In this document: piece after piece, positions 1 through 64,000 of the stretch
Numbering within the stretch: the first letter of the stretch is position 1
Layout: every line of letters begins with the position of its first letter
NCBI GenBank assembly: GCA_965242865.1
Contig: CBDETK010000013.1
Location: forward strand, 992,001 to 1,056,000
Direction of reading: 5' to 3'
Origin: Candidatus Latescibacterota bacterium
GTDB lineage: Bacteria > Latescibacterota > UBA2968 > UBA8231
DNA: 64,000 nucleotides
Notes under the pieces: model-generated
Told to the model about the DNA's origin: nothing
Databases searched by the model: none
The model's input: the letters and a program-made list of their open reading frames with translations, nothing else
Made by a program: the position numbers and the translations under genes

Positions 1-1
1 C

Positions 2-331
2 TTCTACTGGGCCTTGATCGTCTGCAACATAGCCGTGCCCCAACTCCTTTGGTTTAGGCACTTTCGCACGAGCATGTTCTGGCTATTCTTCATTTCCCAA
101 TTCATCAACATCGGCATGTGGCTGGAGCGCTTCATCATCGTCGTCACGAGCCTACACCGAGATTTTATGCCCTCTTCTTGGGACATGTTCCACCCGACTA
201 TCTGGGACATTGCCATCTACGCGGGGACCATCGGCTTGTTCATCGTCCTGTTTTTTCTCTTCATCCGCGGCTTACCCATGATTTCCATCCACGAGATCCG
301 CAATCTGCTGGTCTCTGGCGACCACAAGTGA
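2..331 (+). CDS. actC: Alternative complex III subunit ActC (NrfD/polysulfide reductase family), 5' truncated by window edge
   Basis: INIGMWLERFIIVVTSLHRDFMPSSW motif typical of ActC; precedes actD-E-F. Confidence 0.9.
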   Translation, partial: FYWALIVCNIAVPQLLWFRHFRTSMFWLFFISQFINIGMWLERFIIVVTSLHRDFMPSSWDMFHPTIWDIAIYAGTIGLFIVLFFLFIRGLPMISIHEIRNLLVSGDHK

Positions 332-341
332 GCCATTGATT

Positions 342-887
342 ATGCAGCAGCCCCCCCAATCAACGCCCTACGGCCTGCTGGCCGAATTTGAATCCCCGGA
401 CGACTTGCTGGCCTCGGCTAAGGCGACCTTTGCGGCCGGCTACCGCAAGATCGACGCTTATTCGCCCATGCCCATCCACGGCTTGGGCGCGGCGATTGGC
501 TTTCCCCGCACCCGGTTGCCTTGGCTGGTGTTCGCCTTTGGCCTACTCGGCGCCATCACCGGCTACGGCCTGTGCTATTGGGTCTCGGTCATCGACTATC
601 CGCTCAATATCGCCGGCAAGCCCTTGCACAGCGGGCCGATGTTCATTCCGGTGACCTTTGAGCTGACCATCCTCTTTGCCGCTCTCAGCGCGGCCTTTGG
701 CATGTTCATCGCCAACGGCCTGCCCCAGCCCTATCACCCGGTCTTCAACGCGCCCAATTTCGGCCGCGCCAGCCAAGACCGCTTCTTTCTCTGCATTGAG
801 GCCGAAGACCCCCAGTTCGACCGCCAAAAAACCGAGGAATTTCTGCGCGGCCTAAATCCGCACGAGGTTGTCGAAGTTGAAAACTGA
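342..887 (+). CDS. actD: Alternative complex III subunit ActD (DUF3341)
   Basis: DAYSPMPIHGL, YPLNIAGKP and IPVTFELTILF motifs; operon position. Confidence 0.9.
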   Translation: MQQPPQSTPYGLLAEFESPDDLLASAKATFAAGYRKIDAYSPMPIHGLGAAIGFPRTRLPWLVFAFGLLGAITGYGLCYWVSVIDYPLNIAGKPLHSGPMFIPVTFELTILFAALSAAFGMFIANGLPQPYHPVFNAPNFGRASQDRFFLCIEAEDPQFDRQKTEEFLRGLNPHEVVEVEN

Positions 888-888
888 A

Positions 889-1473
889 ATGACCAACGCC
901 CGCCGACGGCCCGCGGCCCTGTTGGGAGCGGCGCTGTTGCTGATTGGCACGGCCGGTTGCGAGCTGCGGCAGGCCATGTACAATCAAGAAAAATACGAGC
1001 CGCTAGAGGCCTCGGCGTTCTTTGCCGACGGCCTGTCCTTTCGCCCGCAGGTAGAAGGCACGGTGGCGCGCGGGCACCTGAGGCTCGACGAGCATTTCTA
1101 CCAAGGCACAGTGCAAGGCCAGCTCGCCGAGACCTTGCCGGTGCCCGTGGACCGCCCGCTGCTAGAGCGCGGCCGCGCGCGCTACGACATTTTCTGCGCC
1201 CCCTGCCACGACCGGACGGGCGCGGGCAACGGCCTGATCGTCCAGCGGGGGCTCAAGCAGCCGCCGAGTTTTCACCAAGAGCGGCTGCGCGAGGTCCCGG
1301 TCGGCCACTTCTACGATGTCATTACCAATGGCTTTGGCGTCATGTATAGCTACGCCTCTCGCATCCCCGTGGCCGACCGCTGGGCCATCGTCGCCTATCT
1401 CAAGGTGTTACAGCTAAGCCAGAACCTCGAATGGGACCAACTGCCGGCCGAGGACCAAAGGCAACTTCAATGA
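889..1473 (+). CDS. actE: Alternative complex III monoheme cytochrome c lipoprotein ActE
   Basis: Lipobox TAGC, CAPCH heme motif, DRWAIVAYLK. Confidence 0.9.
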   Translation: MTNARRRPAALLGAALLLIGTAGCELRQAMYNQEKYEPLEASAFFADGLSFRPQVEGTVARGHLRLDEHFYQGTVQGQLAETLPVPVDRPLLERGRARYDIFCAPCHDRTGAGNGLIVQRGLKQPPSFHQERLREVPVGHFYDVITNGFGVMYSYASRIPVADRWAIVAYLKVLQLSQNLEWDQLPAEDQRQLQ

Positions 1474-2684
1474 ACGAGTCGATCCATCCCTATTTGGACC
1501 ACCTCCAGCGCCGCGCCTTGGCCGTGGGCTTGGTCGGTTTGGTCGCTGCGGCGGCCGGCTACTTCACCGCCGAGGAGCAGTTCTTCCGCTCTTATCTGCT
1601 GGCCTTTACCTTCTGGATCGGCCTGCCCTTGGGCAGCATGGGCATCCTCATGATCCACCACGTCGGCGGTGGCACGTGGGGATTTGCGATCCGGCGGCTG
1701 CTCGAGGCCGGGACCCGCACCTTGCCGCTGCTGTTTCTGCTCGTGTTGCCCATCCTCTTCTTCGGCCTGCACGACCTCTACGAGTGGACTCACCAGAGCG
1801 TCGTGCAAAAAGACGCCATCCTCCAAAAGAAGGTCCCTTATCTCAACGAGCCTTTCTTTATTATTCGCACCGTGCTCTACTTCGCCATCTGGGGGTTGTT
1901 CGCCTTCCTGCTCAACCGCTGGTCGCAGCAGCAGGATCAGACGACGGCCACGCATCCGACCCACCGCTTGCAGCTTTTGAGCGGCCCGGGCATCGTCGTG
2001 TTCTTTCTCACCGCGACGCTGGCCTCTATGGACTGGCTCATGTCGCTCGAGCCGCATTGGTTCTCGACGATCTTTGGCATCATCTACATCGTGGGCATGG
2101 GGCTGATGGCCTGGGGCTTCGCATTCCTCCTCGCGGTTCCCCTCGCCCGCCGCGCGCCGCTGCAGGGCGTAATCACCGAGCAGCATCTGCGCGACTTGGG
2201 CACCTTTATGCTGGCCTGCGTCATGCTCTGGGCCTATACCTCGTTTTCCCAGTTGCTCATCATCTGGTCGGCCAACCTGCCCGAGGAAATCACTTGGTAC
2301 ATGACCCGCTTGGAGGGCGGCTGGCAATACGTCGCCTACGGGCTGCTGGTGTTTCACTTTGCCGTTCCCTTTCTGTTTCTCATATCCAGCACCATGAAGT
2401 CCAAAACCAAGCTGCTCGCCGCCCTTGCCGCGGGCTTGATCTTCATGCGCTGGGTCGATTTGTACTGGATCACGGCCCCGACCTTCACCAAGGTCCACGC
2501 CGAGCACGGCCCGAGTTTCCACAGCACCGGGCTTACCCTGCACTGGCTCGACCTAGTCATTTCAATAGGCATCGGCGGCATCGTGGTTGCGTTTTTCTTG
2601 GCGCAACTCAAAAAGCGCGCCCTGATCGCGCAAAACGATCCCCGCTTTGCAGACCTCTACCGCGGCGGAGGCAATCATGGCTGA
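1470..2684 (+). CDS. actF: Alternative complex III membrane subunit ActF
   Basis: Multi-TM; DWLMSLEPHWFSTIFG and IIWSANLPEEITWY motifs; ATGA overlap with actE. Confidence 0.9.
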   Translation: MNESIHPYLDHLQRRALAVGLVGLVAAAAGYFTAEEQFFRSYLLAFTFWIGLPLGSMGILMIHHVGGGTWGFAIRRLLEAGTRTLPLLFLLVLPILFFGLHDLYEWTHQSVVQKDAILQKKVPYLNEPFFIIRTVLYFAIWGLFAFLLNRWSQQQDQTTATHPTHRLQLLSGPGIVVFFLTATLASMDWLMSLEPHWFSTIFGIIYIVGMGLMAWGFAFLLAVPLARRAPLQGVITEQHLRDLGTFMLACVMLWAYTSFSQLLIIWSANLPEEITWYMTRLEGGWQYVAYGLLVFHFAVPFLFLISSTMKSKTKLLAALAAGLIFMRWVDLYWITAPTFTKVHAEHGPSFHSTGLTLHWLDLVISIGIGGIVVAFFLAQLKKRALIAQNDPRFADLYRGGGNHG

Positions 2685-3069
2685 ACAAGCACCCCAATCC
2701 ACCAACGCCGGCTACGAGACGACCGATGCGCGGATAACGCCCTTGGCCCAGACCGGCCTCTTCATCACCGCGTTAGTCATCGCTTCCTTTGTCGGCATGC
2801 TCGTCTTATTCAGGGTTCTCGCCTATAACCAAGAGCGCTACGACGACCCGGTGCCGCCGCTCGTCGCCACCCGCATTGCCAGCGATGCGCCGCGGCTGCA
2901 GGTGGACCCGCCCAAGCAAAAGGGAGAGTTGGCCCAAAGCGAAGCCGCGCTCCTCAACTCCTACGGCTGGATCGACCCCCAAGTGCAGGTAGTACACATT
3001 CCCATCGAGCGAGCCATGGATCTGGTGAGCGAGGGCCAAATGCCGCTCATCGCGCCGGCGGCCCCATGA
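2677..3069 (+). CDS. ActG-like single-TM accessory subunit
   Basis: One TM; PRLQ and LNSYGWID...HIPIERAM motifs; lies between actF and SCO. Confidence 0.7.
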   Translation: MAEQAPQSTNAGYETTDARITPLAQTGLFITALVIASFVGMLVLFRVLAYNQERYDDPVPPLVATRIASDAPRLQVDPPKQKGELAQSEAALLNSYGWIDPQVQVVHIPIERAMDLVSEGQMPLIAPAAP

Positions 3070-3908
3070 GCAACCCCGCGACGACATGCTGCCGTCGGGC
3101 GATCTTCCTCTTCGCCTGGGTCCTGCCGCTGCTACTAGCCGGCCCAACCGGAGCGCAGAGCTATACCCAACAGTTGCAAGAACGCATCGGCATCGACCAA
3201 AAATTGGGCGACTCAATCCCCTTGGACCTCAAATTCACCGACTCCAGCGGCGAGCGCGTCTCCCTGCGCCAATACTTCGGCCAAAAGCCCATCGTACTTA
3301 CTCTAGTGTACTACGAATGCCCCATGCTCTGCACCCAAGTACTCAATAGCCTCTTGCGGGCAATGAACGTGCTGAGTTTTGGCATGGGCACGGATTTCGA
3401 TGTGTTGACCATCAGCGTCGACCCGGGCGAAACGCCAGAGTTAGCCGCGGCCAAAAAGGCCGAATACAGCAAAAACTACCGCGGCCGCGCTGGTTCTACG
3501 GGCTGGCATTTCCTCACTGGCGAGGAACACGCGATCGAGCAGCTAGCCGCGGCCGTCGGCTTTCGCTACCTATACGACGAAGACACGGATCAGTACATTC
3601 ACGCCAGCGGCTTGATGGTGCTGACGCCCGCAGGCAAACTGGCCCGTTATTTCTACGGCATCGACTATCCCCCGCGCGACTTGCGCTGGGGCCTCGTCGA
3701 AGCAGCCGACGGCGCCATTGGCAATCCGGTCGATCAGCTGCTCCTGCTCTGCTACAGCTACGACCCAATGACCGGCAAATACGGTCTTTACATCCGCAAT
3801 TCCCTGCGCATCGGTGGGCTGATTACCGTGCTGGTGCTCGCGGCCTTTATCATCGCGATGCTCAAGCGGGAGCGCCGCAACGATTTGCACCAGCCTCAGC
3901 TCAACTAG
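3066..3908 (+). CDS. SCO1/SenC family copper chaperone
   Basis: YYECPMLC motif, conserved His (YIHASG), C-terminal TM. Confidence 0.9.
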   Translation: MSNPATTCCRRAIFLFAWVLPLLLAGPTGAQSYTQQLQERIGIDQKLGDSIPLDLKFTDSSGERVSLRQYFGQKPIVLTLVYYECPMLCTQVLNSLLRAMNVLSFGMGTDFDVLTISVDPGETPELAAAKKAEYSKNYRGRAGSTGWHFLTGEEHAIEQLAAAVGFRYLYDEDTDQYIHASGLMVLTPAGKLARYFYGIDYPPRDLRWGLVEAADGAIGNPVDQLLLLCYSYDPMTGKYGLYIRNSLRIGGLITVLVLAAFIIAMLKRERRNDLHQPQLN

Positions 3909-3926
3909 TTCGGAGCCTTAAACCGC

Positions 3927-4862
3927 ATGTCCGACTTTCCACTGTTTCCCGCCCAAGCCTCCACCGTCGCCTGGCAGGTAGATGCCCTGTACGCCTTCTT
4001 GCTCGCCTTGACTGTCCTGTTCTGCCTGCTCGTGTTCGGCATGGTACTCGTCTTTGCCATCAAGTACCGCCGCCGCTCGGACGACGAACAGCCCGAGCAA
4101 AACCACGGCAACCTCGTCCTCGAATTGTCTTGGACCATCATTCCGCTCTTTCTCGCGCTTTTCGTCTTTTTGCTCGGGGCCGACGTGTTCTTCCGGCTCC
4201 AGCGACCGCCGGCAGACCCCTTGGAGATCTATGTGGTCGGCAAGCAGTGGATGTGGAAAATCCAGCACGAATCGGGCAAGCGAGAAATCAATACCCTCCA
4301 CGTGCCCAAGGGCCAGCCCGTCCGCTTGACCATGACTTCGGAGGACGTCATCCACGACTTTTTCATCCCGGCCTTCCGGGTCAAAAACGACGTGTTGCCC
4401 GGGCGCTACACCACCCTGTGGTTCGAGGCCACCCAGACCGGCGAATTCCACTTGTTTTGCGCCGAGTATTGCGGCACCCAGCACTCGGGTATGATCGGCA
4501 AGGTGATCGTCTTAGAGCCAGCCGATTACCACGACTGGCTGATGGGCGCGTCCAGCGGCGAATCCATGGTCGAGGCCGGCCAGCGCCAGTTTCAGCAACT
4601 CGGCTGCGAGACCTGCCACAAATCCACGGCCACGGGGCGCGGCCCGTCGCTGGTCGGGCTGTACGACGAGCCGGTAACGCTCAACAACGGGCAGGAGATC
4701 GTCGTCGATAGCGACTACATCCGCGAGTCCATCCTCCAGCCCACGGCCAAAATAGTCGCCGGGTACGAGCCGATTATGCCGGTGTTTGAGGGGCAGATCA
4801 GCGAGCAATCGCTCCTGCAAATCGCGTCCTACATCAAATCCCTGAGTGAGTCCGCAGAGTGA
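3927..4862 (+). CDS. coxB: Cytochrome c oxidase subunit II with fused cytochrome c (caa3)
   Basis: [16 protein letters not shown] CuA motif, CETCH heme c motif. Confidence 0.95.
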
Positions 4863-4875
4863 GGTCATTCGAGCC

Positions 4876-6543
4876 ATGAGCCACGCAGTGAGCGCCAACG
4901 GCGAGCCGAGAAACTATCTCAACGAAACCTACGGGATCAAATCTTGGCTCCTGACCCTAGATCACAAGCGCATCGGTATCCTCTACTTGATAACGATGGC
5001 GATCTTCTTCTTGGCCGGCAGCCTTTTCGCCAGTGTAATTCGCTTTGAGCTGATGACGCCCCAAGGCGACTTGGTCGAGGCCGAGACCTACAACAAGCTC
5101 TTCACCATGCACGGCGTGGTGATGATTTTCTTCTTTCTCATCCCCTCCATTCCAGCGGCCCTCGGCAACTTTCTCATCCCCCTGCAGATCGGCGCTCGGG
5201 ACGTAGCCTTCCCCCGCCTGAATCTCCTCAGCTACTATCTCTACACGGCCGGGGGGCTGTTCGCCGTGCTGGCCATCATCATGGGGGGCATTGACACGGG
5301 TTGGACCTTTTACACGCCGTACAGCAGCACGTACGCCACTTCGTTTGTCTCGTTGGCCCTAGTCGGCGTTTTCATCAATGGCTTCTCTTCGATCCTCACC
5401 GGGGTCAACTTCATGGTCACCATCCACAAGATGCGGGCCCCGGGCATGACGTGGTTCCGCTTGCCGCTCTTTATTTGGGGGCACTACGCGACCAGCTTGA
5501 TCCAGGTCCTCGGCACCCCGGTGGTGGCCATCACCTTGTTGCTGGTCTGCTTCGAGCGCATCTTCAAGATCGGCATTTTCGACCCCAATTACGGCGGCGA
5601 CCCCGTGCTCTTCCAGCACATGTTCTGGTTTTACTCGCATCCGGCCGTATATATCATGATCCTGCCGGGCTTTGCCGTCATCAGCGAAGTGGTCGCGTGC
5701 TTCTCGCGCAAGCGGGTATTCGGCTATTCATTCGTGGCCTTTTCTTCGTTGGCCATCGCCATCCTCGGCTTTCTCGTCTGGGGCCACCACATGTTCGTAT
5801 CGGGCCAATCCACCTACGCCAGCATGGTCTTTTCCTTTATAACCTTTTTCGTGGCCGTGCCCTCGGCGATCAAAATTTTCAACTGGTCTTTCACCCTCCA
5901 CAAAGGCTCGGTGCAGCTCGACTCGCCCATGCTCTACGTGATGGGCTTTATCGGCTTGTTCACCATCGGCGGCCTGACCGGCCTATTCCTTTCTACCTTG
6001 GGCACGGACGTCCATCTCCACGACACCTATTTCGTGGTCGCTCACTTTCACTATGTCATGGTGGGCGGCATGGTCATGGCGTTTCTCTGCGGCCTGCATT
6101 TTTGGTGGCCCAAAATGACCGGGCGCATGTACCCAGAAGGGGCGGCCAAGCTCGGCGTCATGTTCGTCTTCGCCGGGTTCAACTTGACCTTCTTTCCCCA
6201 ATTTGTCTTGGGGTACTTGGGCATGCCGCGGCGCTATCACGCTTACCCCGAGGAATGGCAAGCCCTCAACATCATGTCCACCGCCGGGGCCACCGTCCTC
6301 GGGCTGGGCTTTTCCCTGACCATCGTCTATCTGCTCTGGTCCTTGTTCAAGGGCCGGAAGGCCCCGGCCAACCCGTTCCAAGCCAAGGGCCTCGAATGGG
6401 ATATTCCCTCGCCGCCCACAGCCCACAACTTTGAAGCCATCCCGATCGTCACTTGGGAAGCCTATCCCTACGGCGAGGAGGAACCTGCGGCCCCAACCCG
6501 TGAGGCCGTACCTGAACGCGCTAAGGAGGACGAAGTTGTCTGA
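4876..6543 (+). CDS. coxA: Cytochrome c oxidase subunit I, type A2
   Basis: WFYSHPAVY (YS motif marks A2), WGHHMF, VAHFHY. Confidence 0.97.
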
Positions 6544-7204
6544 GCACGCACACAGCGCCCACCATCTACACCAGTTCGAGACCGCGCAGCAGCAATACGA
6601 GGCCGCCAGCCTCGGCATGTGGGCGTTCATCATCCAAGAAATCTTGTTCTTCGGAGGGTTGTTCGGCGCGTACACCGTGTATCGCAACACCTATATCGAA
6701 GCCTTTACGGCCGGCTCGCATCACCTCGACATCTTCTGGGGCACCTTCAATACCATCGTGCTGATCGCCAGCAGCCTAACTATGGCACTCGCCGTCCGCG
6801 CCGCCCAGACCAACGCCGGGCGCAACGCGATTACCGGGTGGCTCGTCGCCACGATCGTTCTCGGCTGCGCCTTCTTGGGCGTCAAGTACATCGAGTACAG
6901 CCACAAGTGGCTCGATAACCTCATTCCGGGCAGCATGTTCCAGTGGAACGACCCGGCCTTCCCCGCGGTCTCGCTCGGCAACGCCAAAATTTTCTTCTCG
7001 TTTTACTTCGTGATGACCGGGATGCACGCCTTGCACATGGTCATTGGCGTCGGCATCATGCTGTGGATGGTCGTCAAGGTCCGGCGCAACGAGATTTCGG
7101 CTCAGTACTTCACGCCGATTGAAATCAGCGGCCTCTACTGGCACTTCGTAGATATCGTGTGGATTTTCCTCTTCCCCCTGCTCTATCTGATCGGACGCCA
7201 CTAA
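6536..7204 (+). CDS. coxC: Cytochrome c oxidase subunit III
   Basis: TTG start after AAGGAGG; TGMHALH and [19 protein letters not shown]. Confidence 0.93.
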
Positions 7205-7533
7205 TGTCTGAACATCACGTCGTCCCGCTCAAGATCTACTTTCTGATCTTCTTCGCCCTGATGATTGGCACCGTCCTCACGGTCGCGGCCGCCTTCGTCG
7301 ATATGGGCTTTTTGAATACGCCGGTCGCCCTGATCATCGCCTTAGTCAAGGCATCGCTGGTCATTTTGTTCTTCATGCACGTAAAATACAGCCCCAAGCT
7401 GGTCGGGCTGTTTGCCGTGGCCGGCTTCTTCTGGCTGTGCATCCTACTGGCCTTGACCATGCAGGACTACTACACGCGCGGCTGGGGCGAGGAAGCCCCG
7501 GTGGAGTTTTTGCAGGAAGGGTCGTTCTTCTAA
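7204..7533 (+). CDS. coxD: Cytochrome c oxidase subunit IV
   Basis: KASLVILFFMHVKY motif, 3 TM, operon position. Confidence 0.9.
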   Translation: MSEHHVVPLKIYFLIFFALMIGTVLTVAAAFVDMGFLNTPVALIIALVKASLVILFFMHVKYSPKLVGLFAVAGFFWLCILLALTMQDYYTRGWGEEAPVEFLQEGSFF

Positions 7534-7647
7534 ATCCGCGTCGGTCCTTATCGAGGCTTGTCGAGTTGTCGCTAGCGAGAGACCTTCGTACCTTGAATTG
7601 CGTCCTCGCGGTCAGCGGCGTCCCGCTCAATCCCAAGACTGGCAAGC

Positions 7648-7989
7648 ATGGTTGACCCAAAAGACATTCAGGCGACCTGTGAAGACATAGCCCGAGAATT
7701 TGCCCCCCTGAAAATTATTCTCTTTGGTTCCTATGCTTACGGCACCCCCACGGAAGACTCGGATGTCGATTTATGCGTGGTCATGGCGATCCCTGAAGCG
7801 CAGACCCGTCGCCAAGCCGTGGCGATTCGGCAGCGTATTCCTCGCCGCTTCCGCCTGGATTTGCTCGTCCGTTCCCCCGAAGAAATTGCTCACCGAGTCT
7901 CGCATAACGACTGGTTTCTTCGAGAAATTACGCAAAAAGGGCAAGTACTGTATGAATCCGTTGACGCTGGAATGGGCGCAAAAGGCTGA
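7648..7989 (+). CDS. Minimal nucleotidyltransferase (MNT antitoxin-like)
   Basis: FGSYAYG...SDVDL motif; overlaps downstream HEPN gene. Confidence 0.9.
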   Translation: MVDPKDIQATCEDIAREFAPLKIILFGSYAYGTPTEDSDVDLCVVMAIPEAQTRRQAVAIRQRIPRRFRLDLLVRSPEEIAHRVSHNDWFLREITQKGQVLYESVDAGMGAKG

Positions 7990-8335
7990 GGGAGATTATG
8001 CTTCGGCTCTATGGCTTCAGCAGGCACCAAATCCGACACATGATGCCATCTGCTTCCACGCCCAGCAGTGTATCGAAAAGTATCTAAAGGCTTGGCTTCA
8101 AGAAGCAAACCTTCCCTTTCCGAGGAGTCACGATCTGGAAGAATTGCTGGATCTGATTGTGCAAACTATACCAGATTGGAACTCTTGGCAGGCAGATTTT
8201 CAGGTGCTTACCACACATGCAGTAGATTTTCGCTATCCAGGAAAATCAGCAACGGCCAGCGATACTCTTCATGCCATGCAAATCTGCGATCAGGTTCGCC
8301 GCTCTATTCGCGCTAGTCTGGGACTACCAATATGA
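7952..8335 (+). CDS. HEPN domain protein (MNT-HEPN pair)
   Basis: CFHAQQCIEKYLKA, SHDL and FRYPG motifs. Confidence 0.9.
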   Translation: MNPLTLEWAQKAEGDYASALWLQQAPNPTHDAICFHAQQCIEKYLKAWLQEANLPFPRSHDLEELLDLIVQTIPDWNSWQADFQVLTTHAVDFRYPGKSATASDTLHAMQICDQVRRSIRASLGLPI

Positions 8336-8353
8336 GTTCACCACCTGCTAAAC

Positions 8354-8456
8354 CCGTCGCTGGCTTCTTCTGGCTGTGCATCCTGCTGGCCTTGACCATG
8401 CGCGGCTGGGACGAGGAAGTGCCGGTGAAGTTTCTCAAGCAAGGGTCGTTTTTTAG
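8354..8456 (+). repeat. Diverged second copy of the coxD 3' end (7415-7533)
   Basis: Translates VAGFFWLCILLALTM-----RGWDEEVPVKFLKQGSFF versus coxD VAGFFWLCILLALTMQDYYTRGWGEEAPVEFLQEGSFF. Confidence 0.9.
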
Positions 8457-8467
8457 AGAGGTGAGGG

Positions 8468-8554
8468 ATGTCAATTAAGCTGAAGAAAATCTGGCCAATC
8501 AAGAATGATACCGTAATCAAGCGAGAGAGCTATTGGAAGGATTTGGCTATATAG
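8468..8554 (+). pseudogene. Probable internally deleted GIY-YIG nuclease remnant (N- and C-terminal stubs)
   Basis: MSIKLKKIWPIKN joined to IKRESYWKDL; resembles from memory the two termini of a GIY-YIG family; good RBS. Confidence 0.4.
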
Positions 8555-8954
8555 TGCGCGTAACAAGGCCAAATACAGCGTCTTTGTTTATGACCATAAT
8601 CTTACGGTTGAATACAGGGCGCTGCTTTTAGTAGAACTTCTACGCAACAAATAAGAGAGGGACGTTATGGAGCACTTACTACATATAGAAGTCGACAAGA
8701 ATGGATACGTCCATGTAGAGGGGGGAAGGCCTGGTATGCGTCGCAGCAGGGGCTATCCCATCTCTGGTTGAGGATGGCCTACTAAGCTCCTACCGCATCG
8801 TGCCCAACTACCGGGTTCGTCTTCAGCTCACAAAAAAAGGCGTAAAGCATTTCAAGAGCTGTTTTTGCCGATAGAATAACCCATCTTGTGGCCGGCCCGG
8901 TTCCGAAAATGTCGGGGCTGAGGGGCGGCCACACCACTCTTTGGAGGTTTTGTT

Positions 8955-9512
8955 ATGTTGCGTTATATCTCATATGTTTTGTTATTAGCAAGCTGTAAGA
9001 CAGGGTCAATAAAAACCTTTTACGAAAATAAACCGCCTGTTATAGATGCGAGTAATTATGAGGTTGTTCTGCCTTATAGGCTGGCTGATACTGCGGCATC
9101 TATTATAGGGGCGGCGCAGCTAATAGGAATTCATGGGTCCAAAGAAATTACTAATGAGGGTGAAAAGTTTTTTATTTTAGATGTGTCTGATGCAGGAAAG
9201 GAGGTTTTAATAGGTGGAGAGCGCTTAGCTGATTGCGGAAGAGAGGTCGCTGTCAAAAGGCAAACGATTTACACAAAGATAATAGGGGGAGGAAAGCGTT
9301 TTGTAGATTTAGAAACGGTATCAGAAAAGGATGTTTATGCTGATAATATGTCCTTTAGTGTATATGCACGTCAGCTTGATAAAGGCACTTTTATAAGAAT
9401 AGTGGTTTTATTTAATGCTTTATCTAAGCACGGTAAAAGTATAACATGTGTTTCTACCCACGTATTAGAAAATGCTCTTATAGACCTTATAAAAGAAGAG
9501 GGAATAAAATGA
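8955..9512 (+). CDS. Hypothetical lipoprotein, AT-rich
   Basis: GGAGG RBS, lipobox LLASC, 185-aa ORF. Confidence 0.7.
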   Translation: MLRYISYVLLLASCKTGSIKTFYENKPPVIDASNYEVVLPYRLADTAASIIGAAQLIGIHGSKEITNEGEKFFILDVSDAGKEVLIGGERLADCGREVAVKRQTIYTKIIGGGKRFVDLETVSEKDVYADNMSFSVYARQLDKGTFIRIVVLFNALSKHGKSITCVSTHVLENALIDLIKEEGIK

Positions 9513-9922
9513 CGCCTCATTTTCTATCAGCCCTATTAGCCCTGCTACCAGTTCAAGAGCCCGATAATTGTGCCCCATATAAGCGTAGCTTATATGATAG
9601 CAATTCTCAGGCCCTCGAGGTAAGGATACTAACACAACAACCTCTCATATCATTTTATACTGGCCGTGTGTTCCATACAACAAGAAATACTGAGATAGAG
9701 CATATTGTGGCCGTCAAAGAGGCTCATATTTCGGGTTTATGTGCTCAGCCAAATAGTGTTAAAAAGGCTTTTGGAAAAGATTTATTAAATCTTACTCTGG
9801 CCGCTAAAGGCGTTAATATAGCCAAGTCAGATAAAGATGCAGCTCAATGGCGGCCGCCCAATCCGGGCGCCCATTGTTGAGTTCTGTTGACACGGGGCGA
9901 GTACGGCCTCAATCAGAACTGA
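9509..9922 (+). pseudogene. Secreted HNH-type (DUF1524-like) nuclease, truncated
   Basis: Signal peptide, EIEHIVAVKEAHISG and NLTLAAKGVNIAKSDKDAAQW; TGA at 9878-9880 followed by a residual EYGL motif. Confidence 0.65.
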
Positions 9923-9955
9923 TAGCACTGGTCTGCAACATTCCCATCTCCACCC

Positions 9956-9990
9956 AAAAAGCCCAAGCCGCTTTACACGGCTTGGGCTTT
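9956..9990. terminator. Bidirectional intrinsic terminator
   Basis: AAAAA-GCCCAAGCCG-loop-CGGCTTGGGC-TTT between convergent genes. Confidence 0.8.
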
Positions 9991-10011
9991 CGTCCTATAC
10001 GCTTCCCCACT

Positions 10012-10803
10012 CTACTCAGTCGCTCCAACCGCCTTGAGAAAGGCTACCGCCTCCTCGTAGCACTCCTTCTTTTTGCCACTCTCGAGCTGGAGACCTTGGA
10101 CAGCCCATGTCAAGGCCGTCTCGCCATCGTTATTACGGGCATTGACATTAACGTTGATATCCACCAAAAAGCGCACCACCGCTAAATGACCGCTAACGGC
10201 GGCCTTCATCAACGCGGTCCAGCCTCTTTCATCTTTGGCGTGTATATCGCCCCCCTTGGCAACCAAGAATTTCACGACCTCTAAATGGCCACCCCAAGCG
10301 GCCCGCATCAAGGCCGTCTCGCCCTCTTTATTTTTTATATGAATGTCGGCGTCGCGGTCGTCCACCAGAAAGCGTACCACTTCTAGATGGCCCTCCATAG
10401 CGGCCTTCATCAACGCGGTCCAGCCGGCGTTGTTTTGGGCATTGACATCAGCCCCGTGGGCCACTAAAAACTTTGCCACCGCTAAATGGCCGCCTTGGGC
10501 CGCCCACATCAAGGCCGTCCAACCATTCGCATCGCGGATGTGAATATCCGCCCCCTCGGCCACTAAAAAGCGCACCATCGCCAAATAGCCGTCTTGGGCC
10601 GCCCACATTAAGGATGTCGTATGTCGCGCCCCTTGCCCAATATAGGACTTGAGTAATGCCTGCACCGACATGTCTTGGTCCGCGGCGACCTGCTTGAGAG
10701 AATGGAGCACATCCTTGGGTATCTCTATGGATACCGTTTCCGTCGGACGAGGCCGGAACGCAAGCGCAAATTCTTCTTTCTGTTTGTTTTCAGGCGTCTT
10801 CAC
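10012..10803 (-). CDS. Ankyrin-repeat protein with N-terminal CopG/BrnA-like antitoxin domain
   Basis: About 6 GWTALMxAA ankyrin repeats; N-terminal RPRPTETVSIEIPKDVLHSLKQVAADQDMSVQALLKSYIGQG is ribbon-helix-helix-like. Confidence 0.85.
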   Translation of the reverse strand: MKTPENKQKEEFALAFRPRPTETVSIEIPKDVLHSLKQVAADQDMSVQALLKSYIGQGARHTTSLMWAAQDGYLAMVRFLVAEGADIHIRDANGWTALMWAAQGGHLAVAKFLVAHGADVNAQNNAGWTALMKAAMEGHLEVVRFLVDDRDADIHIKNKEGETALMRAAWGGHLEVVKFLVAKGGDIHAKDERGWTALMKAAVSGHLAVVRFLVDINVNVNARNNDGETALTWAVQGLQLESGKKKECYEEAVAFLKAVGATE

Positions 10804-10996
10804 AATAACTTCCTTTCATGGGCCGTTGCACGACGCGCAAATATGATGCGCGTCCAGTCGCCTCGCTTTACATAAACGACCAGCAAAATACGTTGCCGAA
10901 ACGAGTACCCAAGAACGAAATCCCATTGCTCGGCACCCGTGGATGCGTCACCTATTTGACAAAAACGATCGAAGAAGACTTCGGCGGCTTCTTCAA
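10800..10996 (-). pseudogene. BrnT toxin remnant lacking its N-terminus
   Basis: Manual translation EEAAEVFFDRF...ILLVVYVKRGDWTRIIFARRATAHERKLL*; stop overlaps the next start (GTGA); no in-frame start. Confidence 0.75.
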
Positions 10997-11020
10997 GCGT
11001 CCTTGTGCAGGAATTTTGAC

Positions 11021-11125
11021 TTACCCTTTATCTGTTCCATCTTCTTGTTCAAACTCTAACTCATCGAGAACGAGCATGTTCACACCCTTGACGCGTTTGA
11101 GTGCTTTATCGTTGGTTAAGAAAAC
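11021..11125 (-). pseudogene. C-terminal remnant of a PIN/VapC toxin
   Basis: Manual translation VFLTNDKALKRVKGVNMLVLDELE matches a typical VapC C-terminus. Confidence 0.55.
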
Positions 11126-11192
11126 CTGAATGAATAGGCGGCACGATGCCCCCCGAATGATGTTTACGCCCGCGTGGCGCAAACGAAAACGA

Positions 11193-11459
11193 CTAAGAAA
11201 TTCCCTTTAAGTCCGCTGGCATGTCAAGAACCTGAACCACGTTATGCGTCCCAACCAAATACAAAGGGTTTCCAAAATCATCTTTACGCTCGTCAAAACG
11301 AATAACCTCGGTTATACACGCCTTAAAACTAAGCGTTGACCCGTCCGCGAGTTTTATTTTCGCAAACTGTTCGTTTGATTGAAGTATCCCAATCTTTTTT
11401 CCAGTTTTCGGATCCGGAACATCAGGCGCTTCCGACACTTCAGATACCATGTCCATCAC
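11193..11459 (-). CDS. Small hypothetical protein
   Basis: 88-aa ORF with RBS; LADGSTL...EVIRFD...GNPLYLV looks like a conserved beta-rich family. Confidence 0.65.
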   Translation of the reverse strand: MMDMVSEVSEAPDVPDPKTGKKIGILQSNEQFAKIKLADGSTLSFKACITEVIRFDERKDDFGNPLYLVGTHNVVQVLDMPADLKGIS

Positions 11460-11548
11460 TCAATCCTTTCTCGTTCCCACTAGCACACTTAACACAAAAA
11501 CTCAATCCTTTCTATTTAATTTATAACAAATACGCACAAAACACACAA

Positions 11549-13294
11549 TTACCTCCCATCCAACATATTCCAAATATCAGGATCAACAGGTCGCCTAACT
11601 ACATCCAACGGCAACTGACCCAAATTATTCGCAATACTCTGCGAAGCTCCTCTATCTATCAAGAGTTCAATACACTTCTTTGCGCCTGCATTACAAGCAA
11701 TATGCAATGCAGTCCGACCCAACTTGTCTTGTGCATCAACACTCTCTGCCCCAAACAACCGCAATTCCTCAAACCGATCCAGAAACAACTGCAACGATCC
11801 TAAATGAAAATCACCAAACGATGCGATATGAATAACAGTCAACCCAAACGAAGTCTTAGCCAAGACATCAGCACCCCGATCCAGCAAAACACGTGACACA
11901 GACGGATCATCAAATCTTGGATTGTTTGATCCTGCGGCATCAAGCAAGGGAGTATAACCCTCTCGGCCCTTTTTCTCAATCTCCGCCCCCGCATCTAACA
12001 AAATAGGAACAACACGATAAGAATTAAGATGAGCAGCCCATTTCAAAGGAGTAATATCATCACCATACAGCGCATCTATTACAGCCCCCCCTCTAATTAA
12101 ATCACGCATAACATGATCAAAATCCCGATCCGCAGCCAAATGCTGATCCGTCATGCCCTTAGTAAACTGTTCCTTATAATGATCTTTACCTTTTAACCGT
12201 ACTATTTCACCCCATTGTCCTTCGGCATCACGAGGCGGTATATACCTCCCCTCCTCCTCTACTTTGTTAAAACCAAATTCAGCCAGATCGGTTTCAAACC
12301 CATTACCAATTAACGAAATGCTTTTACACCGAATAACACCAGTACCCACAGGATCACAACGATTAAAAACAAGACTTCCTGGCGGCAAAGAAGTCAAAGC
12401 ATCATACGCTCTAACAGCATCCTTATCCTTAAATAAAACCGTCAACTCTGGCTTACGAGGCATTTTACCGCATACCCAATCCATCCAAAACCGAAACTGC
12501 AACTCTTTCTCCCCTTCTTCCTCTGACCACATCATCTTTATATTATCCAAATCCACACATAGATTCACACCCCAGCCATTCTCTTTCATGTCAAAATCAA
12601 TAAAAGAAATGCCTTGCAGCTTATCTTTTTTTGGTGCCCGTCTATCCCATACAAGCCAACGATACAAAAACGGATCCTTTTCACTCGTACACTTATACTT
12701 CTCCCTTAAAATCCACCATATCAGGTTGCCAAGGTGCAAAGAAAAAACTCGAAACGAATACATCATGCCACGAAATTCATCATCCCCTAAGTCAGAAGGA
12801 AAACCCTCGCCCTCATATTGAACCATATACTTCAAGCGAGAATACCGCTCAATAGCACAACGTAAATTCTCATCCGTCTCTATATCCACAACTAGACATA
12901 AGTCTTGAACTAATCGGTCATTCTTAGTCTCTAAATAGTCCAAAATTTTTTTTAGATCATGAGTACGATCCTTAACTGCACCCTCACCATTCTGGCGCAT
13001 AGACTTATCAAAAATTATACCTGGATGGTTCCAGCCATACCGCAAAATCAAATAAGCCTTCAATGCAGTCTCAATTAGATATGCAGCATTTTCAAGCCAA
13101 CTAAGCACATCAGCCCTTTTTTCCTTATCCCCATCCAATACATCCTTAGAAACAGGCGGCCTTAACCACACCTTCCAATCCAAGCGGTTCGCAAATAGAT
13201 CAGCATCCCGTTTCTTTCGGGCAACGTATTCACAAAAATCATACTCAGCCTTAAACCCCGGATCAGCAGGCTCAGTACGAATCGGCTCCTTCAT
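11549..13294 (-). CDS. HEPN-like domain + unknown middle region + C-terminal ankyrin repeats
   Basis: AYLIETALKAYL...THDLKKIL HEPN-like signature; GYTPLLDAA and GRTALHIAC ankyrins; AGGAG RBS. Confidence 0.75.
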   Translation of the reverse strand: MKEPIRTEPADPGFKAEYDFCEYVARKKRDADLFANRLDWKVWLRPPVSKDVLDGDKEKRADVLSWLENAAYLIETALKAYLILRYGWNHPGIIFDKSMRQNGEGAVKDRTHDLKKILDYLETKNDRLVQDLCLVVDIETDENLRCAIERYSRLKYMVQYEGEGFPSDLGDDEFRGMMYSFRVFSLHLGNLIWWILREKYKCTSEKDPFLYRWLVWDRRAPKKDKLQGISFIDFDMKENGWGVNLCVDLDNIKMMWSEEEGEKELQFRFWMDWVCGKMPRKPELTVLFKDKDAVRAYDALTSLPPGSLVFNRCDPVGTGVIRCKSISLIGNGFETDLAEFGFNKVEEEGRYIPPRDAEGQWGEIVRLKGKDHYKEQFTKGMTDQHLAADRDFDHVMRDLIRGGAVIDALYGDDITPLKWAAHLNSYRVVPILLDAGAEIEKKGREGYTPLLDAAGSNNPRFDDPSVSRVLLDRGADVLAKTSFGLTVIHIASFGDFHLGSLQLFLDRFEELRLFGAESVDAQDKLGRTALHIACNAGAKKCIELLIDRGASQSIANNLGQLPLDVVRRPVDPDIWNMLDGR

Positions 13295-13337
13295 TTTATT
13301 CTCCTACGGGTTACGCGCCAACACACGCTGACGCTGA

Positions 13338-14095
13338 GAAGCTGTCTAAAAACCCTGTGATGTATCGCGTATTTGAGTTGGCGTACTCATTGAGCCATCT
13401 TCAGGTTTCGCTAAAAAATCTGAACAGAAAGGCTCGTATAATGAGTACGCCGAGTGGTCAATATGCCACCGATGTAACTGATGCACAATGGCCGCCGCTC
13501 GGACCGTTACTGCCGGCTCCGATTTGGCGTCCCAACGGTCCGGGTCGGCCGCCGCACGGTCAGCACCAGATCGTCCATGGTATTTTGTATCTGACGAAGG
13601 CCGGCTGTCCTTGGGCGTTGTTGCCGCTTTGTTTGGGTCTTTGGAAGACGGTGTATGATGCCTTCCGCCGTTGGAGTCGCCAAGGGGTCTGGGCGAAGGC
13701 GTTGGATCGGCTCACGCAGCCGGAACATCGTCGTACCGGCCGGGCGGCTACGCCATCGCCGGCGGTATCGAAAGCCAGACGATAAAGACCGCAACCCAAG
13801 GTAAAACAACCGGATACGACGCCGGTAAAAAAAATCCAAGGACGCAAACGTCATCTATTGGTCGACTCTTTGGGCTTGCTTCGACAGGTTGTGGTCACCG
13901 CCGCCGATGTAGAAGACCGGGCGGGCTTGAAGCAGGGGTTGACCCGCTATCAGGCGACCGGCACCCCCGGTTACGCAACCGGGGGGCGATGGCGGCTATC
14001 GCGGCGAGGCGATCCGAACAGGGGTGGCCAATCTTAAAAAGACGTACAAGATAGACTTGGAAATCGTCGCCAAAATATAGTTTTCAGACAGCTTC
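13338..14095 (+). mobile_element. IS5-family (IS1031-like) insertion sequence, degenerate
   Basis: Terminal IRs GAAGCTGTCTAAAAA / TTTTCAGACAGCTTC flanked by a TGA direct repeat (13335-13337, 14096-14098). Confidence 0.88.
13441..14080 (+). pseudogene. IS5-family transposase, frameshifted and 3'-deleted
   Basis: YATDVTDAQW, GCPWALLP, WKTVYDAFRRW and GYDAGKK fragments in different frames. Confidence 0.88.
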
Positions 14096-14337
14096 TGAGT
14101 AAAAAACACGAACCTTGTATCAGATATAAAATACGCAAAAAAATCACAAAAAATACAAAAACGAAAAAATTTATTCACCCGCCGACCCAACATAAACCAC
14201 AAATTCCATATCATCCCGGTCCTCTATCGGAAACTCTTTAACCCGAACCACCTCGACACACAAAAACATGCCGGGCTGCACCCCTGACCGCGCCACCAAA
14301 GCGTTCAACGTAGGTGTCTCAAAACCGCACTCCACGC

Positions 14338-14955
14338 TTAATCAAGTATGTAATTCCCTTCTTTTAAAGTACTGCAATACTGGGCGATCTTTTCTGCTAC
14401 TTCATCTCTGAATTTTTCCAGCCGGGAGTCTAGAGATTCTCGCGTCTGTTGCAGCGACTCCTCCAACGCCTTGATACGTCGCTGTAGATGAGAATGAGGA
14501 ACCATGGCGTATAGTTGCTTCGCCACTTCTATGTCTAACTCAATCCGACCTATCGAATTGTAGAGGTAAGGGAGCCTCTTCCTGTACTCTTCCACCTTCC
14601 CCTCCACCAACTCATTGATCTCATCCCAGTCGAAGATGATAGGCGGCCGCTCCTCAGCAGGGGTTAGCTCAAACCCCCTCCGCCACTCCTCGGCTTTCTT
14701 CAGTAGAGCAGGCAGACGTTCCGGCCAGTCGTGGAGCATGTTCGGCGAGAAGTCGGCTCCGGTAGGCCAAGTCGGGACCCCATCGTCCAGATAAACTTGG
14801 TTGAACAGTTTGAGGTCCTTCAGAGGACTATATATCCGGCCCGATAGGATAGGACGAAGGTCGGCCTCTTGGCATGTGCCGTCCTCAAAGGAGGCCCGCA
14901 GTTTGTAGGGACCTATCACTTCGAGACGGATCACTTTATGGAGTTCATAATCCAC
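14338..14955 (-). CDS. DUF2442 domain protein with a C-terminal helical extension
   Basis: YKLRASFEDG...PLKDLKLFNQV...WPTGADFSP motif. Confidence 0.75.
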   Translation of the reverse strand: MDYELHKVIRLEVIGPYKLRASFEDGTCQEADLRPILSGRIYSPLKDLKLFNQVYLDDGVPTWPTGADFSPNMLHDWPERLPALLKKAEEWRRGFELTPAEERPPIIFDWDEINELVEGKVEEYRKRLPYLYNSIGRIELDIEVAKQLYAMVPHSHLQRRIKALEESLQQTRESLDSRLEKFRDEVAEKIAQYCSTLKEGNYILD

Positions 14956-15003
14956 TTGTTTTATAAAACTCCGTTAGACAGAGCCGGCTCAAGGTTTGCT
15001 TCC

Positions 15004-15366
15004 TCAAGCAATGTCGCGCACCAGCACCAAAATCGCCGCCTGCGGCACGACGATGAACTTCTCGTCGTCGAACTTGATTTCCACCGCGTCCTTGCGCAGA
15101 AAAATGGCGTGATCGCCCTTTTTGGCTTGGAGGCCGATGTAGCGCATCTGCTCGCTCCCCTCCTCCCAAGGCACACCGTCGTCATCGGCTTTCGGCGGCA
15201 GGGGAACGCCCGGCCCCACCTCTTCGACGCGCCCGCTTTGCACGTTCTCCTTTTCCAAAGCGGTCGGCGGCAAGTAAAGCCCCACGGCCGTGCGCTCTTC
15301 CATGTCGTCAACCCGGATTAACACGCGGTCGCCGACTACGTATAGTTCTTTGTCGCCTCGGATCAT
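15004..15366 (-). CDS. Co-chaperone GroES family protein (stand-alone)
   Basis: GDRVLI, TAVGLYLP, GRVEEVGPG. Confidence 0.85.
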   Translation of the reverse strand: MIRGDKELYVVGDRVLIRVDDMEERTAVGLYLPPTALEKENVQSGRVEEVGPGVPLPPKADDDGVPWEEGSEQMRYIGLQAKKGDHAIFLRKDAVEIKFDDEKFIVVPQAAILVLVRDIA

Positions 15367-15396
15367 TTTACCTCCCTTGGGTAATCCGTCGAGTTC

Positions 15397-16611
15397 CTAG
15401 GACGCCAGCCGCAAACACTCGCCGTAGCGCTCAAAGCACTCCCCTTCCTCCTCGGCTGGATCGACGTACTTGAGCCAAAGGGCGCTGTCCTTCTTGGCCC
15501 CGCTGAGGTCGCGGCGGCTGCCTAGCTGGCTGGGGTCCGCGCCGTTCCACACCACTTGGCCATCCTGCATATAAATGAACTCCCCCCGATAGCGGTCGAT
15601 GAGCGGCCGCTGTTGGTCTTGGTAGATCAGCCCCTGCTCGCAGGTGGTGCGCCGCCAGTTGGCCACGGTGGCGTCTGAGTCCGTGGCCACCGAGTCAAAT
15701 TCGGCCAGCGGCGCCTCGACCTCACTGGCAAAGTCAATCTCGGCCAAATCCACCGTGCCAAAGCCGCGCCCGGCCGCGATCAGCAGGTGATTGCGGTCGC
15801 GGCGGAAAGGCGGGGTCGGCCAATCGGATTGGGGATCGTGGCCCATCAAGACCATGCCGCAGGCGTCGGTTGCCACCGGGTGATCGCCGGCCATCAAGGC
15901 ATTGCAAATCCGGCCCTCGCCGCCCCATTCGCGGCCCCACTGGCCGGTCAGCGCCTCGACGATGTTGAGGCAGGGCTTGGTAATCAGGCCCAAGTCCGGC
16001 AAGACGTAGGAAAGCCGGATGATGTGGTGGTAGTACGAGCGCGTCCGCCCCTCCGGCGGGATCATCGGCGGCAGGCCAAAGAGGTTTTTCAAGGTCAGGG
16101 TAATGCCCATGAAGGCGTGGTTCTTCATCTTGGCGATGGACACCATCTCGTCGGCCTCGGCAAAGACCGAGTTGAGCACGTATTGGTCGAACATGCAGCC
16201 GCCATCGGGCACGGCAAAGGTGGTAAAGGGCGGCAAATTGCCATCGACAAAGCGGACGCCAAACTCGTCCAACAAGTAGCGGTAGTTGAAGTCGTCTGGG
16301 GTCACGTGACCGTTGCCGTAGGGATAGGTATCGACGGCCACGAGCTCGGCCGTCGTCCGCTCTCGCAACAGGCGCAACACCGCCCGCGCCATGGCGTCGT
16401 CGACCAACTCCCGGCGGCGCCCCGCGAAATACTCCACGCGCTCCGGCGGCTTAATCATGTTGAATTTCAGCGCGATCCGCCGCGCCCGGGCCAACTTCTC
16501 CCACGAGCGGTCCAGCGGGTCGGTCGTGCGCTTGAGCACTTGGTAAATCTCCTCGTCGCTGGCTTGGTGATCACAATGCGAAGCTCTGACTTTGTACTGT
16601 TTGTCGCTCAT
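15397..16611 (-). CDS. DUF362 domain protein
   Basis: IALKFNM, SIAKMKNH...ITLTLKNLFG, DHPVATD. Confidence 0.85.
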   Translation of the reverse strand: MSDKQYKVRASHCDHQASDEEIYQVLKRTTDPLDRSWEKLARARRIALKFNMIKPPERVEYFAGRRRELVDDAMARAVLRLLRERTTAELVAVDTYPYGNGHVTPDDFNYRYLLDEFGVRFVDGNLPPFTTFAVPDGGCMFDQYVLNSVFAEADEMVSIAKMKNHAFMGITLTLKNLFGLPPMIPPEGRTRSYYHHIIRLSYVLPDLGLITKPCLNIVEALTGQWGREWGGEGRICNALMAGDHPVATDACGMVLMGHDPQSDWPTPPFRRDRNHLLIAAGRGFGTVDLAEIDFASEVEAPLAEFDSVATDSDATVANWRRTTCEQGLIYQDQQRPLIDRYRGEFIYMQDGQVVWNGADPSQLGSRRDLSGAKKDSALWLKYVDPAEEEGECFERYGECLRLAS

Positions 16612-16732
16612 GGGACGCTCCTTTTGGGCCTTTTCACTGTGGGTACTAGGTGATATATTGAAAAACATATCGTGCGACTCTTCTATGTCAAGCCAGCCGC
16701 GCTTCCCGCTCATCCACAGCAAAGGACACCCC

Positions 16733-17560
16733 ATGAGACCGCTGGTCCTGTTCCACGGAGGCTGCAATGACGGCTTCTGTGCTGCGTGGATCTACCGCCG
16801 CTACGTCAACCCGCACACCGAGTTTAAGGCCGTTCAATACAACACCGATCCGCCAGCGACAGCGGGCCGCGACGTCGTCATCCTCGACTTTAGCTACGAG
16901 CGGGAGCAACTCATGGCCATGCGCGATCGCGCCCGCTCGCTCTTGGTCTTGGACCATCACGAGACCGCGGCCGAGGCCCTCGCCGGGCTCGACTATTGCG
17001 TGTTTGCCCAAGACAAGTCTGGGGCGCGCATGACTTGGGAACACTTTTTCGATCCCCGCTCTGAGGTCCGCATCGACGACGTCCCTTGGCTGGTATCCTA
17101 TACCGAAGACCGCGACCTGTGGCGCTGGGCCTTGCCCGATTCCAAGGCCATCAACGCGGCCCTCGCCTCGTACCCGCGCGACTTTGCCGTGTGGGACGAA
17201 ATCGCCGAGCGCGGTCCGCAAGCCCTCGTCGTGGAAGGCCAAGCCATTCTCCGCTTCCAACACCGGATCATCCGGCCGCGCGTACGCAATCACGGTTGGA
17301 CCACCATTAGCGGGTTCCGCGTCCCCATTACCAATGCCACGTTTCTGACCTCTGAGATCGGCAATGCCCTCGCCGAAGGGCATCCTTTTTCCGCCGTGTT
17401 TTTCGTCCGCCCGGACAACCGGGTCGTGTACAATCTGCGCTCCAAGGGAAAGGCGGCCGCCGATGTGGGCCGCATCGCGCGCGAGTACGGCGGCGGCGGG
17501 CACAGGCACGCGGCCGCTTTTACCCTAGAGACCATGTTGCCGATGGAGGCCGGGACCTAA
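16733..17560 (+). CDS. DHH/DHHA1 phosphoesterase (nanoRNase-like)
   Basis: CNDGF, LDFS, LDHH, GGGGH motifs. Confidence 0.9.
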   Translation: MRPLVLFHGGCNDGFCAAWIYRRYVNPHTEFKAVQYNTDPPATAGRDVVILDFSYEREQLMAMRDRARSLLVLDHHETAAEALAGLDYCVFAQDKSGARMTWEHFFDPRSEVRIDDVPWLVSYTEDRDLWRWALPDSKAINAALASYPRDFAVWDEIAERGPQALVVEGQAILRFQHRIIRPRVRNHGWTTISGFRVPITNATFLTSEIGNALAEGHPFSAVFFVRPDNRVVYNLRSKGKAAADVGRIAREYGGGGHRHAAAFTLETMLPMEAGT

Positions 17561-18361
17561 ATGACTCCCGAACAGCGCTACCTATTCGACCTCAACGGGT
17601 ACTTGCACCTTCCCAATGTGCTCAGCGACCGCGAACTAGCGGCCGGACGAGCCGCCATCGATCGCTACATGGCCACGCCCGACGACGAGCTGCCCGCGGG
17701 CTTTTCCCGCTCGGACGACGGCAAGTCCTACGCCAACGGCTTTGCTTTCGACAAGGCACTCGAATCCTTGCTCTTCCACCCCACCCTGTGGCCCATCATC
17801 AAGGAGTTCACGCACGACCGGCCCGCTTTTTCGCGGGGCACCTTGTTGGTGGATAGTCACCGGCACGAGCCGCTGCGCCTGCATTGCGCACGTGAGGACT
17901 TTGGCTGGTACAGTACGCGCTACGACACCCGCGAGGGTCGCATCTTCTGCGACGACTTCGTCATCTTCCCCTATTTTGACGACGTCTTCCCGGGCGACGG
18001 CGGCTTGCTGGTGGTCCCCGGCTCGCACAAGGCGGCGTTTGCGCGGCCGCCCAGCCTGTTCAACGGCGGCGTCACCGCCGAGCTAAAGGATGTGCCGGTT
18101 GGCGTCGTCAATGTGACGCCGCGGGCCGGCGATGCTGTGGTTATGACGGAAATGCTGGCTCACGGGACCTTGCAATGGCAGCCCAAAGATCGCCTGCGCC
18201 GCACCTTGGTGTTGCGCTACCGGCCCCAATTCAAGGGCCAAGCCGCGGTCCCGGACGTCCTCTACGACCGCTTGTCGCCGCAGACGCTAGCGCTGATGGC
18301 CCCGGCGCACTACACCCATGTCAAAGAGATCGTCAAGCAAGATGTGGTGCGGCTCACCTAA
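17561..18361 (+). CDS. Phytanoyl-CoA dioxygenase family protein
   Basis: FDLNGYLH, GGLLVVPGSHK, AGDAVV...HG. Confidence 0.85.
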   Translation: MTPEQRYLFDLNGYLHLPNVLSDRELAAGRAAIDRYMATPDDELPAGFSRSDDGKSYANGFAFDKALESLLFHPTLWPIIKEFTHDRPAFSRGTLLVDSHRHEPLRLHCAREDFGWYSTRYDTREGRIFCDDFVIFPYFDDVFPGDGGLLVVPGSHKAAFARPPSLFNGGVTAELKDVPVGVVNVTPRAGDAVVMTEMLAHGTLQWQPKDRLRRTLVLRYRPQFKGQAAVPDVLYDRLSPQTLALMAPAHYTHVKEIVKQDVVRLT

Positions 18362-18379
18362 ACGAGGTCAAATCCAAGC

Positions 18380-18421
18380 AAAACAGGCACCTGCGATGGC
18401 TCGCAAGTGCCTGTTTTTTTT
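18380..18421. terminator. Bidirectional intrinsic terminator
   Basis: AAAACAGGCAC...GTGCCTGTTTTTTT between the dioxygenase gene and the convergent tRNA. Confidence 0.8.
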
Positions 18422-18496
18422 GGTGAGCCCACTGGGAATCGAACCCAGGACCTACGGATTAAAAGTCCGGTGCTCTACCAGCTGAGCTATAGGCTC
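18421..18496 (-). tRNA. tRNA-Lys (UUU)
   Basis: Reverse complement GAGCCTATAGCTCAGCTGGTAGAGC...CTTTTAA...GGTTCGATTCCCAGTGGGCTCACCA; 76 nt with CCA. Confidence 0.97.
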
Positions 18497-18666
18497 TATC
18501 GGGGTTGTATGTAATTCAAAATAGGCGGTTTGCATCCCTATCGCAAGGTTTCCGCCCCCGCGCTCTGGACCGTTTACTACGCGACACCAGCCCTCGTCGA
18601 GGGCGGGACGGGAACACCAGAAAAGGCGGCCTCAAAGCAAGGGGCGCGTACTTAGGCTGGACAGAC

Positions 18667-18704
18667 AAAAAAGCCCCAGCTTGCGGTAAGCGGCAAGCCG
18701 GGGC
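18667..18704 (-). terminator. Intrinsic terminator of the coiled-coil gene pair
   Basis: GCCCCGGCTTGC-loop-GCAAGCTGGGGC-TTTTTT on the minus strand. Confidence 0.75.
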
Positions 18705-18732
18705 AACGCGGGATTGGAATTGTAATCGGTAT

Positions 18733-18957
18733 TTAAGGGATGGCGTATTTGAAAACAATTTGAATCAAGACCAGCACCACGGGCACTCCGATGCCTATCG
18801 CCTTGATCGCCATCCGCACTTCGCCCTTGAGTTCGGCTACGTCCTCTTTGGTCGCCAAACCCTTTAATTCACCTTTGAGTTCGGCCACATCCTCCTTAGT
18901 CGCCAGATACTTATGAGTGCCTTCTAAGCTGGCGACCCTTTCCGTTACTTCTGCCAT
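18733..18957 (-). CDS. Short LATKED-type coiled-coil protein with C-terminal TM (DUF1640/CCDC90-like)
   Basis: 2x LATKEDVAELKG followed by a hydrophobic anchor; AGGAG RBS. Confidence 0.8.
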   Translation of the reverse strand: MAEVTERVASLEGTHKYLATKEDVAELKGELKGLATKEDVAELKGEVRMAIKAIGIGVPVVLVLIQIVFKYAIP

Positions 18958-19055
18958 TGCGTTGCTCCTGTCTAGTGGGTACGGGCAATATAGCTCTATT
19001 CAACAGCGGTAAGCGGCAAGCCGGGGCAACGCGGGATTGGAATTGTAATCGGTGT

Positions 19056-19511
19056 TTAAGGGATGGCGTATTTGAAAACAATTTGAATCAAGACTAGCAC
19101 CACGGGCACTCCGATGCCTATCGCCTTGATCGCCATCCGCACTTCGCCCCTGAGTTCGGCCACATCCGCCTTGAGTTCGCTAACTTCCTCCTTCGTCGCC
19201 AAACCCTTGAGCGCCCCCTTGAGTTCGGCTACATCCGCCTTGAGTTCGCTAAACTCCTCCTTCGTCGCCAAACCCTTGAGCGCCCCCTTGAGTTCGGCCA
19301 CATCCGCCTTGAGTTCGCTAACCTCTTCCTTCGTCGCCAAACCCTTTAATTCCCCCTTGAGTTCGGCAAAGTCCTCCTTGGTCGCCAACCCCTTGAGTTC
19401 CCCCTTGAGTTCCCCCTTGAGTTCCCCCTTGAGTTCGCTAACCTCCTCCTTGGTCGCCAGATACTTATGAGTGCCTTCTAAGCCGGCGACCTTTTTCGTT
19501 ACTTCTGCCAT
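19056..19511 (-). CDS. Long LATKE-type coiled-coil paralog with expanded repeats
   Basis: Near-identical termini to 18733-18957; 5 LATKE motifs; 69-bp and 12-bp internal repeats. Confidence 0.85.
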   Translation of the reverse strand: MAEVTKKVAGLEGTHKYLATKEEVSELKGELKGELKGELKGLATKEDFAELKGELKGLATKEEVSELKADVAELKGALKGLATKEEFSELKADVAELKGALKGLATKEEVSELKADVAELRGEVRMAIKAIGIGVPVVLVLIQIVFKYAIP

Positions 19512-19569
19512 TGCGTTGCTCCTATCTAGTTGGTACGGGCAATATAGCACTATTTAACGCCGCGTCCAG

Positions 19570-22500
19570 CTAGGTCGTTCCCGCAGGGTATAGCGACGAT
19601 AGATCAACGGAGTATGGCCGACTCTTCCCTTCGCAAAAATACAGGGCCTTGAATCGGTCCATTTGCTTGATTTTGTCGATCAATCCTCGTTCCTGCTGCG
19701 AACTCGACACATTCCGCACCAACGACTTGGCATCCGCTTCGGTCAAGCGCAAAACGAGATAGTTGGCGATGGCTGAAAATACCGAGCCGTCGAAGTCCTT
19801 GGCCTCCTGCGAGGCGAGCACCAGCGAAATCCCGTACTTGCGGCACTCTTTTGCCATGGTGGGGATGAGCTTTAACCTTGCGGCCCGGTGCGCCTCGTCG
19901 AAAATCAAGGCGTGCGTAATCCGCTCTCGGATGCCTCGGCGGAACATGTCTTTGTAGAGTCCGTAAAACACCAACGACGCAAACGCTCGCTGGAGGTTGT
20001 CGTTTTGCGTCGTGTGAATGCGGATGACGGTCGGCTGCTCGCTCTCCCACAAGCTGCGATGGGACTCGCGCAGAGTGAAAAACCCGTAGTCTTCGAGCTC
20101 TTCCAAACGGGCAAGTAGCGTCCGCAACCCGCGGTCCGGTTTTGGCTCGCCGCGCAGAATTTCGACGAAGCGGCTGAACGCTGGCTCTTGCAAATCCGCG
20201 GGCGCGGCGTCGGCCTCTCCCCATCCGGCCTCGACAAAGCTCTCCTTGATGGCCCCGCGAATGCGCTCGGCCTGAATGTCGCCGAGTTCCGGGTAAATGG
20301 CCGCGAAAATGTCCCGCAGCGCGCCCGCTACGTCGAGATGCGCCCGCCGAGACCCGCGATCGACCACCTTTAGTGGGTTGAAATCCAAACCGTCAAACTC
20401 GATGAACCGCAGCGAGTTAGCTGACTCCTCAAGCCGCTCGTCAATGTCCTGATGATAGGAAAAGACGAGCGGGCGAATGCCGGCGGCCATCATCTGATTG
20501 CACAGGTTCAGCAGGCAGGTGGTCTTGCCCATGCCGGGCAGCCCCGCGATCAGAAGGTGGGGATTGCCCCGGACGGTCAGCGGCCAGCGGACTTCTGTGT
20601 TTGTAACGGGATCGGTGCCGAAACAGATCGCGGGAACGGCGTCCATAGAGGTCTGCCCGACCTGTGATTGTGCGTCCTCGGCCCGACCCCCAGCGGTTTG
20701 CGGCGCATCTAGCGGCTCAACCTGTGATTCCGCGTCCTCGGCCCGATCCCCAGCGAGCGGCCCGATCTCGGTCCGATCCCCAGCGGTTTGCGGCGCGTCC
20801 GCGAACCTTTCGGCGTCTTGTTCGGGCGACCGCAAGGCCGAATCGGGCAACAGGCTGGGACCGAACATGAACACCTGTATGCTCTGATCAGTAAAAATTT
20901 TGAGCGGCCTCGTTCCTTTATATTCGGGGCAAAAGACCCAGCCGCGGTCGCCGCTCTCGTCAGGGGCAAGCGCGTACTCGCCGCCCTTTGCGATCATGCG
21001 ATCCAGCTCGGCTACGAGCGCGTCATACCGCTCCTTTGGTAAATGGTGCCTACGCGCCTTGTCTGCATAAAAGCGCAGCACCCGGGCCAACTTGGTGCGC
21101 CGCACCGCTCTGAACGCCGAGCACCCTTCGTGCGAATACGAGTCGTTCCAACGCTGGCGCAGCCCAGCGGTCTGGTTCCGAATGTGGCTCAGCAGGTCTG
21201 GGGACCGTGCCGCACGTAAATCGCGGCGGTACTTGACCTCGACGAAGCGGAACACCAGTCCCTTTCCCTTTCTCGCGGCCGTGGTCACATACAGCAGGTC
21301 CGGCCGCATCTCCTGCTCATCGCCCTTTCCATCGGTCAGCGGCGGCAAGAGATCCCGAACATCATCTATCGGCACGATGAAGCCGCGCTCCAGCGATACC
21401 CAGCACGGGTCCGCCTCCTGCGCCCGCTGGCAATTTGCCTGCGAAACAGCGAGCGCGATCAACTCTGAAATCGTCTGCGGTTTGTCGCCGGTGAGGCGGA
21501 TGGCGAGCCGGCCGCTGAGGGCCTTGAGATGCTCCAAGAGGAACTTGGCGTTGCGACGACTGCGGCTGAGACCCATCTGATCTAAGGCACTGTCGAGGAG
21601 GATGCGGACCTCCTCCAAATTGCTGGTAGAGGTAATTAGCTGTAAGCAGCCTAAGTCCTCCCGTTCTGGAACGCAGTCAATCACGTACGCATCGTAGATG
21701 GTCCGATTGTCGCGCGGGGAATCGAAGTATTCAATGCCGGCGTTGCGGTCCAACGTGATGACCCAATCGCAAAGCTGGTGGAGCTTTTTGAGGCCCTCCT
21801 CCTTTTCCCGCGAGACCGCGGTACACAGCACCGGCCGCTTTCCATTTTCACCGCCGACGTGGCGCGCCACAGCCCCCTGTATGGCGCGTTGCAAGCGCTC
21901 CAAGCGATCGGTGTGCATCCGCTCTGATGGATGCTTTTCGCCGTCTTTTGCCAGCGCGACCCTGCTGCGCCATTGCGGCGCGGGCTGGGTGGTAAAATCG
22001 CGCTCGTAAAACGAAAGCAGGCCGAACGCATGGAACATCCCGTCCGGCCTCGCTTGCTCGTCCAGCTTTACCTGCGACTCAAAGGTGTCAAACGCGACCG
22101 CAACGTGGGCGGCGGTCTGCGGGTCCGGCCCATTTTTGCACGCCCAGCGCAACCTCGGCATGTTCACGCCGCCGGGCAGACTCACGGATTCGAGCATCCA
22201 CTGATCGCCGGCAGCCACCACACCAGCACCGCTGCGTCGCCGTTCCCGCGCCTCGGCGATGAACCGCCCGGCAATTCCGCGCTGCTCTTGAGAGGGATAC
22301 ATTTCCAGCAAGAAGGCGGGCGCATCTTGCGATTCCTCCTCGGAAGCATCCTCGGCATCGGCTTGGTGCTGACGGTCGTGGACGCGGCCCAGTGCCCGGG
22401 CAATGGTCAGGCCATCGCCCGCCCGAAGGGCGTGAACGCGGAGTAAGCGGGACGTGTTGTGGCAATCCAAGTATTTGCCGATCTCGGCCCCGACCACCTC

Positions 22501-24624
22501 GGCGCTCTGTTCCCCTACGGTCGGGGCGGCGTCCATGGCCTCGCCTTCTCCCAGCGCCCGGGCGAGAATCGCCACGGCTGCCTTAGGCTCTTTGTCCGCG
22601 TCCGGGACCATGCCGACTGCGTGAAAGCCGAGGGTGTCGGCAAAGACAAACGATCCGCCGGTTGGATTCGGGAGAAAGGCCGGGAACATGGCGCCGTCCA
22701 AGCACTGGAATTCGCGTCTTACGTCTTGCGCCTTTTGATCCTGCTCAAAGGCCGCGTGGAAAACGAGGTTGTCATACGCCGCATGCCACGCGACGCGCAA
22801 CGGGTGCGTCGGCAGGACGATGAGGCCAATTATCTGTCCGGCAAGGGATTGCACCTCTACGGTGTTGCACAGCGCAAGGGCTGGATCGCCGCTCTCCAAC
22901 AATGCCGTCCAAGCGCGGATGTACTCGCGGACCGCATCAAACGCTTTCGCCTTATCGTCATAGACGTGGCCGACCACACTGCCACCCTTGCGGACGCGGT
23001 CGGCCAACCTTCGGCTCGCCACGACGGCTCGCTCCCATATTGGCCCCTCGTCCTCATGGGGGATGAACTCCGTGGCTCCCGCTCGGACGCCGGACGACCG
23101 AACCTTGACGCGCCAATGCCCAATTGCTCCGCCTCGTTCCGTCTCCGTCCATTGCTTTTCTACCTCGCGGAGCAGCGGCGGGCAGGATACGCGAAAACTC
23201 AGCCGTTTTGTACCGGACGTGCGTAGCAGCGCCAAGTTGCGTTTCGCGTCAAAACCAAAACCTGTTGGACTATCGGCTATGGCGGACACGCTCTCTCGCT
23301 CGTCAAGTTCGACCAACCCCTCGCTGAACGCCCGAACCGTTTTGCCTACCCCTCCCGCGGTCTTTTCGGGCGGGTCGCCAAAGCGGATGACGAACTCCTC
23401 GCTTTCTTGCGGTTCGACCTTGTCGTTGCCCACCGCGGAAACTACCACTTTGGCGGAGACCAGCGAGTCTTCGTTTAGCATGGAGAAGTCGTCATTGCTG
23501 AACCGGCACTTCTCCCCGCCTTTACGCGCCGAGTGGCTCACGTCGTGCGCGGCTAACTCTTGGTCCTCGCCAGCTACGACAGCAACGCGGTACTCCACGG
23601 CGTTCTTTTCCAAGTTGCCGGGCCGCACCTTCCAGCGGATTTCCAGATTCTTATAGTCAGCCGACGACGCGGCTTCGGGCTTCAGGCGCAGAACCGGCGG
23701 TTGTGCATCGGCGTCTTCGCCGAACAGGGTAGCGGATTCCGCTTCCAATCCCGACCACCTCGCTACCGTGCCGTTGCGGGTGCGCCAAGGCGTCAGTTCA
23801 ATCGCCTGAATGGCATCGGCATTCTCTATCTGCAATTCACCTACCCACAGGTGCTTCTCATCGGCCAATTTTTCCAGCGCAGATAGCTGCGGTTGGGTTT
23901 CCGCCGCGTGCAGGAAGCCTGCCAGTGCTTGGCGTTGCTCGTCCGTCGGCTTGGAAAGCCGCAGTGACTCAATCCGCGCCGCAATGGTCTGCCCAGAGGC
24001 CGCCGTTCCCAACAGGTGATCGACAAACCGGCGCGAGTCGTCTAGGGCCATCTCGTCTAAACCGGCGGATTTCGCAATGGGCCACAGGCCGAGCAGGTGG
24101 AGATACGCGCCGGGATGCCGGTTGTGCGACGCGATGCGGCAGAGAAAGTCAAACGCGGTCCATGGCGAAACGCTGTACTGACGGCCAAATCCCTGCGCCT
24201 TTTTGATCGCTTGCTCGGCATATTGGCGGTGGGCACTCGACAATCGGCGCGTCACCTCGGCTCCAGCCAGTCGTTGAGCTTCCTTGAATAGGCTTGTTTC
24301 ATCTACCTCCCGCGACGCACTGTAGATGCCGTCCATGCCGGCCCCGGCAAGCTGGGTATCTACCAGCAGCAAGGTGGCATCGCCTTTGGCCTCGCGCATC
24401 TCGACCGCACGGTCCGCGGTAATGGTCCGCAGGTTGGTATCATCCGAATCCGCCACCCGCCAAACCTGCCAATTCTGTACGCAGAAGTTTTCGTCCGCCG
24501 CGAGCCTTTCCACCACATCCGGCGTCAGGCAGCGGACAAAAGCCACGGTTCCGGGTTCAGGTCGGTCCAACACCTTCTCAAACGCCTGCCCGAATACTTG
24601 CCCATGCAGTCTGGTCCACTCCAT
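19570..24624 (-). CDS. Large ATP-binding protein: PD-(D/E)xK-like nuclease motif + HerA/FtsK-like ATPase (MAD8/DndH-like)
   Basis: RPDLLYV...FVEVKY; Walker A GLPGMGKT; Walker B LIFDEAH; RKYGISLVLASQ; 1684 aa. Confidence 0.8.
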   Translation of the reverse strand: MEWTRLHGQVFGQAFEKVLDRPEPGTVAFVRCLTPDVVERLAADENFCVQNWQVWRVADSDDTNLRTITADRAVEMREAKGDATLLLVDTQLAGAGMDGIYSASREVDETSLFKEAQRLAGAEVTRRLSSAHRQYAEQAIKKAQGFGRQYSVSPWTAFDFLCRIASHNRHPGAYLHLLGLWPIAKSAGLDEMALDDSRRFVDHLLGTAASGQTIAARIESLRLSKPTDEQRQALAGFLHAAETQPQLSALEKLADEKHLWVGELQIENADAIQAIELTPWRTRNGTVARWSGLEAESATLFGEDADAQPPVLRLKPEAASSADYKNLEIRWKVRPGNLEKNAVEYRVAVVAGEDQELAAHDVSHSARKGGEKCRFSNDDFSMLNEDSLVSAKVVVSAVGNDKVEPQESEEFVIRFGDPPEKTAGGVGKTVRAFSEGLVELDERESVSAIADSPTGFGFDAKRNLALLRTSGTKRLSFRVSCPPLLREVEKQWTETERGGAIGHWRVKVRSSGVRAGATEFIPHEDEGPIWERAVVASRRLADRVRKGGSVVGHVYDDKAKAFDAVREYIRAWTALLESGDPALALCNTVEVQSLAGQIIGLIVLPTHPLRVAWHAAYDNLVFHAAFEQDQKAQDVRREFQCLDGAMFPAFLPNPTGGSFVFADTLGFHAVGMVPDADKEPKAAVAILARALGEGEAMDAAPTVGEQSAEVVGAEIGKYLDCHNTSRLLRVHALRAGDGLTIARALGRVHDRQHQADAEDASEEESQDAPAFLLEMYPSQEQRGIAGRFIAEARERRRSGAGVVAAGDQWMLESVSLPGGVNMPRLRWACKNGPDPQTAAHVAVAFDTFESQVKLDEQARPDGMFHAFGLLSFYERDFTTQPAPQWRSRVALAKDGEKHPSERMHTDRLERLQRAIQGAVARHVGGENGKRPVLCTAVSREKEEGLKKLHQLCDWVITLDRNAGIEYFDSPRDNRTIYDAYVIDCVPEREDLGCLQLITSTSNLEEVRILLDSALDQMGLSRSRRNAKFLLEHLKALSGRLAIRLTGDKPQTISELIALAVSQANCQRAQEADPCWVSLERGFIVPIDDVRDLLPPLTDGKGDEQEMRPDLLYVTTAARKGKGLVFRFVEVKYRRDLRAARSPDLLSHIRNQTAGLRQRWNDSYSHEGCSAFRAVRRTKLARVLRFYADKARRHHLPKERYDALVAELDRMIAKGGEYALAPDESGDRGWVFCPEYKGTRPLKIFTDQSIQVFMFGPSLLPDSALRSPEQDAERFADAPQTAGDRTEIGPLAGDRAEDAESQVEPLDAPQTAGGRAEDAQSQVGQTSMDAVPAICFGTDPVTNTEVRWPLTVRGNPHLLIAGLPGMGKTTCLLNLCNQMMAAGIRPLVFSYHQDIDERLEESANSLRFIEFDGLDFNPLKVVDRGSRRAHLDVAGALRDIFAAIYPELGDIQAERIRGAIKESFVEAGWGEADAAPADLQEPAFSRFVEILRGEPKPDRGLRTLLARLEELEDYGFFTLRESHRSLWESEQPTVIRIHTTQNDNLQRAFASLVFYGLYKDMFRRGIRERITHALIFDEAHRAARLKLIPTMAKECRKYGISLVLASQEAKDFDGSVFSAIANYLVLRLTEADAKSLVRNVSSSQQERGLIDKIKQMDRFKALYFCEGKSRPYSVDLSSLYPAGTT

Positions 24625-24629
24625 ATCAA

Positions 24630-26397
24630 TCAGTTCTCCATCACTGGCTTGAAGCGAGGCTCCAGCCGCTTCATCGCTTCTGCATCGTTGACGCCCACCA
24701 AAAGCCCTAGGTCGCGCAGACGCCGCTCTAAGATCGTGCGATTCCTTTGCAGCAATTCGTTGGAGATCGTCATCCCCGGCGGGGCGGTATCCACGTGGAA
24801 TCCATAGCGGTCGCGCAAAATTTCGAGAAACGCCCTGAATGAAAGGGGGCGGACATCCGGTTTGTTGCCCGGCCGCAATAAGTGGAGATGTACCAGATAG
24901 TCCAGCACCGAATCGGTGAACACGAGGGAACGGACATCGCGCCGCCTACCGCCTCGCGTCGTTTTCCGTTTTGTAGCCAGTCCATTTGGACGCCCGATGA
25001 GCAAACTCGAGTCGATCATTTCTGTGAAATGTCTGCGAAATTTCGACCCCATGAGCACCATCAATCCCTCGGCGAGCCGCCAGACCGGGTGGTTGTTATC
25101 CTCGTTATCGAGAATCTCCGCGGCTTCGGAATAATCACCCGCCAGTTCTCCGGCCAACTTTTCGGCGTCGTCTTCGATTCCGAGTCGGATTCTTACCGCT
25201 TGCTGATGGCGGTCTTGGAGCAAATCCCCCAACAGATTCAGCCAATCCGTGGCATAAGGGCGGGTTGGAATATTCTGTTTTTTGATTTCCCTGTTGTCCC
25301 GTGCGTGATAATCCAGCAACCGCAGGACCATCAAAATGACGGGAAAACGTTCCATGCGCCGCATGGCATCATCCATAGATTGCTCGGCTACGTCCCTCCC
25401 CATTTGAGCAATCCACAAACAAAGGAGCGGGGTCTTGTTCTTGTTCTTCTGGAACCTCACCCGTATCGGACCACCGAAATAGCAACTCTATCGCGCTGGT
25501 AAGAATGGTCGTCAAACCGATGGCAATGCAGGACTCCATCATATCTACCAGAGCGTAGCGCGGCACACGGGCCGCATAAGCGCGTGTGAAGCGACGAATG
25601 TCTTCGGAAAAATCCTCTGCTGCGCACTTGGCGATGGGGCGTTGATTGGAAATTGGCCCCGCTTCTTTGCCGCGCATCTTGTCCGGTGCTGCCTCAAGTT
25701 GTTGCGCGAGTCGGATCATCAACAGTTGGTCCAGCCCAACCGAGTCATCTGCCTCATTGAATCGGTCGGATGTGAGATCGCTTATGACCTCTCCGCGGCG
25801 CACAACGCCTTGGCTGAATGCGTCCAACAAAATGTTCTCTTCGTACTTCTTCCCCACCGGGAACCAAGTCTTTTTGCCATCGCTCGGCTGAACGGTCTCG
25901 CCCTTTTGATCAGCCAGCATCGCGACGATCATTTCGGGGACATAGCGGAGATGCACCACGCTTGTTGGTAGATCGATCCAACTCGCCATGTAATGGGCAG
26001 GTGCCACGCGCTGAATTGGCTGGTCGCGTCCCAAACCGTGCCTGATATTTTCAAGGCAGAAACAGAGCAACAAATCGCCGAGGATGGCTTGCTCAGCTTC
26101 GCCCGTAAACCCGTCCAACTCCGCTGCGCGGGAAAGGGTCTCTGCAATGCGTTCGATATTCGCAGATCTCCTTCTTTGGCTGGGTGACCCATTTTTGTCG
26201 GCAAAGGTCTTGAGAAAATTTCCGCCACCTCTGCGCTGACCGAAGCGGAACATGTAGAAAACCGCGGGAAGAACCGCGGATATTTCGAAACTCTGCACCG
26301 AGACCGGCAACACCTCGTCGTAGTTACCGGACCAAATTTCTCGGGTCATGCTGGGAGACAATACGTCTTCGACGAGTTTGCGGGCATTATCGGCCAT
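24630..26397 (-). pseudogene. MAD7/DndG-like protein split by a frameshift near 25395
   Basis: ORF 26397-25369 and ORF 25460-24630 join at FVDCSNG / RDVAEQSMDD; C-terminal LRDLGLLVGVNDAEA; sits between the kinase and ATPase genes. Confidence 0.75.
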
Positions 26398-29300
26398 TTG
26401 TCATCCCCTCCAGTCGCTGAATAATCATCTGTTGCTGAACGTCGCTCCCGTCCCCTCCGACGATCTCCGCAGAAACCTCGTAGATCGCCTCGTCCTGCAT
26501 TGGATTCCAAGCCAATATCCTGCGGTCGTCCTCGCGCACCAGCCGCTGCACAAAGATCGACAAGTGGGCAAAGGTGTCGTCGGTCGAGACATCGCCCAAC
26601 TGGTAGCCATCGCTCAGTTCCAGCAGCAAGTGAAACAGATCGGCACCGAGGCGGAGCCGCTCTTCCCCTCCACGCCGATAGCGGTAGATCAAAAAGGCTT
26701 GGCGATGCAGCCGATCAAGCTCTTCGGCTTCGGCTGGCAAAACGGGTTCAAGCCGAAAGCGGGTCAGCGGCTTTTCCACCCAGAACGCAGTTTCCGTCGG
26801 CGTCCGCGGCGTGATGCGTAGCGGGACCACCACATCAGAGCGGTCAAGTGCTTGGGGCGGCAGACTTTCCAAACGCTCAATCCCCTCGCACAGCCTCCGG
26901 CACAGATCGTCACAATCACCGATTGGGATATTTGGGATATTGCTGAACGCCCGATAATGCCGCGCTTGGGCCAAGCCGAGGGCATGACGGTCTGCGGCAA
27001 TCTTGGCGATGCGGTCTTCGCCCCATTCAAAGTAGGCCCGCCGCCGCTCCGATTCCAATTCCAGGCCGCCCGTGGCATCGCGCAGCAGTTGCCGATCAAT
27101 CTTAGGATGCGCTTCAAGAGCCGGATCAAAGCGAATCAGCTCTTGCAGCACTTCGCCCTGTCGCCCCGGCGACTCCGGCGCAAAAGCGCGGTCCCAATAG
27201 GGCAACCGATCTTCCGCACTGTTGTGATAGTCGCTGCAAAAGTGAACGCCAAACAGGATATAGACCAAGGCGGCCCGCAGTTCGCGCACCGTGATATGGG
27301 TTTCGCCGCGCAGGTGAACGGCTTGCAACATCTCAAACAGCCGCTGCCGAGCGCGAGTACGCTCACCGTCCGAGACCATGCCGGGCAGCCCTTTGGGGCC
27401 AAACCACCGCATGGCGCGGCGCACCTCGCACCGATCTTGCGCCGAACACGTCTCGCAAGGTTCCCAAATCTGGGGGGCCTTCTCTTTGCCGTAGAGACTG
27501 TCTAGCAAATCTTCGAGAAAGCGGGTATCAATGCGCCCTTCGCTCGGCAAAACGCTGCCGACGAGCGACCGTTGATTGAGGCTAATGAAGCGGATGTGCG
27601 ATTCGGGCGGGGTTTCCTCGCCGTTGAGCAGATCGTAGAGAGCCTGTGTCAACGGCGTTCCCGCTTCGCTCTCGACGCGCTCAATCCACTCCAAGAGACG
27701 CCCATCGTTAATCGCCAAAAGATGGACGAGGTCTTCTTCGGGCACACCCTGTTGAAACGGCCCCAAGAATTCATCTAAAAGATCATCGGCCGACCGCCCC
27801 TCCCACGACGCCGACCCATCGAGATTCATGCGGACGATCAGACCATCGTCCATCCGCTGCTCCAGAATGCGCTCTGAGGAATCGCGGACCTCAAACCCAA
27901 GGCCACGAGCAAGGTGCTGAAGCAACGCGGTTTTCCCATCGCCAGCGTTGCCACACAAGACGACGAGCCGAACTTCTCGCAACAGAATGTCGCCACGCAG
28001 TGCATCTTCGAGCGGAGTTTCAACGTAGGTTTGCGCGGCGAAGTCCGTGTCAAGGCCGCGAGTTTCGCTGTTTCCCCAGCGAGAGCCGGGGTAAGATTGC
28101 AGCAAGTCCCGCAGATGAGACACTTCGTTTTCACGGCGAGCGGGTGGTTCCGCAACCTCGCCAGCGGATTCACCGGCCCTCTCGGCCTCCGTAGCCGAAG
28201 GTGGACTCAAAGCGGCCTTTGCTTTCGCCGCAGACGCAAATCGCTGGGCCGGGTCGGGATGCGTCGCTTGCTTCAGGAAGGCGGCGACGGTGGGGTACTG
28301 TTCGCGCTCGACGCCCTCCCAGTTCAAGCCGCGTTCCTTGGCCCGGCTGCCGTCGTACATAAACGGCTCTTTCTCAAAAAGCACCTGAAAGAAGCTGGCG
28401 GCCAGCGCGAAGAAGTCGTCCGCAGGAACGGCCAAGCGGTCTTTGAGCGGCCCATCCGCGCTATACAGGACAGTGCCGGGCGCGACGACCCGCTCCCCCA
28501 CCTTGGCGACACAGTCGTAGTCCGTCAAAACGATCTCGGCGTCGGCAACGATCAAGTTGCGCGGGCTGACGTCGCCATGCACCAAGCCGTTGCGATGCAA
28601 AACGTCCAACGCCTCGCAAACCGTTCGCAACCAACGCAACGCTAAGGCTTCCGCGGCCTCTTCTTGGAAATCTTCGGCTAAGATCGGGAGGACGCCGGCC
28701 AGTTCGCTCAAAGGTTCGCCCTCGACCCACTGCATCAAGGCGACGAAGCCATTGTCGCGCCACTCCGCCGCCGTTTCAAATATGGTCGAAAGCCCGGCCG
28801 AAGCCGCGAGATGCGGACGCGCCAGATCGTATGCCGGGAGAACCCGTTGGCCGGTTTTTTCGTCCCAGACCACCTTGGCGACGTAAGCCCCGAGATCTCC
28901 GCCCGTCGCGCCCTCGATCTCCACCACCTTGAACGTGGTTCCGACCCCACCGGAACCGAGCCGCGAAACGATCCGGTACTTCCGGCCGCGAAAGTTCACC
29001 TCTTGATCTTCGGTCCAGAACCGAGCCGGTGGCACGACGACGACCGGCGGTTCGCCCAACAGGTCCGACAACGAGTCGCGGAGTTCTTCCAACGTAGCTC
29101 GCTCGGCTGGACCGTCCACCTTCCCCTCGGCCAGCACCATGCTCGCCTCTAAACTCTCGTCGTCGTCTCGCTCTGCGAACAGCACGGCCAGACTGGCGCA
29201 CAACGAATACACGTCCGATTGGCGATCCGCCGCCCCAAGACCCTGCTGGCGAATCTCGGGCGCCACCGCCTCGTCCCACTCGTCCTCGGCACTGCCGGAG

Positions 29301-30361
29301 ACCGCCATCGTGACGTCCGCGGGAATCCGGGCGTACTGAAAGCCCGTCAAGATCGGCGTGTTGTCGTGTCTGACCAGAATCGTGCCCGACGTGAGGTTCC
29401 GGTGCAACATAGGCTCCTCGCCTTCCCCCGCTTCGTGCAACTCCATCAACGCTTCTACGGCTTGCCGAGCAAAGGCCAGTCGCGCCGTCGCATCCCAAGT
29501 GCCGTCGGCGGTCCGCTCCTCAACGCTAGGGGCCGCCGGGTCTGCAACCGTGAAGAACCCCAGCTCGCCCGCGTACCCCGGTGCTCCTTGGAATGAATCG
29601 ACAATGCGCGGTGCCCAAGCATGAAGTTGCAGCCGGTGCAGTGCGTCAAATTCCCGCCGCGCCCTTTCCTCTGGGTTCGGCTGGTCGGTTGCCGACAGGT
29701 CGTACAGATGCAGGAGCACGGAATCGCGACGAGTAGAATGCGTCCCCTTGTACATTCGATGAAACCGCTCGTCCGCCGGCGTCTGGAGCGTCAGATTGCC
29801 ATAATCAGCCAAGCGTCTCAGCACCCCGTCTATCGCCACACTGGCCTTCGGGTACAGCACCTTGCCCAGCCTCTTGACCTGCGACAGCGATAGAGCGGCC
29901 GGCTCACCCAACCCCAAGGCCCCTTTCCAAGCTCTCAACGTGTGGAACCGGACGCCGCGGATTTCCTGCCCCTCAAGCGGCTTGACCTTCGCGGCATCCT
30001 GCGTGACCAAGAACACCCCATCCACCCGGCCAAGCTCCGGGATCACCCGGCGCAAGGTGGTGCCAACCTTGCGCGCCTTGTTCGCCACCCGCTCGGCCTC
30101 GCGCTCCACAAGATCGGGATTCCGCTTCACCCAAGTCGCGTTCCAGTGCTTGACCTCAATGACCCGAACCCCGTGCGGGCCAATGGCGACCATGTCGATT
30201 TCGTCTGATTGGCGTCGATGGCTGGTAGAAAACGCGAGGTTCGTCAACAGCAGCCACTCGCCATCGCCCTGTTCAGCGATCAAGCCCGTCTTGAGCCGCT
30301 CAAAGGCCCTCCGCTCGCTCTCATTGACGGCCAGCCCACAGCTAATCAGTTCTACCTTCAT
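26387..30361 (-). CDS. NERD nuclease + pseudokinase + Ser/Thr kinase + P-loop ATPase (MAD6/PglW/DndF-like)
   Basis: NERD EIDMV...IEVKHW; degenerate kinase HRNL...TGF; kinase GSGGVG, HGDVSPRN, TDYD; Walker A GNAGDGKT. Confidence 0.85.
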   Translation of the reverse strand: MKVELISCGLAVNESERRAFERLKTGLIAEQGDGEWLLLTNLAFSTSHRRQSDEIDMVAIGPHGVRVIEVKHWNATWVKRNPDLVEREAERVANKARKVGTTLRRVIPELGRVDGVFLVTQDAAKVKPLEGQEIRGVRFHTLRAWKGALGLGEPAALSLSQVKRLGKVLYPKASVAIDGVLRRLADYGNLTLQTPADERFHRMYKGTHSTRRDSVLLHLYDLSATDQPNPEERARREFDALHRLQLHAWAPRIVDSFQGAPGYAGELGFFTVADPAAPSVEERTADGTWDATARLAFARQAVEALMELHEAGEGEEPMLHRNLTSGTILVRHDNTPILTGFQYARIPADVTMAVSGSAEDEWDEAVAPEIRQQGLGAADRQSDVYSLCASLAVLFAERDDDESLEASMVLAEGKVDGPAERATLEELRDSLSDLLGEPPVVVVPPARFWTEDQEVNFRGRKYRIVSRLGSGGVGTTFKVVEIEGATGGDLGAYVAKVVWDEKTGQRVLPAYDLARPHLAASAGLSTIFETAAEWRDNGFVALMQWVEGEPLSELAGVLPILAEDFQEEAAEALALRWLRTVCEALDVLHRNGLVHGDVSPRNLIVADAEIVLTDYDCVAKVGERVVAPGTVLYSADGPLKDRLAVPADDFFALAASFFQVLFEKEPFMYDGSRAKERGLNWEGVEREQYPTVAAFLKQATHPDPAQRFASAAKAKAALSPPSATEAERAGESAGEVAEPPARRENEVSHLRDLLQSYPGSRWGNSETRGLDTDFAAQTYVETPLEDALRGDILLREVRLVVLCGNAGDGKTALLQHLARGLGFEVRDSSERILEQRMDDGLIVRMNLDGSASWEGRSADDLLDEFLGPFQQGVPEEDLVHLLAINDGRLLEWIERVESEAGTPLTQALYDLLNGEETPPESHIRFISLNQRSLVGSVLPSEGRIDTRFLEDLLDSLYGKEKAPQIWEPCETCSAQDRCEVRRAMRWFGPKGLPGMVSDGERTRARQRLFEMLQAVHLRGETHITVRELRAALVYILFGVHFCSDYHNSAEDRLPYWDRAFAPESPGRQGEVLQELIRFDPALEAHPKIDRQLLRDATGGLELESERRRAYFEWGEDRIAKIAADRHALGLAQARHYRAFSNIPNIPIGDCDDLCRRLCEGIERLESLPPQALDRSDVVVPLRITPRTPTETAFWVEKPLTRFRLEPVLPAEAEELDRLHRQAFLIYRYRRGGEERLRLGADLFHLLLELSDGYQLGDVSTDDTFAHLSIFVQRLVREDDRRILAWNPMQDEAIYEVSAEIVGGDGSDVQQQMIIQRLEGMTNGR

Positions 30362-30406
30362 CGGTCGTCGCCTTCCACGATTAAACCTCCCGCAGCCAAT
30401 TGCCCT

Positions 30407-30934
30407 TCATAGCACCAACACCTCGTCCGGTTTCAGATTCGGTTTTAAGTCCCAGTACCAGCCGCTGTCGCGCCGGATTTTTCGCGCCCCTAATTGCCGC
30501 AGTCGGTCCTGTAGCTTGTCTAAGCGATGGCGAAAAAAATGCCCTCGATCTAGGAGAAGCCGCGCCTCTTCGATCATATCGAGGTAAAGCAGCAGGCTTT
30601 GGTCGGCCTCTTCTCGCGATAGAATGACGACGTTGGGGGAAGGAAAAATGCGTTGCGCCACTAGTTCCGCCCAGCAGGCTTGGCGCCGCAGATGTCGCAA
30701 GATAGGCAGCAACAGCAGGACCCGTTCGCGATAAACCGGCGACGCCTTTTCCAACACGAGCAGCAAATCCACATCGCTTTCCGTCGTCGCGTTGCCGCAC
30801 GCCACAGACCCATAGAGGACGACGGAAAGGACCGCATCCCCTAGCGCCTCTTGGACCGCGGCAACAAAGCAGTCGAGCAACGGCTTATAGGTTGGGTAGC
30901 CGAATTGGGTCGCCTCGACATCTACGATGTTCAC
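30407..30934 (-). CDS. Nucleotidyltransferase domain protein (orphan MNT)
   Basis: LYGSVACG...SDVDLL; WYWDLKP tail; no intact HEPN partner. Confidence 0.85.
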   Translation of the reverse strand: MNIVDVEATQFGYPTYKPLLDCFVAAVQEALGDAVLSVVLYGSVACGNATTESDVDLLLVLEKASPVYRERVLLLLPILRHLRRQACWAELVAQRIFPSPNVVILSREEADQSLLLYLDMIEEARLLLDRGHFFRHRLDKLQDRLRQLGARKIRRDSGWYWDLKPNLKPDEVLVL

Positions 30935-30975
30935 GGGACTGCCTCCTGAAGTTGGGTAGTCCGTCTATTTGCTTC

Positions 30976-32004
30976 TTACAGTTGGACTTGGTAGCCGCGT
31001 TCAGCCGCCTCGTACGCCGCCTCGACAAAGCGCATGGCCTGCCAAGCATCGTCGCCATGGGTGATAAAAGCACCCCGTCCGCGGCTAGCGGCGACAAAGT
31101 CGGCGATAAACCCCTGTCCAGCCGCCCCGCCGTACCCGGGGGCCTCGCCGACAGCCAAGTCGAATTGCCGGTACTCGTCCTCGACCCAGCCCTCAGCTTG
31201 GCTTTGGACGATGAGCCGGTCGCCACGACCGTCCCAATCCTGCATCACCCACGTTGCATCCCCGGCCGTCCCCCTGAAGCACAAGTAGATATCGCCGTAG
31301 CGGCGCGGCAGGACATAGCCGGCGTGGAGGCTGCCCAGCGCGCCGTTGTCCATGCAAAACGAGGCGGCGAGCACATCTTCGACGTCGATGCCCGTGCCGC
31401 TCAAGGTCGCCTTGTGGGCGCTGACGCTCTGGTACTCTAGGCCGCTGATATAGCGAATCAAATCGACTGTGTGAATCGCCAGCCAGTGCAAAATTCCCCC
31501 GCCGGCCTGTGCGCGGTCAAAGAGCCAGTGGTCTGGGTTGCGCTGCTGCACGGTGCTGGTGATCATCCGCCCCTCAATGGAGACGATGCGGCCCAAGACG
31601 CCGGCCGCGATGAGTTGGCGCGTCTTGTCGGCGATTGGATGACAGCGGTTCAAAAAGGCCGTCGCCCACAAGACCTGCTGGGCGGCCGCCAGTTCGTTGA
31701 GGCGAGCGATGTCGGCGGCCGTGCGTGCGACCGGCTTTTCGGCAAGGGTCGGTACGCCGGCCTGCAAAAGCTGGGCGATGCGGTCGGGGGCTTGGTCGTT
31801 GCGCGTACATACTATGGCGAGTCCGAGCTTCTCGTCTGCTAACAGCGCGTCCAAGCGGTCATACACCGCATCGACGCCCGGGCATGCTTCGGCCGCACAG
31901 ACGACCAACCGGCCCACAGCCTCGCTGTGCTGGAGCGAGGTCAGCCACCCGCGGCTGTGGGGATTGTCCAGCCCAACGAGGGCGGCGCACACTTTATCCG
32001 TCAT
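30976..32004 (-). CDS. Gfo/Idh/MocA oxidoreductase
   Basis: EKP motif, GGGILHWLAIHTVD. Confidence 0.88.
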   Translation of the reverse strand: MTDKVCAALVGLDNPHSRGWLTSLQHSEAVGRLVVCAAEACPGVDAVYDRLDALLADEKLGLAIVCTRNDQAPDRIAQLLQAGVPTLAEKPVARTAADIARLNELAAAQQVLWATAFLNRCHPIADKTRQLIAAGVLGRIVSIEGRMITSTVQQRNPDHWLFDRAQAGGGILHWLAIHTVDLIRYISGLEYQSVSAHKATLSGTGIDVEDVLAASFCMDNGALGSLHAGYVLPRRYGDIYLCFRGTAGDATWVMQDWDGRGDRLIVQSQAEGWVEDEYRQFDLAVGEAPGYGGAAGQGFIADFVAASRGRGAFITHGDDAWQAMRFVEAAYEAAERGYQVQL

Positions 32005-32980
32005 GGTAATCCACCTGCTTTCCTTCCCGCGCCGAGCGGTAGATGTTTTCCAACAGCGCTACGGTGCGGCGGCCCTCGCGGCCATCGACCCGCAGCGCGG
32101 TTCCGTTTTCTAGGGCCGAGACCACGTCCTCGACGACATTAGTCAGCCGATTGGGCATGGCCAGCAGCTTCTCTTCCAGCCCATCGCCAAACACGCGCAT
32201 CTCGCCCGACAGCACCGCGTCTAGCAGCACCCCTCCTTCGCTGCCGTGGACCTCGGCACTAAAGTACGGGCTGGCCGGAAAGGTTGTCGTGCCCAAGATG
32301 CCGCCTTTGGCGCCGCTGGCGAAATTCAAGATGGCTTGGCCAATATCCTCGGTCTCAATGTCGTGGTTCATAATCGCGGTTTCGCCATAGACGGTCTTGG
32401 GCACACCCATGAACCACAGCAGGAGATCGATCAGGTGCGAGCCTTGGTTGGCCAGCGACCCGCCGCCGTCCATCGCCCAAGTGCCGCGCCAGCCGCCGCC
32501 GTGTTCAAAGTATTCCTGCGAGCGAAACCACTTAAAGCGCACTTCCCCGAGAATGGGCTGGCCCAACAGGCCCTGCTTGAGGGCCTCGGCCACTCGGTAG
32601 TTGTTGGCCACGTAGCGGCTTTGGTAATCAACGCCGAGCAAGAGGCCGCCGGCGTCGGCCGCGGCGATCAATTCGTCGCAGGCTTTGGTGCTGACGTCCA
32701 TGGGCTTAGTGGTGATTACGTGCTTGCCAGCATTGAGTGCTTGGACGCCGATTTGGGCGTGCAACCCGCTAGGCGTCATCACCAGCACGACATCGACATC
32801 GCCCCGCCCCAGCGCGTCTTCCAAACGGACGCACCACGAGCACCCCATTTCCGCGCCGACTTGGCGGGCCAACTCCTCGTTGAGATCGACGACCACGCGC
32901 AGCTCGGCCCCTTTGGTCTCGACCACTTGCCGGGCGCGGTTGCGCCCCATGCCCAGCCCTACAACAGCAAATCCGATCAT
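31994..32980 (-). CDS. Gfo/Idh/MocA oxidoreductase
   Basis: VVGLGMG, TPSGLH, DGGGSLANQGSHLID. Confidence 0.9.
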   Translation of the reverse strand: MIGFAVVGLGMGRNRARQVVETKGAELRVVVDLNEELARQVGAEMGCSWCVRLEDALGRGDVDVVLVMTPSGLHAQIGVQALNAGKHVITTKPMDVSTKACDELIAAADAGGLLLGVDYQSRYVANNYRVAEALKQGLLGQPILGEVRFKWFRSQEYFEHGGGWRGTWAMDGGGSLANQGSHLIDLLLWFMGVPKTVYGETAIMNHDIETEDIGQAILNFASGAKGGILGTTTFPASPYFSAEVHGSEGGVLLDAVLSGEMRVFGDGLEEKLLAMPNRLTNVVEDVVSALENGTALRVDGREGRRTVALLENIYRSAREGKQVDYHDG

Positions 32981-33054
32981 GGAAAACCTCCTTTTATGAA
33001 TAAATGACTTGAAAGCATAGAATGTTCATCGACGCCGTCTTTTTTGCTACGAGG

Positions 33055-33094
33055 CGTCATTCCCGCAAACGCGGGAATCCAGTCTTGAATGACG
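33055..33094. repeat. REP/dRS3-like palindromic repeat
   Basis: CGTCATTCCCGC-AAAC-GCGGGAATCCAGTCTTGAATGACG; related copy at 52993-53061. Confidence 0.75.
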
Positions 33095-33122
33095 TAAGAT
33101 TGCTGCTATATATCCAATTCAT

Positions 33123-34436
33123 AAAAAACCTCCGTGAAACGGCTCGCTTTAGCGGGCAGAGGGATAGGAGTTGCTTTTTGTGACGGGCGCGAAAGCGTCC
33201 CTGAACAAAAGCAAATATAGCCCTTACGTAATGGATTATCGATCACTATACTTAAGGGTATGGAAACGATACGCACCCTTTCTTGTAAGCTCGCCGTTCC
33301 CCATCCAATCAAAGATCGGATTGAGGCTACGCTTGAAGCGTTTTCCCAAGCCTGCGACTTCGTTGCGGATTGGGGCAACGAGCACAAGAAGCATCGTCAA
33401 TACGACCTGCATAAAGGCTGCTATAAAGCGATACGCGCTGAGTTTGGGTTGTCGGCTAATCTTGCGGTTCGGGCCATTGCCCGGGTCGCGCCTCGACTGG
33501 CCAACACCAAGACGCGCCCCAGCCGCTTTAAGCCGACTTCGATTGACTACGATGCTCGGATTTTCAAGCTCGATGTGGAAAGCGAGACTGTGAGTATCCG
33601 CTTGCTTGATGGCCGGGTAACGCTGGCGATGCAACTCGGCGACTTCCAACGGCAGGCACTGGCGGGTCAAACCCCAACCAGTGCCACACTCAAGAAGGGG
33701 CGCAAGAACCGCTACTACTTGGATGTACAGGTGAAAGAGGATGCGCCCGCACCGCCTTCGGATGCGGATGTCAAGGCTACCCTCGGCGTTGATTTGGGCA
33801 TCCGTCACCTCGCCACTGATTCCGCAGGACACTAGTTTCAGGGAACAGACCTTGCTGACTATCGTTCGCACCGAGCCGATGTTCGGGCTTGGTTGCAAGC
33901 GAAGGCACATCGGGGCACCAAGGCAACGCGCAAAGCCTGCCGCCGTGCCCTTAAACGGCTTTCGGGTCGGGAGCGTCGTCACCAGAAACAGATCAACCAC
34001 GAGATTAGCAAACACTTGGTTTCCTTCGCATTGAAGCGAGGATTGGCCATTGTCTTTGAACAGCTCAAGGGCATCCGCGACCGCTGCCGGGTTCGCAAAG
34101 CGCACCGGCGGAGGTTGAACTCGTGGGCGTTTTACCAGTTGCAGCAGTTTGTTGAATACAAAGCCAAGCAGGCCGGGGTCCGCATGGTCTATATCGACCC
34201 GCGCTATACCTCTCAAACCTGCTCGAACTGTCTGCATATCGGGATACGACGCCAAGATGATTTCGCCTGCAAAGACTGTGGGCACCGTTCCCACGCCGAT
34301 CTCAATGCGGCACGGAACATTGCCCGCTGGGGCCTCGCTGTAATCCGAGGCGAATACTCCCTGCTCTCCTGCCCGCTCCCAAGCGGCGGAAGGGTGGGAG
34401 GGTAAAGCGGACAGCGTTAGCTGTCAGTGCGATTAC
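33123..34436 (+). mobile_element. IS200/IS605-family tnpB-only (IS1341-like) element, copy 1
   Basis: Boundaries defined by identity with copy 2: begins after TCAT, ends at GATTAC; subterminal hairpins; no TSD. Confidence 0.92.
33260..34405 (+). pseudogene. tnpB: TnpB RNA-guided nuclease with a premature TAG (33833-33835)
   Basis: RuvC GVDLG / VFEQL / HADLNAA and CSNC...CKDC zinc finger; copy 2 has CAG at the same codon. Confidence 0.92.
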
Positions 34437-35076
34437 CAAGGCGTCTATCTGCTAGCCGCTCAAGGCGTTTCGCCTGAGTCAGAAGGGTTTGGCGCAACCC
34501 CAGCGAGACGTTCCTCTCGCTTATGAGCCGGGCCAAGCTGGCGATCGTACTGGCCCTTCTTGCTATTCTAACATCTGGATGTCGCTCCCTAGCGTAGATG
34601 TGCGCTGGTATTATCCTCGCTCGGTGCGATTTGGGTAACTCAACTAGTTCGGTCGGCGGTATATCTTCCTCGTTGAGAATCGCACCAATCGCAGATTCTT
34701 GCAGGAGCTTCTCAAATACGGTGTATTCCGCTTTGTCCATGAGAAGTTTGGCCTCTTTTTTCTCGTCAGTCGTCCGTGGCGAAATGTCAAAGAAGGGCCA
34801 AACTTCCACTTCTGCTACTTCTACCGGGTCAAGGACGAATTTACCCACCGCATCACTCCTTCTTCCCGTGAGATGGCGACCAATCCGCCCCCGGACCTTC
34901 TCAATGGTCTGCCCGACATAGATGGGCTCCCCCTCATAGTCGTAGAATGCGTAGATACCGCAAAAGGCATTGCCAATTTTGCGTCCTTGCTCGTCTTCCG
35001 TGTCGTAAAATTTCTTTATCTCTTCTTGAATGTCCCTGACATCTTGTGGGGACGATTGCTTGGTTCTTTGAGCCAT
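34417..35076 (-). CDS. GIY-YIG nuclease (partner of Dcm); last codons supplied by the IS
   Basis: GIYAFYD...IYVGQT...RIGRH; start overlaps the dcm stop. Confidence 0.85.
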   Translation of the reverse strand: MAQRTKQSSPQDVRDIQEEIKKFYDTEDEQGRKIGNAFCGIYAFYDYEGEPIYVGQTIEKVRGRIGRHLTGRRSDAVGKFVLDPVEVAEVEVWPFFDISPRTTDEKKEAKLLMDKAEYTVFEKLLQESAIGAILNEEDIPPTELVELPKSHRARIIPAHIYARERHPDVRIARRASTIASLARLISERNVSLGLRQTLLTQAKRLERLADRRLGNRTDS

Positions 35077-36197
35077 TATGCTTTTACCTCACTCAACTCA
35101 TCAACCACCGGATTGAGATAATGTCGGGCTATCCACTCGACAGCCGATACGCATACGGCGTCGCCAAAACCAAATAGAGCTCTGTTCAATGGTAAGTCTG
35201 GACGGAGCGTGAATTCATCGGCCCCCATTAGGCGGGCGCATTCCCGCGGCGTAAGCAGACGGACGGCATACGCCCCGTGGCCGCCGCGAAAAAGAATTTG
35301 TCGGCCGCTGCCACCCCGCGGCGTTCGCAAACATCCGGCGATACCATCGGTGCGTAGTTCGGCCATGGATCGCTTGTTCCGCACCCGGCGAAAGACCGTG
35401 CCATAAGAATACTTTTTGCCAGCGATCATTTTTTCGGCTATCGCCCGGTGCCGTTGGCTCATCTGGTTCAGCAGGTACTCGGCTCGTTCCTTGCTCCACC
35501 ATTCCTCAACCTCATCCGGCAAGTCTTCGAGCACATCTTCAAGCGTCTGGTCGTTGCCAGTAATTTCTGGCAGCTCCCGAATATGCCATGCCAGTTCGGG
35601 GTGGGTGGCCATAAAATGGGCGAGAGCCTTAGGCCGAGTTTGGCTCGCGATGAGTGCCGGTTCAAGCAGTGCAGGGCCTTTTCGTTTTCCTTGAACGCCC
35701 ACCACAAAGATCCTTGGCCGGCTTTGCGGAACAAACCACGCCGCATTGAGGATAAAGGCATCCACTTGGTAGCCTAGATCGTTCAGGGCCTGTAAGGCAC
35801 AGCGCAAGTCCTCGCCTTTGTGGGAGGTCAAAAAGCCGAGGACATTTTCCAAAAGCACTATCGCCGGCCGGCGCTCGTCCATTTTTTTCAAGACCTTCAC
35901 AAACCCCCAAAAGGCAGAAGACGCTTTGCCGTTTAGCCCCTGTCTGGCCCCGGCAAGCGAGAGATCATTGCAGGGAAAAGAGGCCGTAGCAAGAGTGACC
36001 GACGGCAGCCAAGCCCCTTCCACGTCGTGAATGTCTCCGACGACAAAATGCTCGTCGGCATCCGCGAAGTGGGCCTTGTACATCGCATGCTTTTCCTCGT
36101 CGATATCATTGGCCCAAGCTATATTCCATCCCGCGCGTTCAAGGCCCATTCTCATCAGACCGATACCGGCAAAAAACTCGGCAACCGTTTTTTCCAT
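35076..36197 (-). CDS. dcm: DNA (cytosine-5) methyltransferase
   Basis: FFAGIG, SFPCNDLS, ENV, PQSRPR, GDAV motifs. Confidence 0.93.
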   Translation of the reverse strand: MEKTVAEFFAGIGLMRMGLERAGWNIAWANDIDEEKHAMYKAHFADADEHFVVGDIHDVEGAWLPSVTLATASFPCNDLSLAGARQGLNGKASSAFWGFVKVLKKMDERRPAIVLLENVLGFLTSHKGEDLRCALQALNDLGYQVDAFILNAAWFVPQSRPRIFVVGVQGKRKGPALLEPALIASQTRPKALAHFMATHPELAWHIRELPEITGNDQTLEDVLEDLPDEVEEWWSKERAEYLLNQMSQRHRAIAEKMIAGKKYSYGTVFRRVRNKRSMAELRTDGIAGCLRTPRGGSGRQILFRGGHGAYAVRLLTPRECARLMGADEFTLRPDLPLNRALFGFGDAVCVSAVEWIARHYLNPVVDELSEVKA

Positions 36198-36247
36198 GGC
36201 GATTTCGCTAGCTCCTCTCCAATGGTCGCTTTCGCCTGAGTCGCCCG

Positions 36248-37876
36248 TCAATCCTCCACCACGTGCAATCGCTGGTTGGCGGCCACATCTTCGAGCACTT
36301 GCACGCCCCCGGCCGGCCAGTGAATTTCCAGCCGCTCAACGCGCTCTGCCGTGCCCAAGCCAAACACCGGGTCGCGCTGGCTGGTCGAGAGAAAGCCCGA
36401 CCCCGCCTTTACTTCCCGGACCTGCCCCTGTCCACCGGCCCATAAATACAGGCGAGCACCGATGCCGTCGCGGTTGCTGTGGCGGCCCTTTAGCGCGACC
36501 GCGAGATAGTGGCCCCCAGTGCCGTCGTTGCGCAGCAGGGCGAAGCGGCGGCCGTTGTTGACGAGGGCAATGTCCAAGTCGCCGTCTTGGTCGATGTCGC
36601 CAAAGGAGGAACCGCGCACCACGTACCAAGCGGCAAAACCCGGGCCGCTCTCAGCGGTCACTTCGCGGAAGACGCCCGCGCCCCGATTGCGAAAGAGCTG
36701 GGCCTGTTGGGCGTAGGTCACCAATTGGTCGTATTCCTCAATGTTGTCGTGGACATGGCCGTTGCCCACAAACAGGTCGAGCTGTCCGTCGTGGTCCGCG
36801 TCGAAAAACCCCGTGCCAAAACCGAGGTAGCTCAGGCTGAGATCGCCGAGGCCGGCCTTGAAGCTGATCTCGGAGTAAAACGAGCCGTCGTTGCGATACA
36901 GCCCGTTGTTTTCCAACTGGTAGTTGGTGACGAAGAGGTCGAGGTCGCTGTCTTGGTCTATGTCGCCGGCATCGACGCCCATGCCCGCTTGGCTGGCCCC
37001 GTCGGCGCTCAGCGCGGTCCCGGCCAGCAAGCCGGTCTCGGCAAAGGAGCCGTCGCCTTGGTTGACGTAGTGGAAATTGGGCGTCAGATCGTTGGCCACG
37101 TATAGGTCGGGGTCGCCGTCTCCGTCAAAGTCGCCCGCCACCGCGCCCAACCCATTGCCGGCGTGCTCAATACCCGCTTGGCGGCTCACCTCGGAAAAGA
37201 CGCCGTGGCCCTCATTGCGGTAGAGGATGTCCTCGGTAGGCGCAAAGACCCTCGGGTCGCAGTAGAAGCGCAAGCCCAAATCCTCGCGGCCGCACCAAGG
37301 CTGTTCGCCCAAGGCAAAGCGGACGTATTGCGCGGCAAAGAGGTCGAGATCGCCGTCGAGATCGTAGTCGAATGCAACCGCGCTGGTGGTCCATCCCGGG
37401 TGGCCGAGCCCGGCCGCGACCGTCGCATCCACATAGCCTCCCTCAACGCGCCGGTAGAGCTGATCCGGCCCCCACGCCGTCAGGTAGAGGTCGGGGCCGC
37501 CGTCGCCATCGTAGTCGGCCGCCGTAACCCCCATGCCGTAGGACGTGCCGGGCGCGCCGGCGGCACTGTCCAGCCGCGCAAAGGCGCGTCCATCGTTGCG
37601 AAAGAGCTGGTTGGAGGCCGTGCCCCGCCCCCGCTCCAAGTCCCCGCTGTTGACCAAGTACAAATCCCAATCGCTGTCCGCGTCGTAGTCGAGAAAGGCA
37701 CTGCCGGCGCCATTGGTCTCGGGCAGGTTCTTGGCGGGCGAGGCCCCGTTGTCGTGGACGAAGTCAATGCCCAATTCGCGGGCGACCTCCACGAAGTGGG
37801 GCTGCCCATAGCTGGTGGCCGCCAGCAGGAGCACGAGGAGCAGGCCCCCCCTGCTATCCCCTGAGCAGCGGCTCAA
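36248..37876 (-). CDS. CRTAC1 / ASPIC-UnbV family FG-GAP repeat protein
   Basis: Multiple DxDxDGDxDL repeats, SNRDGIGA...VFGLG C-terminal domain; start uncertain. Confidence 0.88.
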   Translation of the reverse strand: MSRCSGDSRGGLLLVLLLAATSYGQPHFVEVARELGIDFVHDNGASPAKNLPETNGAGSAFLDYDADSDWDLYLVNSGDLERGRGTASNQLFRNDGRAFARLDSAAGAPGTSYGMGVTAADYDGDGGPDLYLTAWGPDQLYRRVEGGYVDATVAAGLGHPGWTTSAVAFDYDLDGDLDLFAAQYVRFALGEQPWCGREDLGLRFYCDPRVFAPTEDILYRNEGHGVFSEVSRQAGIEHAGNGLGAVAGDFDGDGDPDLYVANDLTPNFHYVNQGDGSFAETGLLAGTALSADGASQAGMGVDAGDIDQDSDLDLFVTNYQLENNGLYRNDGSFYSEISFKAGLGDLSLSYLGFGTGFFDADHDGQLDLFVGNGHVHDNIEEYDQLVTYAQQAQLFRNRGAGVFREVTAESGPGFAAWYVVRGSSFGDIDQDGDLDIALVNNGRRFALLRNDGTGGHYLAVALKGRHSNRDGIGARLYLWAGGQGQVREVKAGSGFLSTSQRDPVFGLGTAERVERLEIHWPAGGVQVLEDVAANQRLHVVED

Positions 37877-38714
37877 TATGGTCTTTGGCGCGCAGCAAGC
37901 CTTCCTGTTGCAGCTCGGGCGTCTGCCAGAAGTAGTGGTCTTCGAGTTCCACCGAGAGCACGCCGTCGTACCCCACGTCCTCGAGCCGGCGCAGTACAAA
38001 GTTCCAATCCACTTCGCCCTCCCCGGGAATGGTATAGCGCCACCAACCCTCGCCACATACGTACGTCGAGCTATACGCCTCGCCCAAGTTGCCGGATTCG
38101 TAGAGCTTTTCCGGCATGATCTCGGTATCCTTGAGATGGACGTGTCGCACGCGGTCGCCAAACTCGTGCAAGAGCCGCTGATAGTCTATCTGCAAGCGCA
38201 CGAAGTGGGAGGGGTCGTAACAAAGACCCAGCCGCGGCGATGGGCAGGCCGCAAAAATCAAGCGCAGGCTCTCGGGCGAGCAGCCCAGATTGGGATAGTG
38301 GGGCCGACCGCCCGGCCACGGTTCAATGGCGATGTTGACGCCCACCTTCTCGGCGTGGGCCACGACTCGGGGATAGACCTTGGCAAAAATTGCAAAGGTC
38401 TCGGCCTTGGACATGCTGGGGTCGTCCGGGGCGAGCACCGTAAAGAGCGTGTGGCCGCCGTACCGGGCGATCGCGCTCAAGCTCTTCTTAATTTCGCTCA
38501 AGCCCTTGCGGCGCTGGGCCGCGTCGCGGGTGAGGACTTGGCCGCTGCCGTCGGCCGTGCCGAGGGCCAAGCCGAGCTGCTCGCAGGTGCGGGCGATCGG
38601 GCGAGTCAACGGCGGGGTATCGACCGCGCCAAAACCGTGCTCGGCCAACCACGCGGCATAGGCGTCAAAGCCGATTTGACGGGAGAATGGGGGCATGCGA
38701 GTGCCAATTTTCAT
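37854..38714 (-). CDS. Sugar phosphate isomerase/epimerase (TIM barrel)
   Basis: IAIEP, YDPSH, HVHLKD, GYDGVLSVELED. Confidence 0.88.
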   Translation of the reverse strand: MKIGTRMPPFSRQIGFDAYAAWLAEHGFGAVDTPPLTRPIARTCEQLGLALGTADGSGQVLTRDAAQRRKGLSEIKKSLSAIARYGGHTLFTVLAPDDPSMSKAETFAIFAKVYPRVVAHAEKVGVNIAIEPWPGGRPHYPNLGCSPESLRLIFAACPSPRLGLCYDPSHFVRLQIDYQRLLHEFGDRVRHVHLKDTEIMPEKLYESGNLGEAYSSTYVCGEGWWRYTIPGEGEVDWNFVLRRLEDVGYDGVLSVELEDHYFWQTPELQQEGLLRAKDHIEPLLRG

Positions 38715-38830
38715 GGAGTTCCCTTCTTTATGGGGTTGGAAATGACGGCCATCCACCAATGGGCGCGGACCGGCGCGTAGGTTGACGGCTCGTGGGCGCG
38801 TAGTAGCTCGCCCGGCGGGTGCTGCAAAAA

Positions 38831-39046
38831 TTAGTTCAGCACCTTTAGGAGAATGGTTATTTGCAAGCCGACAATGCCAAACAGGATGCCAATAATCCAC
38901 CGGTGGCTTGCGCGAAGTTCAGCGCGCAACTCGGCTACGGCTCGCTCAAGGGTGTCCAAGCGGCGGTCTAACTGCTCGGCAATCCCTTCTAACCGTCCAA
39001 TGCGGCGGTCGTGGTCTTGTGCTTGGGTTAGAGGGTGTTCGGTCAT
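38831..39046 (-). CDS. Small coiled-coil protein with C-terminal TM
   Basis: RIGRLEG...LERAVAELRAELR then WIIGILFGIV; GGAGG RBS. Confidence 0.75.
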   Translation of the reverse strand: MTEHPLTQAQDHDRRIGRLEGIAEQLDRRLDTLERAVAELRAELRASHRWIIGILFGIVGLQITILLKVLN

Positions 39047-39134
39047 CTGTTCCTCCGTTGGCTGTGGCTGGGATTTTCAAGGACCGGCTGAAATGTCGGG
39101 CTTTAGCGCGGCGGTTGCAATGATGCGCGCCGGA

Positions 39135-40247
39135 TTAAGCCGGGGCGCGGCCTTGCTTGGCTGGATCGACCCACTGGGTCACGATCAGCGAGACAAAAGC
39201 GAGGAGGGCGCCGCTGATAAAAATGACCTCGTAGCCAAAGAAAAGCCACGCGTACCCCCCGACTAGGGGCGCGGCCACGGCCGCCACGTGGTTCATGGTC
39301 ACCCCCATGGACAGGGTGGGTTTGAGTTCGTCGGGGGGCGCGATTTTGTGGGCGTAGGTCGTGAGCGCGATCCCGCCGAAGAAGATGAGGTTGTCGAGGC
39401 AATAGAGCGCGTACAGACTCGGCCGGTGCTCCACGAACGCATAGCCCAAAAAGACCAAGACCAACACGCTGTAACTGAGCGTGAGCATCCGCCGCTCGCC
39501 AAAGCGATCGACCAATCGGCCCATCCACGCAGCCGTCAAGGTAATGAGCGTTTGGTTGATCAACACCAAGACCATAGTCGTCTCCACCGGCATCCCGTGT
39601 ACTTTCACCAAGGCAAAAATGGCAAAGGTGATGAACATCTGCTTGCGCAGGCCCTGGAGGAAATTCAGGGCGTAGTAGAGTGCATAACGCCGCTTGAGCA
39701 CCCAGCGCTTCTCGCCGGCCGGCGCGTCTTGGTTGTCGGCCCAAAACAGGGCCAAGCCCCCGGCGGCCGTACACGCCCCGGCCAAGACGAAAACCCCTTC
39801 GTAGCGCAAAAACTCCAGCCCCAGCATGCACCCGCCAATGGCCGCTAGCCATGCCAAGCTGCTGATGCTGCGCAATTGCCCCAGCCAGCGGCCCTTGTCT
39901 GCGGTCGGGCCGTAGGTCAGGCCCATGCTCTGCTCGAGCGGGAGCCAGCAGTGAAAGCCCAAGCTCCACACCAGCGAGAACGAGGCCAGCATAAAGACCG
40001 AGGACACCTCCGCGTACGCGGCCAGCCCGACGCCCATCACCACCAGCGCAATGGCCGCGACTTTTGGCGGGGTGCAGCGGATAATCAGCACTAAGAAGAA
40101 CGCGTTGAGAAAACCAGGGACTTCGCGCAGGGCCTCGACGTAGCCCAATTCGTGCGGCTCAATGCCTAGCCGCTCCACGACGAAGTTGTTGAACAGGGTC
40201 AGTTGCACCCCGAAGAACACCCCCGTCCCGGCCACGGCCACGGCCAA
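39135..40247 (-). CDS. MFS transporter
   Basis: Multiple TM, GRLVDRFGER motif; true start probably upstream. Confidence 0.85.
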   Translation of the reverse strand: MAVAVAGTGVFFGVQLTLFNNFVVERLGIEPHELGYVEALREVPGFLNAFFLVLIIRCTPPKVAAIALVVMGVGLAAYAEVSSVFMLASFSLVWSLGFHCWLPLEQSMGLTYGPTADKGRWLGQLRSISSLAWLAAIGGCMLGLEFLRYEGVFVLAGACTAAGGLALFWADNQDAPAGEKRWVLKRRYALYYALNFLQGLRKQMFITFAIFALVKVHGMPVETTMVLVLINQTLITLTAAWMGRLVDRFGERRMLTLSYSVLVLVFLGYAFVEHRPSLYALYCLDNLIFFGGIALTTYAHKIAPPDELKPTLSMGVTMNHVAAVAAPLVGGYAWLFFGYEVIFISGALLAFVSLIVTQWVDPAKQGRAPA

Positions 40248-40404
40248 GAGCGCGAAGTTTTTATTCCATTCGGCAAAAGGATTGGTGATGATCGCCCCCT
40301 TGTTGAGGTGAATTCAAGTGTGCTTGTGCCTTCCCTTGACGCATCGCCAGGCAGCCGTTAAGCTACCGGCCCCAACCCACGCAACGGAGAAGGAGATTGG
40401 TACC

Positions 40405-41148
40405 ATGGCCGACGAGCGCGTCTTTATTGGCGACCTGACCCGCCGGGAATTCCGCGAGCGCATTCAAGCCGGCACGATCCAAGCCGCGATTGTGCCCACC
40501 GCCGCCACTGAACAGCACAACGAACACCTGCAGATGATCCACGACACCTTCCACGCCAGCTACATGGCCGAGCACGCGGCCAAAAAGCTCCGGCCCCACG
40601 TGGTGGTCGCTACGCCGGTGGGCATCGGCGTTTCCGAGCACTGGATGGAGCACATCGGCACCTTGACCGTGCGGCCGGAAATTTTCTGCGAATACGTCTT
40701 CGATGTCTGCCATTCGCTGGCGCGGGCCGGCATTGACAACATCTTGGTGCTCAACGGCCACGGCGGCAACGTCAAACCCATGATGCGCCGCCTCGACGAA
40801 TACCGAGAAAAACTCGGCGTCAACCTCCGCTTCCAGTCCTATTGGGACGTGTATGACCCCGACTTGGTGCAGCAATACATGGAGCGGGGCCGCCTGCCCG
40901 GGCACGCCGACGAGTTCGAGACCTCGACCATGCTTTACCTCGCGCCCGAGCGCGTGCAGCCCGAGGCTATTGACAACCCGGCCGCGGCCTTGGGCACCCG
41001 CGCCAAGGGCGAGGCCCTCGTGGGACCGGCCGTGGACGGGGTCGCCGCGCTGTTGCAGCAAATGATCGCCGGCCAAGCAATCGACCTGCCGCCGGTGACC
41101 TTCTATCCCGAGGGCAAGCGCAACCTCGTCACCGGCGAGCCGGTTTGA
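40405..41148 (+). CDS. Creatininase family protein
   Basis: EQHNEHL...D, NGHGGN, GHADEFETS. Confidence 0.9.
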   Translation: MADERVFIGDLTRREFRERIQAGTIQAAIVPTAATEQHNEHLQMIHDTFHASYMAEHAAKKLRPHVVVATPVGIGVSEHWMEHIGTLTVRPEIFCEYVFDVCHSLARAGIDNILVLNGHGGNVKPMMRRLDEYREKLGVNLRFQSYWDVYDPDLVQQYMERGRLPGHADEFETSTMLYLAPERVQPEAIDNPAAALGTRAKGEALVGPAVDGVAALLQQMIAGQAIDLPPVTFYPEGKRNLVTGEPV

Positions 41149-42178
41149 GCACGACGCCGAGGGCCTCGGCCGGCGACTCCACGAGCACATCGACAGCCGC
41201 GGCAATGTCCTCCAGCGCAAACTCGTGGGTATAAAGCGGCTCGACGCAGAGCTTTCCGGCCGCCATGGCGCGCAGGCACTCGGCTAGGTTGCGCTGAGTC
41301 GGCCACTCGACCAAGACCTCGGGATACGCGGGGCCGCGCTCGTATTCGGGGTCGTGATAGCCGGGGCCGGTGCGCGCTGCACTCCGCACATCCACGTTGC
41401 CCAGCGCGGCCCCAAAGCCGTGCGCGACCCGCGCTCCGCCCACGAGGACGATGCGCCCCAAGCGATGCGTATCCGGCGCTTGCTTTAGGCTCTGGTACAT
41501 GGCGGCAAACGCAGCGCTGGCCTCGCCGCCAAAGGCCACGACGCCGAAATCCATGCCGTAGCCTCGGGTGAACGCCCCGGCCCGCTCGACCACGTCCTGC
41601 GCGGCCGGATCGACGACGTCCTCTACGCCCACCTGCCGGGCGATGCTGCGCCGACGCGCCCAGCGATCGACCCCCAAGACGTGGCAGCCGCTCAACTGGG
41701 CAAACTGGGCCGTGAACTGACCGACCAACCCCAAGCCTACGACGATCCCGTTTTCACCGTACAACGGGGCGGTGCGCCGCACCGCGTGCAATCCGGTGGC
41801 TGCCAAATGCACGGACGCGGCCTCGGCAAAGCCAACGCCGGCGGGAATGGCCGCGCACAAATTCTGCGGCACACAGGCCCAATCGGCGTGCAGGGCGTAT
41901 CCGCCCCCCATGCAGGCGATGCCCTGCCCCACCGCGAATTGCTCTACGCCCGCGCCGACCTCCTCGACGACGCCGGCGTTGCTGTAGCCAAAAGGACGCG
42001 GGGGCCGGTCGGGTTGGGGGTTTTCCCGCATGGCCCCCACCCGCCCTAGCTCGCTCCCCGGGCTGATCAACGACGCTTCCACCCGAACCTTTACCTCGCC
42101 GGGGCCGAGGGCGGGCATGGCTTCCTCTAGACAGACCCCTCGGCCTCGGCCGTCAATAGCGGCGACCTTCCGCTGCAT
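41129..42178 (-). CDS. Zinc-binding (MDR) dehydrogenase
   Basis: SLISPGSE, GYSNAG, VGLGLVG. Confidence 0.88.
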   Translation of the reverse strand: MQRKVAAIDGRGRGVCLEEAMPALGPGEVKVRVEASLISPGSELGRVGAMRENPQPDRPPRPFGYSNAGVVEEVGAGVEQFAVGQGIACMGGGYALHADWACVPQNLCAAIPAGVGFAEAASVHLAATGLHAVRRTAPLYGENGIVVGLGLVGQFTAQFAQLSGCHVLGVDRWARRRSIARQVGVEDVVDPAAQDVVERAGAFTRGYGMDFGVVAFGGEASAAFAAMYQSLKQAPDTHRLGRIVLVGGARVAHGFGAALGNVDVRSAARTGPGYHDPEYERGPAYPEVLVEWPTQRNLAECLRAMAAGKLCVEPLYTHEFALEDIAAAVDVLVESPAEALGVVLKPARR

Positions 42179-42273
42179 AAGCACCTCCCTGTTGTGCTGG
42201 TTGCGCCCCTACGGGCTGCTATATTACTTATATAATATACTTTAGGTCTATTGCACTATCGGGTCGAGGTCCT

Positions 42274-43041
42274 GTGAACGTCATCATCGCGGCACTGTTG
42301 GGAAGCATCCTCTTGGTTTGGGGCGGGTTTTGGATCCTGCTCCGCATTGCGGACCCCTTTGAGCGCAAGCACGTGTTGATCCTCGCCGCGTACACCACCG
42401 TCGTCGTCGGCTGTGTCACGGGCTTGGTGCTGTTTATCAATCACGAGCGGCAAAAGGAGCACCGCTCTCAGCTAGAGGGCCAAATGGAGGACTTCTCCGC
42501 TCGCCTCTCCGAGCTGAGCACCCGGCTGATTGGCCAGCTAGAAGAAAAAGCCAATCTGACCGCCTCTGAATTTGAGATCCGCACCCTGCTGCAAAACGAA
42601 AAGGACCACCACAAGCGCACCCGCAACCAACTCGCCAACCAAATCGATCGCAACAACGCGCTGCAAAACAGAATGGACGCCGAGCGCAAGGAGCGGCTGC
42701 GCTACCAAGCCGACACCGACCGCCAGCTCAAAGAACGCTTCGAGCAAGAGGACGCGCGCTACCAAACCCTCGCCGACACCCAAGCGCGTTCCTCGGCTAA
42801 CGTGCAGGCGCAGCTTGGTCAGTTCGACCGGGAGTTGACCCGCCTGCAAGAGCAAACCGCGGCCTTGCAGCGCAATCAGCAAGCGATTTTAGACAAAATC
42901 GCCGCGGCCCGCGAGACCCAAACGCTTTCGGCCCAAACCCTCGATGCCCTCGCCCGCAGCCTGAGCGCGCTGTCCAACGACTTCCACCAGACCATGGCGC
43001 AAGTCGATAGCCTATACCGTAGAACATCCCCAACGCCTTAA
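42274..43041 (+). CDS. Membrane-anchored (2 TM) coiled-coil protein
   Basis: Two N-terminal TM helices followed by a long heptad region. Confidence 0.75.
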   Translation: MNVIIAALLGSILLVWGGFWILLRIADPFERKHVLILAAYTTVVVGCVTGLVLFINHERQKEHRSQLEGQMEDFSARLSELSTRLIGQLEEKANLTASEFEIRTLLQNEKDHHKRTRNQLANQIDRNNALQNRMDAERKERLRYQADTDRQLKERFEQEDARYQTLADTQARSSANVQAQLGQFDRELTRLQEQTAALQRNQQAILDKIAAARETQTLSAQTLDALARSLSALSNDFHQTMAQVDSLYRRTSPTP

Positions 43042-43050
43042 GGAGCCGAT

Positions 43051-43875
43051 ATGAAACGCACCCTCATCCCTTGCATCGCCCTAGTGCTCGCCGCCTGCAC
43101 CGATAAGGAGCAAGAGAGGCTCCTGCTCCAATTGCAAAGCGACATGGGCCGGGCCAACGCCGCCATTGACTCGCTGACGTACTCGCTCGACGACTCCAAC
43201 CGCTTGCTCGACGACATGCGGGCGCAGGTTGACAGCACCCAACAGGTGAACGACAAGCTCCTCGAAAACGTGCAAAAGCTCAACAAGGAACTGCGGCACT
43301 GGAGTAAACTGGCCACCGAATACAAGCAGAGCAATGCGCGGTTGAAGGTCGAAATTGAGCAGCTAAGGGAGGAAAAGCAAGGGGACCGCTACACCATTTC
43401 CCAACTGCGCTCCGAGACCGACCGCCTCAACGGCGAGCTACTGGAAACCCACAGCAGCATCCGCCGCCAGAGCGATCACATTCGGCGCTTAGAGCAGGAG
43501 TTGGCCCAGACTAAGGCCAAGCTAGACGCGGCTGAAGCCCAAATGGCCGTGCAAAACGCAGTGTTCCTCTACGCGGCCAACGAGCCCCAGCTCATAGAGC
43601 AGGGCTATCTCAGAACGCACCGCCCCTTTGGCAACGGGTTCCGCAAGCAATACGAATTGGTTAAAAAGATCCGCCGCGACAGCCCGGGCGCTCAAGTCGC
43701 GCCCATCGGCCAAACGATCGCCCTCGCTGGCGAGGTCGAGGCCCTCGTCGATTACTACGGCAAGCTCAGAAAAGGGGATGACTACGAAATGACGCGCGGC
43801 GACGCCGGGGTGCAGGTCACGTTCCTCAACGAGTTGGCCAGTGGCACGGGCGTCTTGGCGATCCTCAAGGAATGA
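43051..43875 (+). CDS. Coiled-coil lipoprotein with C-terminal globular domain
   Basis: Lipobox LAAC, about 150-aa coiled coil, AAGGAG RBS. Confidence 0.75.
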   Translation: MKRTLIPCIALVLAACTDKEQERLLLQLQSDMGRANAAIDSLTYSLDDSNRLLDDMRAQVDSTQQVNDKLLENVQKLNKELRHWSKLATEYKQSNARLKVEIEQLREEKQGDRYTISQLRSETDRLNGELLETHSSIRRQSDHIRRLEQELAQTKAKLDAAEAQMAVQNAVFLYAANEPQLIEQGYLRTHRPFGNGFRKQYELVKKIRRDSPGAQVAPIGQTIALAGEVEALVDYYGKLRKGDDYEMTRGDAGVQVTFLNELASGTGVLAILKE

Positions 43876-43884
43876 GCTCGGCCC

Positions 43885-44304
43885 TCACCACGTGTGGACA
43901 TAGACGGCCGAGCGCACCTTTTCCCCGGCTTGGTTGGTCGACAGCAGGGAGTCGGCAAACGTCGCGTGTTTGGCCAGCCTCTCGCGGCTCCCCCCTTTGA
44001 GAAATAAATGCAAATTGGCTTCGGGTTCGGCGGCGAGGCGGCGCACCATCCGGCGAAACTCCCACTCGCTCAAGGGGCTGTCGATGGTGTAGCCATCGCT
44101 CGATAGCCCCACGGCCGCGCTCGTGTACAGCACGACCCGATCGCCCGGTTGGGGGTCGTGGCGATGCACCCGCCAGACCGGTTGCGTGGCATTGAGAATC
44201 ATAATGCCCAAGCTCAACATCAGCATCATAATCCCCAAAAAGAGTTCCTTGCTAATATCGTGCTCTTCGAGCTCGGCGTCTTGGCGCTTGAGATAGCGGC
44301 TCAC
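43885..44304 (-). CDS. ExbD/MotB-like single-TM protein
   Basis: One N-terminal TM plus small periplasmic domain, directly downstream of an ExbB-like gene. Confidence 0.55.
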   Translation of the reverse strand: MSRYLKRQDAELEEHDISKELFLGIMMLMLSLGIMILNATQPVWRVHRHDPQPGDRVVLYTSAAVGLSSDGYTIDSPLSEWEFRRMVRRLAAEPEANLHLFLKGGSRERLAKHATFADSLLSTNQAGEKVRSAVYVHTW

Positions 44305-44318
44305 AACCCTCTATTCCT

Positions 44319-45104
44319 CTATTCCTCGCTCGTCCTCGCTCGGACCCAAGCGTCCTCCTGCCGGGCGAGCCGCTGGACCAGGTAGTCGGCGTGCTTGCGC
44401 AGCGGCAAGTACGCCAAGAGGCCGACGAGCGTGGTCTTAAAGGCCAAAACCAAGCCCTCGGCCATGGCGCTGAGGGCCTTAAAGGTCTGGGTCGCCTCGT
44501 CGATCTGGCTCAATTCCTGCGCGGTCAGCAGGATGCCGCAGACCGTGCCCAAGTAGCCGTACAGGGGGATTCTCGCTAGATCGCGGCGGACGTGGGTTAG
44601 CGGGGTGCCGAGAATGCCCACGAGTTCGTCCACCAGCTCCTCGTCCCGGCTCTTGCGGTCGCTGTAGCTGGCAAGCTGACGCTGCCACTCTGACAACTGC
44701 TCCATTCGCTTGCGGCCCAAGGTATTAGGGCTGGTGTCGCCGTGATTCCCCCAAGCCCTTTCCTCGCGGCGAAGGTGCAAACTAATGTGGGCCAAGCTCA
44801 ACAGATGGCCGCCCGCCGCCCACGCGATCAGCGCGTATGAGAGGCGGCCAATCCAAGCAAAAACACTCGCTGGCTGCGGGTTGAAGAACAGGTAATAAGC
44901 GGCCAACGCCCCGACGATACCCCCGGTCAGCAAACCGATGCCGCTGGCGAGGAACCGCAGGCGGGGCACGGTCAGGGAGTACTTTTCGTCGTGCTGGCGC
45001 ATGCGCCGGGCCCGGCGCATCTGCAACCAACTCGCGCTGACGCCGCTGGCCAGCACCAACAGAACGCTGCTGCCTAGGATTAACTCGTCGTTCAAGCGGT
45101 CCAT
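44319..45104 (-). CDS. MotA/TolQ/ExbB proton channel family protein
   Basis: PLYGYLGTVCGI and GLVLAFKTTLVGL motifs. Confidence 0.8.
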   Translation of the reverse strand: MDRLNDELILGSSVLLVLASGVSASWLQMRRARRMRQHDEKYSLTVPRLRFLASGIGLLTGGIVGALAAYYLFFNPQPASVFAWIGRLSYALIAWAAGGHLLSLAHISLHLRREERAWGNHGDTSPNTLGRKRMEQLSEWQRQLASYSDRKSRDEELVDELVGILGTPLTHVRRDLARIPLYGYLGTVCGILLTAQELSQIDEATQTFKALSAMAEGLVLAFKTTLVGLLAYLPLRKHADYLVQRLARQEDAWVRARTSEE

Positions 45105-46294
45105 CCCTTCGCCCGGAAGAGCTTCCACCACTGCCGACTGACCACCCCTAAGTAGCACAGCAGGCCGGTCGCAATCCCCCACAGTTCCCACGGCACGCTG
45201 CTACCCCTGAGGACGCTCCGAGCAGCCGAGCGAGCCGCCCCCGCCCCGGTCGCACGCCCCTCGCCTTGGGTCGCGCCGCGGCCGGCCGGGGGCGCGTAAT
45301 CTCGCCGGCGGTCTGCGCCCCCGCGCACGGTGCGGCCTACGGCGCGCTGCGGCACCACGTGGGTCGCGCCCTTGAGGGCCTGCTTTTTGGGGAAAACCAA
45401 TTCGCGTTGCGCGGCCGGCAGGGATTCGGTCCAAGCGAGCAGTTTTTTGGCTGCGTCAATGCTTTCGACTTCGGCCAGTTTGTCCGCTTTGCCCAAAGAA
45501 AAAGCCAATCGCCCGCGAATGAACCCCCGATAGAGCACGTCCGAGGTCGGGCTGCGGCGGGCTTGGAGCTTGCGCGCCAATTCGTCGCGTTGCTTTTGCA
45601 GGCGCACCAACCGGCTGACGACCAGATGGGTTTCCATATTCTGCTGCTGCGCGGCCCCGCCCACGCCGGTGAGCGGCCGCCGGCGCGCCGCACGCGCCAA
45701 GTGCCCGGCGTCAAAGCGCGCCTCTAATTCGACCTCGCCAAACAGGGTCGTTCCCCAGATGACTTCGGCCCCGGGAATGTCGGGCAAGCTGTGGTTGTAA
45801 AAACGCGGCTCGGCCGGCCGGCCGGCCACCCGCCAGCGGCCATCGCCGGTGGCCAGCACCCGGCGCAAGCGGCCGCGGCCGTCTTGTAGGTACAGACCGG
45901 CCATAAAGCCGCTTTCGACTCGGTCCGTGTCCCAGCAATGGGCGCGTAGGACATTGGACTTGTGTAGGTACACCGCGGGAATTTCGACTCGGGTCGGGGT
46001 CAGGCGCGTTTCCCCGATCCGCTGCCCATTGAGGAACAGCTCGGCTTCGTCGTCGGCCCAAAACATCAGCACCAGCTTGGAGTTGGCCGGCAAGATGCGG
46101 GGGGTTCCCCGCCGCTTTGCCAATTCGCGCAGCTCGTCCCCCCCGTAGAGGCGAACCAGGGTGTCGATGCTGGCGGATACTTGGTTGTACTGGCGTCTGA
46201 GTGCCACCGCGTCATCGGCCGCCGCGGCCGCCGCCCAGCCGACCCCGCACACCGCCCACGCCAACCAACGCCCCCATCGCGCATAGCCGCTCAT
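45092..46294 (-). CDS. Exported protein with beta-sandwich domain and C-terminal TM
   Basis: Signal peptide, ADDEAELFLNG motif, C-terminal hydrophobic helix followed by basic residues. Confidence 0.7.
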   Translation of the reverse strand: MSGYARWGRWLAWAVCGVGWAAAAAADDAVALRRQYNQVSASIDTLVRLYGGDELRELAKRRGTPRILPANSKLVLMFWADDEAELFLNGQRIGETRLTPTRVEIPAVYLHKSNVLRAHCWDTDRVESGFMAGLYLQDGRGRLRRVLATGDGRWRVAGRPAEPRFYNHSLPDIPGAEVIWGTTLFGEVELEARFDAGHLARAARRRPLTGVGGAAQQQNMETHLVVSRLVRLQKQRDELARKLQARRSPTSDVLYRGFIRGRLAFSLGKADKLAEVESIDAAKKLLAWTESLPAAQRELVFPKKQALKGATHVVPQRAVGRTVRGGADRRRDYAPPAGRGATQGEGRATGAGAARSAARSVLRGSSVPWELWGIATGLLCYLGVVSRQWWKLFRAKGWTA

Positions 46295-47277
46295 AAAAAA
46301 CCTTCCGTGAAACTGCTCGCTTTAGCGGGCAGAGGGATAGGAGTTGCTTTTTGTGACGGGCGCGAAAGCGTCCCTGAACAAAAGCAAATATAGCCCTTAC
46401 GTAATGGATTATCGATCACTATACTTAAGGGTATGGAAACGATACGCACCCTTTCTTGTAAGCTCGCCGTTCCCCATCCAATCAAAGATCGGATTGAGGC
46501 TACGCTTGAAGCGTTTTCCCAAGCCTGCGACTTCGTTGCGGATTGGGGCAACGAGCACAAGAAGCATCGTCGCTGCTGAGGATGCGCCCGCACCGCCTTC
46601 GGATGCGGATGTCAAGGCCACCCTCGGCGTTGATTTGGGTCTCCGTCACCTCGCTACTGATTCCGCAGGACACCAGTTTCAGGGAACAGACCTTGCTGAC
46701 TATCGTTCGCACCGAGCCGATGTTCGGGCTTGGTTGCAAGCGAAGGCACATCGGGGCACCAAGGCAACGCGCAAAGCCTGCCGCCGTGCCCTTAAACGGC
46801 TTTCGGGTCGGGAGCGTCGTCACCAGAAACAGATCAACCACGAGATTAGCAAACACTTGGTTTCCTTCGCATTGAAGCAAGGGGTGGCCATTGTCTTTGA
46901 ACAGCTCAAGGGCATCCGCGACCGCTGCCGGGTTCGCAAAGCGCACCGGCGGAGGTTGAACTCGTGGGCGTTTTACCAGTTGCAGCAGTTTGTTGAATAC
47001 AAAGCCAAGCAGGCCGGGGTCCGCATGGTCTATATCGACCCGCGCTATACCTCTCAAACCTGCTCGAACTGTCTGCATATCGGGATACGACGCCAAGATG
47101 ATTTCGCCTGCAAAGACTGTGGGCACCGTTCCCACGCCGATCTCAATGCGGCACGGAACATTGCCCGCTGGGGCCTCGCTGTAATCCGAGGCGAATACTC
47201 CCTGCTCTCCTGCCCGCTCCCAAGCGGCGGAAGGGTGGGAGGGTAAAGCGGACGGCGTTAGCTGTCAGTGCGATTAC
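46295..47277 (+). mobile_element. IS200/IS605-family tnpB-only element, copy 2, internally deleted
   Basis: Near-identical to copy 1; region equivalent to 33399-33736 replaced by GCTGCT, which frameshifts tnpB. Confidence 0.92.
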
Positions 47278-48044
47278 ATATTGGACTTGGATTGCCCCCC
47301 ATCGACATTGATGCAGGCGCCCGTCACCCATTGCGCTCGGTCGGACGCCAAGAAGGCCACCACATCCGCGACCTCCTCTGGGGAGCCAAAGCGGCCAAAG
47401 GGCAGGTTGGCGTCGATAAAGGCTTGGATTTGCGCTGGATTTTCCTTCATCCGCCGCTCCCAGCTCCCTCCGGGAAAGAGAATGGAACCCGGGGCCACGG
47501 TGTTGACGCGGATGTTCTTTTGCGCTGCTTCAATCGCCAAATTGGCCCCCAAGCTGATCAGCGCGGCCTTGGCGGCATTGTACGCGATAGGCCCTCCGGT
47601 TTCGCGGCCAAAAATCGAGGCGATGTGGACGATGCTGCCGCCCCCGCGCGCTTCGAGCAAGGGCATGGCCGCCCGGCTCACCCGCACGGCCGAGAGAAAG
47701 CTCAAGTTGATGCTGTCGTTCCACTCGGCATCGTCGATCTCGACAAAGGGGGTCCACTTGGCTCCGCCGACGTTGTTTACGACAATGTCGAGGCCGCCAA
47801 AGCGCTGGTTGGCCGCGGCCACCACGGCGATCGCGCCCTCCGGCGTGGTCACATCGTGCGCGGTGGCCTCCACTTCGGCACCGCGGGCAGTTAAGTCGGC
47901 GGCCGCTTCGGCCAGCGCATCCGCGCCGCGGGCACAGATGCAAAGCCGCGCTCCCTCGGCGGCCAAGGCCGCGGCAATGCGCTTGCCAATGCCGCGGCTA
48001 GCCCCGGTAACTAGGGCAATTTTGTCTTTGAGTCCCAGATCCAA
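47274..48044 (-). CDS. SDR family oxidoreductase
   Basis: TGASRGIG, NNVG, YNAAK; stop codon supplied by the IS end. Confidence 0.92.
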   Translation of the reverse strand: MDLGLKDKIALVTGASRGIGKRIAAALAAEGARLCICARGADALAEAAADLTARGAEVEATAHDVTTPEGAIAVVAAANQRFGGLDIVVNNVGGAKWTPFVEIDDAEWNDSINLSFLSAVRVSRAAMPLLEARGGGSIVHIASIFGRETGGPIAYNAAKAALISLGANLAIEAAQKNIRVNTVAPGSILFPGGSWERRMKENPAQIQAFIDANLPFGRFGSPEEVADVVAFLASDRAQWVTGACINVDGGQSKSNM

Positions 48045-48045
48045 A

Positions 48046-49032
48046 CTACACTCCTTTCTCAAGGCCCGGCGTCAGCGCGCCGGGATTGGTCGCGAACAGT
48101 GCGATCAAGTAAGCCATGCACAACGCCAACAACACCAAGCCCTTCCAGCGGCTCAACGAATAGCCGTAGCGCATCAACCCGAGCATCGCCACGACGATTG
48201 CCAGCATCCACGGGAACATGAACTGGACCACGTCGGCCGGGACCACCAGCGGGTTGGCCAAGGCCGACGCGCCGGCGATCCAGCAGATGTTGAGGATGTC
48301 GGCCCCGAGGATATTGCCCACGGCCAAAGCCCCTTGGCCTTTGCCAGCCGCGACAATGCAGGTCGCGATCTCGGGGATCGAAGTGCCCAAGGCCACGACC
48401 ACCAAGCCGATGACCACGTCCGGCAGCCCCAACGCCTTGGCCACCACCGGGGTCGCCTCGACGATAAAGTGGCTGCTGACGACCACGCCGGCCAAGCCGC
48501 CGCCAAACAGCAACGCTACCCGCCCGAGGCTGCGCCGGGCGGCCTCCTCCTCGTCCAGCGCGGGGCGCGGCCGCTGCTTCTGCTCCCAGAACGAATATAT
48601 AAGGTATAGGACAAAAAGCCCGACCAACGCGCCGCCCTCCACCCGAGCCAGCGTCCCGTCGGCGGCCATGTACCAAGCCACTAGATCGACGGTGATGAGA
48701 AAAATCGCGGCCGAGCGCAGCACGACGCGGTCGATGGCAATGGCGGCGGGGGCAAAAAGCGCGGCCATGGGCAGGGCCAAGCCGTCGTCGTAAATGACCG
48801 ATCCCACGGCATTGCCCAGCGCCACTTCGGGCGAGTCGCTGAGGGCCGCAGTCACCGAGACCGCCAACTCGGGCGCGGTGGTGCCAATGCCGACGATGAC
48901 GATGCCGATCAAGATCGGGGGGGCGCGGAGATAGCGCGCAATATCAATGGCACCTTCGACCAGATAGTCGGCGCATTTGGCCAGCAGCGCGAAGGATAGG
49001 ACCATCAGGCCCGCGGCCTCCCAGATCCCCAT
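48046..49032 (-). CDS. Calcium/sodium antiporter (YrbG-like)
   Basis: GTTAPEL and GTSIPE alpha repeats, GNAVGS / GNILGA. Confidence 0.92.
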   Translation of the reverse strand: MGIWEAAGLMVLSFALLAKCADYLVEGAIDIARYLRAPPILIGIVIVGIGTTAPELAVSVTAALSDSPEVALGNAVGSVIYDDGLALPMAALFAPAAIAIDRVVLRSAAIFLITVDLVAWYMAADGTLARVEGGALVGLFVLYLIYSFWEQKQRPRPALDEEEAARRSLGRVALLFGGGLAGVVVSSHFIVEATPVVAKALGLPDVVIGLVVVALGTSIPEIATCIVAAGKGQGALAVGNILGADILNICWIAGASALANPLVVPADVVQFMFPWMLAIVVAMLGLMRYGYSLSRWKGLVLLALCMAYLIALFATNPGALTPGLEKGV

Positions 49033-49050
49033 ATTAGCTCGCGGTCGTCT

Positions 49051-49923
49051 TCACGGCGCATCTAGGTAGGAGGACAAGAGGCGCTCGGCGTTTTGGTAGG
49101 CGATCTTGTCAAAGGCGGCCGCCGGCAGCGCCAAGGTGCGCAGAAAATCCATGAGCTGGGCGTTGAAGCAGTCGCGGCCAAAGAGCAATTTGTCCTGAAA
49201 TTCGAGGAGGAAATCGCGGCCAAAGCTCCGGTCCCTTTGCAGGGCGCGCAAACCCGACCCGGCCGACAGATCGGCGTATAGGTTGCGGTACTGGCGCATC
49301 ATCGGGGCCAAGCGCCCATTCGGCAGCACCGGGCCGCTCGGGTAGCTCTCCTCGGCGTGGCGACCGTCCCCGGAAATATGCGCCCAAAACCCCGGCGCAT
49401 GGCCGATAAAGACCGTGTGTGGACAGGCTGCGACCGCGCGTTCAAGCGCGTCGAGGCTACCGCCGTACCACCAGTTTGGGCGCGGGTACTGGCCGCGGCC
49501 GTGGTCAATTGGATAGTCGAGATGGATCGTAATGGGCAAGCGCAACGCGCCGCACGCCTCGTATAGGCGCAGCGCGTCTGGATCGTCAAACGGCAGGCGC
49601 ACCTTCAGCTCGGAGGCGACTTGGATGCCGTGGATTTCGACCGCGGCCTTGAGCCGATCGGCCGCGTCGGGCCGCTTGGGATGCGGCATGTAGCCGAGGA
49701 CAAAGCGGTCGGGCGCTTCCCGGCCGACTGCGAGCACATCTTCAAAGGGAATGCCGACGCCGGTGGGCGGCAACACCGGGTGATACGAAGGCGGGTATTC
49801 ATCGGCCGGGACCTCCCACGAGAACAGCCACATCTGGTCGATGCCCTGCTCGTCCATGTTACGCAGGATTTTGGCGGCGTTAAACCCGTGCCAGTTGGGG
49901 TGATTATGCGCGTCAATGAGCAT
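49051..49923 (-). CDS. Amidohydrolase family protein
   Basis: IDAHNH, FIGHA, LLFGRD. Confidence 0.88.
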   Translation of the reverse strand: MLIDAHNHPNWHGFNAAKILRNMDEQGIDQMWLFSWEVPADEYPPSYHPVLPPTGVGIPFEDVLAVGREAPDRFVLGYMPHPKRPDAADRLKAAVEIHGIQVASELKVRLPFDDPDALRLYEACGALRLPITIHLDYPIDHGRGQYPRPNWWYGGSLDALERAVAACPHTVFIGHAPGFWAHISGDGRHAEESYPSGPVLPNGRLAPMMRQYRNLYADLSAGSGLRALQRDRSFGRDFLLEFQDKLLFGRDCFNAQLMDFLRTLALPAAAFDKIAYQNAERLLSSYLDAP

Positions 49924-49976
49924 TCGTTAATGATATTCGCATGGGTGAAAACTGTCAAGATAAGGCCAAGGGCCTT

Positions 49977-50014
49977 TTGTAATAATTATTCTTGATTAAG
50001 AATTATTATTTATT
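49977..50014 (+). promoter_or_regulatory. Putative tandem ARG boxes upstream of argG
   Basis: TTGTAATAATTATTCTTG-AT-TAAGAATTATTATTTATT resembles paired GAAT-n4-ATTC ArgR sites. Confidence 0.55.
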
Positions 50015-50071
50015 ATATTTTTACGCGCCCATACTGTGCGTCCGCACTTTCTCCAAGGAGCAACCGCAACC

Positions 50072-51346
50072 ATGAATAGCACCGATCTAAAAAGCCAAAC
50101 CGTGATGCTGGCCGCGTCCGGGGGCCTCGATAGCTGCACCATCACCCATTGGCTCCAGTCCCAAGGGGTAGAAGTCGTCTCCTATACCGCCGATCTGGGC
50201 CAGCCCGACGAGGAGCGCGTCGAAGACATCGGGCGGCGGATGCGGGCCTGTGGGGCGGCTGACGTGATCCTCGACGACCGCCGCGAGGCCATTTGCCGCG
50301 CTGGCATCCAACTGGTCCAAGCGCAAGCCCGCTACGAGGGGGGCTATTGGAACACCACCGGCATCGCCCGGCACGTGACCGTGGCCGGCATGTTGCCCCA
50401 CTTACAGGAGCGCGGCATCCAAGTGTTGGCGCACGGGGCCACCGGGCGCGGCAACGACCAAGTCCGCTTCCAACTGGCCGCGCAAATGCTCGCCCCGTCC
50501 ATTGCGGTGTACGCTCCTTGGCGCGACCCGGCCTTCTTGCAACACTTTGGCGGACGCCGCGAAATGATCGCGTATTGCCAAAAGCACGGCCTGCCCATAA
50601 CCGCCACCCCGGACAAGCCCTACTCCACGGACGCCAACATGCTCGGGCTGACCCACGAAGCCGGCCAACTCGAAGCCTTAGACACCGCGGCCAGCCTGAT
50701 CGCGCCCGGCATGGGCTGCTTCCCGCCGCAGGCCCCAGACCAAGCCGAGGTTTTTACCGTGCGCTTTGAACGCGGCGTCCCGGTCGCCATCAACGGCCGC
50801 GCTGTCGGCTTAGTCGCAGCCATTGAGCAGAGCAACGCCGTGGCCGGGCGGCACGGGGTCGGCATTGGCTTACACGCGGTGGAAAACCGCTTCGTGGGCA
50901 TCAAGTCGCGCGGCGTCTATGAAGCGCCGGCCCTCGCCCTGCTCGGCCAGTGCTACGAGTACTTGCTCCAGCTCGTGCTCGATCGCCGGGCGCGGCGGAT
51001 TTTTGCCGTTGTCTCGGAGTTTATCGCCGAGCAGATCTACCAAGGCTATTGGTTTGACACCGCGACCCAAGCGAGTTGGAAGCTCATCGAGCACTTTAAT
51101 CAACTCGCCACCGGAACCATTGCCGTCTCGCTCTACAAGGGCCAAGCCTCCTTTGACGCCGCCCGCGAGGTCCCGCACTCGCTTTACAGCGAGGACACCG
51201 CTTCCATGGAGGCCATCGGCGACTTTGACCACCGCGATTCCGAAGGATTCCTCGGCGTCTTGGGCGTCAGCGCCCGCGCCCTTCATCAGGCCGGGCAGAT
51301 TCCGCCGATCACCCCGGCAAAAGCGGCGCGACCTCAGACCAGATGA
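50072..51346 (+). CDS. argG: Argininosuccinate synthase
   Basis: SGGLDS, HGATGRGNDQVRF, ENRFVGIKSRGVYEAP. Confidence 0.95.
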   Translation: MNSTDLKSQTVMLAASGGLDSCTITHWLQSQGVEVVSYTADLGQPDEERVEDIGRRMRACGAADVILDDRREAICRAGIQLVQAQARYEGGYWNTTGIARHVTVAGMLPHLQERGIQVLAHGATGRGNDQVRFQLAAQMLAPSIAVYAPWRDPAFLQHFGGRREMIAYCQKHGLPITATPDKPYSTDANMLGLTHEAGQLEALDTAASLIAPGMGCFPPQAPDQAEVFTVRFERGVPVAINGRAVGLVAAIEQSNAVAGRHGVGIGLHAVENRFVGIKSRGVYEAPALALLGQCYEYLLQLVLDRRARRIFAVVSEFIAEQIYQGYWFDTATQASWKLIEHFNQLATGTIAVSLYKGQASFDAAREVPHSLYSEDTASMEAIGDFDHRDSEGFLGVLGVSARALHQAGQIPPITPAKAARPQTR

Positions 51347-52208
51347 TCTCCAGCTCGGTCAGGGCGTCGCGGTCGAGGACAGGCACTGGGGCGCGGCAAA
51401 CCCCCGAGCGGATCAACCCGCGCTTTTGTAGAATCCACTTGTAGATCGCCAGCCCGTAGAGCCGCTCGTAGTTCATCAGCGGCAGGATCCGATAAAAGCG
51501 CGCCCGCGCGGTCGCGTCGTCGCCCGCTTCGAGGGCAGCCCAGATCGCGGCCATGGCGTCGGTCACGTGACAGCCGGGCATATTGCCGCAGGCGCCGCGC
51601 CGGTATTCGTCGAGCAGATAGACCCCCCCTTTGCCCCCCAACACGCCCTTGCAGGCCGCGCCGGCCAGCGCCAGCGTGCGGCTGACCTGCCAAGGCTCGG
51701 GGACGGTCTCTTCCTTGATGTAAGCAACGCCCTCCAGCTCGCGGCACATCCGCCCCAACAGCTCGCCGCTCATGGGCGTCCCGACCGGCGCGTCAAAATT
51801 CTGTACGCAGATCGGAATCGCAACCGCGGCCGCCAACTGCTGGTAAAAGGCATAGCAGCCTGCTTGATCTACGCGCAGGACATGCGGCGGCATGGACATG
51901 ATCCCGTCGGCTCCGGCGGATTGGGCAAACTGGGCGAGGGCCACGGCCGGCACGGCATGGCCAGACGTGACCGAAGCCACGACCGGCACTCGCCCAGCGG
52001 CCGCGGCCACGACGATCTCGATCCAGCGGCGGCGTTCCTCGTCGGACAGGGTGGAAAACTCGCTGGCATTGGCCGGTCCCACCAAGCCGGTGGCTCCCGC
52101 TTCAATGCTGAAGGCGACCAAGTCCCGCAAGGCCGGTTCGTCTAGCGAGTACCCATCGGTAAAGGGGGTGACCACAATCGGCATAATTCCGCGCCACGTT
52201 TCAGTCAT
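51309..52208 (-). CDS. Dihydrodipicolinate synthase family lyase
   Basis: GIMPIVVTPF, SEFSTLSDEER, YIKEE. Confidence 0.88.
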   Translation of the reverse strand: MTETWRGIMPIVVTPFTDGYSLDEPALRDLVAFSIEAGATGLVGPANASEFSTLSDEERRRWIEIVVAAAAGRVPVVASVTSGHAVPAVALAQFAQSAGADGIMSMPPHVLRVDQAGCYAFYQQLAAAVAIPICVQNFDAPVGTPMSGELLGRMCRELEGVAYIKEETVPEPWQVSRTLALAGAACKGVLGGKGGVYLLDEYRRGACGNMPGCHVTDAMAAIWAALEAGDDATARARFYRILPLMNYERLYGLAIYKWILQKRGLIRSGVCRAPVPVLDRDALTELEIIWSEVAPLLPG

Positions 52209-52233
52209 AGAAAATCTCCTTTTAGGCAGAGAG

Positions 52234-52977
52234 TTACTCTCGGTAGGCGACTAGGCGCAGCCGCCAGTAGTCGGCGCACCAGCCCCCAGCGCCGTACAAT
52301 GCCGGGCGGACGGCGTCCTCCACCGCTGCCAACAATTCTTCGCGCTGCGGCGGAGGGACGCCTGCAATAAGCGGCGCGGCAAACATCTCCAGCCAATCGC
52401 GCAACCCGCTCTCGCCGGCGAGGGGCGTTGGACGGGGAAAGTGGCTGGCGGACGCAACGCGCAGCCCGGCCTGCTCCACGAGCTGGGCGTACTCCCCCAA
52501 GCGGGGAAAATACCAAGGCCATGGCGGATAAAAGCCCCGAGCGGCCAACTGGTCCGTCAGCCCTCGGCTGATGGTGGCCACGTTCCGCGCCCCGCCCAAC
52601 TCGGCGACCAAACGACCGCCCGGCTCCAGCCCGGCGGCAATCCGCGCAAGCGCAGCCTCCGGCGGCTGGACCCAGTGCAGCACTGCGTTGGAAAAGACCG
52701 CATGGAACGGCTCGGCAAAGGAAAAATCCCTTGCATCGCCGACGGCGAAAGACAGGTTCGGGAACTGTGCGCGGGCCGCGGCGACCATCTCGGCCGATCG
52801 GTCGAGGCCAACGACCTCAGCCCCGGCCGCGGCAATTTGGGCGCTCAGTTGACCCGTGCCGCAGCCCAAGTCGAGGACGCGCTCGCCAGCTTGGGGGTTC
52901 AAGACCTCCACTAAGTCGGCACCGGCCGCGGTGACATAGTGGTGGTTGGCTTGGTAGCGTTCGGGGTGCTGGAACAT
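52234..52977 (-). CDS. Class I SAM-dependent methyltransferase
   Basis: VLDLGCGTG, FSNAVLHWV, ADYWRLR. Confidence 0.9.
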   Translation of the reverse strand: MFQHPERYQANHHYVTAAGADLVEVLNPQAGERVLDLGCGTGQLSAQIAAAGAEVVGLDRSAEMVAAARAQFPNLSFAVGDARDFSFAEPFHAVFSNAVLHWVQPPEAALARIAAGLEPGGRLVAELGGARNVATISRGLTDQLAARGFYPPWPWYFPRLGEYAQLVEQAGLRVASASHFPRPTPLAGESGLRDWLEMFAAPLIAGVPPPQREELLAAVEDAVRPALYGAGGWCADYWRLRLVAYRE

Positions 52978-52992
52978 AGCAGTTCTACATCG

Positions 52993-53061
52993 TTCAAGAC
53001 TGGATTCCCGCCCCGTGTCGGAGCACGGGGTGACGTTCTTTTGCGGGAATACGGGGTGACG
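52993..53061. repeat. Nested REP/dRS3-like repeat
   Basis: TTCAAGACTGGATTCCCGC is the exact reverse complement of part of 33055-33094; inner CCCCGTG..CACGGGG hairpin. Confidence 0.7.
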
Positions 53062-53203
53062 TCCGTTTGCGAGAATGATGCCTCCTAGGCAAAACATTGT
53101 GGTTGCAGCGTGGAGGCTCGCCTGCAAGCAAACGCACCGGCATCCGGCCCGCCCAACGCCAACCAAGGCACCGACCGCAAGGGAGCCTATCTTGCGGCTC
53201 GGT

Positions 53204-54448
53204 TCAAAACCGCAAGGTAACTCTGGCCGACCAGTTCCCTCGGGCGTCTGGCACCAGACCTACCGAGAAGCGGTCAGACTCCGGGGGCCTGCGAAACAAC
53301 TCGGACGCCAACGTGGCCGTGACAGGCAAAGTGATCATAACGAGCCCAATGGCACTGTATGGGTCCAAAATTCGATAGCTGTGGACTAGTGCAGCACTGA
53401 TCCCAATCCCTAAGAAGCTGCCGCCTATTGAAAAGACCAAGGATCGATAATAATCGTGTCTATCAAATAAGCTGGTCCCGAGCCCCACTCCAATCGGATA
53501 GCCAACCCAAGCGACAGTAGCGACCCGGTCAGAAGTCAATGTTCTCACCCCCACAAAGACAGCACTACCCATAAGAGTACCAACGAATAACTTACCCGCA
53601 ACTCGACCGACCAACTTGGAGCGTTGACTGGCCAAGTGTATATAGGGTACGTTCCCATAATCTCCGGCAATGGCGGCCCTATCCGAACCCGGCGGAAACG
53701 TCAGCCGAAACTGATACCCATAAAAAGGGGACATTCTACCCCTGCGATATATCCCAATCAGGCCGTAGGTGGCCGCCAGAGAATCCAACTCGGCGATCCC
53801 TGTAACCGGCGTCTCCTCGTCAGCCGCCGCCAACAGAGCCGAAATCACCGCCTCGTGCTCTCCACTGATATGAATCGCAATCTCTTGTCTCTCAAATGGT
53901 TGGTTCATCGGGGATGCGATTTTTGTTTCGCGTTGATGGGTCGGCTTCCCGCAGTTGGCAAAGGCAAGAGCGTCCATCCTGACGAACCCACCTCGTTTAG
54001 CATACACGCACCGCAAGCCATCTCGTATCGCGGCGTGAGATACATCGGCTCGCCCGCCCCGCTCAACGACAACGCCATACCAATCCGCCCCCCACGAACC
54101 TGCATCCGCCGAACGAAAGACGATGCCCCCGGCATGCGCCGCCAGCCGCCCTTCGACGGTCAGTTCCGCACGGGTCGAGTCCAAGCCGCCTCGGGCATCA
54201 TCGCGGTAGGGCAGAAAGAGAACCTGCGTATTGGGAGCCAGCGTCAAGGTCGCCGTGGCTGCAATCGTCACGTCGCCGCCGACATACACCGTGTCGCGCC
54301 ACGTGGTGTCCTGTTCGATCCGACCCGTCCAGTAGGCCGGCTCGGTGGCGTCGCTGGCCACAGCACCAACTCCCAACAGGAGCAGGACGAACCACAGCAC
54401 TTGATGCCGCCGATATTGGATAGGGAGGAAATTTGTATGCTGGCTCAT
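53204..54448 (-). CDS. Mosaic exported/membrane protein (beta-helix-like N-terminus, Gly-rich TM C-terminus)
   Basis: Signal peptide, GRIEQDTTWRDTVYVGGDVTI, hydrophobic C-terminal helices ending VTLRF. Confidence 0.7.
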   Translation of the reverse strand: MSQHTNFLPIQYRRHQVLWFVLLLLGVGAVASDATEPAYWTGRIEQDTTWRDTVYVGGDVTIAATATLTLAPNTQVLFLPYRDDARGGLDSTRAELTVEGRLAAHAGGIVFRSADAGSWGADWYGVVVERGGRADVSHAAIRDGLRCVYAKRGGFVRMDALAFANCGKPTHQRETKIASPMNQPFERQEIAIHISGEHEAVISALLAAADEETPVTGIAELDSLAATYGLIGIYRRGRMSPFYGYQFRLTFPPGSDRAAIAGDYGNVPYIHLASQRSKLVGRVAGKLFVGTLMGSAVFVGVRTLTSDRVATVAWVGYPIGVGLGTSLFDRHDYYRSLVFSIGGSFLGIGISAALVHSYRILDPYSAIGLVMITLPVTATLASELFRRPPESDRFSVGLVPDARGNWSARVTLRF

Positions 54449-55049
54449 AATGCCGTTAGCTCCACCGGGTAATACCGCCCCACTCCGCTGGGCATACAGA
54501 CAACGCAGCCCCTCTCGAATATGATGCGGCGGGCGTTGCCTTCTTGTCGAAGTAGTGAACATTCTCGACGACCTCCCCGCCGGTGCGGCTACGCAACTCA
54601 AGGCGTGTGCCGGGCGGGATGTCCGCGTCCCACTCGACCGACGTCAGGGCCTTGGCCGCGCCCCACGCTATACCAGCCAGTCGCTGCCGCAATTTGCTAT
54701 CTGTTAATGCCTCCCACTAAAGAAAGTTCTGAGAAGAAGGAAGAACCAACAGATAGCAAATTGCCAAACCACGCCGATATTGACGTGCTGGCCGAACTTC
54801 GCAGACACTGGGAACGCCAAGATTCGCAAAAAAGCCACAATTCGCACAATTCGTCCCCAGCTAAACCCACGCCAGAGACCAAAATCGTTTATGCGCTTGA
54901 CCCGTAAGCGATTTTGACGCCTCAAGCTGTACCAGCCAGCCGCAGAAACAAACAGATTGACAAAAGCGGCTGCGTGAATAGTCTCTATGGACAAGGCCCG
55001 CTCAAAGCGAGTGTCGCGCCATTAACCCCTTCATAAAGGAGAAACGACC

Positions 55050-55997
55050 ATGTCAAAATCCCTCAAAACCCTGCTCGGGTTCGCCCTCTTGGGCTTCGTC
55101 GGTGTTTGGATGGGCTGCTCGTCCGACACCTCGCCCGTAGCCCCCCAAGCTGCCGGCAAAACCCACCTGACCGCGCAAGACCCAGTTGTTGACCTATCAG
55201 AGCCAGACGATCCAACAACGACCCCCGTTGCGTTTGCCGACTCCAATCTAAAAGCTGCGGTGGGAGAGGCACTCATGGCGGCGTTGAATATCCCGTCTGT
55301 GCCTATCCCGATCACCGTGGCGCAAATGGATTCCCTGACCACGCTCAACGCGCGTGATAGAGGCATTCAGAGCTTGACCGGCCTCGATTACGCTACGAAT
55401 TTGGACACGCTGGATCTGGGCGGCAACCAGATTACGGATGTGAGTCTGCTGGGCTACCTGACCAAATTGGAATGGCTGTCTCTGAGCGGCAACAGCATTA
55501 CGGATCTGAGTCCGCTGACCAGTCTGACCAAGTTGGAAGTCCTGAATCTGAACTTCAACACGATTTCGGATCTGAGTCCGCTGACCAGTCTGACCAAGTT
55601 GGAATCCCTGCATCTGTACGCCAACTCGATTTCGGATGTGAGTCCATTGGCCAATCTGACCAACTTGAAACGCCTGACTGTAACTGGTAACCCTCTTGAG
55701 GGGAAGGTTACTCCGTTGGCCAGTCTGACCAAATTGACATGGCTGAAGTTGAACGACACCGGGATTAGGGATAGTGGTCTGAGTACGTTGGCGGCCAGTC
55801 TGACCAAATTGACATTCCTAGACCTGAGCTCCAACACGATTTCAGATCTGAGTCCGTTGACTTGTCTGCCCAACTTGGAACGGCTGGGGATGAGAAAGGT
55901 CAACGACGGCTCTGGTCCTGGTAATAAGTATGTGGCTACTACTAGTAACATACATATCAGATACTTGATAGACAGAGGCGTCACAATAAATTGGTAA
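55050..55997 (+). CDS. Internalin-like leucine-rich repeat lipoprotein
   Basis: Lipobox WMGC; 22-aa LTKLExLxLxxNxISDLSPL repeats (66-bp period). Confidence 0.92.
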   Translation: MSKSLKTLLGFALLGFVGVWMGCSSDTSPVAPQAAGKTHLTAQDPVVDLSEPDDPTTTPVAFADSNLKAAVGEALMAALNIPSVPIPITVAQMDSLTTLNARDRGIQSLTGLDYATNLDTLDLGGNQITDVSLLGYLTKLEWLSLSGNSITDLSPLTSLTKLEVLNLNFNTISDLSPLTSLTKLESLHLYANSISDVSPLANLTNLKRLTVTGNPLEGKVTPLASLTKLTWLKLNDTGIRDSGLSTLAASLTKLTFLDLSSNTISDLSPLTCLPNLERLGMRKVNDGSGPGNKYVATTSNIHIRYLIDRGVTINW

Positions 55998-56039
55998 CTG
56001 ACGCATAAGGCGCATTCGGCGCCCACCGTCGTCATATTT

Positions 56040-56089
56040 GGGAATTATATACTTGACTTTGCTTGATCAAGTACAAGTATATAATTCCC
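56040..56089. repeat. AT-rich 16-bp perfect inverted repeat
   Basis: GGGAATTATATACTTG-18 nt-CAAGTATATAATTCCC. Confidence 0.8.
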
Positions 56090-56093
56090 TTAC

Positions 56094-56227
56094 TTACTCC
56101 TCGCGTACCAACGCCTTAATCGCGCCCCAAGAGGATGGCCGAACCGCCGCCGCTTTGCCCGCGCCCCCGGTGCTATCCTGTAAGCCCGTAGAAGCCCCCA
56201 CGCAAGCAGTAAAGCAGTAAAGCGCAT
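56094..56227 (-). pseudogene. Internally deleted secreted-protein gene (signal peptide + C-terminal WGxIK motif)
   Basis: GAGGAG RBS, MRFTALLLAWGLL joined out of frame to GAGKAAAVRPSSWGAIKALVREE*. Confidence 0.6.
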
Positions 56228-56482
56228 CGTTCAATCTCCTCGTTTGGGATGGTAGGAAACCTTGCAAGGGGCCTTTTGTAGGGTGGCCCGCTGTGCTTGC
56301 GGAACCGCCCAACCCCAAACAAGGGTGCGCCGAAGATGACGCACACACAGATAAGGGCTTGCCGGTCAGGAAGTCAAGGCGTTTGGAGCACCAACGCCGC
56401 GGTCACCGTCGGCAACGCCCCAACGCCCCCAACGACCGCCATAATAAATTTGCCTTAAATCGCCGCCCTAATGAGCGGCCCG

Positions 56483-56923
56483 TTACCCGCCCACAGACTC
56501 CAAATACCGCGCCGCCGCCCTATGACCTTTCTTTGCCGCCCAGTTCCGCGCCATCCCGCCGAATCGGTCCGTAGCGTTCACGTCCGCACCCTGCTTAACC
56601 AGATATTTCACTACCTCCAAACGACCGTTCCGCGCCGCGAAGAACAGAGCCGTCCAGAGCCAGCGGTCGGATCTGGTATGAACCGACATACCCGCATCCA
56701 CGAACCGCTTGACAACCGTAAGGTCGCCATCCCCCGCCGCTGCAAAAAAAGCCTCCTTTGTGTAGGCGACACCCTCCTCCTCCAACTCTGTACGGGCGTT
56801 TTGGGCGTCTAGCTCCCTATGTATCGGCGCAGTGATTATCGACCCAGTGATTTCGCGCAATATCGACCTTGTTGACCCGCAGCCCAACACCAACCCAACC
56901 AACCCAACCAGTAACCAACGCAT
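56483..56923 (-). CDS. Ankyrin-repeat lipoprotein
   Basis: Lipobox VLGC; WTALFFAARNGRLEVVKYLV ankyrins. Confidence 0.88.
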   Translation of the reverse strand: MRWLLVGLVGLVLGCGSTRSILREITGSIITAPIHRELDAQNARTELEEEGVAYTKEAFFAAAGDGDLTVVKRFVDAGMSVHTRSDRWLWTALFFAARNGRLEVVKYLVKQGADVNATDRFGGMARNWAAKKGHRAAARYLESVGG

Positions 56924-56954
56924 AATAGACTCCTTTCAAATTGCCGCCGGGGGT

Positions 56955-57131
56955 GGTCGCCGCGGCTGCAATCGTCACATCGCCGCCGACATACACCGTG
57001 TCGCGCCACGTGGTATCCTGTTCGCTCCGACCCGTCCAGTAGGCAGGCTCGGTGGCGTCGCTGGCCGCGGTGCCAACTCCCAGCAGGACGAAAAACAGCC
57101 CTTGATGCCGTTTAGCGAATCCTCTGTTCAA
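56955..57131 (-). pseudogene. Truncated duplicate of the 5' end of 53204-54448
   Basis: ASDATEPAYWTGRSEQDTTWRDTVYVGGDVTIAA near-identical to 54248-54409. Confidence 0.85.
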
Positions 57132-57161
57132 AGTGGATTCTCAACCCCAGTAGGTGCTATA

Positions 57162-58151
57162 TCAGCCCAAGAGATCGGCGATGACGGCGCGTTCCTCTTT
57201 GAGCTCGTCTTCGGTGGCCTTGATTTTTGCGCGGGCGAAGTCGCTCAACTCCAAGCCCTGCACGATCTCCAAGTGGCCTTGGCTGTCGCTGTGCATGGGA
57301 AAGGAGAACATCAACCCCTCGTCAATCCCGTAGCTGCCATCCGAATAGACGCCCGCCGAGAAAAAGTCGCCGGCCGGCGTGGCGTTCTCAACGCTGGCGA
57401 TGTGGTCGAGCGCGGCATTGGCGGCCGACGCGGCCGACGACAAGCCGCGAGCCGCGATGACGGCCGCGCCCCGCTGCTGGACGATTTGGATAAATTCCTC
57501 GCGCAACCAAGCGCGGTGGCCTATGACGTCGTGCGCCGGGCGTCCCTCAATCCGCGCGTTCTCGGCATCCGGGTACTGGGTGGCGCTGTGGTTGCCCCAT
57601 ATGGCCATGTTGGTCACCGCCGCGACCTTGACCCCGGCCTTGTTGGCGAGCTGGGCTTGGGCGCGGTTTTGATCCAATCGGGTCATGGCGTGGAAGCGGT
57701 CGCGGGGGATGCCGGCCTCGTGACCGTGGGTCATGGCGATCAAGCCATTCGTATTGGCCGGATTGCCCACCACCAAGACCCGCACATCGGCCGCGGCCCG
57801 GGCGAGCGCCTGACCTTGGCCGACGAATATCGGCCCGTTTTCCCGGATTAAGTCGCCCCGCTCCATGCCGGGACCGCGCGGCTTGGAGCCAATCAGCAGC
57901 CCCCAGTTGACTCCGTCAAAGGCGACTTCGGCTCGATCGGTGATCTCGATGCGGTCGAGGAGCGGAAAGGCGCAGTCGTCGAGCTCCATGACCACGCCTT
58001 CTAGGGCTTTGAGCGCCGGAGTAATCTCCAGCAAGTGCAGCGAAATTCGGACATCGCGGCCGAAGACCTCGCCCGAGGCCAGCCGCGGCAATAGGGCGTA
58101 GCCGATTTGGCCAGCGGCCCCGGTGACGGCTACTTTCACAGTGCGTACCAT
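57162..58151 (-). CDS. mdh: Malate dehydrogenase
   Basis: [34 protein letters not shown]. Confidence 0.96.
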
Positions 58152-58312
58152 GTATTCCTCCTGAAAGTTAAAGGCAGTTGTTAGACCGAGAAAATCTGCC
58201 AAAAAAACCCGCTCTGTGCAATGCGAGACCCGCCCTTGATCCCACCTTGCCCCGCTGATTATTCTACGAGCCTGCTTCCAATCCACGGCCCACCCACGAA
58301 AGGACGGCCATT

Positions 58313-59473
58313 ATGAGCAGCACCTTTGATCTCATCCTCCAAGGGGGGCACCTGATCGACCCTAAAAACGACCTCAACGGCCCAGCCGATATTGCCATCA
58401 AAGACGGGCTAGTCGCGGCGGTTGCCGACCGCATCGAGGGCCGTTCCGCCAAGGTCATCGACGTGTCCAACCTCTATGTCACCCCGGGCCTGATCGACAT
58501 TCACGTCCACGTCTATGGGGGGTATCAAGGCTGGCTCTTTCCCGATCCGCACGCCTTACCCTGCGGGGTGACCACCGTAGTAGATACCGGCGGGGCTGGC
58601 TGGAAGGATTTTGCCGACTTCAAGCACTCCATCATTGACCCCGCTCAGACCCGCGTCTTGGCCTTTGTCAATATCGTCGGCGCGGGCATGACCGGCCCGC
58701 CCGAACAAGACGTCCGCGAAATGGACCCCACGCGCTGCGCCGCGGCCATTGAGCAATACCGCGATTGCGTCGTCGGCGCCAAGTCCGCCCATTTTGGCGG
58801 CCCGGGTTGGGAGTCGGCTGGCGGCGCGATCGCCGCGGCCCGCCAAAGCGATTCCATCGCCATGATCGACTTCGCCCCGCAACCCACTCGTTCGTACGAA
58901 GAATTGCTCGACCGCATGAGTCCCGGGGACATCCACACCCACCTCTACGCCGCCCACATTCCCCTGCTCGACGCGGACAACCGGGTCGCCGACTATGTGC
59001 GCCACTCCCGCCAGCGCGGCATCGTCTTCGACACCGGGCACGGCAACGGCTCCTTCTGGTTTCGCATTGCCGTGCCCGCCATGGCCCAAAACTTTCCCCC
59101 AGACACCATCAGCACGGACTTACACAAGGCCAGCCGCATGCTGCCCAACGCCACCATGCCCATAACTATGTCCAAGTTCCTAAACCTCGGCATGCCGCTC
59201 CAAGAGGTCGTCTATCGCTCAACCCACAAACCGGCCGAGGTCATCGGACGCCCCCAGCTGGGCCACCTCAGTATTGGGGCCGAAGCCGACCTAGCGGCTT
59301 TTGCCCTGCACGAGGGGGATTTTGCTTTTGTCGATTCCGGGCGGGCGCGCCTGGCCGGCCGGCAAAAACTCGAATGCGAACTAACGCTGCGCGCTGGCCA
59401 AGTCGTCTGGGACCTAAACGGCCGCAGCCTAGTGGATTGGGACGAGGCCGGCGAGTACCGCCGCCTCGCTTGA
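58313..59473 (+). CDS. Amidohydrolase/deacetylase family metallohydrolase
   Basis: PGLIDIHVH, DTGHGNGSF, ISTDLH. Confidence 0.9.
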   Translation: MSSTFDLILQGGHLIDPKNDLNGPADIAIKDGLVAAVADRIEGRSAKVIDVSNLYVTPGLIDIHVHVYGGYQGWLFPDPHALPCGVTTVVDTGGAGWKDFADFKHSIIDPAQTRVLAFVNIVGAGMTGPPEQDVREMDPTRCAAAIEQYRDCVVGAKSAHFGGPGWESAGGAIAAARQSDSIAMIDFAPQPTRSYEELLDRMSPGDIHTHLYAAHIPLLDADNRVADYVRHSRQRGIVFDTGHGNGSFWFRIAVPAMAQNFPPDTISTDLHKASRMLPNATMPITMSKFLNLGMPLQEVVYRSTHKPAEVIGRPQLGHLSIGAEADLAAFALHEGDFAFVDSGRARLAGRQKLECELTLRAGQVVWDLNGRSLVDWDEAGEYRRLA

Positions 59474-59591
59474 GACCTGCACGGCCCCTTGCAAACGACT
59501 TGACGCAGTATTGTTCCTTATGTACAATTAGGAAGTTTCGCCTACACCTGCATACGATCTGCCGCGCTGGCAGCTCCTTTGGACGTCAAAG

Positions 59592-60452
59592 ATGAGAGGC
59601 TCTATGCACAATCTGCACGACGAGGAAAACACGCTGCGACTCTATTTCGACGACATTGCTGAGTCCACGCCCCTTTCGAGAGAGCGCGAAGTGGAACTGG
59701 CCGATCGCATCAAGAACGGCGATATGCATGCCCGCGAAGAAATGATCAGCGCCAATTTGCGGTTTGTCGTCGATGTGGCCAAGAAATACCAAAACCGCGG
59801 GTTGTCCCTTTCCGACCTGATTAGCGCCGGCAATCTCGGCCTCATCACGGCGGCCGACCGCTTCGACGGCACCAAGGGCTACAAGTTCATTTCTTATGCG
59901 GTTTGGTGGATTCGCCAGTCCATTCTCCAAACCCTCGCCGAGCACGTGCGCACCGTGCGCCTTCCTCTCAACAAAGTCAGCTTACTCAAGGATATTTCCA
60001 AAGCCTCGCGCAAATTGGGCCAACATCGCGCCAGCGAGCCTGCCATAGAGGAAATCGCCGCTGAGCTCGAAGTCCCGGCCGAAGAGGTTCTAGAGACCAT
60101 CCTCAGCGCACGCGCCGTGTGTTCGCTCGACGAATCCTTTACCGACGACGACGAGCGCAGCCTGCTCAACACCTTGGCCGACAACACGGCCGCCGCCCCA
60201 GACGCCGATGTCTTGAGCGAATCGGCCCGGGAGCAACTCGAAACGGCATTGGAAACCCTCGAGGAGCGCGAATTGCGCATCATCAGGCTCTACTTTGGCC
60301 TCGACGGCAACGAGGCTCTGACTCTCGAGGAAATCGGCAACATGATGAATCTCACGCGCGAGCGCATCCGCCAGCTCAAAGAGCGAGCACTCAGCAAGCT
60401 GCGCCATCCTTCGCGGCACCAAGTGCTTAAAACGCTGGCCAGCGGCACCTGA
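59592..60452 (+). CDS. RpoD/SigA-family sigma factor (short, lacks region 1.1)
   Basis: NLRFVV, KFISYAVWWIRQ, LTRERIRQ. Confidence 0.94.
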   Translation: MRGSMHNLHDEENTLRLYFDDIAESTPLSREREVELADRIKNGDMHAREEMISANLRFVVDVAKKYQNRGLSLSDLISAGNLGLITAADRFDGTKGYKFISYAVWWIRQSILQTLAEHVRTVRLPLNKVSLLKDISKASRKLGQHRASEPAIEEIAAELEVPAEEVLETILSARAVCSLDESFTDDDERSLLNTLADNTAAAPDADVLSESAREQLETALETLEERELRIIRLYFGLDGNEALTLEEIGNMMNLTRERIRQLKERALSKLRHPSRHQVLKTLASGT

Positions 60453-60464
60453 GCATGGGCCGAC

Positions 60465-60550
60465 GGGGGGATACCGAAGTGGTCAAACGGGGCAGACTGT
60501 AAATCTGTTGGCTTATGCCTTCGCAGGTTCAAATCCTGCTCCCCCCACCA
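60465..60550 (+). tRNA. tRNA-Tyr (GUA)
   Basis: GGGGGGA...CTGTAAA...long variable arm...GGTTCAAATCC...TCCCCCCACCA. Confidence 0.97.
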
Positions 60551-60552
60551 CT

Positions 60553-60590
60553 AAAAAGGCCGTTTCCTTTGGGAAACGGCCTTTTCTTTT
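60553..60590. terminator. Bidirectional intrinsic terminator
   Basis: AAAAAGGCCGTTTCC-loop-GGAAACGGCCTTTT. Confidence 0.85.
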
Positions 60591-60595
60591 GCGTC

Positions 60596-61726
60596 CTATT
60601 GCCCCTCTTCCACGATCCGGTCCAACTCCAAACTCAGGGCGTCAGCCAGCAAAAACCCCGCCCGCGTCAAACGCAATCTACGGCCCTCGAGCGCAACGTA
60701 TCCCGCTTGCGCCAAATCGGCAAGGCGCGTACTGCCTTCTACGCGACCGACCTCTTCTGCGGTCAATTCAATCCCCTCGATGGTGCGCAACCCCAGCCAT
60801 AGACGTTCCCGACGGGCCGTGTCCGGGGCTATGGTCTCTTCCCCGGCCCGCGGCGACCGGCCTTGGTGCATTGCGTCGAGATAGGCATTGAGATCGCGGG
60901 TATTCCAAAATCGCTTCCCCGCGAGGAAGCTATGGCTCCCCAGCCCAACCCCTAAATAAGGAACGCCCGTCCAATAGCCCCAGTTGTGGCGCGAGCGGAA
61001 GCCAAGACGAGCGTAGTTTGAAATCTCGTAGTGTTCATAGCCAGCCTCTACTAACCGAGCGTCGGTCCATGCCAAGGTGCGAGCCTGCCGGTCGTCCGCA
61101 ACGGGTTTCAGCAGGCCCTGCCGTTGTCGTTGGGCAAAGACCGCGCCTTCTTCAATGGTGAGGCTATAGATAGAAAGGTGCTCTGGGGCCAAGGCGATAG
61201 CCCGCTCAACGCTAAAGTGCCAACTGGACTCTGAGACTCCGGGTACATTGGCCACCAAGTCCAAGCTCACATTGGCAAAACCGGACGCTCTAGCCGCTAT
61301 ATATGCCCTTTCGACATCGGCCGCACTATGCTGCCGGCCTAAAGACCGCAGAGCCGCAGCGCGAAAAGCCTGCGCGCCAATGCTGATGCGATTGCACCCC
61401 AACTCCTTGAGCATGGCAAATTTCTCGCGGTCCACAGTCCCGGGGTTGACTTCAACCGCAACTTCCGCGTCGGGATGAGTCCCCAAATGACGCTGAACCG
61501 CCTCCAGCATCTGCCCAATTAGCACCGCCTCAATTTGGCTGGGGGTGCCGCCGCCCAAGAACAGAGTATCCACCGGCCCGGACAAATGCGCCCAAGACTC
61601 AATCTCGCGGCAGATCGCCTCGGTATATGGGCCGTGCCGCTCCCCTTGACCAACGACCGTAGCAAAGGCGCAGTACGGACACCGTTGGGGGCAAAACGGC
61701 ACGTGGATATAGAGACCCAACGCCAT
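60596..61726 (-). CDS. hemW: Radical SAM heme chaperone HemW
   Basis: YIHVPFCPQRCPYCAF, GGGTPS, YEISNY; adjacent to lepA. Confidence 0.92.
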   Translation of the reverse strand: MALGLYIHVPFCPQRCPYCAFATVVGQGERHGPYTEAICREIESWAHLSGPVDTLFLGGGTPSQIEAVLIGQMLEAVQRHLGTHPDAEVAVEVNPGTVDREKFAMLKELGCNRISIGAQAFRAAALRSLGRQHSAADVERAYIAARASGFANVSLDLVANVPGVSESSWHFSVERAIALAPEHLSIYSLTIEEGAVFAQRQRQGLLKPVADDRQARTLAWTDARLVEAGYEHYEISNYARLGFRSRHNWGYWTGVPYLGVGLGSHSFLAGKRFWNTRDLNAYLDAMHQGRSPRAGEETIAPDTARRERLWLGLRTIEGIELTAEEVGRVEGSTRLADLAQAGYVALEGRRLRLTRAGFLLADALSLELDRIVEEGQ

Positions 61727-61785
61727 TATTATTTTGCGGGATTATTAGGGTGACAGGGACGGCCAGTACGCTTCTTGCTCGTCAA

Positions 61786-63582
61786 TCAGGCTTCCATCTT
61801 GAGGGCGGCCAAAAACGCTTCCTGGGGAATTTCCACCTTCCCAAACTGCTTCATGCGTTTTTTGCCTTCCTTCTGCCTTTCAAGCAATTTGCGTTTGCGG
61901 GTCACATCGCCGCCATAGCACTTGGCCGTCACATTTTTGCGGAATGGCTTGACGACCTCGCGGGCGATCACCTTGCTCCCCACGGCCCCTTGGATGACCA
62001 CCTCAAACATCTGCCGTGGAATCAGCTCTTTGAGCTTAGTGCACAGCTGCCGGCCCCACTCATAGGCTTTGTCGCGATGGATGATCACGGAGAGCGCGTC
62101 CAGCGGCTCGCCATTGATCATTATGTCGAGCCGAGACAGGAGGCCAGCCCGCATCGCCAGATGCTCGTAATCGAACGACGCATAGCCCCGCGACACCGAC
62201 TTGAGGCGATCGTAGAAGTCGATCACTACTTCGGCCAAAGGCATCTCAAAGCTCAAGATAGCGCGGCTGCCATCGAGATACTCGGTATTGCGGTAGGCCC
62301 CGCGCCGGTCCGTGCAAATTTTCATCACTGCGCCGATATAATCCCTCGGCACTAAAATCTGGACGGCAAGAATCGGCTCGCGCACCTCGTCGATCTCAGC
62401 GGCCGGTGGCAACAAGGAGGGGTTGTCCACATCGATTAGTTGCCCGTCCTTGGTCAAAATCTCGTAGAGCACATTGGGGAGGGTCGTGATGATTTCGACC
62501 TGGTACTCGCGGTCGAGGCGCTCCTGTACGATCTCCATGTGCAGCAGCCCTAGGAAGCCGCAGCGAAAACCAAATCCCAACGCTGGAGAGGTTTCCGGCT
62601 CGTAAGAGAACGCAGCGTCGTTGAGCTTGAGCCGCTCTAAGGCGTCGCGCAGCACCTCGTATTCCTCTGGGATTACCGGATACAGTCCGCTAAAAACCAT
62701 CGGTTTGAGCGGTTGATAGCCGGGCAACGGCTCTACTTCCACCGCTGCATCGACGACCGTGTCGCCGACGTGGGCCTCGGCCAGATCCTTGATTCCGGCG
62801 ATAAAATAGCCGACTTCCCCGGTCTCAAGTGCTTGGGCCGGCACGCGGTTTAAGACTAAGTGGCCGACTTCTTCGACTTCGTAGGTCCGTCCGGTCGAGT
62901 AGAAGCGAATTTTCTGCCCCTTGTGGATGCACCCATCAACGACTCGTATAAAGCAAATTACGCCTCGGTACTGGTCGTAGAGCGAGTCAAAAACCAGCAC
63001 CCGCAACGGCCCCTGCTGACGCCCCGTCGGCGGGGGGATGCGATCGACAATCGCTTCCATCACCTCCTCAACCCCAATCCCCTCTTTGGCACTGATTTGC
63101 AAAATATCTTCGGCGTCCCCTCCCAACAGATCGAGCACCTGCTGCTGCACCGCTGCGACCTGAGCAGCGGGCATGTCGATTTTATTGAGCACGGGGATGA
63201 CGACTAAGTCGCTGTTTAGTGCCAACAGCAAGTTGCTTACGGTCTGGGCTTCCACACCCTGTGTGGCATCAACGACCAGTATCGCCCCTTCGCAGGCGGC
63301 CAAACTACGCGATACCTCATAGGTAAAATCCACGTGTCCTGGCGTATCGATCAGATTGAATTGGCAGATTCTACCATCGGCGGCCTCATAGTGCATTCGC
63401 ACGGCATGGGCCTTGATTGTAATGCCCCGCTCGCGCTCTAAATCCATGTTGTCGAGTACCTGCTCCTGCATCTGCTTGGCGGTCAGGGTTGCGGTTTTCT
63501 CAAGCAGGCGGTCGGCTAGCGTTGATTTGCCGTGATCAATGTGGGCAATGATGGAAAAATTGCGAATCTGCACGATACTCAT
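61786..63582 (-). CDS. lepA: Translation elongation factor 4
   Basis: [31 protein letters not shown]. Confidence 0.98.
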
Positions 63583-63625
63583 ACAGTTGGTCAGTTGGTT
63601 GATAAAATTAGCACCAAGGACTCGG

Positions 63626-64000
63626 CTAGCAGTTAGGACTGCGCTGGCGATATAGGCTCTCATCCACCACGTTAGCCATTTGCCGCACATCTAAGGAAAG
63701 GGCGAGAAAGGTCTTAATCTCGTGGCTTATGGCAAGTGGGTCGCGCAAGACAGCGGCGTAGTTGACGTAGAGCACCTCCATTTGCGGGTGCTCCGCCAAC
63801 CACTGTTGCACTGAACGCAAGTGCCGACCAAAGGCGGCGGCGATCTCTACGTCGGCATCCCGATCGCAGGGCTGGCCTCGCCGTTCTAACATCGCCCGCT
63901 GCGAAGCCAAAATCTCGTCCATTTTTCGGAGAGCAAATACGATTTTGTACGGCTCGTGGAGCGGCAATTGGTCGAGCAATTGGGATATGATCTTGACGGC
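63626..64000 (-). CDS. Sulfotransferase-like protein, 5' truncated by window edge
   Basis: R...[19 protein letters not shown] and VDESLYRQR motifs. Confidence 0.7.

Follow-up and report, generated by a model that had tools for sequence, protein, structure and literature searches.

The TnpB nucleases of the IS200/IS605 family are the ancestors of Cas12 and have been studied intensely, whereas target choice in the family is usually treated as a matter of a bare motif of 4-5 nt on the lagging strand. The closest described systems are IS608 and ISDra2, which are moved by a ‘peel and paste’ Y1 TnpA, insert 3' of a fixed tetranucleotide without duplicating it, possess subterminal hairpins at both ends and a left-end linker of about 19 nt, and encode a Cas12f-like TnpB of the TNB type. 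The element described here shares all of these features except the TnpA. For IS608, TTAC/AAAG is given as the cleavage/guide pair at the left end (PMC3597680, PMC5027513). In the IStrons, an IS605-type element is combined with a group I intron, and the insertions are described as being made harmless to host genes (PMC4227781; bioRxiv 10.1101/2023.11.20.567912). Terminator-like sequences upstream of IS200/IS605 elements genome-wide are reported in PMC13548323, citing Beuzon 1999, and the Neisseria REP2 and Borrelia IR repeats, according to PMC3184786, lie directly upstream of open reading frames and supply a promoter and a ribosome-binding site. Full-text searches over the main texts of openly available articles returned no account of docking on start codons by the IS200/IS605 family.

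In this study, we analyzed an element that lies between two genes in the window, i.e., the whole stretch of 64,000 nucleotides from the Latescibacterota genome G000, together with its relatives in the genus. The element (copy 2), its site, and a second copy in the window (copy 1) are laid out as follows.

46295-47277, plus strand: copy 2, a 983-bp non-autonomous IS200/IS605-type TnpB element without tnpA
46291-46294, plus strand: target tetranucleotide TCAT; on the minus strand ATGA, where the start of ORF400 overlaps the TGA with which the SDR gene formerly ended
47274-48062, minus strand: SDR (short-chain dehydrogenase) gene, whose stop TAA is made of element bases
45092-46294, minus strand: 400-codon open reading frame (ORF400), with the native ATG retained at 46294-46292
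46433-47246, plus strand: tnpB pseudogene of copy 2, whose N-terminal 48 codons are out of frame with the C-terminal part beyond the deletion
46387-46415, minus strand: promoter-like match TCGATA-17-TATATT (9/12), the sole one facing outward toward the left end
33119-34436, plus strand: copy 1, with TCAT at 33119-33122 followed by a 1314-bp element (33123-34436) ending in GATTAC
33260-34405, plus strand: tnpB of copy 1, with an in-frame TAG at 33833-33835

The terminal bases of copy 2 are GCGATTAC, and because the left flank and the right end of the element have no terminal bases in common, its boundaries are unambiguous. When the flanks are joined, the minus strand reads ...TCC AAT ATA TGA GCG GCT ATG..., and the uninterrupted junction tccaatat|ATGA is present at 11 of the 19 orthologous loci in relatives of the genus, which bears out the deduction in the initial annotation that the SDR gene originally ended in an ATGA overlap. 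Among the remaining relatives, one has a 5-nt duplication at the junction, one distant relative reads ATC TGA gccgcc ATG, and six contain a different insert of ~80 nt exactly at the point of insertion. This insert was considered as a relic of copy 2 and rejected, as its alignment score of 22 compares with 19 ± 2 (maximum 27) for shuffled sequences. The occupied site is also found in a contig of another run with ~1.7% divergence, where the element is full-length and has 338 more letters at 46571/46578, and the empty-site joint was not seen in the contigs of runs X1, X4, X6, and X9.

Copy 2 is thus confirmed as an IS200/IS605-type insertion at an ATGA overlap that leaves both neighboring reading frames formally intact. 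The SDR gene, identified by Pfam adh_short_C2 (3.7e-57), now ends in AAT ATG TAA, its last codon being changed from ATA to ATG, so the right end does turn the upstream stop into G-TAA in frame, as had been proposed. ORF400 belongs to no Pfam family, has a signal-like N-terminus, and is present in 37 of 41 related genomes; its ATG is preceded by GGAAGGTTTTTT from the left end of copy 2, the equivalent in copy 1 being GGAGGTTTTTT. The earlier readings of TCAT as the reverse complement of ATGA and of the left end as an outward GGAAGG-TTTTTT before an intact ATG, with a GGAGG version in copy 1, agree with our analysis. So does the spacing, as GGAGG upstream of ATG in this genome peaks with a 5-7-nt spacer, an optimum matched by copy 1, and the 16S rRNA of the genome ends ..CACCTCCTTTCT. 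The outward promoter-like match is a candidate only, since one match against 0.4 expected is not significant, and a terminator scan of 46150-47450 found none.

Copy 2 is 98-99% identical to copy 1 in two blocks and has an internal deletion at 46571/46578. G000 contains these two copies and one remnant, and the site of copy 1 is intergenic, its outward ATG opening only 21 codons. In both window copies tnpB is a pseudogene; intact relatives encode 381 aa, and an intact relative scores 85.7 bits with PF07282 (cut-off 26.3) and 28.8 bits with PF01385 (cut-off 30.5). Neither window copy contains tnpA, and elsewhere in G000 only a partial PF01797 match of 30.5 bits was found, whereas full-length Y1 TnpA occurs beside left ends of matching architecture in six other genomes of the genus (G013, G020, G021, G045, G002, and G042). 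The element is therefore classed as non-autonomous, in contrast to IS608 and ISDra2. Target duplication is absent, the empty sites being contiguous, also in 7/7 spanning G000 matches for other copies. TCAT stands 5' of the left end in 13/13 copies of subfamily-1, the target of a sister subfamily is CCAT, and that of subfamily 3 is TTAT; the YCAT targets differ from those of IS608 and ISDra2 in being the complement of ATGR. Terminal inverted repeats are absent, and the left and right subterminal hairpins differ.

Searches of Rfam gave no match to any family (E<=1 for window positions 32000-49000 and E<=0.01 for six related loci), hence none to a group I intron or, in the window, to an omega RNA, the guide RNA that in this family derives from the right end and overlaps the tnpB 3' end. 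Unlike the IStrons, the element has no intron, and any mitigation of harm would operate through site choice and translation signals instead of splicing. A GTDB-wide scan with the exact right-end pattern returned 27 stretches, of which 17 are chance matches and only 10 have an element context. These 10 all come from MAGs with Latescibacterota or ‘Gemmatimonadetes’ in the title, and the scan therefore gives no test outside the genus.

The properties of the two ends bear on whether they have been shaped for the sake of the host genes. In copy 2, they are composed of the following parts.

46295-46313, plus strand: left-end linker, with an A-run at 46295-46300 and CCTTCC at 46301-46306, whose complement is the SD-like GGAAGG
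46314-46331, plus strand: left-end subterminal hairpin (helix 2), TGCTCGC/TTTA/GCGGGCA
46340-46343, plus strand: GGAG, which forms helix P1 as its 3' strand by pairing with the SD-complement of the linker
47245-47266, plus strand: AAAG (47245-47248) and the right-end hairpin GACGGC/GTTA/GCTGTC (47251-47266)
47274-47277, plus strand: right-end tip TTAC, which on the minus strand reads G-TAA and forms the new stop of the SDR gene

All 14 right ends of subfamily-1 terminate in GATTAC, and GGTAAAGC plus the right-end hairpin are conserved in 14/14. The outward GTAA, whose conservation across the family the initial annotation proposed to check, is accordingly constant in this subfamily but not in the sister subfamily, whose right end is TTGAC and yields no stop. 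The pair TTAC/AAAG, which IS608 uses at its left end, appears to recur here at the right end, with AAAG 5' of the hairpin in 14/14 copies. The GGAGG of the left end, by contrast, is not conserved. It is one strand of a covarying helix and differs by lineage, other lineages having GCGAG, GGGAG, GCTG, CGCCGA, or TCGCGCC as the 5' strand of P1 (46303-46306 in copy 2). In the alignment, columns 13-16 are paired with columns 52-55, with compensatory changes in 4/4 pairs and 98.4% of cells paired, and helix 2 shows both-side changes in 6/7 pairs with 96.4% paired. This extra helix, which connects the linker of the left end with the hairpin's 3' side, distinguishes the clade from IS608 and ISDra2.

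The A-rich start of the left end is found in nearly every lineage. Subfamily 3 has the same left-end layout with an A-rich linker and lies 10-130 nt from starts, distances based on left ends that are partly delimited. A putative left-end guide for TCAT may be read as GAGAC/GAAAC. In the predicted outward RNA, the SD and the U-run would be paired into helix P1. The structure is like the IS200 left-end stem-loops, described as a terminator and as sequestering the ribosome-binding site, in that it would interfere with transcription or translation, but those stem-loops act on the element's own tnpA, whereas the issue here is the outward face and a host gene. It also differs from REP2, which brings its own ATG and is not IS605-type, as the ATG behind the present element is the host's and is seen in the empty sites.

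Although the initial annotation was based on one clean example, its class of site recurs in the genus. Of the 76 left-end junctions in the clade, 38 stand directly against the ATG of a reading frame of at least 100 codons; among the YCAT sites of G000 as a whole the share is 26.7% (P=1.3e-5), and the copies are thus not scattered over random target sites. Pfam N-terminal domains or orthologues support 31 of the junctions as true gene starts, among them those of hisG, hisD, ftsH, and an E2 acyltransferase, and a response regulator gene likewise keeps its frame behind an element. The classes ‘likely’ (4) and ‘unverified’ (4) are based on the length of the reading frame and inspection of the N-terminus instead of Pfam, and L105, L108, and L112 are outside the Pfam test. 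The 76 junctions exclude L111, whose left end is deleted, and L027/L140, whose left ends are truncated; L109 was removed because its site is that of L088, and the contig-edge model matches G014:C65 and G014:C132 are outside the counts.

The observed start share is 41-52% (31-39 of 75 junctions), compared with ~4% true starts among YCAT sites (P below 1e-20) and with ~21% start codons (1,577/7,574) in a crude set of non-disruptive YCAT sites of G000. Against 0.21 the P values are 5e-5 to 3e-9, and against 0.30 they are 0.024 to 6e-5, all drawn from related copies, MAG-derived genomes, and heuristic gene calls, with 36 ‘other’ sites having no right-end information. The start-codon excess beyond what the motif and the loss of gene-breaking insertions account for is ~2- to 2.5-fold. 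At the 30 sites for which both flanks are available, 17 insertions are at start codons, a single one is intragenic, and the other 12 lie between genes, most of them at or close to the end or start of a gene. Five of the 17 are ATGA overlaps and four more are junctions whose spacing runs from a gap of 4 nt to an overlap of 8 nt, so that nine are operon-internal. Whereas the predicted enrichment holds for start codons, it does not for ATGA overlaps, which show no excess over all ATGA-start genes (5/14 vs 25.5%, P=0.27).

The genes concerned include some that have no second copy. The hisG|hisD junction of G012 is occupied, the hisD behind the element being the only one in that genome; the sole hisG found in G041 has an element on its start codon; and an intact ftsH behind an element is one of two in its genome. 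Three internally deleted or miniature derivatives (L040, L041, and L132, the last of 108 nt) have kept both ends and lie at start codons, and none of the six TnpA-adjacent left ends does so. The right ends of L024, L028, and L086 precede a start by 2-20 nt, and L096 interrupts an ATG of the opposite strand. Nearly all insertions are confined to one genome, the flanks common to genomes being those of L087/L116 and L088/L109. The clade is set apart from IS608 and ISDra2 by having about half of its copies directly against start codons and by showing no lagging-strand bias in the two genomes for which orientations were counted. In this rough tally by hand, with dnaA taken as the origin and the terminus assumed opposite, 8 of the 19 left ends of G045 and G010 agreed with the lagging-strand rule. 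Both G000 copies are on the inferred leading-strand template.

How did copy 2 come to lie in a stop/start overlap? Coincidence, with nothing general behind it, would suit a genome that has only two copies and a remnant, one of them away from any gene start, but is very improbable given the recurrence at start codons in independent junctions of the genus, five of them ATGA overlaps. We see an even chance that a YCAT motif combined with the loss of gene-breaking insertions explains the pattern, the ends serving transposition and any benefit to the host being a by-product. Because TCAT and CCAT are the reverse complements of ATGA and ATGG, any start codon whose next base is a purine could serve as a target on the opposite strand. 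Copy 2, a decayed, TnpB-only element of IS1341-like type, was presumably inserted directly 3' of TCAT by a Y1 TnpA supplied in trans. An insertion at a start codon would fall directly after position -1, before the A of the ATG, point away from the gene, and break no frame. If insertions inside genes are lost, as we propose, surviving copies would gather at gene boundaries, among which start codons would be the largest class with the motif and ATGA overlaps would take their natural share. The neighbors of copy 2 are formally intact because TTAC reads G-TAA outward and the linker resembles a ribosome-binding site; read outward, the linker would present a purine run, i.e., the helix strand, and a U-rich spacer from the A-run. 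Such a by-product benefit may make these sites tolerable, in keeping with the elements before the only hisD of G012 and the only hisG found in G041 and with the sharing of the copy-2 insertion by strains ~1.7% apart, and we infer that the flanking genes continue to be expressed. However, motif and simple survivorship under-predict the bias, since the start share is ~2- to 2.5-fold that of the non-disruptive sites. Displacement of the native ribosome-binding site ought to do harm where the left end offers no replacement, and such a replacement is what a design hypothesis proposes; nor does this account predict that TnpA-adjacent left ends avoid start codons.

The initial annotation had suggested that the ends are selected to restore translation signals. 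That suggestion is weakened by TTAC being explicable as a cleavage site and GGAGG as a helix strand, and by SD-like left ends being as frequent elsewhere (19/37) as at start codons (22/39; Fisher 0.82), so that the case for designed ends, read from sequence, is weak. In its adaptive form, which we regard as rather unlikely, the clade would have adapted to a life at start codons and coupled junctions, with the complement of ATGR as its target, the left end as a replacement ribosome-binding site (an A/U-rich spacer, accompanied by a purine run or not), and the right end of subfamily-1 as a stop, at minimal cost to the host and in copies that are hard to delete without killing the neighboring gene. 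The start-codon excess over the survivor null, the intact frames of presumably important genes behind elements (hisD and hisG, both single-copy, an E2 acyltransferase gene, a response regulator gene, and one of two ftsH genes), the optimal spacing in copy 1, the widespread A-rich start, the operon-internal junctions, and the persistence of both ends in the deleted derivatives argue for it. On the other side, the SD-like motif is missing in 17/39 start-class copies, is not associated with site class, and would be buried in the outward RNA, a stop is restored in a single subfamily, ATGA overlaps show no enrichment among start sites, and the A-rich linker also occurs in the subfamily that targets TTAT. 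Alternatively, the bias may arise at insertion, independent of harm, if TnpA prefers single-stranded DNA exposed at translation-initiation regions or gene boundaries, for example by stalled forks or weakly structured DNA. Both orientations near starts, the single intragenic site among insertions that are nearly all restricted to one genome, and the attraction of IS608 to stalled forks and its presence in highly transcribed rrn genes, as reported in PMC5027513, are in keeping with this idea. We nevertheless consider it improbable, as the flanks show no extended motif and no replication-orientation bias is seen. Accessibility itself was rejected as the cause, because the predicted unpaired probabilities of YCAT in single-stranded DNA are too close among classes (start 0.62, intergenic 0.585, genic 0.578).

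Returning to motif and survivorship as the favored account, we also infer from it mobilization in trans and selective loss of intragenic insertions. Its competitor may be put more broadly, as a possible though doubtful proposal: an IS200/IS605 TnpB clade specialized in docking on start codons and stop/start overlaps, whose target is the complement of ATGR, whose left end replaces the ribosome-binding site and, in one subfamily, whose right end replaces the stop, would reside in operons at low cost, even before single-copy biosynthetic genes, and be shielded from deletion by the neighboring gene. Whichever holds, the insertions form a natural data set on how a transposon can sit at the most sensitive base pair that a gene has and yet spare the gene. 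Should the left end be no substitute for the ribosome-binding site, the start-codon bias still needs a mechanism. If it is, the family would possess a second, independent route to mitigating harm, a translation-level counterpart of the IStrons, and scarless, polarity-free insertion could draw on the left end as a ready-made part.

Two TnpB elements lie in the window:

33123-34436: copy 1, 1314 bp, directly 3' of TCAT and ending in GATTAC
46295-47277, plus strand: copy 2, 983 bp, bounded on the left by TCAT at 46291-46294, terminal bases GCGATTAC

Apart from some 330 nt deleted from copy 2, the two are 98-99% identical, and both tnpB genes are dead, that of copy 1 through an in-frame TAG and that of copy 2 through the deletion and a frame change. 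They are the only copies in the source genome G000 (13 contigs, 6.0 Mb) besides a right-end remnant (G000:C13:4545083-4545264), which consists of 118 nt at 93% identity and a 64-nt internal piece. Intact relatives encode a product of 381 aa, in which PF07282 (the Cas12f1-like TNB domain) scores 85.7 bits and OrfB_IS605 scores near its threshold. As tnpA is absent from both copies, and other members of the genus have full-length Y1 transposase genes adjoined by left ends of matching architecture, the element is a non-autonomous one of the IS200/IS605 type (IS1341-like). A promoter-like TTACGT-17-TATACT, read by eye, ends 7 nt 5' of the tnpB ATG (33239-33262 and 46412-46435), and the tnpB mRNA may have little or no leader. 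Elsewhere, the window holds tandem coding repeats at 18683-19558 and 55395-55868, built of units of 69 nt and of LRR-like units of 66 nt.

On the minus strand the site of copy 2 reads TCC AAT ATG TAA, element, ATG AGC, and removal of 46295-47277 yields TCC AAT ATA TGA GCG, as stated in the initial annotation, whose sequence statements were all correct. The flanking genes are an SDR gene (adh_short_C2, 3.7e-57) and a 400-codon ORF that matches no Pfam family and is kept in 37 of 41 related genomes. Among 19 orthologous loci of the genus, 11 have the predicted ATATGA junction exact and uninterrupted, in six an unrelated sequence of about 80 nt is inserted at the identical point, one has a 5-nt duplication, and in one distant genome stop and start are separate. 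The insertion of copy 2 was precise, and the ATGA overlap is older than it. The same insertion with a full-length element is found on a contig of another public run, about 1.7% diverged, and two more runs have contigs over both junctions; an empty-site joint appeared in none of the public-run contigs. In run X6, loose ends at 46291 and 47278 point to another copy in that population, whose flanks, if they belong together, rebuild AGGAGA-N9-ATGATG, a textbook ribosome-binding site and start. The unrelated insert (75-85 nt, CTAATCCGCAGATGAACGCAG...; L006, L009, L015-L018) begins at the same base as copy 2 and replaces the first nine codons of the downstream ORF; kinship with the element was rejected (score 22 against 19 +/- 2 for shuffles, not significant). 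The 5-nt tandem duplication (ATATGATATGAGC, L008) parts the stop from the start.

Relatives were collected by DNA search (subfamily 1, that of the window copies, 73-77% identity), protein search (the CCAT-targeting sister subfamily 2 and the TTAT-targeting subfamily 3, with TnpB identities of about 40% and 33%), a genome-wide pattern scan, and a left-end covariance model, with which 73 left ends were located, in 21 of 31 genomes of the genus. The pooled set, omitting one duplicate site and two model matches at contig edges, comprises 76 left-end junctions, of which 75 are independent, one flank being common to two genomes; the targets are TCAT (45), CCAT (24) and variants (7). Copy 2 had been put forward as one clean example, but the same class of site recurs across the genus, and placement is not random: at 38 of the 76 junctions an ORF of 100 codons or more begins with the complementary ATG, against 26.7% of all 76,417 YCAT (TCAT or CCAT) sites in G000 (P=1.3e-5). 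By Pfam, 31 junctions are genuine N-termini, the first domain starting at the N-terminal residue or close to it, or following a signal peptide; because true starts make up only about 4% of YCAT sites in G000, enrichment at start codons is not in doubt. The genes include HisG, HisD, an aminotransferase, an amidohydrolase, two MR/MLE enzymes, FtsH, an E2 acyltransferase, a response regulator, HicA, VapB- and HigA-like proteins and solute-binding proteins, among others. The remaining junctions comprise four likely starts, four putative starts (long ORFs), 36 other sites and one truly intragenic insertion (L079, in a DNA methylase, profile positions 162-217). When 23 insertions were queried against G000, 13 had no match and three matches did not span the junction; all seven spanning matches, for further start-codon insertions, had a contiguous empty site as predicted. 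Subfamily 3, with the same layout, lies 10-130 nt from start codons in six readable loci.

Five miniature or internally deleted forms keep both ends (L132, 108 nt; L138/L139, about 240-250 nt; L040/L041, 582-610 nt), and all five are at start codons; at L132 a native GGGAGG ribosome-binding site is visible just past the right end. Six left ends (L134, L151, L136, L137, L149, L153) lead into different conserved cargo (..GGTTGAGCACCCAACCTTCAG..), with no Rfam match in any and, at L134, no ORF of at least 100 aa within the first 800 nt or so. One MR/MLE gene start was struck in two genomes (L041 in G003, L028 in G013), in one case on the ATG itself, in the other 20 nt upstream and oppositely oriented, and the his operon was struck twice (L039 in G041, L090 in G012), at the hisG start and the hisG-hisD junction.

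Close junctions among the 17 start-codon sites with both flanks
ATGA stop/start overlap: 5 (copy 2, L023, L046, L085, L092)
TGATG: 1 (hisG-hisD junction, G012)
TAA/ATG: 1
Overlap of 8 nt: 1
Gap of 4 nt: 1

Upstream ORFs at junction sites are real genes in seven of eight tested, in addition to the SDR gene; together with the five ATGA overlaps and the other close junctions, this means that coupled junctions do recur as sites. They are not favoured among start codons, since such an overlap occurs in 25.5% of ATGA-start genes in G000 and at 5 of 14 TCAT start sites (P=0.27).

The ends had been suggested to be selected for restoring both translation signals. All 14 subfamily-1 right ends terminate in GATTAC, with GGTAAAGC 5' of the hairpin. 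TTAC and AAAG are described as a cleavage-site/guide pair for IS608 (PMC3597680, PMC5027513), so that outward G-TAA is the reverse reading of the cleavage site. The restored stop is confined to subfamily 1: the subfamily-2 end, GGTTGAC, forms no stop, and the next one lies a few codons inside the element.

On the left, the mimicry is close. G000 has a canonical anti-Shine-Dalgarno sequence (16S end CACCTCCTTTCT), and because its GGAGG-to-ATG spacers peak at 5-7 nt, GGAGG-TTTTTT-ATG of copy 1 is optimally spaced. A native gene start at window 32979 (minus strand) reads GGAGGTTTTCCATG, nearly the same as the outward face of the left end, GGAGGTTTTTTATG, which thus closely resembles a local ribosome-binding site. 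The Shine-Dalgarno-like motif falls in the linker of about 19 nt between the left-end cleavage site and the hairpin, where its complement (CTCC, TCGC, TCCC, CCGT) pairs with four bases (GGAG, GCGA, GGGA, ACGG) about 9-12 nt past the hairpin (window 46303-46306 with 46340-46343; alignment A2 columns 13-16 with 52-55). In 16 related sequences, the same from which the structure was proposed, each of the four pairs varies on both sides, pairing holds in 98.4% of cells, and covariation as strong as this came up in 0 of 500 shuffles. This helix, which ties the linker to the hairpin's 3' side and shows covariation in each lineage, was not found described in the parts of the IS608 literature consulted. 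In subfamily-2 lineages, read by eye, this helix has CTCCCTT/AAGGGAG, CAGC/GCTG, GTCTC/GAGAC, CTCTTTA/TAAAGAG, CGCCTTT/AAAGGTG, TCGGCG/CGCCGA and GGCGCGA/TCGCGCC. As pairing is kept while sequence varies, GGAGG is not conserved across the family, and structural constraint explains the motif. Of the start-class left ends, 22 of 39 have GGAG, GAGG or AGGA 3-14 nt upstream of the ATG, as do 19 of 37 others (Fisher 0.82), and left ends lacking it sit on the starts of PhyH, GlgP-like, sulfatase and E2 genes. In the predicted outward RNA the purine run is paired into the linker helix, as is the U-run in G000.

Three readings of the docking on start codons, which are not mutually exclusive, were weighed. 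With heuristic gene calls (4,851 ORFs), 7,574 of the 76,417 YCAT insertion points in G000 lie outside ORFs, and about 1,577 of these (21%) are 5'-most ATGR starts. The observed share of 31-39 in 75 exceeds this (P=5e-5 to 3e-9) as well as an assumed 30% (P=0.024 to 6e-5), an excess that the motif plus loss of disruptive insertions under-predicts. Left ends adjoining Y1 TnpA (L099, L101, L123, L144, L116 (1091), L172) are at start codons in none of six cases, against 39 of the other 70. Of the 12 non-start sites for which both flanks are known, most are likewise close to a gene boundary: the right end lies 2, 18 or 20 nt upstream of a start, or the site splits an ATG on the other strand, lies 1 nt after a stop, is on TAATG, or falls in the last three codons, where T joined to AG from the left end makes a stop. 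Elements stand before single-copy hisD (G012) and single-copy hisG (G041), which argues that start-codon insertions are tolerated. We give roughly even chances to the reading in which the motif is simply the complement of ATGR, disruptive insertions have been lost and the ends are fortuitously benign.

Targeting by the transposition mechanism is improbable, the least likely of the three. The tetranucleotide is predicted to be about equally accessible in single-stranded DNA in all classes (start 0.62, intergenic 0.585, genic 0.578), which gives no support, nor does a lagging-template rule, which 8 of 19 left ends fit in G045 and G010 (partly a hand tally). In G000 (C13, about 0.92 Mb and 3.66-3.69 Mb), the minimum of the cumulative GC skew coincides with dnaA and its maximum lies about 0.1 Mb from the two copies, both of which are on the strand inferred to be the leading template.

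An evolved safe-harbour strategy, as the initial annotation proposed, seems to us doubtful, at about one part in four; recurrent docking stands, and the ends are not demonstrated adaptations. No description of this site bias turned up in full-text searches of open papers without their supplements, including passages of PMC13548323, PMC9208149, PMC3184786, PMC7290912, PMC3597680, PMC5027513 and PMC3469429. The interpretation is thus partly supported: elements of this clade do dock, repeatedly, on start codons and coupled junctions, and the restored stop and Shine-Dalgarno are most readily taken for by-products, the one of the right-end cleavage site, the other of the left-end structural helix.
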